This document shows, one piece after another, positions 1 to 64,000 of a stretch of DNA of 64,000 bases. The DNA comes from Candidatus Thorarchaeota archaeon (GTDB lineage: Archaea; Asgardarchaeota; Thorarchaeia; Thorarchaeales; Thorarchaeaceae): the NCBI GenBank assembly GCA_046482545.1, contig JAWOEX010000028.1, forward strand, positions 192,001-256,000, given 5' to 3'. Position numbers and translations under genes: made by a program. Each line of letters begins with the position of its first letter. Position 1 is the first letter of the stretch. The notes beneath the pieces are model-generated. The model did not search any database. It was given only the letters and a program-made list of their open reading frames with translations, and had not been told where the DNA came from.

Positions 1-2
1 AT

Positions 3-176
3 AAGAGCGGTAATTCCGTGAGCGATTCTGTGGAAGTTCAAGTAATACCTGTTTCACTTCCCCCCGAGCAGGCTCCAGAAATTCCCTGGATGATGATAGC
101 CATAGCAGCAGCTGGTGTCGGTGTTGTTGTGGTGATTGGAGCTCTGTTCTATATGCGAAAAGAGAGAACAGGTTGA
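3..176 (+). CDS. 3' end of a surface-anchored protein (partial; starts before the window)
   Basis: Manual translation KSGNSVSDSVEVQVIP...IPWMMIAIAAAGVGVVVVIGALFYMRKERTG*: a beta-strand end, Pro linker, TM helix and basic tail; TGA at 174-176. Confidence 0.8.
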   Translation, partial: KSGNSVSDSVEVQVIPVSLPPEQAPEIPWMMIAIAAAGVGVVVVIGALFYMRKERTG

Positions 177-266
177 AAATAAGGAGGTTAACACAAGATG
201 TTTGAAACTACTCTAGTAAATGTTAAAACCGTTAGATTATCTATGAAATCAAAGAGGTGCACGCCC

Positions 267-2642
267 ATGCTAAGAAATGGGAGGAGATATGGACTAACTC
301 TAATCTTACTACTTGTAACCCTGCTGGGACCCGCTATAGCATCAGTTGACGCTGCATATGTCACAGCTACCACCGAGACCCACAGCCAAGACTTCGAAAG
401 GGCAGTCAACGGCCATGCATACGTATTTTCCGATGAACCACCATTATCGTCTGCTGACACAACATTCCTCACTCACGACGAGGATATTGTCTATGAGCAG
501 CTCGATTATGAGAATGGACATTGGAATACATACGGGCCTTACGCTGCTGATGGACCAGAGGAACACAAATTCAACTTTGGCTCTCGTTATGAGATGGACA
601 GCGGATGGCTGCATGAAGGGGCCTATTTGCCTGATTTTCTAGATTTTGAGAACACTACAAATGACGTAGAAATCGGTATGAAAGCGAAGCGTGCGGTATT
701 TCCTGTGACGCTCAACGAGGAATTCAGCGTCTTGTTGGAATCTGGACTGATTAACTGGGGCACATTCAATCTCACCGATGAGGAGTTTCTCCACATTCAA
801 ATAGCTGGTGGACAGGATAACCTTGAAGCAGAGTTTGCAGTTATCGATCCTGAAGGGCGACCAGTAGCCTTCGAATTCATAGAAGGGGGAGATATAGTCA
901 AGATGCCATGTCTTCCTTCTGGTGAAGGCATGTACACCTTCTTAGTCTATCCCTACAACACAGATTACGGATTGATATCTGTGGATATTCTCATGGAAGC
1001 TATTACTCCACAAGAAGTAGGATTTGGAGAGACAATAGAGGATATTCTAGAGGGAAGTGAAACCCTAGTTAAGGAGGACGGCTCAGAGGTCTATCAAGAG
1101 AAACCTCCTGTTGCCAGGACCTACAAGTTCACCGCCAACAGCACACATCCTGGTCGAATTAGATATGCTCTGAACTATCCGGAGGACGTAGATGGGGGAC
1201 CATCGCCCGAGGCACAGATTTCGATTTTTGGCAATGTATTCCAGAACGATATCGGCCATCCCCGATGGATGGATTATCTGGATCCCTACTCCGACGAATT
1301 TCACTACTATTCTTGGGCAAACGAAAGCTATTACCTTACAATCGAGGGTCTAGATGAGATAGAGTATATCATACACCATGATCGGCCCAACGTACCGATG
1401 CTGCCCACAAACGAGGAATTCTACATCGAGAATATGCTATCGGGAGGTGTACGGTACCCCTACAGACTACCTCTCGCCCAAGACTCCGTACTTCGGGTGA
1501 ATGGCTCAACTGGTATGGCGGGCTTCAGCTGGAAGATATGGAAAGTTACTGAGGATAGAATCAGCTACAGTCGTTCGATTAGTTTCGGCAGTGAAATCGA
1601 ATATGCAAACACCTACTACTTGCCGGCTGGTAATTATTTGGTAACCGCGAGTGGGGGCGAAGGTGCAATTGGCCGTTTCGAGTTCAATCTTGGGCCAATT
1701 TTGGATGGTGCTGGTAGTGTTGGTGTTGATGCTGGTGACATCATTGGACTTCGGGTCGATACAAGTCCGCTATCTTTCTACAGAAGCAATGTTACCCTCA
1801 TGACCCATGATAATGTCAGTGTAAAATCTGAGATAGACTATCTCAACGGGTACGGTGGATATGAAGAATCCCTCGACATAACCCTTGGGAATAGGCAGTC
1901 AGGAACCAGTTGGGTCGCATACGGAACTAATACAACTTCAACCCAACTTGGAACTGATGACACGTCCTATTCGATGTTCTGTGAGGGGGAGGGAATAATT
2001 GTTTTGACACCCTATCAAGTCAATAACAACACTGCAGGCATCGGCAACGAATACCATGAGTATACTGTAGATTATGAAATCACCTTCGATGAGTACGAAG
2101 GATTCCTGAATGGGACTAAGACACAAACCGTGACCAGCGATCCGGTATGGTCCAATTTCACGCTGGGTGATCCGGCTGAACCAACCGAAACATATGTACT
2201 TCGCCTTAGTGCAGTCCGAGGCACTTGGATGAATTTCTCAATCTACACAGAGGATGTAGACAGCTGGGAGGCGTATCTATACCAGAACGTTGACGGTTGC
2301 AGTCATTACATTGACTGGACAAACGACCTTGAAGACGTTTTCACGGGCTCGCTTTCCGGTGATGGATATCTTGAGCTGGGTAGCATAAGCGATGAGATGA
2401 TGTTCGTCTTCAAGATTGACCGCAGCGAAGTCGAAGAAGGCTCATTCAACATACTTGTAACACCGCATACCACAAACACCCTCGAGACTCTTCCACCTCT
2501 TGAATACGAAGGTGGAGATGCAGGAGCGCCAGAGGGAGGCGACTGGCTTGCACAGAATGCGCTTCTCCTTGCAGGTGGTGTTGGGGTTGCTGCTGTGGTG
2601 ATAGTTGGTGGTGTGTACTTCTGGAGAAAGCGTGCAGCGTAG
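267..2642 (+). CDS. Secreted, C-terminally membrane-anchored beta-rich surface protein, function unknown
   Basis: ORF 198..2642. Likely start is ATG 267 after GAGGTG, giving a signal peptide (MLRNGRRYGLTLILLLVTLLG). Acidic beta-rich body with many NxS/T sites; C-terminal TM followed by WRKRAA. Confidence 0.8.
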   Translation: MLRNGRRYGLTLILLLVTLLGPAIASVDAAYVTATTETHSQDFERAVNGHAYVFSDEPPLSSADTTFLTHDEDIVYEQLDYENGHWNTYGPYAADGPEEHKFNFGSRYEMDSGWLHEGAYLPDFLDFENTTNDVEIGMKAKRAVFPVTLNEEFSVLLESGLINWGTFNLTDEEFLHIQIAGGQDNLEAEFAVIDPEGRPVAFEFIEGGDIVKMPCLPSGEGMYTFLVYPYNTDYGLISVDILMEAITPQEVGFGETIEDILEGSETLVKEDGSEVYQEKPPVARTYKFTANSTHPGRIRYALNYPEDVDGGPSPEAQISIFGNVFQNDIGHPRWMDYLDPYSDEFHYYSWANESYYLTIEGLDEIEYIIHHDRPNVPMLPTNEEFYIENMLSGGVRYPYRLPLAQDSVLRVNGSTGMAGFSWKIWKVTEDRISYSRSISFGSEIEYANTYYLPAGNYLVTASGGEGAIGRFEFNLGPILDGAGSVGVDAGDIIGLRVDTSPLSFYRSNVTLMTHDNVSVKSEIDYLNGYGGYEESLDITLGNRQSGTSWVAYGTNTTSTQLGTDDTSYSMFCEGEGIIVLTPYQVNNNTAGIGNEYHEYTVDYEITFDEYEGFLNGTKTQTVTSDPVWSNFTLGDPAEPTETYVLRLSAVRGTWMNFSIYTEDVDSWEAYLYQNVDGCSHYIDWTNDLEDVFTGSLSGDGYLELGSISDEMMFVFKIDRSEVEEGSFNILVTPHTTNTLETLPPLEYEGGDAGAPEGGDWLAQNALLLAGGVGVAAVVIVGGVYFWRKRAA

Positions 2643-2750
2643 GATATCTCTCCTGATCGAAATGAGGGCAAGTAGCTCTGAATGGCTGCTTGTCCTTAAC
2701 TTGCTCCTCAAGATTCCAGGTAACCCGTTTCTTACAGTCTTAGCAACTGC

Positions 2751-3316
2751 GTGAAACTTCTGTGTTCCATCCTTCCCCTGCCAGCGTCATCGTACCCAAG
2801 ATACTTCTCAGCTCCTGAGTTAGCAAGGGTTTTGTCCGCGTTCACTGGAATGGGCTTCCTCCCGCGGTCCTGGCTTCCATCTCCTGTCGTTGTTCCGGTC
2901 CATCACTCCGGGAACAGCGAGGGCTTCCACAGTTCTTACCACGGCGTGGTCATGATTACCCACCTCAATGTTGTCACCACCACAGAGATGGTTGATCCAG
3001 AAGATGTCGATTCATCGGTTGAGCTGGCAAAATAGAGAATATATCATGTTGTCAAGTGGTACTGTAACTGTAGCTGGGATGAGTGCAAAGAGAAGCTCAC
3101 CCACTACGGCAATGTGAAGGGGAAGAACGAAGAGCTGATTCCGAAGGTCATCCTTGCGAAGCTGAAAGACGTGGGGTTGTTGACCTGTTGGAGCGCAAGG
3201 TAGAGTATCATCGGAAACGGACATCAGCAGCTCCACACAATCATTTATTCAATTGTCAGGAACATATCATGCGTCTTCAACAGTACTACCCTAGCGATTC
3301 TACCGCCGGAGTATGA
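2751..3316 (+). pseudogene. Degraded gene remnant of unknown origin
   Basis: Frame ...MVDPEDVDSSVELAK*(TAG 3033-3035)RIYHVVKWYCNCSWDECKEKLTHYGNVKGKNEELIPKVILAKLKDVG continues past the stop, then appears to shift to VVDLLERKVEYHRKR. Confidence 0.3.
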
Positions 3317-3348
3317 CTTTATAAGCACACACACATCTACATATAGAC

Positions 3349-3585
3349 ATGGGTAGTAAGACTATATCGGTATCAGACGAAGCATATGCCCGGCTTAAAT
3401 CTCTCAAAAAGCATGGTGAGAGCTTTAGCGATGTTATCAACAGACTCACCAAAAGAAGAAGACTTAGTGAGCTGGCAGGGGCCTTGGATGGTAAAGATGG
3501 CGAGGTACTGGAAGAGACTATCGCGTCTTTGAGAGCCAGAAGCAGAGAACGTATCGAAGCAATACGAGAGGAGCTCGAAGTATAG
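3349..3585 (+). CDS. vapB: VapB-type antitoxin (DUF217-like)
   Basis: KTISVSDEAYARLKSLKKHGESFSDVINRL is the archaeal DUF217/VapB signature; overlaps the PIN toxin start. Confidence 0.85.
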   Translation: MGSKTISVSDEAYARLKSLKKHGESFSDVINRLTKRRRLSELAGALDGKDGEVLEETIASLRARSRERIEAIREELEV

Positions 3586-3977
3586 TGCTCCTTGATACCT
3601 CTTTTATTATCGACCTCTTGAGAGGAGAGAAGCCTGCTATCGATAAAATTAAAGAACTTGAGGCTGCTTCAATTGCTACCAATATTTCCGCCCCTTCAGT
3701 CTTTGAGCTCTTTGTGGGAGTGGCATTAACTACAAAACCGCAATCAGAGAAAAGAAGAATTACTGAAATCTTGGATTCGTGGGCAACAATGCCCCTTGAT
3801 ACAGAATCCGCCGGCCTTGGCGGCAGAATACATGGCCAGTTGATAAGAGAAGGGCAGATGATAGACCCTGAGGATTCTATGACTGCAGGGATTGCACTCC
3901 ATAACAATGAAACCCTCCTCACCAAAAACCTATCGCACTTCCAGAGAATCCCAGACCTAGATGTAGAAGAGTATTGA
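3585..3977 (+). CDS. vapC: VapC PIN-domain ribonuclease toxin
   Basis: LLDTSFIIDLL, SVFEL, DSMTAGIAL and LLTKNLSHFQRIPDL are PIN motifs. Confidence 0.9.
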   Translation: MLLDTSFIIDLLRGEKPAIDKIKELEAASIATNISAPSVFELFVGVALTTKPQSEKRRITEILDSWATMPLDTESAGLGGRIHGQLIREGQMIDPEDSMTAGIALHNNETLLTKNLSHFQRIPDLDVEEY

Positions 3978-4364
3978 GAATTCCATCAGAGCACTTTACG
4001 ACACAATCCTTGAGATTTTCTTTGTGGAACACTGAAGCACTTCGGAGGGTAGAAATCACACCAAAGAAGCCATCGGCTTCTACGAATAGCGACTGGAGAA
4101 ATGGCGAGGTGACGATATGCGACGAGAGCTCGAAGCAGTCAATATAATGATTAAACAAATCGAGGATAGTCTATATAAAACGCCCCAGTAATTCAGGGGT
4201 GTAATCATGTGCAAAATATAGGAGGTGTTCAAAAGCCTAAGAGCAAGAGAAACTCTGTTTTCAGTAGCACCCCAAGTTCCATTGCAAACCGCACTCTCAA
4301 AGTATGGAAGTCAATCTGAACTATTCGAACATACTCAAAGAGGGCAATTTGCTTTGGCCTAACA

Positions 4365-5344
4365 TTGCTTTGTCTCTCACTTGCTTCAGCTACGGCCATG
4401 GGTATCGGAGTTTATGTGGACTCGTTCTCAGTCCATCAATGGGAGGAATGGACTGGCTCTCCGATTTCAATGCGTATTACAGAATTGCATTCCGAGGAAA
4501 CTATCTCTAGAATCAAAGAAATTGAGGAGGTAGAAGATACTGCATCCATTGCACTTGTAGAATCTGACAAAATCATAGATGGACAAATTAAATTTAAGAC
4601 AGTAGCTGGAATTAGTTCTAACTATACAAATGCCTTTTCTGATGTCTTCATGCTTGAAAAAGGCCGATATCCCCAGAGTACAGGTGAATTTGCTCTAGAA
4701 AAGGAAGCTGCTCAAAGCATGAAAGCTTCTTTGGGAGAATTGGTAAACTACTCAATCGGAGAGGTAATGCGGAGAAATACTATCTTCTCGAAGTTGTTGG
4801 AACATTCGAGTTAACAACCAGTGTGTTTTTTGTGCGCCACACAGAAGCCCTAGTGGTTCCTGAACAGATCCCTAGTGTCGAAACCAGTCTTGAAGTGCAT
4901 ATCGATATCAATCGAAAGCCTATTTCTCCGTACGATGCTCACGGATCATTGGCAAATGTTGAAAGAGTAGAAAAGAAGATACGAACGGTGCTTCCCGCAG
5001 GAACAAATTGCAGGAGTTACCCTGGTGGGGCGCTTGGGACAGACCGTGATTCGATCATGGGTCCACTGCTTGCTGATGCTGTTGCCAGCATCCTTGGCGC
5101 GGCCATTATCGGGTCCATTATTTCGTTAATACTCGTGTTCTTCGCCTTACAGATTCCGCTTGCCTTTCTAGGACCTACATCGTCATTGCAGTGGTTCCGG
5201 CTCCCGGTTCGAATCTCTGTTCCCATTGTACTCCTCACGACTATTGTAGCTGTAACGCTGATGGTAGTTGTTGTAACTGTGTATTTTGTGACGAAGTCTC
5301 ACCTTGAGCGGAGTGTGGCAGAGGAAATCCTATATGTGAGCTAA
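4365..5344 (+). pseudogene. FtsX/MacB-like ABC permease remnant (frameshifted and internally deleted)
   Basis: N-terminal TM plus periplasmic-type GRYPQSTGEFAL. One-base shift near 4765 (NAEKYYLLEVVGTFELTTS joins ORF 4823). Joins directly to C-terminal FtsX-type TMs ending ERSVAEEI and is far shorter than an intact permease. Confidence 0.6.
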
Positions 5345-5413
5345 TCTGAAAACAGGCCGTATTTGTTTATTGACACCGAAAGCTTGATGCTCAAGGTCTT
5401 CTCTCGATGGTAT

Positions 5414-6367
5414 ATGAAACTAGGCGACATTTACCGAAAGATTGTTGAAATGGGGATCGAAGCAGACCCCCGAAGCAAAGAGAAAATCGACCAAATACTC
5501 GAGAAATCAAAGGAGAAGCTCGAAGGTCTCGAAGGCAAGAAGAAGGAGCTTGCTGACAAGGATGTAACTTGGAACCCATACACAGATTGCCGTCTGCTGT
5601 ATGGCGATGAAGACCGAGAAGTAGAAAGCGTTCTCTGTGGCATTGATATTTCACCCGGGGAGCTAGTTCTTGCAGATAGGATGAACGAAAAGGGTCAACC
5701 CATAGACATGGTGCTGGCTCATCATCCACACGGTATCGGCTCGTCAAAGCTCGACTGGGTAATGCAGCTCCAACCAGAGCAGTGGGCGAAGCTGGGTGTT
5801 CCTATCGCACAGGCCGAATCCGCCATGGCTAAACGTTTGAAAGAGGTTCATTTCGCGCTCAAGGCAAGAAATCACACCAGAACAATTGATGCGGCTAAAC
5901 TGCTCGATTTGCCCTTCATGTGCGCTCATACTCCCGCTGACTCGGTAGGTTATCAATTCATCAAGAATTTCCTGGAAGAGAAGGAGCCACAGACGCTAGG
6001 TGAGCTGACCGATGTTCTGCTAGAGCTCCCGGAATACCAGGCCGCAGAAAAGGTTGGGGCAGGGCCAGAGATTCTTGTCGGTAGTGAAGACGGTTCAGTC
6101 GGGCAGAGGCACGTTTTCTTTACTGGAGGTACCTCACCAGGACCGAAAGCGATTCCGAAACTTGCCCGAGCCGGGGTGAGTACGATAATTAGCATGCACC
6201 TGACAGACAAGTTGAAAGAGAAGTGTGAAGAGGAAGGCCTGTATGTTGTAATTGCAGGACATATGAGCTCTGATTCGATTGGCCTGAATCTGATTCTAGA
6301 TGAACTAGAGAAAGAAGGTATGAAGACATACGCTTGTTCAGGATTCACCAAACACAGTAGGATTTGA
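5414..6367 (+). CDS. NIF3/NGG1p-interacting-factor-like dinuclear metal protein
   Basis: GIDI, LAHHPHG, CAHTPAD, SMH and AGHMSSDSIG metal motifs; likely start MKLGDIY at 5414 (ORF track 5363). Confidence 0.8.
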   Translation: MKLGDIYRKIVEMGIEADPRSKEKIDQILEKSKEKLEGLEGKKKELADKDVTWNPYTDCRLLYGDEDREVESVLCGIDISPGELVLADRMNEKGQPIDMVLAHHPHGIGSSKLDWVMQLQPEQWAKLGVPIAQAESAMAKRLKEVHFALKARNHTRTIDAAKLLDLPFMCAHTPADSVGYQFIKNFLEEKEPQTLGELTDVLLELPEYQAAEKVGAGPEILVGSEDGSVGQRHVFFTGGTSPGPKAIPKLARAGVSTIISMHLTDKLKEKCEEEGLYVVIAGHMSSDSIGLNLILDELEKEGMKTYACSGFTKHSRI

Positions 6368-6677
6368 ATTCATACGAGGAAGGACAAGGGCAAAGCTAAG
6401 AGAGATTCAAATTTGCAGGTTTAGATGGTTCGAGCTGCTCGTTTTGAGAAATATCTCTCTAGCTCTGTTCTTACATGGAGCAGCATTAATGATATCCAGT
6501 AACAAAGTATTCCTGAGGGGTGTATCTTGCTGCTGATCCGTATTCAGGAGCAAGTCATAGAGAGTATTATAAGATGGCTCAGATACTGTGAAAGCGAAAT
6601 ATCATTATGATAAGTAAGAATGATATTGATAACAGAATATTTGGCATGTCTCATATTGCCGTTCATATCCTAGATAG

Positions 6678-7112
6678 GTGATTCTAATGGACAAGGATCA
6701 GGTCATCTCCAATGTAAAATCAACGCTCGAATCTGATCAGAAAATCCAAGCAATCTATCTTTTCGGTTCCCACGCAACCAATACTGTGAATCCGATGAGT
6801 GATATCGATATCGCAGTCTTACTTGATGAAGAAATGGTTGAAGATATGGTTGAGATTTACTGGGAATTATTGCGCCGCATCTCAGATGCTTTGCATACCG
6901 ATAGGCTGGACCTTGTCATACTCAATGAATCAGAACCTGTTTTGAAATTCAATGTTATCAAAGATGGGATTCTCATCTATGAGAGGGATTCTGTTGCTCG
7001 TGTTCGATTTGAAAGAAGAACTATTAACGAATATCTAGATATGCAGTACATCTGGGAATATTACGACGCTCAACTCAAAAAGAGATTACTGGAGGACACC
7101 AGTGGTGATTGA
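6678..7112 (+). CDS. mntA: MNT-family nucleotidyltransferase antitoxin
   Basis: YLFGSHA...SDIDIAV and DLVILN; overlaps the downstream HEPN gene. Confidence 0.85.
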   Translation: MILMDKDQVISNVKSTLESDQKIQAIYLFGSHATNTVNPMSDIDIAVLLDEEMVEDMVEIYWELLRRISDALHTDRLDLVILNESEPVLKFNVIKDGILIYERDSVARVRFERRTINEYLDMQYIWEYYDAQLKKRLLEDTSGD

Positions 7113-7518
7113 TTCTCAAATCGTGTCATCTCGCCTTTCAACTATTGAGCAATATCTGGACCGTCTGGAAAAAATAAGAAAAGAAGGCAGCAAAGCCTAC
7201 ATGGCAGATCTTGATAGGCGCTTAATAGCTGAACGGGCACTTCACATAGCCATTGAAGCGTGTATTGATATTTCCAATCACATAATCTCGTCTCGAGGAT
7301 ATAGAAAGCCCCAAGACTATGCGGATGTCTTCAAGGTGTTGGAAGAGAACGATGTTATTGAATCGAGGTTGAGCAATCGCTTGATGGATATGGCAAGATT
7401 TCGTCATAGACTCGTTCATCTCTATTCGACATTGGACAACAAAGTAGTATTCTCGATACTCAAAGAGAACCTGCAAGACATAAGGGACTTTGCCGCTTCA
7501 GTAGCAGAGTTGCTCTGA
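7102..7518 (+). CDS. hepT: HepT/DUF86 HEPN ribonuclease toxin
   Basis: ERALHIAIEACIDI, PQDYAD and the RX4HXY motif RHRLVHLY. Confidence 0.85.
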   Translation: MVIDSQIVSSRLSTIEQYLDRLEKIRKEGSKAYMADLDRRLIAERALHIAIEACIDISNHIISSRGYRKPQDYADVFKVLEENDVIESRLSNRLMDMARFRHRLVHLYSTLDNKVVFSILKENLQDIRDFAASVAELL

Positions 7519-7674
7519 TTCTCGTACTCCGAGAGAGTAAAAGCTCCTTCATTTCTTTGATTCAGTAATTGCTCAGTTCTGTAAGGGCATCGGCACTCAA
7601 TTCGAATCTGACCAGTGTGTTTTTCTATACGAACGTACACTATAGACCCGCAATTAGACTGGAGTGGAGACATA

Positions 7675-10600
7675 TTGTCAGGTCGAGAATTTAATGATGA
7701 AACTGGAGAACCTACTGCTGATGAAGAAGAGCACGAAATCTCAGAAGGCCTACCCGCGGCCATAGAAGAAGCCGAGAAAACCGAAGCAGATGGAATGCTA
7801 GGCATAAGCAATGAGGAGGTGCAAGCTTATTCTCTTATCATCACGCTAGGTAATATAACCAAGGGCGATCTTGCCCTCTTGCTTCGCGAGCAAGGCCTAG
7901 ACGATACAGAACGAATTCTTCAGAATCTGAAAGAGAAGGAGATGATCGTTGAGCTACCAGGAATTATCACACGGTATCAGGCAGTTCCACCATTTGAAGG
8001 GTTAGCTGAAGAAGTAAGTCAAATTGGGAATCGTATTGAATCCCTACGTATGGAGCTTAAGGAGCAAATCAGATCCGCATCCACGCAGGTACGCGATGCA
8101 CTTTTGGACCTCACCTCTGGAACACTAGAAACCACCAAATCAAAAGAGGCTGAAATCCGCAAATCAAAACAAGCAGGGCTCGACCGTTTTGATTCCGTTC
8201 TCGTAGACCTAAGAACAGAGAGAGAATCGACGCAGGCAGATTTCGGTTCCGAAATGAGCGAGCTATCGTCTTCATGGAGCCAGAGCAGCATATCACAATT
8301 AGAATCGATTTTGGCCGACTCCAAATCCAAACTAACCTCTTTCAAGAACGAAGTTGATGGTGAATTATCTGGCATTCAATCTGACACAAGGGACAACCTC
8401 CAGGCCTTGAATTCTGATCTTAACAGTGCTGTAGCAAATCAGGTATCCAATTCAGTTTCAAACATCAATAGCCAAATCAACAATCTCCAAGAGGCCGCCA
8501 GTTCTCAGTCTGATACTCTAACAGAAAGCCTAAAAAATACCGAGAACAGCCTGCAGAGCGCAATTCAGGATTCTAAACAAGAAGCCAGCGACTCACTGAG
8601 GAAGGCTTCGAATGAATTAACCACCAACCTAGAAACCACAGAGGAGCAAATGGAGACCTCTGTTCAGGAGACGGTTGAGTCTCTGAGCAAAAGCTATGAC
8701 GCTCTCCAGACCGTAATGGTTTCTGCAATCAGGGAGAGAAACAGTCACGAAGAAGCCATCCTCGATAAACATTCACAGGCCCTTGATGACTCAATCGCAT
8801 CTTTCTCATCATCAAAGGATCAAGCTGTATCAAGCATGAAAAGCTCACTCCATAGTGCGTCCTCTGAATTCTCATCTTCAGCAAGGAACACTATCGATTT
8901 GATTTCTGAGCAGACAGTGGGTATGAGCAACAGGGTCAGCTCACTTACAGATTCCACGCTCGATTCTATGCAAGGAATTGCATCAAACGCGATCCAGAAA
9001 TCCTATGATGAATTGGATGAATACTCTACGGAGAGCTTGGAAGAGACCAAGCAATCGCTATTACAGCAAGAACAACAGGTTAGGAATGCCATTCAGACAA
9101 CGGGAACCGATATCAATACACTAAATCGTGAATCATTGGATATGACCACAGGGATGTTAGAAAACTACAGATCTGCAATAACTCTCAATCTCAAACAGAC
9201 CCTGGAATCAGCAAACAGCGATTTAGAGCAATTGACGCAAGAGACGGTTGCTGACCTAGAGTCGTTAGCACAGACGATGCAGCAAGAAGTAACGAAAATA
9301 GTCACCCGAGCGAAATCGAAGACTGAAGAAATGAGCTCTCGAGCAACCGAGCAGATGAACTCATCGTTCACATCGCACATAACAAACATAGAATCAGAAA
9401 TATCGAATCATATCACAGAATCTCGAAACAAGCACGATGAACTCACCAACAGGATAGATAGCAGAGTCGAAGGTGAGATCGCATCGAGCTCGGACATGTT
9501 TCAAGATATACGTACAAAAATGTCTTCGAATCATGAACAGCTTCTTGACAAAAGCGACCGAGTACGAAGGTCTGTTCTCGGGAATCTTGATGCAAAGCTA
9601 GGAGAACAGAAAGAAACTGCGGAGAGCTCACTGGACCAAGCTGTTGAAGAAACCAATCAGTTGCTCACAACACTGCATCAGAGCCTAGATGAAAGCGTCC
9701 AGAAGATGGAGAATGCTGGAAAAGCGGTCAGTTCGTCTCTTCAACGCTCTACCGAAAAGCTCACCCAAGAGCATCAGACTGCCAAAGCAGAATTCATAGA
9801 AACTACCAGAAATGAATTATCAGCCGAGTCAGAATCACTAATAGGTCGTATTGGAACGCTAACCTCAGAAGGAAAAACGGAGGTACACAACAAAGCAAAT
9901 CTGACAATGAACTCCTTATCGGAATCCGTCGAATCGATACAGGGCAGAAGCTCTTCCAAAATCGACAATTCTTTGATGGCAATGGAATCAGAATTGGCCG
10001 ATGTCTCTGAGAACCTTTCTAACAAATTGGCTGCCGCTCGAGAGAATACTGTATCGACCTTTGAAACCGCCATTAACGAAATTGTCAGCTTATTAGAAGA
10101 GACAAACTCTGCTCTATCCGAACAGAAAACAACTGTGCAGACGAAAGTGAATGATACAATCGCTAGTTCGCTTAAAGGAACCAAAGCAAGATTGGAATCA
10201 GGTAAGATCGCTCTCGAATCATCAACTGGAAGTATCCAGAATGAAATGGAGACAGTTGAGAACAGACTTCGCACAGCTATCTCATCAGCAGGCAATCAGA
10301 TTACTTCTAAAGCCGCAGCTGGGTTATCTGAATCGCTTGAGAGTAGTTCAAACACAGTTGAAGGGCTTGTTCAGAACACACGCACAGATACAGAGAAGAG
10401 CTATGATGACCTACTTGGTCACGTTTCAAGCATGAAAGCAAGCCTGACAAACATCGTTCAAAAACTTGAGGAGAGCCCAATGATAGGCTTAACTGCAGAA
10501 ACATTGGATGAGGCATTTGCTGCTCCTGCCGGCGAGAGGATAGATGCAAGTCAGGTTGCGGAAAGTCTATCCTCAGTCTGGGAGCGGCTTGGAACTACAA

Positions 10601-11037
10601 AGTTTCCGGGAGCAAAGAGAACATGGAACGTTGTAACTCGAGAAGCAATACTTGCGCACATGCAGGATATGCTTTCTAGAGCAAAATCGAAGGTTACCAT
10701 GATTCTACCAGAAGCAACGGACATTCCAACAGACTTTCTCAAAAAACTGAAGTCAAGCATCGGTGTTGAGCTTGTTGTAACAGAGTCGCCACGGTTGAGT
10801 GAGAAAGTGGGTCCCATAGTTGGCCGTGGAAACATCAGGGTGCGCAGCCGATCCGAGAAAGATGTGTATGCGTGTGTTCGTGATAGCGAGGAGGTACTTC
10901 TTGCTCCCGCTACAGCCAAGGATAGCGATACTATCGGCTTCGTTTCAGAAGACGATGGCTTTGTTCGTTTCGTGATGAGCATCGTCGGACCGATTTTCCA
11001 GGCGAGAACGAACTTGCTCAAGCCGGGAGGTTTCTAG
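7675..11037 (+). CDS. TrmB-family wHTH and C-terminal TrmB effector-like domain separated by a ~850-aa helical/coiled-coil insert
   Basis: N-terminal GISNEEVQAYSLII...LQNLKEKEMI...RYQAVPP is a TrmB wHTH. C-terminal AHMQDMLSRAKSKV...VRDSEEVLLAP...GFVSED resembles the TrmB effector domain. The middle is S/E/Q-rich and nearly Pro-free. Probable TTG start at 7675 (track 7615). Confidence 0.7.
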   Translation: MSGREFNDETGEPTADEEEHEISEGLPAAIEEAEKTEADGMLGISNEEVQAYSLIITLGNITKGDLALLLREQGLDDTERILQNLKEKEMIVELPGIITRYQAVPPFEGLAEEVSQIGNRIESLRMELKEQIRSASTQVRDALLDLTSGTLETTKSKEAEIRKSKQAGLDRFDSVLVDLRTERESTQADFGSEMSELSSSWSQSSISQLESILADSKSKLTSFKNEVDGELSGIQSDTRDNLQALNSDLNSAVANQVSNSVSNINSQINNLQEAASSQSDTLTESLKNTENSLQSAIQDSKQEASDSLRKASNELTTNLETTEEQMETSVQETVESLSKSYDALQTVMVSAIRERNSHEEAILDKHSQALDDSIASFSSSKDQAVSSMKSSLHSASSEFSSSARNTIDLISEQTVGMSNRVSSLTDSTLDSMQGIASNAIQKSYDELDEYSTESLEETKQSLLQQEQQVRNAIQTTGTDINTLNRESLDMTTGMLENYRSAITLNLKQTLESANSDLEQLTQETVADLESLAQTMQQEVTKIVTRAKSKTEEMSSRATEQMNSSFTSHITNIESEISNHITESRNKHDELTNRIDSRVEGEIASSSDMFQDIRTKMSSNHEQLLDKSDRVRRSVLGNLDAKLGEQKETAESSLDQAVEETNQLLTTLHQSLDESVQKMENAGKAVSSSLQRSTEKLTQEHQTAKAEFIETTRNELSAESESLIGRIGTLTSEGKTEVHNKANLTMNSLSESVESIQGRSSSKIDNSLMAMESELADVSENLSNKLAAARENTVSTFETAINEIVSLLEETNSALSEQKTTVQTKVNDTIASSLKGTKARLESGKIALESSTGSIQNEMETVENRLRTAISSAGNQITSKAAAGLSESLESSSNTVEGLVQNTRTDTEKSYDDLLGHVSSMKASLTNIVQKLEESPMIGLTAETLDEAFAAPAGERIDASQVAESLSSVWERLGTTKFPGAKRTWNVVTREAILAHMQDMLSRAKSKVTMILPEATDIPTDFLKKLKSSIGVELVVTESPRLSEKVGPIVGRGNIRVRSRSEKDVYACVRDSEEVLLAPATAKDSDTIGFVSEDDGFVRFVMSIVGPIFQARTNLLKPGGF

Positions 11038-11075
11038 GTATGGGCACAAGGGCACCCTTCAGAGTTAAAACCTAA

Positions 11076-12095
11076 ATGCAGTGGCGGGTGCTGGTACACA
11101 TGTCCCCAATCCAAATATCCCCTGCTCAGGACCTAGATGTGTACCTTAGCATATGGGAGCAAGGAGTTAGGAACCTGTATTGGGCGCAAGAAGATTACTT
11201 GATGGATCTTAACCTCTCAGAAGAGCGAGCCGAGATATCTGCCAATTGGGCCAAAGAAGGGCACGAATTCTTGCTTGCGGAAGATGAGGCTAGAAATCCG
11301 GTAGGTGTCATTGGATATAGATGGAGTAATGATGGCGGTCGAATTAGAAACTGGGAACCTGTTGCAACATCCTCTACAAACAGAGGAGAAGTCAGGAATG
11401 TTCTGCTGGAATCCTCGTTAAACAACATACAGGAATATAGCTGCTCCTACTGTATATATCGCATAAAACATCCATATGACGATCCAGAGCCAGCCAAGCC
11501 CTTTCTAAAACTCTATGAGAATGCGGGGTTCTCACGTGCACAACCTGACGCAATATCATTGCTTCTGGATTTTGGGGAACAGCAGTTTAAGCAGAATCCC
11601 GAAATTGATTTGGAGATACGGTATTGGGATGAGTTCAGCGAGCAAAAGCTCGTTGACTTCTCTTTGCTTGCCTATGCAACCACGGAGAATGACGTGAGAA
11701 TTCACAGTTACGATAAAGCAGTCACCAATCCGAAGGTAATACCCAAAGTCCATGAACATCTTAGAAATGGTGTTATTGGTCCCACGTCTCCAAAGCTCTG
11801 GAAAGTTGGATTAGTTGACGGAGAACCTGCTGGTTTCATAGGTTCCTTCATACTAGAGAGAGCAGAAAGTAGACGAGTCAGCGTCCTCGGTCCTTTGGGG
11901 GTATTTCCAGAATATCGAAGAAAAGGCGTTGCTACACGACTGATTCAGCTTCAGCTTCGTGACTTACAGGATATGGGCTGCCATTATGCATATGTTGGAA
12001 CACCTCATAACAACACTAACGCTATCGCACTATATCAGAAAACGGGCTTTCAAATAGTGGACAGGCAAATATTGCTTCGGAAGAATTTCGAATGA
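11076..12095 (+). CDS. Tandem GNAT acetyltransferase
   Basis: LGVFPEYRRKGVATRL and NTNAIALYQKTGF in the second domain; LYENAGF in the first. Confidence 0.8.
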   Translation: MQWRVLVHMSPIQISPAQDLDVYLSIWEQGVRNLYWAQEDYLMDLNLSEERAEISANWAKEGHEFLLAEDEARNPVGVIGYRWSNDGGRIRNWEPVATSSTNRGEVRNVLLESSLNNIQEYSCSYCIYRIKHPYDDPEPAKPFLKLYENAGFSRAQPDAISLLLDFGEQQFKQNPEIDLEIRYWDEFSEQKLVDFSLLAYATTENDVRIHSYDKAVTNPKVIPKVHEHLRNGVIGPTSPKLWKVGLVDGEPAGFIGSFILERAESRRVSVLGPLGVFPEYRRKGVATRLIQLQLRDLQDMGCHYAYVGTPHNNTNAIALYQKTGFQIVDRQILLRKNFE

Positions 12096-12128
12096 TGTCT
12101 CCCTTCTGAAGCGAAAACCTGCAATATT

Positions 12129-12607
12129 CTATGATTCAAGTATCTCGTTTATTTTCTGAGCTCGTTCAGCATCTCCGTGTCTACCAAGCCTCTCATATGA
12201 CTCCAGCTGGTCAACTAGCGTAGACACAGGTATCCGGCCTTGTCCAATATCTATCATGTGTGGCGATTCGAGTCGATTATTCAGAGAGAACCACTTCTCG
12301 CCTCTTTTCTCTTTGAAATCGCCCATGATTTGGACCTTAATACCATGAATCGTATACTCCCCCATGTATGATTCAAACAATGCGTCCTGCCAAATACAAC
12401 AGATTGAGTTTCATATTTCTTGAGGATTCTGCCGATTTCGAACGCATCTTCTTTGCTGCAGATTATATCAATGTCTTCTGGTTCCACATCAACACCCTGC
12501 AAGGCTAAGCTGGTACTCCCCACAACAAGCCATTTTACTTTATGACCATACAATAATAGGGCAACTTCTTTCAGAGCACGCACAATTTTTCGGTTCATGG
12601 AATTCAA
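12129..12607 (-). pseudogene. Nucleotidyltransferase-domain protein, frameshifted
   Basis: WLVVGSTSLALQGVDVEPEDIDI (pol-beta NTase motif) in 12281..12607; the C-terminal half (LFESY...RIPVSTLVDQLESYERLGR) is in another frame, shift near 12385. Confidence 0.7.
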
Positions 12608-12704
12608 TATTCAGTTCACAATTGCTGTTTTAAATGGTCAACAACTAAGCAATACGGTGTTTTCAACAACTTGATTGGGTTTGATTTCCTGACAGAGAGA
12701 GAAG

Positions 12705-13148
12705 CTAGAGTGATTTGCCAAGAAATACCTTTTTGATATCATTAGGCAAACGATCAAAAACACCAAAGGTCTCGTAGCCTAGGTCTTGATAGAACTGCGG
12801 GGCCTGAAACGAATAGCTAAATGTGATCGCGGAGATACACCCATTGTCTCTAGCAATTCGCTCAGCTTCTTGCACGAGTACTCTGCCATAGCCCCGCCCC
12901 CTATGTTTCTGGTCAACCCACAGATGGCGAATGTATAGACTCCTATACATTGCTTGCCCGAAAAGCCCGCCCACCGCTTGATTTTTTTCATTTCTCAAAG
13001 CCAAGATTATCAGTTCCCCCGGTTCTGACGATAAACCATTGGATTTCTCGAGATTGTACTGGGCCAATTTGGAGAGCAAGCCTTCTCGTTCCTCTTCATT
13101 TACGCCATGACTCACTTGAAGCTCATCATTCTCCTCTTTTTGGGTCAT
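12705..13148 (-). CDS. GNAT acetyltransferase
   Basis: LWVDQKHRGRGYGRVL and SFQAPQFYQDLGY. Confidence 0.9.
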   Translation of the reverse strand: MTQKEENDELQVSHGVNEEEREGLLSKLAQYNLEKSNGLSSEPGELIILALRNEKNQAVGGLFGQAMYRSLYIRHLWVDQKHRGRGYGRVLVQEAERIARDNGCISAITFSYSFQAPQFYQDLGYETFGVFDRLPNDIKKVFLGKSL

Positions 13149-13212
13149 TTGTTTTTCTCCAATTCCTTGGTGAATGAATAGTGAGATAAGTTTTGCATCC
13201 TATTCCGTCAGC

Positions 13213-16200
13213 CTAGCCTTCCCATTCCTCTGGTAATGATTCAATCACCGATTTGATCCGCCTACGAACTGCAACTGCCAGGATCCCGATGATTCCTAAG
13301 CCGCCACCCAGTGGAATCGCGCTTTCAGACATAGGTATGTTGATTGGTGGAGATTCTATCGAGAAGGGAATACTAATCGAAGCATTCTCAATAGCGGGAA
13401 GACCTCCCAAAGTGAGGTTGAGAACATGTTCACCAATCGTAGTTGGCGAAAATGTAACTTCAATGGAGGACATCCGAGAGGCAGACCCGTTAACGGTCTT
13501 CACCAAGTTGCCATCCGGTCCGTACAGCTCGCCCATCACCGTGAAGGCACTGTTTTCACGAGCGCCAGCAATCACGAGCGTGATATTGGCCTTGCATTCT
13601 GCTCCTACATAGGGTTCAGATAAACCACTCAAGGAAGCGCTTAGTTCGGGCAAAAGACTCACTTGACCTTCAACTGAACAAGGATTGTTAAGCTCCGAGC
13701 CACGATAGGAAACGACAACATCGTAGTTTCCGGCATATTCGAGATTGAACTGCGCTTTTGCTGTACCTACCCAGTCAGTCGCAATAGTTTGTTTAGCCAC
13801 CGTTTGGCTCCCGTATAGAATCTCGATGCGAATAGGGGCACCTCCGATTTTGTGATTCTCTCTAGTCAGTCGTACTGACAGTTTGAATTCCTCGTCGTAG
13901 TAGGCAGCCTCTGTGAGATCCACGAACGTGAGAGACGTAGCGTATCGAGAAAGAACCACAATCGAAAGTTCACAGGCTTGACGGAATTCTGTACCTGCAT
14001 ATGAAAAAGTAAGCGTGTAATTCCCAGCTATCCTAGGCGTCCAGTCTATCGTAGGTGGTCCTTCGGCTAAGTCTATGGTAGTGCTTGTTGAAAGGGAATT
14101 GCCGTATATTTCCTCTCCGTCGGGATTGTAAAGACTTACTCTGATAGTTCCGTCATTGATTGTCCCATTCAACGAATCAACCAGCACAATGGTCATACTG
14201 TGTTCTTCTTGAAGATTGCCGGATAACTGCTGGTTGGTCGGAACAATCCTAGTAACCGTAGTCACATCGAACTCGAATACGGTACTGTCTCCCAGTCTCA
14301 GCGATGTCTCTTCAAACATGGTATTGAGCTGATAGGAACCACAATGAAGGGCAAGCAAAGAAAGCCGGATGCTCGCATCTTCCAGTATCGTGCGGTTTTT
14401 CAAATCGACAAGCCCATTGGGACCTTGTAGCTCGTAGTAGAGACCTTCCAGATCAGATATTGCATCTGTTCTCTCGTCGAGTATTTGGATAGTAAGATTA
14501 GCATTGCTAGCCCTATCTGCTGTCATAGGACCGTCAATAGTAATCTTCGTCGTACCCCGCACAAAGACCACTATGGTAGTGCTACTAGGATGGTAGTGGT
14601 CGGTTCCTAGGAATTGGAAGATAATCGTGTGATTGCCTGCTCTCGTGAATGCAATGCTAACATTCTCTGGACGCTGACTATATTGCTCGATTTCATCGCT
14701 GAAAACAAGTCCTTCTTCCTCATGATACACGTTGTATGCAATATCACGCCCTTCGAGTGGTATACCTCCGGAATCAATAAGCAGCAGACTCAGGTTCAAT
14801 GGAGCCAATCCAGCAATGATATCGTTTTGATCAAGCAGCTCAACCTGAATCTCCGTTCCGTATCGAACATCCACTTCAACACTTGATTCCTTCTGAAGGT
14901 AGGCTCCGAGTCCGTCAAATCGTACAGACACCTGCCATAGCCCTTCTTCTTCCAAGATGCTGCTATGTTCAACATAGCCAGTAGAATTCGTAGTCAGAGT
15001 CACCTCATTCGAGATAGAGGGTGCATTGAGTTCTATGACGAGATTCATGTTAGCCAAAGCATGTCCTTGCTTATCGGTCAGCTTTGCCGAAAGATCCAGT
15101 GTATCACCGACTTCCAAGTCCTGCGAGCAATCAACACTCACAGAGGTACGGGAGTATATCATCAACATGGACTCGTTCTCGAATCCATATACCAGAGCCG
15201 ATCCTGCGAAAGATATGCTGAGGGTATGATATCCATGTTCCTCTGAAGTGAAGCTGAATCCCGCTATTCCTTCCGATACAGTAAGTGATAGTTGACCCAA
15301 CCAGCCCCCTAGATCGACTGTCTCTCCATATGGGTTTACAAGTTCAATTTCCAGATTGATAGCATCAATTGGAGTATCTAGCTCGTTATAGACACTAAGA
15401 GAGACGTTCGTCTGCTCATCTGAGACTGGGTTGGTTACATCTAAAGATACCTTGGCTTCTGTTTTGACAGTTAGCTGTTTCTGCGATTCACCACCGACCA
15501 AATACTGGTTGTCTTCGGGCCGCGCTCGAAGAATGATATTCCCACAGGCATCATCAGCCAAATAGGAAACAATCGCGATACCAGAATCGTTGGTATCGAT
15601 CTGGATTGTCCATAATGGAATCAGGTTCATGTCAAGGGCTTCGAAGACGACAGAAACACCACTTGTCTCTGTTTGGCCAGTGAGGTTGTACATAGCCTCA
15701 ACTGCAGCATACACATCACAGGAAGTTGTGTTGAGATGGAGCAAACCCCCAATTTCAGCCATAACAGAAATTGTACTGATAGTAGTATTCTCTAGGTAGT
15801 AATTGCCGCCTGCATGGACTAGGGTTAGAGTAGCAAGACCTCGTTGACCTGGTGTCCAGTGAACATGCTTGTAATCAGTCCCTGACAGCAAGTTCGCTTC
15901 AAAAACTACCTCGCCGTTCATCTCAATAGTGACAGTCAAACTCCGATTAGGAATGGCATCATCTAGTGCATCTAGGACTAACATACTCAACTGTGTATCT
16001 TGACTCACTAAACATGTCCAATCATGTTCAAGAACAAGAGTTGGAACAACCTGAACTCGCTGCACGAAATTATCTGTATCTGAAGCATTCAGCTGTGATC
16101 CTGTATATGTAGCGATGATTTGAAAGTCACCGACTTCATCAAACTGATAGGCGTAGACAAATTCGCCCTGTTCACCGGCAATAAGATTTGCACTACTAAT

Positions 16201-19200
16201 TTCTCCAATACCACTCTGGATTATGACGAGCTTGATCAGTTCTCCGACCAATGGTTCATCTGCCCAGTCAGAAAGGTCGCCCACGATGCCAAGCGTAGTT
16301 CCTTGACTGATTGGCATGCCGGAATTCTGCAGACTGAGCTGAGATATTCCAAATACCTGTGAATCAAGAGTGTCTGAACATTCTAGGAGATAATCTTGCT
16401 TGTCGGTACTAATTTCAATGGCAACAGTCCCAGGTTCATTGAGGTGCACTTCAAGCGCTATACTGCCTGTTTGAGATGTCGAATCTGTTGCATTCATGAT
16501 TTGCATGCCATTCAGGAAAACCATGACTTCGATTTCGATACCCTCCAGGTTTTGGTTATACGAATCAGACAGATGGACAGCAAACTGGTTGTTTAAGGGG
16601 GCAAGTGGATCCTCTAGCCAGTGAATATCTACTGTAATTTCATCAAACACCTCAACCGCCATGCTGGAGTTCGTGGCTTCATAAACACCTTGTCTAGCTG
16701 ATGAGGTTTCGATGGTGGATACACCTCTGATGTTTGGAGTCCATGTAAAACTGGCACTACCCGCGTTCGTTGTTGCACACCAGTCAATAGTTGTTCCATT
16801 AGGAAGGAGAATAACTGCCGATACTTCTAGACCATCCACCGGCTCAGAAAGATGGTTTTCGGCGTAAATTATCAGGCTGTATTCCTTTCCACAGAGCAGA
16901 CCATCAGGGAGGTCCATTGAAAGGGTAACAGGAATTCTCGCGGTTAAGTCAGCATCGCTAGAAGCATCCCCCCGCGAAATGCTTCCATCGAAACTGGCAT
17001 TGATGAGATAGTCACCCGCCGTACCAGGCCTCCATGTCAAAGAAACCATCGCAGATGAATTCGTCAGCAAATCATCTTGGTATACTATACTAGAAGGCAA
17101 GTAGGTGATTTCGATTGATACCACTTCGTTAACAAGTGGACTCGAATTTGAATCCTCTAGAAGGACAACAATCTGCAAATCATCAGTTACCAACACTGAG
17201 GAATGCGTTGGAGATAAGAAGGTAATATTGCTTGACGAGAAGGAGATGAAGCTTGATTGGGTATTAGATCCTTTCACGAAATCGGCTCCTTCGAAGATCG
17301 CTTTTACAGAATAGTTTCCATTCTCGTAGAGGCCAATTACTAGTGAAACATGACCAGTCGAATTCGTTTCGAGATTCCATTCTGAAACCTCATTTGAGGG
17401 AGAGAGTACCTCTACTGAAACCCAGAAGCCGCTTAGCGAAATACCCTCTTCTGAGATGAGTTGCGCAGTTAGAGTCGCTTCACCATACTGGTCATATTCA
17501 TCCTGAATGTGCCAATCTAACGAGCTCTCTTCATAGACCAGCATCTTCCCTTGGGTTTCGGTTCCCTCTATGCTTCCATTGTTCCGAGTACACAGATTAT
17601 ATGTGTAATTCCCGCGCTCGGTGGTAATCCACTCGAATGAGTTTCCAGATAGAGCAGAAATCATACTATCAGTGTGAACAGTAACATCGTTTGAATCCAG
17701 AATCTCCAAGGTTACGTTTTGGCCCTCAACGGGGGTTCCGTTGCAACTGAATGTCAGAGAGTAGTCTATGGTTACTGGCTCATTTATCCGAGCATCTAGG
17801 ATATCGGAAGATTCTAGATCTGTGGATATTGGTTCAATAACGGAGACCTCTTCTGTTAGAACGAGCTGTTCACAATACTTTCTTTCAAGAGTTACTGCCA
17901 GAGTGTAGTTGCCTTCTGAATAGTCCAAAGTTGATACTTCAAAATCAAACGGCGATACTCGGTTTGCATAGAATGATTCCTCATTGAACGTTGTATTGTG
18001 CAAAGAGACAGTACCATTCGTGTCCCCGGCATCAGATCCTGTTGAAAGCTCCCAACTGACTGTCCCGGATAAGATATAGCCCTGGAGAATCTCAGAAGAG
18101 CCAATATCAAGGAATCCAGCAAGCTCTCCACTCACAGTAACGGTTTCCACGGAGTAAGCTCGTACAGCAGCATAGTCTGTCACAGCTACAGTCACATCTA
18201 GAGGGCCTAATGATGATTTGTCGTTGGGTACCACTATGTAGATTACGTCATTTGAAGACACATTTTCAAAGGTAGTCCAACCATCGAAAGCGTTCACTTT
18301 GACAATGTGCTGTGTGAGATTCGAAGTAATGCTCAGATTGATTGCAAGCGACTCTCCGAGTGATGCAGTTTCGGCAATCGAAGTCACTAGCCTTGTTCCA
18401 GTCACATTGACTAGTCGAAGTCTGAGCCCAAGAGTTGAGACCAGCTCAAGCATGTCAGCTGTAAAGACGGGTTGCCAGAGTTCGCTACTATTGAACCAGC
18501 CTTCATCGAAAGAATCCTCAAGTTTGTCAAAAACAGCTGTCGTGTTGACTGAATCAAGATTAACATCAAAGGAGCTTGATTTGAGCAGAGCTAGGGTTGC
18601 AACATCATTACTCAGTGACCAGAAATCATCATATTGCAAACGAGTTTGGATTTCCGCTTCTATCTCGTCCGCCATGGTCGAGGTTATCAACCCAAGACGC
18701 AGGGCAGCTCTGGTTGATAGTAAATCCACAGCAGATTGTTGATTGCAGTATGGTCTAATTGTCCAGTCTTGGCTTGACCAAGAACCACTGTCGTATTCGG
18801 ATAATACCGCTGATTCTAATGCAGATCTGTACTGGATGAAGTCCAGATGATCAAGCTGGTAAAGCGCTTCAACTGCAGCTACGGAGTGTTGCATACTCGC
18901 CGTGAAAGAAGCAGCATACGAAGTCGGTTTGAAATGACCGCCGATGTACTGTGATAGGGTGACATAGTTGGTTGCTTGAGAGGCGACTTCACTCGGGATT
19001 GCACGACCTGCCGTCATGAATGCTTCAATTCCAAGCAGGTTGGCCCAGACACTTCGTATTCTGTATTGATCATAACCGTATTCGATAGAAGATCCAGCAG
19101 TCAGATTATTCCATGTTGGATACATGGCGAAGGCATCAAAGGTCAACAGGTACTCGGATAGTTTCGAACGGTTTATCGCAGAAATGTGTGAATAGCGTGA

Positions 19201-21006
19201 TGCACGGGTGAGGTAGCTACTCCACATCATGGTCGGCAGTGCTTCCATCACCTCGAATCCAAGAGGTGTTTCTATCTCTTCCAAATAATCGCGAATACCA
19301 CTGCTAATCAGCTCATCCTGCAATCCAAGAGTGTTGACACACAAAGCTACCGGCCAAGTCTCTTCTGTCTTTGCCATGATATCTGAATCCGAAAATCCCA
19401 GCCCGAAACCACCTGAAGGTAGTTGCTGCTCTTCAAGCCATGAAATTCCATTGGTCCGATTCTCTGGACTGAGCATTCCCAACCTATCCATGGTCGTTAG
19501 ACTAAACGCAGTACCTGCTGTAATCTCTGCGTCATTGCCCAAGGAGTTGTTATAGCTACCATCGCCATTCGAAGTTCTTGTCTGAATCCACTGTACAAGC
19601 ATTGCAGGTTCTTGGTATTCCTGTCCAAGAATCTCAAGCGATAGCACACAGGCAGCAGCATAGGAGTTGCGAGGTGTTGTCGCATCAGGACTGACTGCAA
19701 TACCACCCCAGCAGTCGGGATCCGAGGTTTCAGACCCTTTGATCTGGCATTCTCTCAGCCATTCTTCCAATGCTGTAGTATCAATTTGGCTGAGTTCACC
19801 AGAGGAAAGAAGTCCTTGAAGAACATGGTAGGTTGTGATAACGTCGTTGTCAAATCCACCATCGGTTTGTTGCCGCGACGAGAGATATTCCACCAATCCA
19901 GAGACGTTGAATTCTGTTGCCAACTGGAGTTCGGCAACTAGCCATAGCCCATGAGCCGTTGCCAGTTCGCCATGTTCCGTATACCTTGAGTCAGCAAAGG
20001 CATATTCATCGCCTAGATCGGCGTAGGTTTCAGCAAGAATTGAATGTACGAGGGCTACGTTCTGAGCAACCCATTGATTCCACTGAGAAGTGTTGCAGAT
20101 GTCTTTCGCTGAACGAGCTGTCCAGTAGGTTGAACTAACGGTCGCCTCATGGGGATACCAGAAACCTCCACGAAGAAATCCCTCAGTTTCCTGCTGAGCA
20201 GCAATTGCGTCCGCTGTAGAGCTCTCACCCAGAGACGACGCAAAGCAAACGATATTCTCTAAGAGATCTTCTCCTTCAGCGGTAAGTTCATCGATAGTTT
20301 CTGATGCAAAGAGAAACGAATCAAGCGGGTACGAATCATATCTCAGAAAAGGAACTGCAGAACTTGAGGCTGTCAGGTTCACTATCCTTGACTTGCTAGT
20401 TTGGACGCTGTCAAGAGGTGTATCCACAGCAGTGTTGGCCAGTGTTACTCCTGCTTCAATCTCGTTAGGATAAGAAAGGAAGACTGCCTCTGCATAATCT
20501 ACCGCTAGATGAAGAACAGTGTCTGATGCGGCGGTCTTCTTGGGTGTATCTGTTCTGCGTAGATGGTGCAACAACCATGCCGCTCTGCCCATCATAATGA
20601 CTGGAACATCAGAAGCAAGAAGAACACGAAACAACTGATCGCTAGCTGTAGATCCATTGTTAGAGCCTGTACTGGCATCTAAGATGATGACGCTTGCATT
20701 CAGGACAGGAGATGGTTGACTCACAAGTTCGCTGCTTGTCTTCGTCTCCACAGGTATGCCTTGCGTGGACAAGAAAGATGCAATATTCTCACGCGCAGAT
20801 GGTATGCTAGCCTCATCCATTCCAACAACTAACACATTGGCAATACCGCTCCCGATTTTCAGTTCACTAGGCAAATAGCCTTGATGTTGTTCCACAGGAG
20901 ATTCATCAGATGTAGTCTGAGACACAAACCCTATGTCCTGTTGGATAGTAGCAAATGGCAACAAAAGACACAGGCAGCACAATACAAGTAGTCGTCGTGA
21001 ATTCAA
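13213..21006 (-). CDS. Giant (2597 aa) surface protein: signal peptide, prenyltransferase/squalene-cyclase-like alpha/alpha-toroid repeats, many Ig-like domains, C-terminal TM anchor
   Basis: Toroid repeats YLSSRQQTDGGF, WIQTRTSNGDGSY, WLEEQQLPSGGF. Recurring ~95-aa units with GxYx(I/L)xAxFxG-type strands (GNYSVKAIFEG, GDYLINASFDG, GDFQIIATYTG, GNYTLTFSYAG, GNYDVVVSYRG). TM GLGIIGILAVAV followed by RRR. Confidence 0.8.
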   Translation of the reverse strand: MNSRRLLVLCCLCLLLPFATIQQDIGFVSQTTSDESPVEQHQGYLPSELKIGSGIANVLVVGMDEASIPSARENIASFLSTQGIPVETKTSSELVSQPSPVLNASVIILDASTGSNNGSTASDQLFRVLLASDVPVIMMGRAAWLLHHLRRTDTPKKTAASDTVLHLAVDYAEAVFLSYPNEIEAGVTLANTAVDTPLDSVQTSKSRIVNLTASSSAVPFLRYDSYPLDSFLFASETIDELTAEGEDLLENIVCFASSLGESSTADAIAAQQETEGFLRGGFWYPHEATVSSTYWTARSAKDICNTSQWNQWVAQNVALVHSILAETYADLGDEYAFADSRYTEHGELATAHGLWLVAELQLATEFNVSGLVEYLSSRQQTDGGFDNDVITTYHVLQGLLSSGELSQIDTTALEEWLRECQIKGSETSDPDCWGGIAVSPDATTPRNSYAAACVLSLEILGQEYQEPAMLVQWIQTRTSNGDGSYNNSLGNDAEITAGTAFSLTTMDRLGMLSPENRTNGISWLEEQQLPSGGFGLGFSDSDIMAKTEETWPVALCVNTLGLQDELISSGIRDYLEEIETPLGFEVMEALPTMMWSSYLTRASRYSHISAINRSKLSEYLLTFDAFAMYPTWNNLTAGSSIEYGYDQYRIRSVWANLLGIEAFMTAGRAIPSEVASQATNYVTLSQYIGGHFKPTSYAASFTASMQHSVAAVEALYQLDHLDFIQYRSALESAVLSEYDSGSWSSQDWTIRPYCNQQSAVDLLSTRAALRLGLITSTMADEIEAEIQTRLQYDDFWSLSNDVATLALLKSSSFDVNLDSVNTTAVFDKLEDSFDEGWFNSSELWQPVFTADMLELVSTLGLRLRLVNVTGTRLVTSIAETASLGESLAINLSITSNLTQHIVKVNAFDGWTTFENVSSNDVIYIVVPNDKSSLGPLDVTVAVTDYAAVRAYSVETVTVSGELAGFLDIGSSEILQGYILSGTVSWELSTGSDAGDTNGTVSLHNTTFNEESFYANRVSPFDFEVSTLDYSEGNYTLAVTLERKYCEQLVLTEEVSVIEPISTDLESSDILDARINEPVTIDYSLTFSCNGTPVEGQNVTLEILDSNDVTVHTDSMISALSGNSFEWITTERGNYTYNLCTRNNGSIEGTETQGKMLVYEESSLDWHIQDEYDQYGEATLTAQLISEEGISLSGFWVSVEVLSPSNEVSEWNLETNSTGHVSLVIGLYENGNYSVKAIFEGADFVKGSNTQSSFISFSSSNITFLSPTHSSVLVTDDLQIVVLLEDSNSSPLVNEVVSIEITYLPSSIVYQDDLLTNSSAMVSLTWRPGTAGDYLINASFDGSISRGDASSDADLTARIPVTLSMDLPDGLLCGKEYSLIIYAENHLSEPVDGLEVSAVILLPNGTTIDWCATTNAGSASFTWTPNIRGVSTIETSSARQGVYEATNSSMAVEVFDEITVDIHWLEDPLAPLNNQFAVHLSDSYNQNLEGIEIEVMVFLNGMQIMNATDSTSQTGSIALEVHLNEPGTVAIEISTDKQDYLLECSDTLDSQVFGISQLSLQNSGMPISQGTTLGIVGDLSDWADEPLVGELIKLVIIQSGIGEISSANLIAGEQGEFVYAYQFDEVGDFQIIATYTGSQLNASDTDNFVQRVQVVPTLVLEHDWTCLVSQDTQLSMLVLDALDDAIPNRSLTVTIEMNGEVVFEANLLSGTDYKHVHWTPGQRGLATLTLVHAGGNYYLENTTISTISVMAEIGGLLHLNTTSCDVYAAVEAMYNLTGQTETSGVSVVFEALDMNLIPLWTIQIDTNDSGIAIVSYLADDACGNIILRARPEDNQYLVGGESQKQLTVKTEAKVSLDVTNPVSDEQTNVSLSVYNELDTPIDAINLEIELVNPYGETVDLGGWLGQLSLTVSEGIAGFSFTSEEHGYHTLSISFAGSALVYGFENESMLMIYSRTSVSVDCSQDLEVGDTLDLSAKLTDKQGHALANMNLVIELNAPSISNEVTLTTNSTGYVEHSSILEEEGLWQVSVRFDGLGAYLQKESSVEVDVRYGTEIQVELLDQNDIIAGLAPLNLSLLLIDSGGIPLEGRDIAYNVYHEEEGLVFSDEIEQYSQRPENVSIAFTRAGNHTIIFQFLGTDHYHPSSTTIVVFVRGTTKITIDGPMTADRASNANLTIQILDERTDAISDLEGLYYELQGPNGLVDLKNRTILEDASIRLSLLALHCGSYQLNTMFEETSLRLGDSTVFEFDVTTVTRIVPTNQQLSGNLQEEHSMTIVLVDSLNGTINDGTIRVSLYNPDGEEIYGNSLSTSTTIDLAEGPPTIDWTPRIAGNYTLTFSYAGTEFRQACELSIVVLSRYATSLTFVDLTEAAYYDEEFKLSVRLTRENHKIGGAPIRIEILYGSQTVAKQTIATDWVGTAKAQFNLEYAGNYDVVVSYRGSELNNPCSVEGQVSLLPELSASLSGLSEPYVGAECKANITLVIAGARENSAFTVMGELYGPDGNLVKTVNGSASRMSSIEVTFSPTTIGEHVLNLTLGGLPAIENASISIPFSIESPPINIPMSESAIPLGGGLGIIGILAVAVRRRIKSVIESLPEEWEG

Positions 21007-21605
21007 AATGGTACCTCCAAAATCTGTATGTGAACGAAAAGCAGAATGATAATCGCAATGACCAGTTCAAGGGCACCACTCCGCGGCCTCTTCCTCAGTG
21101 ATGCCCCGATAAGTGAAATATCGCCACTCCTGATTGATGCGTTGAAAAGCACACCAAGGGCGACATACAGGCCGATGACAGGCCATATGAGGTCAGCCGC
21201 AAATGCCATAGGGAGTATCATCAGATTCATCGCGCTGAATACAGACAACACTACAATGGCATAGATCGCGGCGATGACAACTCCAACCCGTGGTGGGCGT
21301 TCAACATTCAGGTACAGGTTGACTTCGCCGTACGTTGTTGAAGTACCGACGCTCTCAATTCTGAAGCCGAAGACACTGCAGACCAAGTACCGAATCCCTA
21401 CATATACAAGAGAACCCGGGAGGAAAATGATAGAAAGAATAGATAGTACAGGATTCCTAGTCCATTCCTCAAACTCGCGTTTTCTCCCCGCAAGGAGTAT
21501 AGCACTTCGAATCACTGTCATTGCAATAAGCACGATTGGCGTGAAAGTCAGTGCTAGTATGAGATTTGTAACCACCAATCCGGCTAGATCATTCCAGTTA
21601 AGCAT
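21003..21605 (-). CDS. Multi-pass membrane protein resembling an M50B/DUF3267-type zinc metallopeptidase lacking HExxH
   Basis: IFLPGSLVYVGIRYLVCSVFG matches the lPGxxxHExxHxlxcxxxG pattern with the His/Glu replaced; SGD in the last helix; 4-nt overlap with the giant protein start. Confidence 0.55.
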   Translation of the reverse strand: MLNWNDLAGLVVTNLILALTFTPIVLIAMTVIRSAILLAGRKREFEEWTRNPVLSILSIIFLPGSLVYVGIRYLVCSVFGFRIESVGTSTTYGEVNLYLNVERPPRVGVVIAAIYAIVVLSVFSAMNLMILPMAFAADLIWPVIGLYVALGVLFNASIRSGDISLIGASLRKRPRSGALELVIAIIILLFVHIQILEVPF

Positions 21606-21725
21606 GATTCTACCTCGTTGATATGATTCAACGAGTTATAGTATGACAATCACTAGCCTGAATGTTTGCATTAGTATGAGTAGGAAAGCATAGGCCTTTA
21701 TACGTCTATATATGGCTCCATACGT

Positions 21726-21820
21726 GCTCCACCATATTTAGATTAGCTAAAAATGTTTTTTTGTGTCTTTACAGGTTTATGTGGCCCCAGATTGGAATCG
21801 CTTTGCCGATTTTTCCCGGT
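21726..21820 (-). promoter_or_regulatory. Bipartite conserved promoter-like element, copy 1
   Basis: Plus strand GCTCCACCATATT (21726-21738) + 61 nt + GCTTTGCCGATTTTTCCCGGT (21800-21820); upstream of the 21605 gene. Confidence 0.75.
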
Positions 21821-22363
21821 TTTTGATACAAAATCAGTCAATTGCTCAGTCATTTTGCGCGAAGAATTCCAGATCATTCTGGTTCCATGGATTCGGTGTA
21901 CATTTTGCAACGAACGGAACGCCGCCTTGGTCCATCCACTAATGTCGAGCGAAGTGGGTTTTGCAATTCCTTGTATCAGTTTAGAAAATGACTGTGAATC
22001 TGTTTCTTCAACAAGTCTGCCCAAAAAGCTGACCAAAACCCGAAGACGATTGCTGTCGCAGTTGATTCCCATAGCAAGAAGAGCTTCTTTTGCAGAGCTA
22101 GTTCCTAAATGAGCAAGTGCACGCACTACCACAAACCAAGAGTCGAAATCCCTCCGACGAGCGAGTGAATTGCAGATTTCAATCACGGCTGAGTCTCGCC
22201 TGTGGGCTAGCTCCTGAATGGCCGGTTCCCGCAAGAATAGACTCAGTTCTGTGTTCTTACTTCTATTTACCAGCTTTTCTCTAGAGACATCAGAAAAATC
22301 ATAGACTTGTTCAGAACTCAAAGCGGAACCAGTATCAACCAAGAACAGGTAGTTGGCGTTCAT
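21743..22363 (-). CDS. Hypothetical protein with short HEAT-like helical repeats
   Basis: VVRALAHLGTSSAKEALL and LVSFLGRL are HEAT-like; the C-terminal tail runs through element copy 1. Confidence 0.55.
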   Translation of the reverse strand: MNANYLFLVDTGSALSSEQVYDFSDVSREKLVNRSKNTELSLFLREPAIQELAHRRDSAVIEICNSLARRRDFDSWFVVVRALAHLGTSSAKEALLAMGINCDSNRLRVLVSFLGRLVEETDSQSFSKLIQGIAKPTSLDISGWTKAAFRSLQNVHRIHGTRMIWNSSRKMTEQLTDFVSKTGKNRQSDSNLGPHKPVKTQKNIFS

Positions 22364-22421
22364 ATAGGTAGGTCTGGATGGCCATTATTAAGGGACACAT
22401 GTGATACGAATTCACAAAGAA

Positions 22422-23393
22422 TCAGCATGTCTCTTCGAGTGTCGTCTGTTCTTGACCGTAGGTTTTCCAAGCCCGAGTGAGAGCCTTAATAGTCCTCTTA
22501 ACCGTTTCTCTCTTTTCAAGTGGAAGAAAATGCCGTTTCAGTTGATTCGGATTCGGGGGTCTCAGTGTGAGGTCAAACATGAATGAATCTATTCTGTCTG
22601 CTTCATAGAAAGTATCTCTCGCCAAGATAAATTCTTTAATCTGTGAGTGAGGAATACCGTTGGCGCGGAGTACATCTTCCAAGCTTCCGTATCGCTTCAA
22701 TTGTGTGGCACCCCTTCGAGGGCCTACATTTCGAAGTCCTTCATGAAAATCACAACCACACAGGATAGCCAAATCTCTCAAGCCCACCAAGTCCAAATCA
22801 AGCTCTTGTTTCAAATCGGATAATCTGGCAGAGGTAATCTTTCCTTTGGAAAAGCTGATGCCCTTGGTAAGATGTGGGGATCCAAAAAGAAGTGTGTCTA
22901 CATCATTGGATAACACAGACCCGGTTCGTCTAGCCCTTGCCAGTGCAGCTGCGGTCATCTCCGCTTCAGAGGATGCAGTAATGGTCGGAACTCCAGATGC
23001 CGCCAACAAATCCTTCAGATGAAAAGACATGAAATACATCGACAAGCTAGGACTTCCGGCAAGAGAAGACGAAATATGATGGTCGAAAGGATCTCTCTTC
23101 TCTAGAAAACGATTGTATAACCGGCGTGCGGAACGCAGAAGGTTGGGATTAGGTGCCCGCTTTAGGGATTCTGGAGGGCCATCAAAGATGAATACTGGTA
23201 GGATGTTATGTTGGAGTAAACCCTCAACCAGCTTGAGGGCAATAGACACGTATGGCATAGGCTTTCTTCCTGTCCCGCCCCGGGCGGCCAAGCGACGCAC
23301 AAAGTAATTTGGAACATCGATTGCTAGGGCTGAGGGCTCAATTTTAATGGCACTTGCAGTGTAGTGAACGAAATCCCAGCCAACTACTCCCAA
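22422..23393 (-). CDS. FEN1/XPG-family 5'-flap endonuclease (divergent paralogue)
   Basis: TTG start at 23393 gives the MGV N-terminus typical of FEN1. Motifs IDVPNY, FIFDG, SEAE, SNDVDTLLFG, ILCGCDF, VGPRRG (H3TH) and a C-terminal QTTL. Confidence 0.85.
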   Translation of the reverse strand: MGVVGWDFVHYTASAIKIEPSALAIDVPNYFVRRLAARGGTGRKPMPYVSIALKLVEGLLQHNILPVFIFDGPPESLKRAPNPNLLRSARRLYNRFLEKRDPFDHHISSSLAGSPSLSMYFMSFHLKDLLAASGVPTITASSEAEMTAAALARARRTGSVLSNDVDTLLFGSPHLTKGISFSKGKITSARLSDLKQELDLDLVGLRDLAILCGCDFHEGLRNVGPRRGATQLKRYGSLEDVLRANGIPHSQIKEFILARDTFYEADRIDSFMFDLTLRPPNPNQLKRHFLPLEKRETVKRTIKALTRAWKTYGQEQTTLEETC

Positions 23394-24100
23394 GAATGAA
23401 ATCCCCCGTATATTGATTCTAATCCACACGGGCTCAAATAAACAACTACCGCTCGTTCGTTTTTGATAAGTGGTGAGAATTGCACCAAGATACGTATTGC
23501 AGAATCAGACACATCTAATTTCTCTATCCGAATCACGGAGTCTACTGCGTGAGCAAGTACATTACCTCCAACAGGTTTCCTTGCACCTTTTGATGAATAC
23601 GCTGTCATCATGAGATGCAGCCCGTGATTGTTGACCTGAGCACGGAGTTTTTCCAAAGAGCTGTAAAGCTTCCGCTGAGTCTTCTTGGTCATGGGCTTTC
23701 CGCTCAGATTCATCACTCCTGTAAGGCTATCAACAATCACAACACGGAAACCATGGGTTCCAGCATGTTCAACCGCTGCTTCCAAATCAGTAAGGGAAAA
23801 AACATTGCCAATTTGAATGTGTTCAAGGGGCCTGTCTGCTTCCATAGTCTCTCCAAACTTCCGCATGAGATTAGGTGAAAATCCAGATCCAGAATCCAAG
23901 TAAAGGGAACGATTATTTGCAACAACCCCTCCAAGAGCAGCGATGTGAGCCATCTCTGTGAGAAGCCCTCGTTCAGGGCCATGAAAAATGCTAATCTGGC
24001 GGTCAACAAACACTGGTCCCACTGTTGAGTCTAGTTGCTCAGGCTTGAGTTCGACCAGCCTATGAAAATCCATGTTAAACTCACTCAGCTGTTTGGCCAT
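23384..24100 (-). CDS. RecA/RadB-like paralogue with degenerate Walker A
   Basis: HGPERGLLT replaces GxxGxGKT; LYLDS, VVIVDSLT and KPVGGNVLAHAVD are RadA-family motifs. Confidence 0.75.
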   Translation of the reverse strand: MAKQLSEFNMDFHRLVELKPEQLDSTVGPVFVDRQISIFHGPERGLLTEMAHIAALGGVVANNRSLYLDSGSGFSPNLMRKFGETMEADRPLEHIQIGNVFSLTDLEAAVEHAGTHGFRVVIVDSLTGVMNLSGKPMTKKTQRKLYSSLEKLRAQVNNHGLHLMMTAYSSKGARKPVGGNVLAHAVDSVIRIEKLDVSDSAIRILVQFSPLIKNERAVVVYLSPCGLESIYGGFHSWE

Positions 24101-25034
24101 CCGCGGTCACGCTCCGAATTATGACTGATACATCCTTTTCAAAAAGTAAAGTCTCTTCTGTGCCTGGTGGCAGGGATTCAAGGTCCATTCCCGGAACCTC
24201 GTTTTCCCGTACTATGACCCTTGGCCCATCCGAAGACGGTAAGATGGTCGTTCTTACCGGCGGGTCTGCCAGGATGCGTGAAAGAGTCGTGTGGTTTGTA
24301 GCGATACGAAAATCCTTTGGATCGATACCCGCAAGGCTTTCAAGGTAAGGCAGAGAGCCAATGAAGTGGCTGACTTCGGGGGATAGCTCAGTGAAATGGT
24401 CAACACCATAACTCCTAACGAGATTTTTGATTCGATTCGGCCAGCCTGCATCGTTTTCGCAGTTCACAATAATTGCGTCTGCCTCCTCGAATCGGACCAA
24501 ACAAACCGGCAATAGTGGTCGTTCCTCGATTAGAGTAATCATCGTCTGGAAATACCTGTGAGAAAGAAGAAACACCTGCCATACGCTACCGGACCTTACA
24601 GAATGATTATCCTCAATTCTTACCATAGTGTTGAGGACAGTACTGAATCCCCTTGACAATACTTTGGCACTTCTCTTTTGACGATGGGGATTTCGCACAG
24701 TGGTACATCCAATCAGGAAGAAGATAACTCCGAGTATAGAAACTAATCCATCAAAAATAAGCAAAGTAAAGCCGATTGCTAAAGCTGAATAGCCAGCCGC
24801 AAATCCGGCTACTGCAGTCACAACAGAACTCACTTTAGATTCAGATACGAAACGATGGTCAAGAACAAGTAATCCAAAGGCAAGGAGTACAAGGAAAAGG
24901 AGAGGAATGACATTCCCAGTTCTTGCGCTGAGTACTATAACGGTGAGAGATGCCAGCAATTTAGTGCCGAATAAAACAGCAACCATTATCACAATCAGCA
25001 GAATTCCTGCATTGCCTATCCACTTACCAATCAT
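24081..25034 (-). CDS. Membrane protein (4 N-terminal TMs plus soluble domain), unknown function
   Basis: Four hydrophobic segments within aa ~8-112; overlaps both neighbours. Confidence 0.75.
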   Translation of the reverse strand: MIGKWIGNAGILLIVIMVAVLFGTKLLASLTVIVLSARTGNVIPLLFLVLLAFGLLVLDHRFVSESKVSSVVTAVAGFAAGYSALAIGFTLLIFDGLVSILGVIFFLIGCTTVRNPHRQKRSAKVLSRGFSTVLNTMVRIEDNHSVRSGSVWQVFLLSHRYFQTMITLIEERPLLPVCLVRFEEADAIIVNCENDAGWPNRIKNLVRSYGVDHFTELSPEVSHFIGSLPYLESLAGIDPKDFRIATNHTTLSRILADPPVRTTILPSSDGPRVIVRENEVPGMDLESLPPGTEETLLFEKDVSVIIRSVTADGQTAE

Positions 25035-25660
25035 TGTGTTCCTCCCCCAAGGGCCAATGCAACTGATCCTTCATCTTCAAGCCGAATTTCAATCAAAGGA
25101 GTAGATTCTACTTCAGCAATTGATATGCCGGATTTTATGGTTCGAGCAATCTTGATTTCGTAATCAGCGAATCTATTCATTGCTTCCTCATACACAGCCC
25201 TTTTCGAACCACCGACTTCTCTACACTCGCTGATACAGAGAATCGTCAAATCGTGTTTCATTGACATAGCTGTTAGACTCGGTAACACCTCTTCGAAGAG
25301 TACTCTTCCCCACATAGGGTCTTTTCGAAGTCCCATATCCAAGACACGAGTAATCGAATCAATGACAATAAGGGTTGTATCTTCAGTGAGAAATGTGGGG
25401 ATATCTTCGATAATCTCTACCGTCATTTTATGGCCCATAGCACTAAGGACCCTAACTGATTCAGGCCTTCCGTTTGTCCGGGATATGGTCTGCTTCAAAG
25501 GCTCGATGAAAGCCATCTTACCATTTGTGTTAATCCACAATACATCAGAGTCCATAGCCACCTCCGAAGCATAAGCTATGGCAAAGAGAGTCTTTCCCGT
25601 TGCAGGAGCTCCGGAAACATGGACTAGTCCCTTTAGTCCAAAGTCGCAAGGCTTGTTCAT
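25031..25660 (-). CDS. RadB-like RecA-family ATPase
   Basis: Walker A GAPATGKT, VLWINT, Walker B LIVIDS; no N-terminal HhH domain. Confidence 0.8.
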   Translation of the reverse strand: MNKPCDFGLKGLVHVSGAPATGKTLFAIAYASEVAMDSDVLWINTNGKMAFIEPLKQTISRTNGRPESVRVLSAMGHKMTVEIIEDIPTFLTEDTTLIVIDSITRVLDMGLRKDPMWGRVLFEEVLPSLTAMSMKHDLTILCISECREVGGSKRAVYEEAMNRFADYEIKIARTIKSGISIAEVESTPLIEIRLEDEGSVALALGGGTQ

Positions 25661-27186
25661 AAGGAGTCTTCCTCATCCTCTGATGGTTTGCTTTCTAGTG
25701 GAGACCCCTTTAGTTTTGAATCAGCAATCTGGCGTCCTGTAAGCTCCAATTCATCTTTGCTGGAGTCAGTATTTCCCTCTACTTCATCCCCGCTTTCGGA
25801 AATACCGGCTGAGCCTATTCGTTGGTATAATCCATCATTACACTTGTCCGGTTCAGGTATTTCGTCGGGTATTTCAGATTCTATTTCTTGCTTCAGAAAT
25901 GCTGCAGTGCCAAGCAGGTTTATGGAATCATATATCCTCTGCAAGAGATTATTGTCGATGAGGCCGGCTCGTGAGACGGCTCTGTATAGAGTTCCAATAT
26001 AATCAATCAGGGAGTCTCGATCTTCTGAAGGGTATGCACCAAGACCGGCATAAGAAATTGCTAATTCATCGAAATCACTCTCTGAAAGCCCGGCCTCAAG
26101 TTCCTCGAATAGGCCTAGGAAGGTGGCTAGACCATCATCAGGTATCGATGCGCGCTTGGTTGACGAGTTTTTCGCGCACTTCTCAATTATGATACTACTG
26201 GCCTCAGCGGCCTCCTCAATTTTCGCATTTTCTATTGCATCAACTACTCTGGATACGAGTGGAGATATTACGAAATTGATGTCCTCGATTTTCTTGAAGA
26301 TATCTGCCTTCTTGCACAGTTGCTGTTGTGTGAGGGCGCGATCTCCAATTTCAGCCAGCTTGCCTTCTTCTTCAGCCAGCTTATCCTTGAAACAGAAAAT
26401 ATTCTTTCTTGCCTTAAGACCAGTCCACATTGCAAAACCAACAGAAAAGGCAGCCAGTACCACGGAAATAATCCATCCGATTCCTCCAACAAGAGAGCTG
26501 TACACCGCGCTTACTACGCCTACAAGACCAACTAGGATCGCCAAGAAAGCAAACCACCCATTTGTAATTCCCTTTTCCAGAGACTCCCATTTCTCCGGTA
26601 TCATCGCAGCCCTAATATCAGGTGCTGTTCCCATCGCATCTGATCTTCGAGACAGACTGAAGTCTTGAAGATTCAACACCCTTTTTGGTTCACAGAACCA
26701 AGAGTAGGAGTTCTTGTCTACTGTCTCCGAAGTAACGACATAGTTCATTCTCGACTGTCTAACCAAGCTATGCTTCTCGGGTGATGAAGAAGACTGCAGC
26801 ACATCGAATTCGATTTTTCCGAAAGGAGTCATGATGCACTTCGATTCTAGTTTTTCGTCGAGTTCAAGGTCCTCAAATACTTCATTCAGTTCTCTGTCCG
26901 CTGCTTTTAGAACGGTTTTCTGCATACCCATCTTTGGAAGGTCACAGGAATTGAGATCCAAGATATTTGTCAAAGAAACATGTACACTTCTTGTATTGGG
27001 TATCCTATCAAAGCGTACTCCAACAACAAGTCCTTTTTCAGGATAGGCCTTTGCCACATGCTCGTTTTCTCTCAGAAGATCGAGTATGCTTTCTATCTGC
27101 GATTCTTTCTTGTCTTCCTCTTTCTCAGTTATAGTATCCCCTTTTCGAGATGGCTGTGTTGATCTTTGATCACTACTTGCTGACAT
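25657..27186 (-). CDS. Two-TM membrane protein with large soluble domains and an acidic tail
   Basis: TM hairpin GWFAFLAILVGLVGVVSAV / WIISVVLAAFSVGFAMW; likely start MSASS at 27186 (track 27201). Confidence 0.75.
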   Translation of the reverse strand: MSASSDQRSTQPSRKGDTITEKEEDKKESQIESILDLLRENEHVAKAYPEKGLVVGVRFDRIPNTRSVHVSLTNILDLNSCDLPKMGMQKTVLKAADRELNEVFEDLELDEKLESKCIMTPFGKIEFDVLQSSSSPEKHSLVRQSRMNYVVTSETVDKNSYSWFCEPKRVLNLQDFSLSRRSDAMGTAPDIRAAMIPEKWESLEKGITNGWFAFLAILVGLVGVVSAVYSSLVGGIGWIISVVLAAFSVGFAMWTGLKARKNIFCFKDKLAEEEGKLAEIGDRALTQQQLCKKADIFKKIEDINFVISPLVSRVVDAIENAKIEEAAEASSIIIEKCAKNSSTKRASIPDDGLATFLGLFEELEAGLSESDFDELAISYAGLGAYPSEDRDSLIDYIGTLYRAVSRAGLIDNNLLQRIYDSINLLGTAAFLKQEIESEIPDEIPEPDKCNDGLYQRIGSAGISESGDEVEGNTDSSKDELELTGRQIADSKLKGSPLESKPSEDEEDSL

Positions 27187-29356
27187 CTTTATCACCTGCA
27201 TTGTATCGATTTGAATGCAACTCGTTGAGCAATCTATGAACTCCCCTTCCTACTTTATCCAAGTTGGAAACCTCTGCAATGCTGGAGATTGAGATAAGAA
27301 TCCACTCCAGCATATCAAGGATTAATCTGATGTCACCTGTACCCAGATTATTTCTAGTGGCTATAGTCTCACAGTTCTCAGAAGCCAGAATGAGTTCAGC
27401 AACAATCTGTGCCGTTGACTCACCAAGGTTTCTGCCACTTTCCAGCATGATGATATGCGCGATTAAATCAAGCAATTCCCTTGAAGTATCTACCATTGGA
27501 AGGAGGGCCAAGATTTCTCTGACTGTTGATATATGGAGATAGAGCTTGCAAACAACGCTGCCGAGAGCTGTGAGTCTCAGCCGGGCATCAGAGCCACCTT
27601 CAATCAAACCGAGCTTGGTCAGAGTTGCTACTGGGCTTGTTTCTCCTAATGCTAGGGGAATTATGAAATCGGCTTTGGACCGCAATGATTTCGCTGCTTC
27701 GATTCCCAGAGCAACAAGATGGGGGCAGAGGATGCCATCTTGCCCAATGGCTTTGCCGCACGAACACGACGGGCCTTCAAGAACACCGCTCTTCCGTGAT
27801 CTGATGGAGAACCGACATGTGTACCCTCCTCCGCTCCGTGGTTTAACCAGACCCCCTATCGTCTCCTCCGATTTCTCGCGGATATCAACGTGAGCAAGGA
27901 CCCCTTCCATTGCGGCGTGGAGGGTTTCAGACAGCGCATGTTGTTCAATCGACGCCTGTGCGGTGAGATCGGCTAGAATCAGCGGTCTAACTGGTGAACG
28001 TGGATTCCTTACGTGATTATGTACGAGATATGATTGGGCAAAATATACGTCTTCAAGGTCTAAAACCGTAGAGCCATCAAGAAAATCGATTGCCACTAGA
28101 ACCTGCTCTGTAAGATTGCTTGAAAGACTGCTTCGCACAGAACTGAATCTAGGCATCATTTCGTCCTCGCCTTCAGAAGCATCAATACACTGGAAGTACG
28201 CGTCTAAAGCTGTTTTTCGCTCTCCCTCACTTCGAGTAATGATGATTCCAAAGCCTTCCTTGTCGAACCCTGGCCTTCCTGCTCTTCCCAACATCTGGTG
28301 AACTTCATTAGCTGAAAGAATCTGTTTGTAATCAGCAGGAGAGACGATGGATGAAAGAACCACTGTACGTGCAGGAAGGTTCATTCCCGAAGCAAGAGTT
28401 GTCGTAGCTGAAATCGCTTTCAGGAATCCTTTCTTGAAGAGCCGTTCAACAAGACTCCGAGATTGAAAGTCTAACCCGGCATGATGATATGCTACACCTT
28501 GATGGACGAGAGGAACTAATTCACTTGGTAGGGACGCATTCCAGTTCTCAACCGAATCGAGCTCGGTGTCAAGATTATCTTTCTCCACATGACGCAGCTG
28601 TCTGACCACGTGTGGTGCCAGTCTCTTAGCTGATGCCACTGCTTCTCGCCTTGTTCTGCTGAATACCACAACCTGGCCGTTCCTTTGTACGCTTCGCATA
28701 ACAATATCCCGAACCGTCTTCTCTGGCTCATTGGTCTTCAGAACTCTCGTTACCAACGGAACTGGTCGATGACTAGATTGTAGAAGTTTGGAATCCAACC
28801 ATTCTGCCAGTATTTTTGGCTGACCAATTGTAGCACTGAGAACGACGAACTGAACTTCAGGGAATGCTTTTCGTAACCGCATCAGAGTTCCTTCAAGCCT
28901 GCCTCCTCGCATTGGGTCTGAAATGTTCTGGATTTCATCCACGATTACAGTGCCTATATCTGAAAGCCAGTCAGCCCTGTGGCGTAGTAGCGAATCAGTC
29001 CTCTCATAGGTTGAGACGAGTACATCGCAAGTTGCGAACTTGCTTCCGCTGGCTTCAAGATCCGAAGTACTTACTTCCACATTCAAACCACGATGAGAAT
29101 ATCGTTCCCTGATGGTTGATCCAATTTGAATAGCCAGCGATTTCAGTGGAACCATGAAGACAGCCTTTCGTCCATTTGAGACCGCCCTCAGAGCGGCCAT
29201 CTCACCAATGAGGGTCTTCCCAGAACCCGTGGGACTACATATCATCATGTTAGCCCCGTCGAGCAATCCCTCATCTATGGCCTTTTGTTGCAGTTTCCTA
29301 GGTTCTAATCCTGCCTCGCGAATCCAATCCAAAACCGATTGCTGGACTAAGGTCAT
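27173..29356 (-). CDS. Ski2-like/Hel308-family SF2 helicase with an inserted SWIM zinc finger
   Basis: SPTGSGKT, TYER, DEIQ, LSAT, HHAGL, TTTLASGMNLPAR, QMLGRAGRPGFD; SWIM CSC-x10-CPH. Confidence 0.85.
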   Translation of the reverse strand: MTLVQQSVLDWIREAGLEPRKLQQKAIDEGLLDGANMMICSPTGSGKTLIGEMAALRAVSNGRKAVFMVPLKSLAIQIGSTIRERYSHRGLNVEVSTSDLEASGSKFATCDVLVSTYERTDSLLRHRADWLSDIGTVIVDEIQNISDPMRGGRLEGTLMRLRKAFPEVQFVVLSATIGQPKILAEWLDSKLLQSSHRPVPLVTRVLKTNEPEKTVRDIVMRSVQRNGQVVVFSRTRREAVASAKRLAPHVVRQLRHVEKDNLDTELDSVENWNASLPSELVPLVHQGVAYHHAGLDFQSRSLVERLFKKGFLKAISATTTLASGMNLPARTVVLSSIVSPADYKQILSANEVHQMLGRAGRPGFDKEGFGIIITRSEGERKTALDAYFQCIDASEGEDEMMPRFSSVRSSLSSNLTEQVLVAIDFLDGSTVLDLEDVYFAQSYLVHNHVRNPRSPVRPLILADLTAQASIEQHALSETLHAAMEGVLAHVDIREKSEETIGGLVKPRSGGGYTCRFSIRSRKSGVLEGPSCSCGKAIGQDGILCPHLVALGIEAAKSLRSKADFIIPLALGETSPVATLTKLGLIEGGSDARLRLTALGSVVCKLYLHISTVREILALLPMVDTSRELLDLIAHIIMLESGRNLGESTAQIVAELILASENCETIATRNNLGTGDIRLILDMLEWILISISSIAEVSNLDKVGRGVHRLLNELHSNRYNAGDKDVSK

Positions 29357-31629
29357 TGCGCTGCTGCCGCCTCCTCAAACTGCCTGAGCGCCATTCGGCC
29401 TTTCAGCGTCAAGCGATAGTTTCCGTAATCTACCCCACTGTGGGTTTCATGCCCCTTCAGTATGAGGCTCGCTCTCTCCAATCGGAAAAGAATTTGTGTC
29501 ATGTCAGCTGTTGATAGGCCCTCTCGGGTAAGGAAACTCTGAAGTGCTTTTTCAGTCAGCGGAGAATACCTATTAAGAAGCTCAAGAATTCGTAGTGCTA
29601 TTTCCTTATTGTCTCTACAAGCATGGGCCAAAAGGCTGCTTGCTTTCGGTTCTGGTTTCTCGTAACTCTGCAGAGTCTTTAGTCTACTACGAATGTCGTT
29701 CTCCGTAAGATCCTGTAAAACAGGAGCATCACACAATCTTATCGGATAAGATAGCTCTTCTGCTCTATGCGAAAGGATAGCCATATCCGACCCAAGTGTT
29801 CGGATAAAGGAGGTTTCTCTACTGGATCTGCGGGATTTACTGTGAATGCCGTGTCCAACAACGGTTAGCTTGAGTATATCATTGGCAACAGCAATGTCAC
29901 GCGAATCTCTGAGACGTAAACAGATTGAGCTTCCAAGCTGGTTCAGTACTTCATTGTCCAGACTTGAGGGGTTCTCTACTGAAATGATTAGACTACCACG
30001 TCTAAGAAGATCTCCTACGATGTCACGTGCCCATTCCGAGTTATCAGGATAGCGATTCCCACTCGCTAAAAGGTTAGCAGGTGTGTCTAGTATAACGACG
30101 AATTCTCTGCTGGGTCCAAGCGCGCTGAGTTTGATTAATGACAAATCCCAAGCGAAGATATCAAGCTCAGGGCTCCCCAGTTCGATATGAGCTACTGTCA
30201 GTGTATTCTTCGCAAGCGAATTCATTGGTACAGTCTGTTGGCCATAGAAGGCTCGTGCCCCAACACCATCGCGCAGAAGGCGTATAACTTCTATACCGCG
30301 CAAGGAATCTCTTGAGGGATCGGTGGAATACTTCTGTGAAGAAGCCCCTTCTTCCGCTACAACTGGAGTATCATCTGTCAGAGAAACGTCAGCCAGAGTA
30401 GCATTGGGCACGGACACTGCTCGCTGTAATGCTAGCTCAAAGTCAGTAGCAGCACCAAACGGACGACCGTTCAGAATTTCGAGTGCTTTTTTCAGCTTTG
30501 AGACATATCGCAAGGAGTTCATACCATCGGCAGCAACAGGGTTTAGAATCAAATCATCTGCAAGCTGAAGAGGAATGGCCGAGTCATGAAGGCTGGCTAG
30601 TCTCATGGCATTTTCATTTGCACTAAGGACTATCACATGCTTACCTGATTCCAGAATTGAATGGATTAGATTCGCGAGAATTGGAATTCTTTCATTTCTA
30701 TGCCCTCCACAGATGAGAAGGCCATCCTCGAGGTCCTCTTGGGCTAAACCCACTGATGGACCCTCCAACATTGTTTCAGGATTGATGCTTCGTCCAACTT
30801 CGAAGTCGTACTGCTGACCGCGTATCGGGCTGACAAATTCTCCAGGAATCGTTGCGCCCACTTCTGATGCTAGTTCACTCTTCAGCTGTATTAGCCACTT
30901 GGTCAATTCACTACCTAGAGCGTAGAAACAAGGGTCCCGATTAGCGAAAGAACGATTCAAAATTAAAGCTGTGAGTTGTTGAACTGATAGTCGTTCCCAT
31001 CCTTTGCTTGGTAGCGCCCCCCGAATGCCACTTTCAAAAGCACCTTGCCCTTTTTGATTTCGCAAGTGGGCAGCAATAGAGACAGAAACTTTCCAGAAAC
31101 CAGCTTGATTGAGTAGGAAAGATTCCAATCCTTCCTCGCTTATTGAATCAACTAACCATCGGGAGGTGTCATCTAGCAAATCTTGGCTGTAAAGGATAGA
31201 GGAATCACTTTTCTTAAGAGAAATTATGAGACAAAAACCTAAGCCTATGGGAAGAGCCCGTATTAGTCGTCCAAGATCCCCCAAGAACTCAGCTGGCGCA
31301 TCTTCTAGGGATAACGCCATCATGTACTGGCCGTTTTTGGTTTCTATCAGTTCTCTGTCGGAGCCACTGATAGAACCGATTCCATTATCCTGCTGCCATT
31401 CTGGTACGAGTTGTTCAGAAGACCGGGAAGTCAGAGAGGGCGCTCCTATCAACAATAGTAGGACTGCAACGCTGAGGATACCAACTACTTTAGGAATGTA
31501 AAAAACAGCCCAAAAGGCAAGGGCTGAAACGAGCAGAGAGGAAAGCCAAGACGAGGCTAACTCCCGAGTCCTCCACCGAGGCTTTGTACTCTTCGATACT
31601 GACCAACGAGATTCCTTCATTTCGTCCAT
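29353..31629 (-). CDS. Membrane-anchored HerA/VirB4(CedB)-like protein with degenerate ATPase motifs and a C-terminal wHTH
   Basis: Two N-terminal TMs. LICGGHRNERI at the Walker A position and VVILDTP at Walker B. RRGSLIISVENPSSLDNEVLNQLGSSICLRL matches the HerA/FtsK-clade Q-P-S motif region. C-terminal wHTH (...LFRLERASLI...YRLTLKG). Confidence 0.65.
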   Translation of the reverse strand: MDEMKESRWSVSKSTKPRWRTRELASSWLSSLLVSALAFWAVFYIPKVVGILSVAVLLLLIGAPSLTSRSSEQLVPEWQQDNGIGSISGSDRELIETKNGQYMMALSLEDAPAEFLGDLGRLIRALPIGLGFCLIISLKKSDSSILYSQDLLDDTSRWLVDSISEEGLESFLLNQAGFWKVSVSIAAHLRNQKGQGAFESGIRGALPSKGWERLSVQQLTALILNRSFANRDPCFYALGSELTKWLIQLKSELASEVGATIPGEFVSPIRGQQYDFEVGRSINPETMLEGPSVGLAQEDLEDGLLICGGHRNERIPILANLIHSILESGKHVIVLSANENAMRLASLHDSAIPLQLADDLILNPVAADGMNSLRYVSKLKKALEILNGRPFGAATDFELALQRAVSVPNATLADVSLTDDTPVVAEEGASSQKYSTDPSRDSLRGIEVIRLLRDGVGARAFYGQQTVPMNSLAKNTLTVAHIELGSPELDIFAWDLSLIKLSALGPSREFVVILDTPANLLASGNRYPDNSEWARDIVGDLLRRGSLIISVENPSSLDNEVLNQLGSSICLRLRDSRDIAVANDILKLTVVGHGIHSKSRRSSRETSFIRTLGSDMAILSHRAEELSYPIRLCDAPVLQDLTENDIRSRLKTLQSYEKPEPKASSLLAHACRDNKEIALRILELLNRYSPLTEKALQSFLTREGLSTADMTQILFRLERASLILKGHETHSGVDYGNYRLTLKGRMALRQFEEAAAAQ

Positions 31630-31666
31630 AGGGTCTCGCTGGGGAATTGACCCGAAGATATGACGG

Positions 31667-31939
31667 TCAGTCAGGGGTCTCGCCTCCCGATTTCAATTCT
31701 TGCAGGGCTGTAAGCATCTGTTTGACTAGACTCGAAGATTCGTATGCAACGGCCAACTTTCTCCCGAGTACCAGTAATTCTGGAAGTCCCTCCTTCCGCG
31801 AAACACCCACCTCAGTCCGCCTTGGTGATTCAACCAAAAGGGTGAATTCGTAAGCATGACCACCACGTAGTGCTTTCTTGACCTCATCTACGGCAAGACC
31901 AAGCGGAATGGTGATGGAATCCATGTACTCGATCTTCAT
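31667..31939 (-). CDS. Small hypothetical protein (90 aa)
   Basis: Start overlaps the upstream stop (ATGA) inside the operon. Confidence 0.65.
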   Translation of the reverse strand: MKIEYMDSITIPLGLAVDEVKKALRGGHAYEFTLLVESPRRTEVGVSRKEGLPELLVLGRKLAVAYESSSLVKQMLTALQELKSGGETPD

Positions 31940-40187: not shown

Positions 40188-41579
40188 TTGACCAGTGCAA
40201 GCTATGAACGACACATCTTCAGTACACTCAGTATGTACCCCAGTTCTTCCACCGTTTACTTAATAGGGAGAGAGAGCATGCATACTCTCGAGCCGAAAAT
40301 GGAACCCGTTGGAATTCTAATACTTGCCATCTTCATTTTCACAATGATTATAATTCTTTCAGAGAAAATAAACGAAACTGCCACGGCTCTGTTTGCCATG
40401 TGCGTGTCAGTGGGTCTTCTTATTGTAACCAATAGAATGGACTTTGAGACCTTCATTCTCCTCATTGAATGGGACACGATACTCTTCGTCACTGCGATGA
40501 TGATCGTAGTTTCGGTTGGTGCCTCTTCGGGTGTGTTCCAGTATATTGCCTTACACCTTGCTCAAAGGACAGGCGGTGAACCAAAGAGTGTCTTCACATC
40601 GTTCATGGCCTTTGTATTTGTAATCTCTCTATTCTTCGACCCTCTCCCAACTATGCTAATCATGGGACCCCTCACTGTTGAAGTTTGCAGGGCGATAGAC
40701 ATGGATTACCGAGTCTTATTGATTTCACAGGTAATTATCTCGAACTTTGCATCCTTTCCATCTATCGTTGGTTCTGTATCTAATCTCGTCATTTCTAGCT
40801 GGGCTAATATAGAGGCAGGCTATCTCTTTTTGGGACTCCTTCCTCTTTCTCTTCTATTGTTCCCGATTACGATGGCAATTCTTTCCAAGTATTACTCTGT
40901 AGAGTTAGCTTACAAAGAGTTGGATACAGATAATCCGCTGATGATGATTGAACCCAGTATGATGATTAAGTCCCGTCGTGATTTCTATATGTCTTCAATA
41001 GGAATGGGAATACTCTTTGTCGGCCTAGTAATTGGTCCCCAGATGCGGCTAGAGGCAGCCTTTCTTGCCCTGACTATTGCATCTGCCATGCTCATGTTCT
41101 CTGAAGATAGAGTGACAAGGTTTCTCAGAGAGCTCTCATGGGACACAATATTTTTTCTTATTGGCCTCTTTGGAATAATTGCAGCCATGGAGGTAACCGG
41201 TCTAATTGATGACATGGTGCTTGGTTTGCAGAATATCGTTGCAGGAAACCCCTTCGCGGCCATCTTGTTTATGCTATGGGTGCCGGGTCTGATTCTCGCA
41301 CCAATTGACAATATCCCCGTAGCAGCACTCTTGTCTCCTTTGGCTGTAGAATTCGGGGGGGCCCACGGTTCAATACCACTCTCCCTTATTATCGGAACAA
41401 ACATAGGTGGTTACATCATCCCCTTGGGCGATGCCCCTAACATGATAGCACTAACCTTAGCGGCTGACGCCGGAAAAAATATAGACCGTTGGGAGTTCAC
41501 TAAAATTGCCTTCGCTGTGGGACTTCTTCACCTTTTCATTTCTACAGCATACTGCTTTCTGCTCGTTTGGCTGATATGA
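40188..41579 (+). CDS. ArsB/NhaD/SLC13-superfamily anion permease
   Basis: About 11-12 TMs; IEWDTILF, IDNIP, TNIGG...GDAPN; true start probably further downstream (MHTLEPKMEP). Confidence 0.8.
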   Translation: MTSASYERHIFSTLSMYPSSSTVYLIGRESMHTLEPKMEPVGILILAIFIFTMIIILSEKINETATALFAMCVSVGLLIVTNRMDFETFILLIEWDTILFVTAMMIVVSVGASSGVFQYIALHLAQRTGGEPKSVFTSFMAFVFVISLFFDPLPTMLIMGPLTVEVCRAIDMDYRVLLISQVIISNFASFPSIVGSVSNLVISSWANIEAGYLFLGLLPLSLLLFPITMAILSKYYSVELAYKELDTDNPLMMIEPSMMIKSRRDFYMSSIGMGILFVGLVIGPQMRLEAAFLALTIASAMLMFSEDRVTRFLRELSWDTIFFLIGLFGIIAAMEVTGLIDDMVLGLQNIVAGNPFAAILFMLWVPGLILAPIDNIPVAALLSPLAVEFGGAHGSIPLSLIIGTNIGGYIIPLGDAPNMIALTLAADAGKNIDRWEFTKIAFAVGLLHLFISTAYCFLLVWLI

Positions 41580-41747
41580 GAGAGACACAGCCCGAACAGC
41601 GGCACCGGTCTTTCGGAACGTCAGTGTTCGAATATATCGTCAATCATATCGCCTCACAGGGAGAGAGCACATCCGTGTCAGTAGCCAGGGGTGCTGGTTT
41701 GGCTTGTAAGTGACATTTCCTCACCCATCTTTCAAAGGCAAAAGTAT

Positions 41748-42061
41748 TCATCCTGTACAAGACAGTTGCGCCGAGTGCACTATCTCTCTAACAACACGAA
41801 ATTCCTTGTTGCTCTGCGTTATCACATCCTCGTAGGCCGACACGAACTCCACCGCATCAACCTCCTCTTGCTGGAACATCGCTGCAATGGCGGAATGACG
41901 AGACTAACCACGCTGTAATCAAGCACCTCGTAGCCGGGGCGTTCCGAAGCCCGGTACATAGCGTTTGGGACGTAGGCTTCGCTGATCTCGATAGGATTCC
42001 CAAGTACGTCATCGACGCTCTTCTGTTTTAGTTTCACGTAGAACGAAACGAGCGGCCTCAT
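41748..42061 (-). CDS. Small hypothetical protein, possibly frameshifted
   Basis: ORF 41822..42061. An alternative frame from 41903 (SRHSAIAAMFQQEEVDAVEFVSAYEDVITQ...CTG*, stop 41748) looks more protein-like than the annotated tail. Confidence 0.4.
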
Positions 42062-42207
42062 AACCGATGTCTGTCTTTATCTTGAGACAGCCTGAGACCA
42101 AGGTCCTAGATTATCAGAATGGTAGTCGGAATAGTATATATAAACCATCGGTCCAGACCACTTACGGGGAATGAGGGTTTAGAAAGCGATTAAGAACTCT
42201 GATAACC

Positions 42208-42302
42208 GCTCCACCATATTCATTTTATTTTAAAATTCTTAGATAACGATATAGAAGGCCCATATTGTTCATCTCCGATGTGCTTTGCCGATTTTTCCCG
42301 GT
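42208..42302 (-). promoter_or_regulatory. Bipartite conserved promoter-like element, copy 3
   Basis: GCTCCACCATATT (42208-42220) + 61 nt + GCTTTGCCGATTTTTCCCGGT (42282-42302). Confidence 0.75.
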
Positions 42303-42653
42303 TTTTGATGCAGAATGGGCTGTTTTCCCAGAAATGATGCCGCCTTGGTAGATATAATCCGTTCTGAAGATGTTCGATCTTGTTATCTGCCTTTTACAGA
42401 CAATTCTTCCACTTCTTCATTTCTTTTTTCTATTCTGCAAGTTCGAACGTTGCATCAGCTAAGTGACCTCATAAACCACATTCATCCTCCTTCAAGAGTC
42501 TCCTTATCTCCTATCGAAAGTCGAAATCCATATCCAAAAGAGAAGATAATCTCCGGTATTCTATATCTCCATTCTCAGCCAATCTCTCGACCTTTTCCGA
42601 ATACGAATAGATTTGTATTGAAGAATGTAGAATGGAAGAGTGGTTGATGTACA

Positions 42654-44240
42654 GTGGTGCGCGTAGTAACTCTGGATTGGTTAAGCAATCTAGAACTAAC
42701 TGAGCCGGAGCCATATTGGTTCAGAGATGAAAGGCTCTACGCTGGCATCAACTCTGCTCGTTTCGAAGACAATCTTAATTGGGCCGAATTCGAAAAATAC
42801 ATGGGTCTCCAACCTGCTCCAGATGAGTCGTCGAATGATGTAGTGGCGCGAAATACATCTGAATCACAGCAAGGCGTGTTAAGACTTCACAGCTCTGAAC
42901 AGTTGAATCTATCAATTGATAAAAGCGAACTGAGATACCTAATTCGTCGTCTACGGCATTTCATCCATGAAAAATCCCCGCAACAGTATCTTAATGAAGC
43001 ACCCGGGCTAGATATTCTCAGTAGGGGAATCATTGCACTACACGAGTATGCGAAGTTTTGCGGACAGAGTTTGAACTGGCAAGCTGCTCTTGAGAACGTG
43101 GCGACCCTCGACAAGTTAGCAGAGCTAGATTATACTGGATTTGCGCGAACAGACTGGTCTAGGTGTGATTTGTTACCGGACGCTGTAGCCGAGTATCGGA
43201 GCAAGCCGCTATTACACGAGCTAAGGCATTCCTTCATTTCACTTCAACATCCTGTGCTAACAAAAATATGTGAGGCCCTTTGGAGAAATGAAGAATACAT
43301 AGGCATAACAAACAACTTCGTGAGAGAAGAGACAGGATGTACTAAACGAGAGGCTAGCCGCTACTCAGAAGAGCTTTCTATGCTTATGACCGAGAGATGC
43401 ATACCTGAAATCGCCACCTTAGGCCTGAGATACAGATCTATTCTAACAGCTAACCTCAGGCCAAGAATTTGGAACGGCGGTCTTGTACGAGCCTATGAAG
43501 TGGCGAATTCAAATTATCCTGGCTTCTTTCTCTACGTTGAACCTCGAGACAGCAATGGGCCTAGGAAAGGTGTTCTCCAAGAAAATGCCTTCCATTTCAC
43601 TGCGACTCGTGGAGTGCTGTCCTTCCGGCTTGACATGTGGGACGGAAAGAATTGGGTTTTTGAGCCATGGAAACCAAAAAATCAAGCTATCGATGGTCGA
43701 AAAGAAAGGTGGCTGTTGAAGGAGTTCAATACAAAAGAGGAAAATAATGCGCTAACTCCCCGGGAAGCAGTGCTCTTAGGTATTTTGTGGTCTCATCGAG
43801 GTGATGAGTCTTCAAGAAGAGACCTGTTAGAACGTTTGGAGTTTCCTGTTCGTTCCGCAAGACACTATCGAGAAAAGCTGGAGAAGAAGGGTGCATTCCA
43901 GATTTGTCAGCATCCCAAGCTGTGCTTTAGTGGGTTAAGTGATGGCATCCTTCTCGCTGTGACAGGATATGACGATATAGAGGATTTGCGTGATTACATC
44001 CTTTCACTTGCCCCTTATTGCGTAATCTACTTCAACAAGCAAGAGGATTCTCTTTGGGCTCTAATGAGGGTACCCCGCTGGCGTTCTGATCTCTTACGAG
44101 AACTGATGATAGAATGCATTGGCAAAGACACTCCTCAGTACCAAGTTGGTAGGATTCTAGAAGAAAACCGATACGCCATGACCCTTACCAGCAGACTCCA
44201 TGACGACAGTAGTGGTTCCTTTGCCAATCCCTGGACTTGA
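42654..44240 (+). CDS. Putative transcription regulator with two wHTH + Lrp/AsnC(RAM)-like modules
   Basis: HTH-like VREETGCTKREASRYSEEL followed by PEIATLGL; second module LTPREAVLLGIL...LEFPVRSARHYREKLEKKG followed by PKLCFSGL. Confidence 0.55.
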   Translation: MVRVVTLDWLSNLELTEPEPYWFRDERLYAGINSARFEDNLNWAEFEKYMGLQPAPDESSNDVVARNTSESQQGVLRLHSSEQLNLSIDKSELRYLIRRLRHFIHEKSPQQYLNEAPGLDILSRGIIALHEYAKFCGQSLNWQAALENVATLDKLAELDYTGFARTDWSRCDLLPDAVAEYRSKPLLHELRHSFISLQHPVLTKICEALWRNEEYIGITNNFVREETGCTKREASRYSEELSMLMTERCIPEIATLGLRYRSILTANLRPRIWNGGLVRAYEVANSNYPGFFLYVEPRDSNGPRKGVLQENAFHFTATRGVLSFRLDMWDGKNWVFEPWKPKNQAIDGRKERWLLKEFNTKEENNALTPREAVLLGILWSHRGDESSRRDLLERLEFPVRSARHYREKLEKKGAFQICQHPKLCFSGLSDGILLAVTGYDDIEDLRDYILSLAPYCVIYFNKQEDSLWALMRVPRWRSDLLRELMIECIGKDTPQYQVGRILEENRYAMTLTSRLHDDSSGSFANPWT

Positions 44241-44244
44241 ATAC

Positions 44245-44272
44245 AAAAGAAGAAGAGGCCGGAATACCGGCC
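44245..44272 (-). terminator. Hairpin plus pyrimidine tract terminator
   Basis: Minus strand GGCCGG-TATT-CCGGCC followed by TCTTCTTCTTTT, just after the micro-ORF. Confidence 0.6.
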
Positions 44273-44288
44273 CCTGTTAATCTATTAA

Positions 44289-44321
44289 TTACCATGGTAC
44301 ATCTGGCCAATCAGGGATCAT
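44289..44321 (-). CDS. 10-aa micropeptide MIPDWPDVPW
   Basis: SD GAGGTGA (44335-44329) lies 7 nt before ATG 44321; TAA at 44291-44289; terminator immediately downstream. Confidence 0.5.
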   Translation of the reverse strand: MIPDWPDVPW

Positions 44322-44634
44322 TCGTTTTTCACCTCTGTTATTGTATTCCTCATACAATCTAATTGTAGCCCAGAGGGTTTGTTATCCCCATCTCCAGATA
44401 TGGCAAGCAAATGGACCAGAATCCATGAAAATACGACCAGTATCGATGATGATAACATACGGATTGTACTATGACCTTTTATGGGATCTACAGGTACTAT
44501 CTAGATTCATCAGTGAAAAGGACTATCGAAGTCTAAGTTTTCGAAATCGGAGCACTCAAAAAAACCAAGTAAAGATATTCTGCACTTTACTCGAGAAAGA
44601 AGATTTTCTACCCGTTCTCCATTCTCTACTTTTC

Positions 44635-46554
44635 CTACAATCTTTGTTGTGTAAGAAGCTCCGAAGTATCGGTATCCCAATTTCCATCATCTTTCAGTAA
44701 TCTACGAAAGAAATCTGATCGATATGCTCTGAATGCTGTTGCTGGCACCATGCTTATTTGTGCATCAATACTCGAAATCGATTCTGAAATCTTTTCTCTG
44801 TTTTCGTGACTGATGCGTGCAAGAGCATAACCATGAGTTCTATTGCGCTCCAGAAACACCTGGCAGGTTGGCAGCGATTCCAGCAATGCCGCCAACAGAG
44901 AGCAGGTGGTCTTCTCATCGCCACGGAGTTCTAAGAATATGCTTTTGAGACCGATGATGCTCACTCTATAGCCAATGTCAATCGCTTCTTGGCTGCGAAG
45001 CGATTCAAGGCATTCCTTTATCGTTTCTTGGTTTATTTCTGTCCCTGGAATGCCTGCAGAAAGTTCCATCTCAGCAAGCCAGCCTCTTGATACAGCATAA
45101 TCAAGGATGTTAGCCTCGGTAGGACTAGGTGTTTTCATTACACCATTCATACTGTCTCCGAACCGAGCTCTCAAGTCATCCACGGAGGTCATTTCTCTAG
45201 ATTTGAATCTCTTCATATCTAGTTTCCAATGGTCTTGTTCCGGATCGTAAAGATGGTAATTCTGTTGCGATGCTGAATAGGCAATCATGCGGGTGCTCGG
45301 AATATGTCTCTTAACCTGTTGGGCTGCGATCGGCGGCATCACCATATGGTGAAAGTATAGCGGATGTTTATCGGTCCCGTCTATTCGAACTATGAACCGA
45401 AGATACTTGTGCGGCCAACGATATGCTCTCCCCAAGTAGACAATTTCCTGTAATCCGAAAGCAGCGGTCCTGACATGCGGCCATAGCCTGAGTCCCCTTG
45501 TCAATGACATCATCCGTTGGAGCCAGGACTTCCATGAATGTCGTGCTTTTGTACGACTGATAGGAAGAGAGGTTATGATTTCTTTTGTTTTGTTGAGTTT
45601 CTTAGCTATGGTAATCACATTTTCAGGTTGGTCATACGTCCTTCGCACATAGGATAGAAACCTAGTCCATGGTTGTTCCTCAACTTCTTCAGGTGGATTA
45701 GAGCCAAGAAGAGGTAATTGGCCAGCCTCAGCTTGCCACATGAATCGTACATACGGGAAATTCGGTATTTTAGAACCTAGGCGAAGATAGTAATTCTTGA
45801 GCAATGCAAGAAACAGGGGTTTGTCTTGAAATCGTGGGAAAAAATCAAGGGGATCCTCTGTGGGTCTGCCAAGACATGTATAAGCAAGAAAAGCCATGAG
45901 TTGCTCACGAATATCTTCTGGCCATTGAGGAGGAACAACTCCATTGAGACATTTCTTTAGTGTCTCCCCCACCAGGTTCACTCGCACACCATGCGTAATG
46001 CGCGCAAGACATTCCCAGTCCGGACGAGGATTATTGAGTATTGAAATCGGATTAATATCCGTTTCAATCCGTGACATTCCCTTCCGCCACAACGCAGCAT
46101 CGCTTTGATAGCGAAAAGGACCGGCCTCATAGTGCTCAATTGTATGAGCTTGGACTAGGTTCCCGTCTTGCACGACAGCAAGATAATACTTCTTTGAGCC
46201 CTCGATAGCATGCAGAAAGAAGGTAGCTGTATCATTACCGTACAGCCATCTGGGATACCATAGATTGGTATCCTCGGGATAAATCCTGGCTTCAATAGCC
46301 TCATTGAGGAGACGAGCAAATACGCCCTTGCGCGAAAGCACCGGTTCAAGGCGAATGAGAAATTCCTCGCCCTGCTGCACGACAGTATTACCTTCCTCGT
46401 CAAGAATCGCTTCTTTGGCCAGCTTGACCCGAGCACCTGAACAAATCTCCTCACCTGAATTCAACTGAACGAATGGTCCGTTTACTTTCCAAGAGATCTT
46501 CGCCTGGTGCCAATCATGGTCGAGTTGAATGAGGACATCCCAAGACTCTACCAC
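44635..46554 (-). CDS. Large hypothetical protein with C-terminal wHTH + Lrp/AsnC-like modules, related to 42654..44240
   Basis: PHVRTAAFGL; PSPTEANILDY...INQETIKECLESLRSQEAIDIGYRVSIIGL...LPTCQVF...GYALARI...RRLLKDDGNW parallels the C-terminal module of the 528-aa protein. Confidence 0.55.
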   Translation of the reverse strand: MVESWDVLIQLDHDWHQAKISWKVNGPFVQLNSGEEICSGARVKLAKEAILDEEGNTVVQQGEEFLIRLEPVLSRKGVFARLLNEAIEARIYPEDTNLWYPRWLYGNDTATFFLHAIEGSKKYYLAVVQDGNLVQAHTIEHYEAGPFRYQSDAALWRKGMSRIETDINPISILNNPRPDWECLARITHGVRVNLVGETLKKCLNGVVPPQWPEDIREQLMAFLAYTCLGRPTEDPLDFFPRFQDKPLFLALLKNYYLRLGSKIPNFPYVRFMWQAEAGQLPLLGSNPPEEVEEQPWTRFLSYVRRTYDQPENVITIAKKLNKTKEIITSLPISRTKARHSWKSWLQRMMSLTRGLRLWPHVRTAAFGLQEIVYLGRAYRWPHKYLRFIVRIDGTDKHPLYFHHMVMPPIAAQQVKRHIPSTRMIAYSASQQNYHLYDPEQDHWKLDMKRFKSREMTSVDDLRARFGDSMNGVMKTPSPTEANILDYAVSRGWLAEMELSAGIPGTEINQETIKECLESLRSQEAIDIGYRVSIIGLKSIFLELRGDEKTTCSLLAALLESLPTCQVFLERNRTHGYALARISHENREKISESISSIDAQISMVPATAFRAYRSDFFRRLLKDDGNWDTDTSELLTQQRL

Positions 46555-46634
46555 AGTAACTCATCTCCAGAAAGAGTACCTTTACCTCCTTTTCCCAGAG
46601 GAGAATACAAAGGCAATGGTACGGATTTCATCAG

Positions 46635-48248
46635 TTATACCAATCCTGTTTCGTTCCAATTAATCCTGAATACGGACATAGTGTCTCGGCCGCTTATGAC
46701 ATTATCCTCAAGATGCATACTGTAGAGTTTCTCGTACGCACCGTGCAGATGCAAAGCCCAGAAAGTGAACAGTTCGTCGAAAAAGACGAAATAGTTACAT
46801 CCTCTTTCTTTGAGATACAGAAGAGTTTCTCTTGCAGACATGTTTCCATGGATGATTTCGGGACTCACAAGCCCCGCTAAGTCGATGACGCTCCGATTCG
46901 AAAAGAATCTGAGAGCGCCAGCGTCATGAATTGCTAGAACAGCGTCTTCAGGTGTATTCTGCTCTATCCAACGCCCAATATGCACCTGTTGCTCATTTAT
47001 GTTCTTTACAGCGTTGCCATAGAACGGTGCTTGTTGAAGATATCCAGGAATTGAAGGAACAACGAAGAGCAAACAAAGCACTACGCCAATTACTACTGTG
47101 TTATCAGGTTTTTTGGGCGATTCAAACTGCCTGAATACCATCTGAAAGAAGACAGCGGTACCAGCAAACGCAGATATCAGAAGGAAAGAAAAAACTGGAA
47201 CAAGATATCGTGCATTGTTGATTAAAGCGCCGTAAGGGTTTGAGAATCTATACAGGAGCAAGAGGGACATACCAAGTAGCCACGCCAACGGGCGACGGGC
47301 TTTGATGAGAAAAGGCACAGCAATGAAAGCAATAATGATGAATGGATATTGCTGAATCCATAGTCTCCAAAAGAAATTCCATGTTTCTATTTCTGATTCA
47401 GATGGCACGTGCACCTTGGCATAGAAAGTATCAGGTAGGGGAAAACCTGTGACTGAAAGACAATGAAAGATCCACGGGCTGGCCACCAAGATGGCTGTGA
47501 AGACCATTCCTAGGAGGGATAGAATTCGTCTTTTATCCAGTACTCTGTTGGTATGCAGAAAAATGGGTCGTATCAGCAATGCGAATAGCGCCAGAAGAAT
47601 CCCTTCAGGCCGGGCCAAGTATGCTAAACCCATCACTCCGCCCAGCAATATGTCATATGTTATATCCTGTTTTGCTATCAAAGTAATTCCCAGCATCAAT
47701 AAGAACATGAAGAGTGGCGTCTCCATTCCTGATAGCATGAGCCATGTGTTGCGAGGCATAAGGACGAAAGCAATACAGCCTAGATGCCCCCAGAGATGAC
47801 TATGAGTAACTCTGGAAATGAGAAGAGCAACAAGGGAAGTTGTCAGCGCATACAGTACCGTCATGATGAAGTATGTGCCCAGAACGAGTTGGGTAGGATC
47901 CTGGGATAACAGAAAGAGGGGAACAAGAACGATGGACCACAATGGACTTGTAGACCCTGTACTAGGATATCCAGGAGAATATTGCCAAGGTCTCGCTTCG
48001 TATATCGTTTTGGCAAATTGCAAGTGAATCCAAGAGTCATCTAACGTGAATCCAGGTTCGGTCCAGATGAGCATAGTTGCCAAGTAATGGAGACAAGATA
48101 CGATAGTGACAGCTGCGCCGAACACAAACAGAAGAAGGTCAGATCTATGCTTCGAAACCCAATCAACAATAGAAGTGAGTATTCTTCTGGGATCGCCGAA
48201 ATCCGCGTCTACTTTTTCGCCCACTTTGACCAATCCTTCTGAAAACAA
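46635..48248 (-). CDS. GT-C superfamily integral-membrane glycosyltransferase
   Basis: DDSWIH loop, GSTSPLW, GMETPL, LARPEG, PDTFYAK, DAGAL, DLAGL; about 11-12 TMs. Confidence 0.75.
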   Translation of the reverse strand: MFSEGLVKVGEKVDADFGDPRRILTSIVDWVSKHRSDLLLFVFGAAVTIVSCLHYLATMLIWTEPGFTLDDSWIHLQFAKTIYEARPWQYSPGYPSTGSTSPLWSIVLVPLFLLSQDPTQLVLGTYFIMTVLYALTTSLVALLISRVTHSHLWGHLGCIAFVLMPRNTWLMLSGMETPLFMFLLMLGITLIAKQDITYDILLGGVMGLAYLARPEGILLALFALLIRPIFLHTNRVLDKRRILSLLGMVFTAILVASPWIFHCLSVTGFPLPDTFYAKVHVPSESEIETWNFFWRLWIQQYPFIIIAFIAVPFLIKARRPLAWLLGMSLLLLYRFSNPYGALINNARYLVPVFSFLLISAFAGTAVFFQMVFRQFESPKKPDNTVVIGVVLCLLFVVPSIPGYLQQAPFYGNAVKNINEQQVHIGRWIEQNTPEDAVLAIHDAGALRFFSNRSVIDLAGLVSPEIIHGNMSARETLLYLKERGCNYFVFFDELFTFWALHLHGAYEKLYSMHLEDNVISGRDTMSVFRINWNETGLV

Positions 48249-48276
48249 ATCAACATGTTGGACGAGCTTTCATCAT

Positions 48277-49242
48277 TCAGTTACTTTCTGCAATCAATTT
48301 TTGAAACTCTGACTCTTCAATGTTGCCGCCTGTTATTACCAGCACAATTTTCTTGTCGCGAAATCTCTCTGGATTCTCCAGTATAGCAGCGACTCCTACA
48401 GCTGCTGCGCCTTCAACACGCTGTCCTTCCGCTTCCCACAGCACTTTGAGAGCATTGATAATCGTATATTCTCTAACCAGAAGCATGTTATCAACCTTTT
48501 CTCTCATTATAGAGAGAGTTATTGAGCCCTCCTGAACTCCGCCCATCAAGCCAGAAGCGACTGACTCTTCTTCTTGTACCTGTACATACTCATTTGCTTT
48601 CCAGCATTCGTATACCATCGGGGATGATTCAGACTGCACTCCAATTGTATTGGTTCTTGGGTCTACGCCCTTAGTTGCAATGGCGATTCCAGAGATCAAA
48701 CCGCCTCCACCCACCGGGACAATAATTGCGTCTACATCGTTCAGCTCTTGCATTATTTCCAGCCCAACAGTACCCTGACCTGCTATGATATCCGGGTGGT
48801 TGTAGGGACTTATGTAAGTCAGTCCCTTTTCATCTGCCAGTTGCTTTGCAATTGATTCAACTTCTTCATAGGAACCCTTGCGAATTACAGTGACATCGAA
48901 CTTCCGTATCTTTGTCAATTTCTCTTTCGAAATATGCTCTGGAACCACAATCGTAGCGCTAATCCCTAACTCGTTGGCAGCGAGAGCAACAGCCTGACCA
49001 TGATTTCCCGAGGAGGCAGTCACCACCCCTTTGAATCGGTTCTCTTGTTTGATCTTCAATAGCGCCATGAAAGCTCCCCGCACTTTGAATGCACCCGTCT
49101 TCTGTAGATTCTCCAATTTGAGGTGAACCTCTCCGCCTGATATCTCACTGAGCAATTTCGAGTGTAGTAATGGTGTTTTTCTGATGTGACTTTTCAGAAG
49201 CTCTGCTGCATTCTGAATATCTTCAAGCGTTGGGATTTGCAT
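48277..49242 (-). CDS. PLP-dependent threonine/serine dehydratase
   Basis: LKLENLQKTGAFKVRGA, ASSGNHG, VGGGGLISG, TGGN; no regulatory ACT domain; likely start MQIPT (track 49260). Confidence 0.88.
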   Translation of the reverse strand: MQIPTLEDIQNAAELLKSHIRKTPLLHSKLLSEISGGEVHLKLENLQKTGAFKVRGAFMALLKIKQENRFKGVVTASSGNHGQAVALAANELGISATIVVPEHISKEKLTKIRKFDVTVIRKGSYEEVESIAKQLADEKGLTYISPYNHPDIIAGQGTVGLEIMQELNDVDAIIVPVGGGGLISGIAIATKGVDPRTNTIGVQSESSPMVYECWKANEYVQVQEEESVASGLMGGVQEGSITLSIMREKVDNMLLVREYTIINALKVLWEAEGQRVEGAAAVGVAAILENPERFRDKKIVLVITGGNIEESEFQKLIAESN

Positions 49243-50005
49243 TCGGTAACAACCACACAAGCCAACGTTTGAAAACGCTCTATTCAGGTTATCGTTAAGA
49301 ATGGTGGGGCTCTAGTTTCGAAAGTGAACGAGCGAAAGCCGTTCGGAGGGTTTTGCTGCAGTTTTTCATTCACCTAAATTCGTCTGTGCATTTGCATTCA
49401 AATGGCTTGGCTGATGACAAAATATGTGCTCTAGTACAGGGGAATAAATGACCCAATCTCAATTTCTCTAATCTTCACTTCATCGCGGATCTCAGTTACG
49501 TTCATCAATGTTCACCCTGTTTTCTTCTTTCGTGACAAAGTCCTCACATATTCCCTTTAGTTTCACATCAGAATTACCTGTCTTTATTCTGATAAATCTA
49601 AGAACTCGCCCAGACAAGATGAAAACAATGAAATCATACGTATTTCTTCATGAAATCGGAGAAATCAGTACGAGGGTAACCTGGGTTGGCGTTTCTTGAG
49701 GGTTTGATCGGAAAACCTGCTTGCTCAAATGCCTTTTGGACTTGCTCGAACTCTTGAAAACTGCATCCATTTGAAAGTGAAAGGCTCGAAAGATTACCAT
49801 AGCTGGACAGAGTAAGCCAATAAGGCTTGATATCAACCGAATTCTCTTCCGCATCAACCCTGCGTACTTGATAACCGCTTTGCTAGAATATATAAACAAT
49901 TAGTGATTTTATGTAGGCAAGAACACAGAGATGAACTATGGGTAATCTGAGAATGTATACAACCAGATACACAACTCATCTCTGATTTTAAGAGAGGAAT
50001 TTGTA

Positions 50006-50503
50006 ATGGGAAAACGTGGAAAAGAAATTGTTGGTTTGAATGTGGATGAACTCATTGAGAAGCTCAACAAAGCGTTCGCTGACGAGTGGCTCGCCTATTA
50101 TCAGTACTGGATAGGCTCAGAAGTCGCAGTAGGTCCCATGAGGGGAGCTGTTGTAGCTGAGCTGGTTGAGCATGCTGGAGACGAGCTTCGACATGCAGGA
50201 ATGCTTTCAGAAAGAATTTTGACGCTGGGTGGAACTCCATTGCTCAGCCCAGAAGACTGGTTTGATTACTACAATTGCGAATATGCAACTCCAGAAGAAC
50301 CTGACGTGCCAAAGCTGCTGGAACAGAATATTGAGGCAGAGCGTTGTGCTATAGATGTTTATCATGAGCTGGTGAACATGACTGAAGGAAAAGATCAGGT
50401 CACCTACAATCTGGCCCTAGAAGTCATGGAAGATGAAGTTGAGCACGAAGAAGACCTCGAAGCATTGATGGAAGACATAGAAGTAATGAAGAAAAAGGCA
50501 TAG
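50006..50503 (+). CDS. DPS-like (DPSL)/ferritin-family di-iron protein
   Basis: LNKAFADEWLAYYQYW, DELRHA, EAERCAI, EDEVEHEEDL. Confidence 0.88.
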   Translation: MGKRGKEIVGLNVDELIEKLNKAFADEWLAYYQYWIGSEVAVGPMRGAVVAELVEHAGDELRHAGMLSERILTLGGTPLLSPEDWFDYYNCEYATPEEPDVPKLLEQNIEAERCAIDVYHELVNMTEGKDQVTYNLALEVMEDEVEHEEDLEALMEDIEVMKKKA

Positions 50504-50515
50504 AATAATTAGGGC

Positions 50516-50556
50516 TTGCTCTCTCACGCGCTGAGAGAGCAAATTATTTTCTTTTC
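50516..50556 (+). terminator. 11-bp hairpin terminator
   Basis: TTGCTCTCTCA-CGCGC-TGAGAGAGCAA followed by a T-rich tract, between convergent genes. Confidence 0.7.
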
Positions 50557-50649
50557 TTGCAGCTTATACACTAAGTGAGTCATTCATCGGGATTACCAAT
50601 TGAGATGGAAATTCTATCATTTCAGCCTTCTAGCGGGATTGGAAAGTCA

Positions 50650-51099
50650 TCAGCTGGGCTCAACTACCTCAACTGATTCGAAGTTGGTCACAACGTACAT
50701 TTTCTCTATCGAAACTCGGATGATAGCAGTGCCAGCTGAATGCAGGAATTCTTTGAGCTTAGGATGACGTTCAGCCAAAAGGTCAACATAGCTCAGCCTT
50801 TCAGACCTCTTGATGTCTTCAGCCGTTCCCACCACCGAAACCGAAATTGCCTCAGTAACATCATCAGGCTGATTCGTTGTGTTGTCGATTAGTAGTGCAA
50901 CAGAAGGATTAGCTTCCATTTGCTTATACTTCAAACGCGCTCGCTTTGTCGCGAAAACCAAGTAACGAAGGTCTTGACTAACAAGAAATGACACCAAACA
51001 GCAGTATGGCTCGTCATCTTTCGAAGTGGCAAGCGCTGCATTCAGTTGTGAATCAAACAAGTTCCTGAGTCTCTCTTTAGTTTCCTCTGAAATATCCAT
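50650..51099 (-). CDS. Pyridoxamine 5'-phosphate oxidase-like FMN-binding split-barrel protein
   Basis: AALATSKDDEPYCCLV, FATKRARLKYKQMEANPSVALLID. Confidence 0.85.
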   Translation of the reverse strand: MDISEETKERLRNLFDSQLNAALATSKDDEPYCCLVSFLVSQDLRYLVFATKRARLKYKQMEANPSVALLIDNTTNQPDDVTEAISVSVVGTAEDIKRSERLSYVDLLAERHPKLKEFLHSAGTAIIRVSIEKMYVVTNFESVEVVEPS

Positions 51100-51101
51100 A
51101 T

Positions 51102-52544
51102 CTACTCCATCTCCTCGTTCGGTGCGTCATCGCCCCTACTTTCTGGTCGTGTCATTCTTTCTGGGTCCAGCAGAACGTCCAGCCATTTCTGATCCATGAT
51201 ACCCTCCTCGAAAGCAATCTCTCGAATCGACTTCCCTGTATCCAATGCTTTCTTTGCAATTCGAGTTGCTGCCTTGTAACCAATTACAGGATTGAGTACA
51301 GTAACCAGACCTACGCTTCTGTGGACTACGTCCAATCCTTCTTGGTTCGCCTCGATTCCTTTGATACATTTCTCTGCAAGTATCGGGATTGAATTCTTGA
51401 GAACTTTCAACGCCTGAAAGAAGTTGTAGGCTATCAACGGCTCAAAGGCATTCAATTCTAGCTGCCCTTCTTGGGCGGCCATAGATATCACCATGTCATG
51501 ACCAAGCACCTGAAACGCGCATTGCATTACCATTTCAGGTACAACAGGATTCACCTTGCCAGGCATAATAGAGGAGCCGGGCTGTACAGGAGGCAGCTTG
51601 ATTTCGTGGAACCCTCCTACTGGGCCTGAAGACATGAGGATAAGATCACCACATATCTTGCTGAGGTTGGTCGCATTAACTTTCAGCAGGCCTGAAGCAT
51701 GCACGAATTCGTCACTGTTTTGTGTATCATCGATAAGATCGGTGGCCGTAGTTAATTCATCCAACCCCGTGACTTCTCGAAGATACTTTTCGGCTAAATC
51801 AATATACTTTGGGTGGGCATTCAAAGAAGTGCCAATAGCAGTAGCTCCAATGTTATGGGTCTTTAGAATATCTATCGCAGATTCGATTCTCAGTAAATCT
51901 CTTTTGAGAGCTGCAGACCAAGCTGAGAACTCTTGACCCAGCATTATTGGGACCGCATCCTGCATCTCAGTCCGTCCAAGCTTAAGCACATCTTTGAATT
52001 CCTCTGCTTTATTGTCTAGAGCAGTAATAAGGTCTCGGAGGGCGCCTGATAGTTCCCTGAATCCGTAAATCGTGGCTATCTTGATGGCTGTTGGGTAAAC
52101 GTCATTGGTTGACTGCGACATATTGGCATGGTCAATTGCAGAAACGGGACCCATGGAATTTGGAGGGTGACCAAGTAGTTCGTTGGCTCTTGAAGCAATG
52201 ACCTCATTCATGTTCATATTGGTACTGGTTCCGGCTCCTCCCTGCATCATATCCACGGTGAACTCGTCTATCATCTCACCGTCGATTATCTCTTCGCAGG
52301 CCTGAACGATAGCATCAGCATACTCCTCTTCGAGGTGACCAAGATTTTTGTTCGCCTGTGTACAAGCCTTCTTCACCATTGCTAGAGCCTTGACAAGCGT
52401 TGGGTAATTTGCAAGGGGAACACGGGATACTCCAAAGTTCTCCTGGGCACGAAGAGTTTGAATACCCCAATAAACCTCGGATGGTACCTTTCGCTCACCA
52501 ATAAGATCACTTTCAATCCGGTATTCCTGCTCTTCAGTCGCCAT
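51102..52544 (-). CDS. aspA: Aspartate ammonia-lyase
   Basis: YWGIQTLRA, QGGAGTSTNMN, SQSTND, GRTEMQDAVP, fumarase/aspartase signature GSSIMPGKVNP. Confidence 0.88.
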   Translation of the reverse strand: MATEEQEYRIESDLIGERKVPSEVYWGIQTLRAQENFGVSRVPLANYPTLVKALAMVKKACTQANKNLGHLEEEYADAIVQACEEIIDGEMIDEFTVDMMQGGAGTSTNMNMNEVIASRANELLGHPPNSMGPVSAIDHANMSQSTNDVYPTAIKIATIYGFRELSGALRDLITALDNKAEEFKDVLKLGRTEMQDAVPIMLGQEFSAWSAALKRDLLRIESAIDILKTHNIGATAIGTSLNAHPKYIDLAEKYLREVTGLDELTTATDLIDDTQNSDEFVHASGLLKVNATNLSKICGDLILMSSGPVGGFHEIKLPPVQPGSSIMPGKVNPVVPEMVMQCAFQVLGHDMVISMAAQEGQLELNAFEPLIAYNFFQALKVLKNSIPILAEKCIKGIEANQEGLDVVHRSVGLVTVLNPVIGYKAATRIAKKALDTGKSIREIAFEEGIMDQKWLDVLLDPERMTRPESRGDDAPNEEME

Positions 52545-52644
52545 TCATTTCACACCGCTTAAGCTCTATTTACTCAATCCATGTTATGTCTTTTGCAGAC
52601 TGGGTCAGGCGGTTGAGTTACGCATAATTGAACTCTTGGAGTGA

Positions 52645-53520
52645 ATGGGCAAATATCGTTACTCTACGATTTTGATCCTTTGGTTTCTGCTCTCCATGTT
52701 TAGCATACCGCCCACCCAGAAAGCTTCTGCTGATATTATCGTATCATCAGAGGGGGACGGAGGACTACCGTATCCGTTGCTCACAAACGCTAGCATGCCT
52801 GAAGCGGACGTTGAGATTAACATGTCATGTACAAGAACCGCTCCCAAGCAAGTGCGATATGACATCAACATGACCGCCTCTTTTCTGGTTTTCTCTCCAT
52901 ACTCACAGAATGCCACGATAGCTTTCGTCTTGCCTTCACCTCCCTTAGGACCTTCCACTACCACAGATGAGTGTAGTGCGGACGTCTTGGTTGACGAAAA
53001 AGACTTGGATTTCGAACGTGTAGAATGGGAACAACTCAACGTGTCTTAGGGTCTAAACGAATCTGAATGGTATTGGGCAGGAAACCCCGAGTGTTTGGTT
53101 TTCAATATGAGCCTTGAAGAGAATAGCCCTTCTCAAATCAAGGTAACTACTGAAATAGTGATTTCAACAGGTACAACTGCCTTTGCCTATAGTTACCATG
53201 TTGGTACTGCAAGGACTTGGAGTGGCGATACATATGAGACTCTGACAATTTCTGTTAATGATAACGTGGGATTTGTCAATCAAGGCTTCTATCCTGAACA
53301 GAATCTCTCTACAACGAGGGATGAGCCCACCATCACAGGCTCTTGGGAATTCAATATATCTGAATTCATTTACGAATCTGTAGGTTTCAGTTGTCAACAT
53401 TGGGAAGTGTCAAGATACCGACCACATCCAGATTGGTTCCTTGTTTACTCAACATATCTTGGCCTTGGGGTTCTTGTGATAATACTTGTCTATAAGGGAA
53501 TTCAGAGATATTATAGCTAG
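52645..53520 (+). pseudogene. Secreted, C-terminally anchored protein interrupted by one in-frame TAG
   Basis: ORFs 52645..53049 and 53095..53520 are in the same frame: LNVS*GLNESEWYWAGNPECLVF. The signal peptide is in the first half and the TM in the second. Confidence 0.65.
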
Positions 53521-53570
53521 AGTATATGAGATTCTAGGTCAGAGAAATTTCAGAATGGCACCAGTGATGC

Positions 53571-55163
53571 TCAAAATCCTGCAGCTTGACCATCCTTTCG
53601 AAAATCGGAACCAGCTATCCATGCATCTCTTAGACGAAATATAGCTTGCCCACCACCGAATCCAGCCATGGTTTCGTGTGCAATTGAATGACCTCGTTTT
53701 CTCAGCTCACCTTGTGCTTGTGGTGGTATGCCATTCTCCAGAGCAACAATGTTCGAGTTCTGATCATGGTGAAATCTAGGATGGTCCAACGCTTCTTGGG
53801 GCGACATCTCATAGTCCAGCATGTTACTCACAAATTGAGCGTGCGCTTGTGCCTGATGAGGACCACCCATGATACCAAACACTCCAAGCAAATCTCCATT
53901 AGAGTAAGCGGCACCGGGAATGATAGTGTGGAATGGACGCTTGCCTGGTTCATAGCAGTTAGGATGGTCATGGTCAAGGGAGAAGAGCCGCCCTCTGTTT
54001 TGAAGTTTGATTCCCCACTCCGGTACCACAAGTCCACTGCCGAATCCCATGTATAGACTATTAATGAATGATATCGCTCGGCCATCCTTGTCAGCGGCAG
54101 CAAGGTAAACTGTATCGGTTCCCACATCAATCCCGCTTTCGGGAACATCCATGGCCTTGTCTGGCTTGATGAGCTTGGAACGCTTACGAGCATTTTGCTT
54201 CGAGAGTAGTTGGCCCAAGGGTACATCGTAGAAATCAGGGTCAGCGTTATGTTGATACAAGTCAGCATAGGCCATCTTCTTTGCTTCAATCATTATATGA
54301 TATCGCCCAGCTGAAAGGTGGTCAAGTTCCGAGAACTCGAATTCCTCCATCATGTTCAGCATTTCGAGTGCTGCGAAACCCTGCCCATTAGGCCCATGCT
54401 CGTAGATATCAACACCCCTGTAAGATGTAGAAATCGGCGAGGTCTGTTCAGTCTTATGATCTGCTAGGTCTTCAGCTTTCAGGAAACCACCGTGTTCCTG
54501 TACTGTTTCAACTATGCTATCAGCAATTGCACCGGAATAGAAGGAAGAGATTCCATTCTCAGCAACTTCTCTAAAGGTCCGTGCCAGTCTAGGATTGTCC
54601 ATTCTCTCGCCCGGTTTTGGGGCTCTGCCGTCTATGGTGAAAATGGTCTCAGCAGTTTCGTTTCTGAGGGCTGAAAGCAATAGGTCCCAAACTTCCGCAA
54701 TGACGGGTGATACTGGAAAGCCGTCTTCAGCGTAGTAAATCGCTGGACTCAGAACCGTCCCAAAATCTAGAGCGCCGTAGTTGGATATCAGGAAGTGCCA
54801 TAGATGCATCGCTCCTGGAACTGTAACAGGCGCACCTCCTCTGACGGGTATCCTATCCCATCCTCGTTCTCGAAGCTCATCGAGTGTGACAAGAGAGCCT
54901 GCTCTTCCAGACCCATTGAATGCTAGAGGTTCTGACTCTCCTGGCACATGCAGCAAAGCAAAAGCATCACCACCGCAACCAGTCGAGAAAGGCTCAACAA
55001 CATCAAGAGTAGCTGCTGTTGCAACTGCTGCATCAACAGCATTGCCGCCTTGTTGCAGCATCTTCAAACCGACCTGTGTAGCAAGTGGCTGCGATGAAGC
55101 AACAATTCCTCGGTCTGCAATAACATCTGATCTGCCTGTGGGTCTACGCCAAAAGATCATCAT
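53571..55163 (-). CDS. ggt: Gamma-glutamyltransferase
   Basis: GGNAVDAAVA, GCGGDAF, VTVPG, autocleavage Thr in DTVYL, KRPFHTIIPG, MGG. Confidence 0.92.
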   Translation of the reverse strand: MMIFWRRPTGRSDVIADRGIVASSQPLATQVGLKMLQQGGNAVDAAVATAATLDVVEPFSTGCGGDAFALLHVPGESEPLAFNGSGRAGSLVTLDELRERGWDRIPVRGGAPVTVPGAMHLWHFLISNYGALDFGTVLSPAIYYAEDGFPVSPVIAEVWDLLLSALRNETAETIFTIDGRAPKPGERMDNPRLARTFREVAENGISSFYSGAIADSIVETVQEHGGFLKAEDLADHKTEQTSPISTSYRGVDIYEHGPNGQGFAALEMLNMMEEFEFSELDHLSAGRYHIMIEAKKMAYADLYQHNADPDFYDVPLGQLLSKQNARKRSKLIKPDKAMDVPESGIDVGTDTVYLAAADKDGRAISFINSLYMGFGSGLVVPEWGIKLQNRGRLFSLDHDHPNCYEPGKRPFHTIIPGAAYSNGDLLGVFGIMGGPHQAQAHAQFVSNMLDYEMSPQEALDHPRFHHDQNSNIVALENGIPPQAQGELRKRGHSIAHETMAGFGGGQAIFRLRDAWIAGSDFRKDGQAAGF

Positions 55164-55184
55164 GTATTCCTCAATCCCTGTGAA

Positions 55185-56558
55185 CTAAACCAGGACATAG
55201 CCATTATTTGCCCAAGCGTGTGTCCCGCCTAGAGGGACAGCAACATCCTTGAAATCCGACCTCTTGAGAATAGATGCTCCAATGGTGCTTCTGAAGCCAG
55301 ACGGACAGACTGAGACTGTCTTCTTGTCCGGGTCTAAATCCCCAATATGATCACGAATCTCTGTAAGAGGTGTGAGTTTCGTTCCAGGGATGAAATTCCC
55401 ATTCGCCTCATGTTCCTCCCGCACATCGATAATCTGCAGTCCGTTGTCATTCATCCATTGTTTCAGCTCTGGAGCACTGGGGTGACCGATACTCGCAACT
55501 TGTCTTCCGCTGTGTTCCCAACCCATTAGTCCGCCAGCAAGCGCCCCAACGAAGTTGTCATATCCAAGTCTAACCATGTAGTTCCATGCAGTTTCCAGCT
55601 GAGAGGGTTTTTCTGCTACGACCAAATAGTGGTCATTGTAGTCTGATACCCAGCCCAAGAAAATTCCCATCATCTGCAGTCCCATAAACATCGAATCGGG
55701 AATATGCTTGCTGACAAATGAGCTAGGGGTGCGGATGTCGATAACAACATGATTATCCTCTTGCATCAGTTCCTCAAACGTTCGCATTTCAAGAAGGCGA
55801 GGTCGCTGAACCTCTGATAGCAGAGGAGGCCCTTCTAGGTTATACACCTCGCAGCGGGTGAAGTAGTCTGGAATCATAAGATTTGCATTGAGCCTACCTT
55901 CCACAAATTCCTCTTCGTCCTTCTGCAACCGCGGATTGTTCTCTCGTTCATAACCAATCGTTGTTACAGGACGAGCAGCCATGTCTGCACCACATACGGA
56001 ACCAGCTCCATGTGCCGGGTACACAATCACTCCGTCAGGAAGCTCAAGCACTTTGTCATGCAGACTATGATACAGTTTTCGTGATTGTTCTTCATGCTTC
56101 TTGATATCTACAAGGTCCGTTCTACCTACGTCATTCACAAAGAGTGTATCGCCCGTAAAGACCGCTAGTGGATTATCACCCGTCGATGTGTCCGTTACAA
56201 CGTAGCATATGCTATCGTTGGTGTGGCCAGGCGTATAGAGGCATTCAATTTCTAAATCTCCAACTTCGAACTTCTCGCCGTCTGCAATGTCGTGGTCTCC
56301 ATACTTGAAAGGAGCACCATGTTTGCTGTGCCCAATCTCGAGTGATGGAATTAGACTTTGAAGTTCCACCGAGCCTATTATTAGGTCCTCGTTTCTATGT
56401 GTCTCGAAGACATACTTGATTCCTGAGTTTCTCTGAATCGCCATTTCCTCATAGATCTGTGCGTCTCTTCGTGGATCGATAACCATGGCTTCGCCTTTTG
56501 ATTCGACGAAGTAGGAAAGAGCAGCCAAACCCTCGGATACAACTGTTGTGACTTCCAT
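55185..56558 (-). CDS. MBL-fold hydrolase fused to two rhodanese domains
   Basis: ETHRNED, TPGHT, FTGDTLF, YPAHG; rhodanese active site CPSGFRS; start MEVTT at 56558 after GAGGT (track 56756). Confidence 0.85.
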   Translation of the reverse strand: MEVTTVVSEGLAALSYFVESKGEAMVIDPRRDAQIYEEMAIQRNSGIKYVFETHRNEDLIIGSVELQSLIPSLEIGHSKHGAPFKYGDHDIADGEKFEVGDLEIECLYTPGHTNDSICYVVTDTSTGDNPLAVFTGDTLFVNDVGRTDLVDIKKHEEQSRKLYHSLHDKVLELPDGVIVYPAHGAGSVCGADMAARPVTTIGYERENNPRLQKDEEEFVEGRLNANLMIPDYFTRCEVYNLEGPPLLSEVQRPRLLEMRTFEELMQEDNHVVIDIRTPSSFVSKHIPDSMFMGLQMMGIFLGWVSDYNDHYLVVAEKPSQLETAWNYMVRLGYDNFVGALAGGLMGWEHSGRQVASIGHPSAPELKQWMNDNGLQIIDVREEHEANGNFIPGTKLTPLTEIRDHIGDLDPDKKTVSVCPSGFRSTIGASILKRSDFKDVAVPLGGTHAWANNGYVLV

Positions 56559-56986
56559 CCCGTGAACCTCTCTTGAATCTAGACGGTAGTCTAGGTCTAT
56601 TAATGTTTCACAACGGAAGAGCCAATGAAAACTTAAGCCTGGCTTAATGCGCGTACTGAGATTAAACCTACCCAAATCTGAATATGTAAGGGTGTAAAGT
56701 TCTCTGGTTTTAGGGTTTGTTAACGTGAGAACCGCCTGTGCACCTTGATAGCTCATGGGTTTGTGGGGAGGCTGAGTGTTCTGATTCTCCTCACGTACTC
56801 GATGATATGTTCCATGTCTATCATCGCCTTGGAGACCAAATCATCGACCTTGTCACTAATCCCCTTGGTCTTTCCAATCGAGATGATTTCGCCCGACGCG
56901 CATGGTAACCATAGCCTGTATGACATGTTTGTGGAGGTATATTAACTCAGATAGCCGATACTCGTCGCAAGTATTGCCCCGCGTGG

Positions 56987-58459
56987 TCAGATGTCCTTGG
57001 TCTGAATGGAGATAGTGACGGTCACTCTCAATTGGCACTGGGTTGAGTTGCTCGAGGGATTCTCAAATCGCAGCACCCAGAGGTGGACACCACTTGCATA
57101 GAGACTAGACCAGCCATAACCTGTTTCGTCGTCTCCCTTGTCGAAATGCACTGAGTAACCAGGTGTGACGTTCAGGCGTTCGGTCTCGTTCATAGCCCCG
57201 AATTCCTCAGCGTCTAGCGGAAGCACGTGGTGTCTACAGTGCAGCGGCAGAGGGCAGTCACCCCAATCGAGGATGTTGATTCTGATTTGGCGCCAGTTCT
57301 CTTGGCCAGCAGGGGGTTCTGGAACCTCGACCTCACCGTAGACCCACTCACCGATAGCAACCTGTACTCCCGAGGGGTCCGTCTCGTAGAGGACTGTGAT
57401 GTCCTCCTCCTGCCATGAGATCTCATTGAGCTGATAGAAAGGTGGGAAGACCACAATGAAGGCGAGTAGGGCCACTGCGAAGACCCGCCGACGAAACCTC
57501 AGCGCCGCACGGGCATTGTCAAGCAGCTGCAGCTTGGTGGCATCATCAACCTGTCGCTCGGTTGTCACCATTGTGTCCCGGTCCCCGCCATCGACCCAAC
57601 CGTTCTGCTCAAGCCGCCACAATCGAATATTCCTCCCGAAGAGCGATCGGGTCAGAGGTAGAAGCAGGAGGGAGATGAAAATCAGGGTCACGGTCGGGAT
57701 GAGTAGATACACCGGGTCGAAGGCGACGCCAATCAGCATCTCCATGTTGCCTCTGTCGAGAAAGCTGTGACCTGACAGCGCAATCGCAGTGAATCTATAC
57801 AGATGGTACGGTGAGTACAGCACCAGCTCGTTGTAGCTGACCATCCAGGGTGTGAAACCGGTCACAAGGGCGAAGACACCGAGAAGGACGCTTCCCCCTA
57901 GTGCGGCCAACCGCCACTCATCCAGAACGACTGCGATGAGAGAGGTCAGCGAACAGAGAACTAGGGAGAAGACCGGGGTGGGGAGAAGGGCAGCGGGCAG
58001 ATACGCAAGTACTGCTGCCGGTTCAACATCAGGGAACTGGGCGATTGCAATGCCGAAGGCAACGAATGTGAAGAGGACCATGTACAGGGATGTGATCACA
58101 AGCTGCACAATGAACCGTCTGCGCAGAGATGGTGCCTGTTGCGGTACAGAGCTAGACCGATGGGACATCACGTCGTCTGGACTGGGGGTGGTCAGGAGGA
58201 GTGCAGCACTGAGGGAGAAGGGCACTCCGGTCACCAGTATCGTGGCCACCAGATTTATGGCGACAAAGGCCGCACCAAAGGGTCCATACCAGTAGGCATT
58301 GGGCAACAACATCGTTAACAGCGTGGTCCCTGCTGAGACTGCCAGCCACAGGAGCAACCTGCGCCAAGATAGGCCTAGTTCTGAAAGCTGCCATCCAGCC
58401 CTGTTGACATCCTGCGGAGAATCTTCGCCGTCTTCTTCTGTGGCATCATCGGCGGACAT
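56987..58459 (-). CDS. Multi-pass membrane protein (ABC-2 permease-like N-terminal part) with an extracellular C-terminal domain
   Basis: About 7 TMs, LYSPYHLY loop; visibly higher GC than the surroundings. Confidence 0.65.
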   Translation of the reverse strand: MSADDATEEDGEDSPQDVNRAGWQLSELGLSWRRLLLWLAVSAGTTLLTMLLPNAYWYGPFGAAFVAINLVATILVTGVPFSLSAALLLTTPSPDDVMSHRSSSVPQQAPSLRRRFIVQLVITSLYMVLFTFVAFGIAIAQFPDVEPAAVLAYLPAALLPTPVFSLVLCSLTSLIAVVLDEWRLAALGGSVLLGVFALVTGFTPWMVSYNELVLYSPYHLYRFTAIALSGHSFLDRGNMEMLIGVAFDPVYLLIPTVTLIFISLLLLPLTRSLFGRNIRLWRLEQNGWVDGGDRDTMVTTERQVDDATKLQLLDNARAALRFRRRVFAVALLAFIVVFPPFYQLNEISWQEEDITVLYETDPSGVQVAIGEWVYGEVEVPEPPAGQENWRQIRINILDWGDCPLPLHCRHHVLPLDAEEFGAMNETERLNVTPGYSVHFDKGDDETGYGWSSLYASGVHLWVLRFENPSSNSTQCQLRVTVTISIQTKDI

Positions 58460-58680
58460 TCTTCATCAGAGACCCCTACGCTGTGTCTGGTGCATAGAAA
58501 CCAAGTGAGTATGTATACTTCATGGGTAATAACGGTTTCGAGAAGAGCAGTGACTGTGCTCCTGCCTGGAAACAAGGGCGAAGGCCTCCTCGGAACAAGA
58601 GAGCTGGTCATGGCGTCCACACTATCAGCATAGTTCGTAGTGCTCCCAGATCCGCAAGACTGCTATGTCCCCCACCATAT

Positions 58681-59370
58681 CTAATCTACTGTGAGCAGAG
58701 CCGGTTCAGTGTGGTCAGTGCGGGCAGTAACCTGAATATCCCGGCCCGCGACGTCGATGTAGACCTTGAGTCCAACGGCAAACTTGTAGTGGACATCGCT
58801 GCTTAAGTCCACGGTAAACCATTTTGTTTTTTGTCTATTGGAGTAAGTTTTCTCGTAATTATCCCATGACCATTGAGGCCCCTGGATGCTCCAACCGTCT
58901 GCCACCTTCTCTTGGGGCAGGTTCTCATCTGCATCATATACTCGAAAGACTACCATGAGTGTCACTTTGGCAAGGTTACCAGCTGCAATCCTAAAGTCTA
59001 TGTCATACTGGGCCTTGATGTACCAGTTTGATGTGACCGATTGTGTGGTTTCATAGTCCGCTCCAACCCACGCCGCGGACCACGTTCCCTTCCAGTATGA
59101 CAAAGGATAGTAGAGTGGAACTACCTCTATCTCGCATTCGCCAGTATTGGCGTGAGCGGCAACAGTATCAAAGTTGCTTGGTTGATCTTCACCCGAATCG
59201 CTATAGGAGGGTGTATCGGATCCTCCGAAAGCAGCTGCAACAGGTGTGACTTGATGAGCTATGACTATTGTCATGAGTACCAAGGCCGATGCTAACACGT
59301 TTCTTCTATACAATAGATGCTTCATATTTCTAAACCTCCTCTCATCCCACCAAGATGAGTCTATACTCAT
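58681..59370 (-). CDS. Secreted beta-rich hypothetical protein
   Basis: Signal peptide (RRNVLASALVLMTIVIAHQVTPVAAA) followed by a Trp/Tyr-rich beta domain. Confidence 0.65.
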   Translation of the reverse strand: MSIDSSWWDERRFRNMKHLLYRRNVLASALVLMTIVIAHQVTPVAAAFGGSDTPSYSDSGEDQPSNFDTVAAHANTGECEIEVVPLYYPLSYWKGTWSAAWVGADYETTQSVTSNWYIKAQYDIDFRIAAGNLAKVTLMVVFRVYDADENLPQEKVADGWSIQGPQWSWDNYEKTYSNRQKTKWFTVDLSSDVHYKFAVGLKVYIDVAGRDIQVTARTDHTEPALLTVD

Positions 59371-59659
59371 GGTGTCGAGGCATAATAAAAGGAATAATAA
59401 TGATTTAAATATTTCGGGTTTTATTCGACGTGTGGCGGAAAAGTTGTGAAAAGTGTCTCACGTCTCGCGGATGACGCCACACCGACAGGTCATAGTACAG
59501 GAGGACAAAAAGGCTATGAGAACCAATGAAAGAGCATCTAGAGACGTGAGCCGTCATGATATTCAATTGCATATTTTCAGAGTTGTGGGAATCCACAGCC
59601 AAAATTGAAATGCCTTCGAGCTGAGAGTTTTTGCAGGTTATTGAATATGGAGCCCTCGT

Positions 59660-59842
59660 ATGGGTGAAGAATCAATCCAATACGAGGATACATCTGGCAG
59701 AAGTCGAGAATGGATTGCTTCGATAGACGTTCGAAGAATCAACATGAGAAACAAGAACATCGCATTCGTCAATCTTGCTGAGCTAGAGGAATGCGCAGAA
59801 TTGGAGGAACTGAATCTTTCTTGGAATGAAATCACGAAGTAG
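59660..59842 (+). pseudogene. Truncated leucine-rich-repeat protein remnant
   Basis: INMRNKNIAFVNLAELEECAELEELNLSWNEIT contains LxxLxLxxN and stops after about 1.5 repeats. Confidence 0.55.
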
Positions 59843-60226
59843 ATATCGGAGAAACAATTCTTTTCAAGGAGAACTTCGAAGTGGGACCATTCGTTATTGC
59901 CGCTACACTGGTTGAGCCTAATATGTGGCATCTAATCAGCACATCGCAAATCTCTCCGCAAGCTCTACCCACAACCAAAGATGGAGTCAAGATTGCAGAA
60001 TCTGAAAGGAAAAACTCGGGATAATTGTGAACTATTTCGAAGAAACGGAGGCCGAAGATGTTGTATTTGAGCCCTGTGAGTGGAAAATTTCCTCTCCCGC
60101 GAAGGCAAAGCATTGCAAATCGTTGATCGAGCCGCAAAGCGCTGGAGAAGATAGGCACATTCACGGACTCCGAGAAGTAGCCTTTATTAGACGTGCCCGT
60201 TTTCCAACGTGAGAGAGGGTACCCTC

Positions 60227-60805
60227 ATGGAAAAGATGCAAGATGCGCTCAAATGGGAACAGCGTTCAGAACTCGTCAAGACGTTATTCCTCCTCGGGAT
60301 AGTGGTCTTGGCGACTTTTGGGGGCTATGGTATTTTCATGCTTTCCATGGGCACGACAACTCCACTTGTCGTTGTCACCAGCGAATCGATGGAGCCGACC
60401 CTCTATCCAGGAGACTTACTGGTCCTTCAGGGCCGGCCGGCTGAGGATATCGCTGTTGGAGATATTATCGTTTACGAGGATGACTGGTACGGTGACGCTC
60501 CAATAGTGCACCGCGTCATTTCTATTAATGTAGAGGGTGGTAACTACTATTACTTTACACAGGGGGACAATAATGCAGTCGCCGATCCAGGCAATCGAAC
60601 ATATGATGAAGTGGTGGGCGTAATGGTGCTTAGAATTCCGGCTTTAGGCCACGTAAGCCTGTTTCTCAGAACACCTCTTGGCATCGCCACGACGGCGGTA
60701 ATCTTTGTACTGATTCTCGTTTTACCTGAATACGTGTGCCCGGAGGACAAAGAAGATACCGATGACAACAACGCTAAGGGAGAAAAGCCATCCGTGTCCG
60801 AGTAA
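60227..60805 (+). CDS. Signal peptidase I (archaeal/Sec11 type)
   Basis: VVTSESMEPTL, GDL, IVHRV, TQGDNN...DP; Ser/His dyad type. Confidence 0.92.
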   Translation: MEKMQDALKWEQRSELVKTLFLLGIVVLATFGGYGIFMLSMGTTTPLVVVTSESMEPTLYPGDLLVLQGRPAEDIAVGDIIVYEDDWYGDAPIVHRVISINVEGGNYYYFTQGDNNAVADPGNRTYDEVVGVMVLRIPALGHVSLFLRTPLGIATTAVIFVLILVLPEYVCPEDKEDTDDNNAKGEKPSVSE

Positions 60806-60807
60806 GT

Positions 60808-62412
60808 TCACACAGATTTCACAATCTCGCCGAACATTTCGGCTTCTTCCGAGGTAAGAACTCTTCCCTTAGTTGATTCAACCAGTTGTGTTGCTGTCTT
60901 TTCGGTGAATCTCAATGTAGTCAATAATTCGCCCAGATCTTCACGCATCGCTTCGAACTTGGCGCCCCCTGTTTCTTCAGGAACCGCAACAACACCATAA
61001 TCCGCTTCATCCGACTCGAGAATCTCCTTTACCCGTTTGACAGAATAGTATCCCGCTACACCACCGCTTCGGTTCCAGTCCTTAACATTGGCTACATCGA
61101 TGCAAATTTTGCTCGATTCATCGTTCTTCTTGACCTTGACAATTGCGGTTGCCTCGCGAGACGTTCCACCCTTTGCCATATGGAGCTGTACTTCTCCACC
61201 AGTCTCCTCAGCTGCAAGCTTCAATGCCTCGACAATGGCGTTGATTACTACAGAAGCGGTCAATTTGATTACATAATCTGCTTGCGGCTCTGGCTCCTCT
61301 TCAATGTCAAATAGAATCGAGTCAAGTCGAGGAATAATGAACTTTATTGCTTCCCTAGGAACTCCTTCGGAGTGATTGAAAGATTCTTCTATATCGTCCG
61401 GATCCAGCGGAAATATTGGATTGGGGGGAGGATCAATATTTTTCTCATTCCAATACTGCTTCATTGACTTTTCGACAAAAGAAGTTAGGTCATCTTTGGT
61501 GAATGGTCGAAGATTGACGGTTTCCTCCATACGGGATTGCATAGGCGCGTCCGCAATCTCATAAATACGATCCCAAACCTCCGTCAAACAAGAAGCCACC
61601 AGAACCACGTTCTTGCCTTCGTTATAGATACGCTTGAGAATCTCCAAGAATCGTCTCTCGGCTTCCTCACCATGCGTATTGTAGAGGCCTTCCGTTTCAT
61701 CAATGAAGAATACAATGGTTCGCTCGGAGCCCTCCATAAGCAGATTGAGGGTGGCGACAGTTACATCGTCTTCTTCCAGAACCGTGCGTACGCCGAGTTC
61801 CTCAAGTTCTTCATCACCGACTGCATCGCCAAACAGCCATCTTCTTGCCAAATCGCGATGACCAGGGTCGAGTCTGTACCGCATTAGTGTCTTAACAACA
61901 TCAGCTGAGATCCCGGGGTAACGGGCCAACAAGCGCTCCATGGCATAGTCGAAATCGTACTGTTCGTGGGTGACTCCCCGCACACCGCCAAATTTTGATA
62001 TCAACATATCTACAGTTTCATCGAAAATGCGCTCGCCAGCTTCATCCACAAGACACGCATGTAAATGAAGGGGTATCCTGACTGGTGCAGGTGGAGAAGG
62101 AACATAAACTGCGAGGAATTCTTTTCCCGCGAAAATACTTTCTTTATCCTTCAGCGACCAGAAGAGATGGGTTTTTCCCATCCCGGCCTCTCCTAAAATG
62201 GGTTGGAACCTTGCTGTGTTGTCCTTTATTGTGAAGCGAATGCATCGCAGAATGGCTCGATCTGCTGCTTTGTGGGGGCCAGCAATATCCACTGAATCTG
62301 GTGTGTCTCCCCGCGATACGTACCGCTTCATCGGTGGGTCGTCACGCAGTATCTCCATGTACATTTCTTCGTCAAAAGATTCGGTTTCGTTTTCTAATTC
62401 GTCCTGCGGCAA
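60808..62412 (-). CDS. P-loop (AAA+/STAND-like) ATPase with an extra C-terminal alpha/beta domain
   Basis: Walker A GEAGMGKT, Walker B VFFIDE, QSRM, GVPRE sensor-like motif. Confidence 0.75.
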   Translation of the reverse strand: MPQDELENETESFDEEMYMEILRDDPPMKRYVSRGDTPDSVDIAGPHKAADRAILRCIRFTIKDNTARFQPILGEAGMGKTHLFWSLKDKESIFAGKEFLAVYVPSPPAPVRIPLHLHACLVDEAGERIFDETVDMLISKFGGVRGVTHEQYDFDYAMERLLARYPGISADVVKTLMRYRLDPGHRDLARRWLFGDAVGDEELEELGVRTVLEEDDVTVATLNLLMEGSERTIVFFIDETEGLYNTHGEEAERRFLEILKRIYNEGKNVVLVASCLTEVWDRIYEIADAPMQSRMEETVNLRPFTKDDLTSFVEKSMKQYWNEKNIDPPPNPIFPLDPDDIEESFNHSEGVPREAIKFIIPRLDSILFDIEEEPEPQADYVIKLTASVVINAIVEALKLAAEETGGEVQLHMAKGGTSREATAIVKVKKNDESSKICIDVANVKDWNRSGGVAGYYSVKRVKEILESDEADYGVVAVPEETGGAKFEAMREDLGELLTTLRFTEKTATQLVESTKGRVLTSEEAEMFGEIVKSV

Positions 62413-62555
62413 TGTATATCGCTCCCCATCGTGCAGTTCAAAGTATGGAATTATCAGTTATCAATGTATTGTGAAATGTTCGGTCAAAGGCCGCAGGCCA
62501 AGGATTTATGAGAAAGTCTAGCGAAGCCTGTTGTACATGTTGAGAGGATGGCTCA

Positions 62556-63851
62556 ATGGTCGAGGAGGAATGCGATGACGGCCTTGTCGATACTGGAACA
62601 GCCAAGGTTGCACGCTTTTCCCTTTTGTCAGCTATCTCTCGGCTTGGGCGTTCTTTTAGGGGCATCGCCCTTCCCCTGTTTGTCGTCTTCAGTGGATTCG
62701 AAGAAGCCTTCTACGGTATTATAGTAGCGGCTGCAGGTTATGCACAAGCAGTCTTCCTATTTCCTGCGGGACACCTTAGCGATAAGAAGGGTCGAGGTGT
62801 TTCCATCTTACTTGGCGGGCTCATCAGTGGAACCGCCTTGTTTCTATTACCGTTTTTCAGCAGCAGAAACATGATGCTCATTCTATATGGCATCACCGGC
62901 ATAGGCTCTGGTTTTATGAGAACATCCGTTAGTACACTCTTAGCAGACTACACCGAGCGGGGCGAGGAGCGCACGCAATCCTACGGTTATACAACAACCA
63001 TCGCAATACTGACAGGGGTCGTAGGTTCATTCGTCGCAGGCTTGATTCTCGACACTCAGTTCTTTCAATGGATTGACGCAGAAACATTCCGATACGTCAT
63101 CGTATTCGCAATAATGGGCATTTTCAGATTTGCTACAGGTATCACAGGATTCATGACAGAGCGCTGGCTGCAAAATCATGAGGAAATAGAAATCTCTGAA
63201 CCCACTGAACTTGATAATCCCTTGCCTGATTCGGCCGAAAATGATGCTAAAACCGCAACTCTGTTTGGAATTGGGCGAATCATGATGGGTTTCAGTTCCG
63301 GATTGGTTGTACCGTATCTTATTCTGTGGATTGACACAGCGTTCACTCCGGCCCCATCACTGTTAGGTAGCATCAAGTCATTATCTAGCTTAACCCTGGC
63401 AACAGGAACGCTAGCTGTAGGGCTTACCGGTGAAAAAGTAGGCAAGCTGAAAATGATAACATTTCTATACATCCTTGCACCGATTCTCATGTTTGGAATG
63501 GTAAATTCGTCCATCCTTCTTCTGTGCACTGTTTTCTACATTTCCAGAATGGCGGTGGCCAATATGGCCAGACCCGCTAGGAGCTCATTGTTGATGGAAC
63601 AGCTCTCCGCTCAGAGACGCGGAAAGAGTTTGGCCGTTACCTCAATTATGTGGAGTGTCCCTCGTCAAACCGGCACGCTCCTAGGAGCACTTGTTATGGG
63701 GCTCTTCGGTGGTATCGTAACCTTCGGCAGATTGTTCTTTCCCATCGCATTAGTGCTGTACCCACTATCCGTTATTCCAGCCTACATCGCTGTCCGAAGA
63801 AATGAGCGAATACGTCAGACGCATCAGCTGAACAGCGAAGATGTCACCTAA
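62556..63851 (+). CDS. MFS transporter
   Basis: GHLSDKKGRG motif A; about 12 TMs. Confidence 0.9.
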   Translation: MVEEECDDGLVDTGTAKVARFSLLSAISRLGRSFRGIALPLFVVFSGFEEAFYGIIVAAAGYAQAVFLFPAGHLSDKKGRGVSILLGGLISGTALFLLPFFSSRNMMLILYGITGIGSGFMRTSVSTLLADYTERGEERTQSYGYTTTIAILTGVVGSFVAGLILDTQFFQWIDAETFRYVIVFAIMGIFRFATGITGFMTERWLQNHEEIEISEPTELDNPLPDSAENDAKTATLFGIGRIMMGFSSGLVVPYLILWIDTAFTPAPSLLGSIKSLSSLTLATGTLAVGLTGEKVGKLKMITFLYILAPILMFGMVNSSILLLCTVFYISRMAVANMARPARSSLLMEQLSAQRRGKSLAVTSIMWSVPRQTGTLLGALVMGLFGGIVTFGRLFFPIALVLYPLSVIPAYIAVRRNERIRQTHQLNSEDVT

Positions 63852-63853
63852 CC

Positions 63854-64000
63854 TCAAGTCCCGCCGCCTACTGGTGGAAAAATAACTACTAAGTCACCAT
63901 CTTCAAGTTCGTAATCGAGACTATTGATATGGTTTCCATTAACCATCACAATGCGGGTCTTTTCTTCAGAAAAGCCGATTTTATGAATCAATTCTCGGAC
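63854..64000 (-). CDS. MoaD/ThiS/SAMP-like beta-grasp protein, 3' part (start beyond the window)
   Basis: Manual translation VRELIHKIGFSEEKTRIVMVNGNHINSLDYELEDGDLVVIFPPVGGGT*; TGA at 63856-63854. Confidence 0.85.
   Translation of the reverse strand, partial: VRELIHKIGFSEEKTRIVMVNGNHINSLDYELEDGDLVVIFPPVGGGT

What the first reader, a model, noticed from the sequence alone, without database searches (positions are those of the whole stretch)
21726..42302. Three copies of a bipartite element with identical boxes and an invariant 61-nt spacer: a dedicated promoter class defining a regulon
Seen: minus-strand ACCGGGAAAAATCGGCAAAGC-N61-AATATGGTGGAGC at 21726-21820, 37828-37922 and 42208-42302. Both boxes are identical in all three copies and the spacer is exactly 61 nt, though its sequence largely diverges. 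All spacers share ATTTTWA, located 9 nt before the 13-nt box. Known: archaeal TATA boxes sit around -30 to -23 and initiation is at a pyrimidine-purine step. This geometry puts the start site on the purine right after GAGC (C|A, C|A, C|G). The 13-mer would then fill -13..-1 and the 21-mer would be an upstream site at about -95..-75. Each copy points into a minus-strand unit: the adhesin pair, the recombination operon and a small gene. Inference: a strictly phased activator site plus a specialised core promoter, conceptually like the TFB3/Orc1-2-controlled DNA-damage and DNA-exchange regulon of Sulfolobales. Alternative: recombination sites, since copies 1 and 2 flank the 16-kb operon as direct repeats.
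Basis: partly seen in the sequence, partly recalled or inferred. Interest (0 to 1): 0.9.

Follow-up and report, generated by a model that had tools for sequence, protein, structure and literature searches.

The report
Lineage-specific two-box promoter in Thorarchaeota
A small set of genes for DNA recombination and cell adhesion in an Asgard archaeon all carry the same two-box upstream control element, whose spacing is kept across related genera while its letters change in all copies together, probably tracking a fast-evolving pair of neighbouring regulators.

Summary
Observation confirmed. The genome holds six copies, all with a 61-nt spacer. The host is a Thorarchaeote. The three window copies head a recombination operon, an adhesin pair and a decayed GH3 gene. 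In five other genera the same three units carry a shared box element at the same position, flipping with the gene, but each lineage has its own box sequence. Within the genus, three box positions differ between all copies of one species and all copies of two others, while spacers follow orthology. This fits co-evolution with a trans factor. Candidate readers are the linked 528-aa and 639-aa tandem-Lrp paralogs: family-wide, the fastest-diverging cluster genes, predicted to heterodimerise. Recombination sites are unsupported: no recombinase and no junctions were found. DNA binding and start sites are untested, and strong boxes were not detected in several genera. The scan had noted these boxes only in this genome.

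The parts
21800..21820 (-). Box A, copy 1 (distal site; inside the 3' end of the 206-aa ORF)
21726..21738 (-). Box B, copy 1
21655..21662 (-). Predicted weak TATA-like site of copy 1 (TTCAGGCT); inferred start about 21630-21635
   Evidence: position from cross-genus matrix peak; not measured
37902..37922 (-). Box A, copy 2
37828..37840 (-). Box B, copy 2
37757..37764 (-). Predicted weak TATA-like site of copy 2 (TTGAGGCT); inferred start about 37732-37737; likely start codon of the first gene at 37725
   Evidence: inferred
42282..42302 (-). Box A, copy 3 (head-to-head with the 528-aa regulator gene)
42208..42220 (-). Box B, copy 3
42137..42144 (-). Canonical TATA (TTTATATA) of copy 3, 63 nt downstream of box B; inferred start about 42112-42117
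41647..42076 (-). Internally deleted GH3 acyl-amido-synthetase remnant; intact at this place in G001/G002, and an intact copy with its own element on contig C31
21743..37725 (-). 15-gene operon headed by copy 2: RadA paralog, Zn/wHTH protein, XPD-like and Hel308-like helicases, HerA-like protein with degenerate Walker motifs, two RadB/KaiC-like proteins, FEN1/XPG nuclease, membrane and unknown proteins
   Evidence: gene order conserved across the family
13213..21605 (-). 200-aa membrane protein plus 2597-aa Ig/MG/alpha-alpha-toroid surface protein, headed by copy 1
42654..44240 (+). 528-aa tandem-Lrp-like protein (helical domain, HTH-RAM, HTH-RAM); candidate DNA-binding subunit
44635..46554 (-). 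639-aa paralog of the 528-aa protein with degenerate HTHs; predicted heterodimer partner

Best explanation
The element is a private upstream control module of about 170 bp: box A, about 75 bp to box B, about 75 bp to a mostly weak TATA box. It heads every transcription unit of a Thorarchaeota-specific cluster (recombination operon, adhesin pair, GH3 enzyme, and in some genera distant VirB4/HerA-like ATPase genes). Shown: copies, fixed spacing, linkage to gene orientation, confinement to 3-6 sites per genome, and concerted lineage-specific change of the boxes. Inferred: the boxes are protein-binding activator sites, read by the linked heterodimer of two single-chain tandem-Lrp proteins. The 528-aa subunit, with two unlike basic HTHs, would read an asymmetric site of about 20 bp. 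Binding at both boxes would bend or wrap the DNA and recruit TBP/TFB to the weak TATA, which would explain why indels are not tolerated. Regulator and boxes drift together, helped by occasional gene conversion between copies. Which protein reads which box is unresolved.
For: Six copies genome-wide, none unpaired. Orthologous copies at the same three places in two same-genus genomes, again N61. Boxes are 98-100% identical among paralogs but 78% and 88% between orthologs; spacer and leader show the reverse, 48% versus 60%. Three box columns are fixed differences between all six G000 copies and all six G001/G002 copies. Different box sequences sit at the same place in genera g2, g4, g5 (G021), g8 (G009) and g9: three-way scores 102-211 for g1, g2, g4, G021 and G010 against a null maximum of 41, with G009 seen by direct alignment. 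There the GH3 unit is divergent and the element flips with it. Gap openings in orthologous alignments: 0-2 per 170 nt inside the module, 1-11 just upstream. TATA peak at +159. The 528-aa and 639-aa genes occur in 22 of 23 high-quality family genomes each and are the lowest-identity cluster genes in 24 of 25 genome pairs. The 528-aa gene is head-to-head with an element, 27-380 nt away, in all eight genomes where both positions were measured, despite rearrangement. The two are homologous (hhalign 98.7%) with a tandem Lrp-like fold. Complex score 0.77 against best control 0.01; the mark was reached by 58 of 80 solved and 2 of 110 mismatched pairs; runs agree in at least 74% of contacts; partner pLDDT at least 79. 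A pass may reflect likeness to solved Lrp-fold heteromers.
Against: No start-site or binding data; all runs were contigs. The predicted TATA in copies 1 and 2 is poor, and G001 copies show no peak at +159. Strong boxes were not detected in genera g3, g11, g12 or g13, and only a degenerate TTGCA-N4/5-GGAC-like motif in g6, g7 and g10, although both regulators are present there. Regulator divergence is confounded with phylogenetic distance, and the HTHs are only modestly more variable than other domains (20-25% versus 27-33%). The best fold match is an enzyme, NirDL. The genome has four TFBs and two TBPs that could also confer specificity.
Confidence: 0.62

Rival explanations
1. Same promoter class, but read by specialised basal factors (a TFB or TBP paralog), with box B as an initiator-proximal core element and the ATTTTWA as TATA.
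For: ATTTTWA sits 9 nt before box B in 4 of 6 copies. The genome has four TFBs. A divergent TBP (45% identical to the housekeeping one) lies in the C31 unit headed by an element. Box B of genus g4 is TATA-like (ATTCTAAA).
Against: The ATTTTWA position scores negative across genera. The extra TBP was not found in G001 or G002, which keep the element. No TFB or TBP gene was seen in the conserved cluster. Box B sequences of different genera are unrelated, unlike a basal-factor element.
Confidence: 0.17
2. Site-specific recombination or programmed rearrangement sites that excise or invert the operon.
For: Copies 1-3 are direct repeats here. The gene order of this genus can be derived from the common order by exchange between element copies (inference). 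Two copies in G010 are 94% identical across the spacer, a sign of conversion. C18 ends 22 nt after a copy.
Against: No tyrosine (PF00589) or serine (PF00239) recombinase was found in this 98.9% complete genome. No copy1-copy2 joint in contigs of three DNA runs; the single joint at 21800 is the flank of copy 3 (contigs drop rare variants). No inverted half-sites. In other genera the copies follow gene direction and sit 200-240 nt before start codons. G001 contig breaks at the element come from two alleles of the regulator gene.
Confidence: 0.07
3. RNA-level leader signal (antitermination or structured RNA) in transcripts that start upstream of box A, needed for the 16-kb and 8-kb units.
For: The main targets are very long units. 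Copy 1 lies inside the operon transcript.
Against: Consensus folding of 11 copies gives -0.4 and 0 kcal/mol on the two strands. The short GH3 unit has the element too. A TATA-like peak lies downstream. Strict spacing without base pairing fits DNA phasing better (inference).
Confidence: 0.07
4. Recently duplicated promoter fragments or mobile promoter relics, similar only by descent and conversion, with no dedicated reader.
For: The spacer and leader are homologous between copies. The G010 pair is homogenised over about 100 nt. Copies C31a and C18 head no recognisable intact gene.
Against: Boxes are at 98-100% while the spacer between them is at 48%; only the boxes change in concert. The pattern recurs with unrelated sequences in six genera. 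No terminal inverted repeats were seen.
Confidence: 0.07

Closest known systems
Lrp/AsnC-family archaeal activators (Ptr2 of Methanocaldococcus jannaschii, Ss-LrpB, Sa-Lrp)
   Same: HTH plus RAM fold. Ptr2 activates by enhancing TBP recruitment to the TATA box (PMC11894787). Sa-Lrp has a bipartite site and shortens DNA by 115-156 bp, read as wrapping (PMC3584215). Divergent regulator gene next to its site.
   Different: Here two large single-chain tandem-Lrp paralogs (528 and 639 aa) with extra N-terminal domains, predicted to form a heterodimer. The sites are long, asymmetric, near-invariant within a genome, about 75 and 150 bp from the TATA, and replaced wholesale between genera. No Pfam AsnC hit in 34 homologs.
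Sulfolobales DNA-damage / DNA-exchange regulon (ups, ced, tfb3; ANTTTC motif)
   Same: A non-palindromic upstream motif co-regulates cell-contact and DNA-transfer or repair genes from weak core promoters (PMC5817253).
   Different: That motif is a hexamer at -44 to -39, is conserved between species and occurs before 214 genes (PMC5817253). Here two sites of 13-21 nt lie far upstream, occur 3-6 times per genome and are lineage-specific. No ups or ced genes were identified; only a weak CedD hit (E 1.8e-4, far below cut-off) for a distant member in genus g4.
Siroheme decarboxylase NirDL (PDB 4czc, 4ch7)
   Same: Best fold match for both proteins: tandem HTH-RAM in one chain (E 8e-7 and 6e-5).
   Different: 12-14% identity. 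No heme-biosynthesis genes seen in the cluster. Basic recognition helices are kept in the 528-aa family, and divergence is far faster than that of the cluster's enzymes.
Pherotype-diversified regulons (ComQXPA, agr) and species-specific rDNA promoter / SL1 co-evolution (from memory, not tested)
   Same: Cis element and trans factor diverge together while the regulated programme stays conserved.
   Different: No homology. Here the DNA sites themselves turn over completely. No signal molecule has been shown.

Membership tests
Lrp/AsnC transcription regulators (528/639-aa proteins) | wHTH followed by a RAM domain | tested here: met
   AlphaFold2 models pLDDT 87 with two HTH-RAM units; Foldseek hits NirDL, LrpC, AsnC, PH0061; Atlas neighbours carry HTH_AsnC-type. 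First HTH of the 639-aa protein is degenerate.
Lrp/AsnC transcription regulators (528/639-aa proteins) | Sequence match to AsnC/Lrp Pfam models | tested here: not met
   0 of 34 homologs at E<=0.01; profile versus PDB best AsnC hit E 0.15
Lrp/AsnC transcription regulators (528/639-aa proteins) | Binds (semi-)palindromic sites as a homo-oligomer | tested here: inconclusive
   Box A has only CCG-N8-CGG symmetry and box B none; a heterodimer is predicted; binding itself untested
Lrp/AsnC transcription regulators (528/639-aa proteins) | Sequence-specific DNA binding and amino-acid effector binding | not testable with these tools
   needs EMSA/DAP-seq and ligand assays
TFB3/ANTTTC DNA-damage regulon of Sulfolobales | ANTTTC hexamer directly upstream of BRE/TATA | tested here: not met
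   boxes are 13-21 nt, unrelated in sequence and differ between genera (PMC5817253)
TFB3/ANTTTC DNA-damage regulon of Sulfolobales | Truncated TFB3 and ups/ced genes | tested here: inconclusive
   four two-repeat TFBs found, no dedicated TFB3 search; no Ced family over cut-off
Site-specific recombination sites (dif/att/res) | Cognate tyrosine or serine recombinase | tested here: not met
   PF00589 and PF00239 not found in the genome
Site-specific recombination sites (dif/att/res) | Recombinant junctions between copies | tested here: inconclusive
   no copy1-copy2 joint in contigs of three DNA runs, but contigs drop rare variants
Site-specific recombination sites (dif/att/res) | Inverted half-sites around a short crossover spacer | tested here: not met
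   none shared by the copies
Structured cis-regulatory RNA or small ORF | Conserved fold or conserved open frame | tested here: not met
   alifold about 0 kcal/mol; stops in 7-12 of 12 copies in every frame; no codon periodicity
Siroheme decarboxylase NirDL/AhbAB | Catalytic residues and heme-pathway context | not tested
   no heme genes among annotated neighbours; residues not compared

The most novel reading that the evidence does not exclude
Thorarchaeota run a cell-contact and DNA-exchange (mating-like) programme from a private, enhancer-like promoter code. A heterodimeric tandem-Lrp activator acts from two phased sites 100 and 175 bp upstream; its effector is an acyl-amino-acid made by the co-regulated GH3 enzyme (an autoinduction loop); and regulator plus sites diversify into mutually orthogonal lineage-specific types.
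Probability: 0.2. Interest if true: 0.92.

Novelty: new variant of a known kind. Interest (0 to 1): 0.72.

Why it matters
I found no paper describing this cluster, a regulon or a promoter class in Thorarchaeota (open-access library only). The element gives named sites, named candidate factors and at least six natural sequence variants, so long-range phased activation in Asgard archaea becomes directly testable by cross-swapping regulators and sites in vitro. It ties an adhesin, a recombination operon, a GH3 enzyme and VirB4/HerA-like ATPases into one programme, which bears on whether and how relatives of the eukaryote ancestor exchange DNA.

Tried and rejected
RNA contigs (run X9) cover scattered parts of the operon at depth 2-6 and also the unrelated transporter gene; they show neither starts nor expression level. 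Exact box A in metagenome contigs: two hits, both without box B and without cluster genes, so chance. No match in viral contigs. The G000 box A pattern with 3 mismatches found no repeated copies in relatives, because the boxes turn over. The dedicated-TBP idea was dropped as a general explanation because the paralog was not found in G001 or G002. The 'ornate ncRNA' after copy 3 is a GH3 remnant and folds no better than shuffles, z 0.64. Using the region upstream of the 206-aa gene as an alternative promoter in genera g3 and g6 gave no clear boxes. tRNA upstream regions were too noisy to train a TATA model. No 10.5-bp periodicity in spacer conservation. The 758-aa protein shows no pairwise similarity to the g4 ATPase, and the first operon protein has no solved relative. 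A link between the number of 639-aa paralogs and box degeneracy is suggestive for g3 and g6 but fails for g11-g13.
Full report
Observation. The three copies are exactly as described. The assembly (3.05 Mb, 98.9% complete) holds three more, on C18 and twice on C31, all with a 61-nt spacer and at most one mismatch in box A. A matrix scan finds nothing else with both boxes. A close homolog of the 639-aa neighbour is labelled Thorarchaeota. The regulator profile hits 26 of 26 sampled genomes of this family (two of them only at E about 1e-4 to 7e-4) and only four others in the phylum, weakly. An operon marker is likewise confined to the order.

What the copies head. Copy 2 precedes a 15-gene operon with a RadA paralog, XPD-like and Hel308-like helicases, RadB/KaiC-like proteins, a FEN1/XPG nuclease, a degenerate HerA-like protein and membrane proteins. 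Copy 1 precedes a 200-aa membrane protein and a 2597-aa Ig-rich surface protein. Copy 3 precedes a deleted remnant of a GH3 acyl-amido synthetase, which is intact at this place in two same-genus genomes. One C31 copy heads an intact GH3 followed by a divergent TBP and another RadA paralog. The other C31 copy heads no recognisable gene, and C18 ends 22 nt after its copy.

Same genus. G001 and G002 have the element at the same three places, again N61, with altered boxes. Box identity is higher among paralogs of one genome (98-100% in G000) than between orthologs (78% for A, 88% for B), while spacer and leader are more alike between orthologs (about 60%) than paralogs (about 48%). Three columns (A12, A17, B7) are fixed differences across all six versus all six copies. 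Recent duplication would homogenise the spacer too, so the boxes changed together under selection or short-patch conversion (inference). The module tolerates few indels: 0-2 gap openings per 170 nt, against 1-11 in the upstream flank.

Other genera. The cluster is conserved in gene order across the family, but GH3 is usually divergent from the operon. A blind search of the three upstream regions found shared gap-free boxes in G003, G005/G020, G009, G010 and G021, each with its own sequence, starting 200-240 nt before the start codon (farther for the G009 GH3 copy) and always pointing into the gene. Both boxes are clear in G005/G020, G010 and G021, spanning about 95 nt; the second is weaker in G003 and G009. 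Three-way scores were 102-211 against a cross-genus null maximum of 41 (G009 not captured by that window). Genome-wide there are exactly three copies in G010, G021 and G009, up to four in g4 genomes and six in G003. The extra g4 and G003 copies include genes for VirB4/HerA-like ATPases or their N-terminal homologs. In g6, g7 and g10 only a degenerate motif is visible, and in g3, g11, g12 and g13 none was detected. The strict form is therefore not universal.

Promoter geometry. A BRE-TATA matrix trained on 1100 upstream regions of this genome peaks at +159 to +161 from box A when averaged over six genera (p=0.0004; p=0.016 without g2, whose anchor I set by hand). Copy 3 has TTTATATA there; copies 1 and 2 have poor matches. 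This places the inferred starts about 90 nt after box B, leaves 5' leaders of roughly 10-45 nt as is typical for this genome (TATA-like words peak 45-60 nt before ATG), and makes A, B and TATA centres about 75 bp apart. No start site was measured.

Candidate readers. The 528-aa and 639-aa genes are each present in 22 of 23 high-quality family genomes, mostly in or beside the cluster. They are the lowest-identity cluster proteins in 24 of 25 pairs compared, for example 59% and 47% against 76-87% within the genus. Where the 528-aa proteins are at least 85% identical the boxes are essentially the same (G001/G002, G005/G020, G008/G096); at 59% three positions changed; near 30% the boxes are unrelated. 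This is confounded with distance. The 528-aa gene is head-to-head with an element in all eight genomes where both positions were measured, with the adhesin unit elsewhere and the GH3 unit in this genus. The proteins are homologous and fold as a helical domain plus two HTH-RAM units, closest to NirDL and Lrp/AsnC structures. A complex was predicted at 0.77 against a best control of 0.01 (mark reached by 58 of 80 solved and 2 of 110 mismatched pairs; at least 74% contact agreement; partner pLDDT at least 79). It may pass by likeness to solved Lrp-fold heteromers, though the interface on the 639-aa side uses its extra helical domain.

Rivals. No recombinase was found and no copy1-copy2 junction in three DNA runs. 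There is no conserved fold or frame. A specialised TFB or TBP remains possible. Occasional homologous exchange between copies is likely over evolutionary time, given the G010 tract and the gene order of this genus, and would help spread new box variants.

Known systems. It works like an Lrp-type activator-dependent archaeal promoter (PMC11894787, PMC3584215) and has a gene content loosely analogous to the Sulfolobus UV-inducible exchange regulon (PMC5817253), but it fails that regulon's motif test. Bacterial GH3-like enzymes can also make amino lipids (PMC12493201, title and abstract only), so a signalling role for GH3 is speculation. DNA exchange as the purpose of the programme is inferred from gene content only.

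Verdict. Real and well beyond chance; a new variant of a known kind; interest 0.72.

Noticed in passing
L023:8589-13205 (contig C31): A second GH3 unit with its own element, followed by a 103-aa gene, a divergent TBP (45% to the housekeeping TBP), a 284-aa helical protein, a 117-aa protein and a third RadA paralog (41% to the operon RadA).
   Followed up: partly
L103 and L104 (G001 C11, C12): Two alleles of the 528-aa regulator, about 89.5% identical in DNA, join the same element and GH3 contig; flanking DNA is about 97% identical. Possible balanced polymorphism of the regulator.
   Followed up: partly
L264, L265, L266 (G003 C2) and L260 (G018): Three distant copies in G003 share a variant box (GCCGGTTGCG versus GCCGTTYGCG in the cluster). 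G018, where no cluster gene was found, retains one such copy with no long ORF behind it.
   Followed up: partly
L240 and L241 (G010 C4): The GH3 and operon copies, in inverted orientation 3.2 kb apart, are 94-100% identical over about 100 nt, suggesting recent gene conversion.
   Followed up: yes
whole genome G000: No tyrosine recombinase (not even a XerA-like PF00589 hit) and no resolvase found in a 98.9% complete assembly, although controls ring in 14 and 12 of 14 genomes.
   Followed up: no
G000 C9:283338-285804, C26, C34: Four TFB paralogs, two of them in tandem about 47 kb from the cluster. Several family genomes also carry 2-4 TBP matches.
   Followed up: no
window:38317-41579: Between copies 3 and 2 lie a Yip1-domain gene, a RadB-like gene (88% identical and similarly placed in G001/G002) and a citrate-transporter gene on the opposite strand.
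   Followed up: no
genera g3, g6, g8: These genomes often have two or three 639-aa-type paralogs, and mostly show weak or undetected boxes.
   Followed up: partly
window:7615-11037: 1140-aa protein with an N-terminal TrmB-like HTH and long apolipoprotein-like repeats, 86% identical in the same genus.
   Followed up: no
L137:8730-9000 (G021): Tandem coding repeats of a DKRFE-type coiled-coil unit near a lone one-mismatch box A look-alike that has no box B.
   Followed up: no
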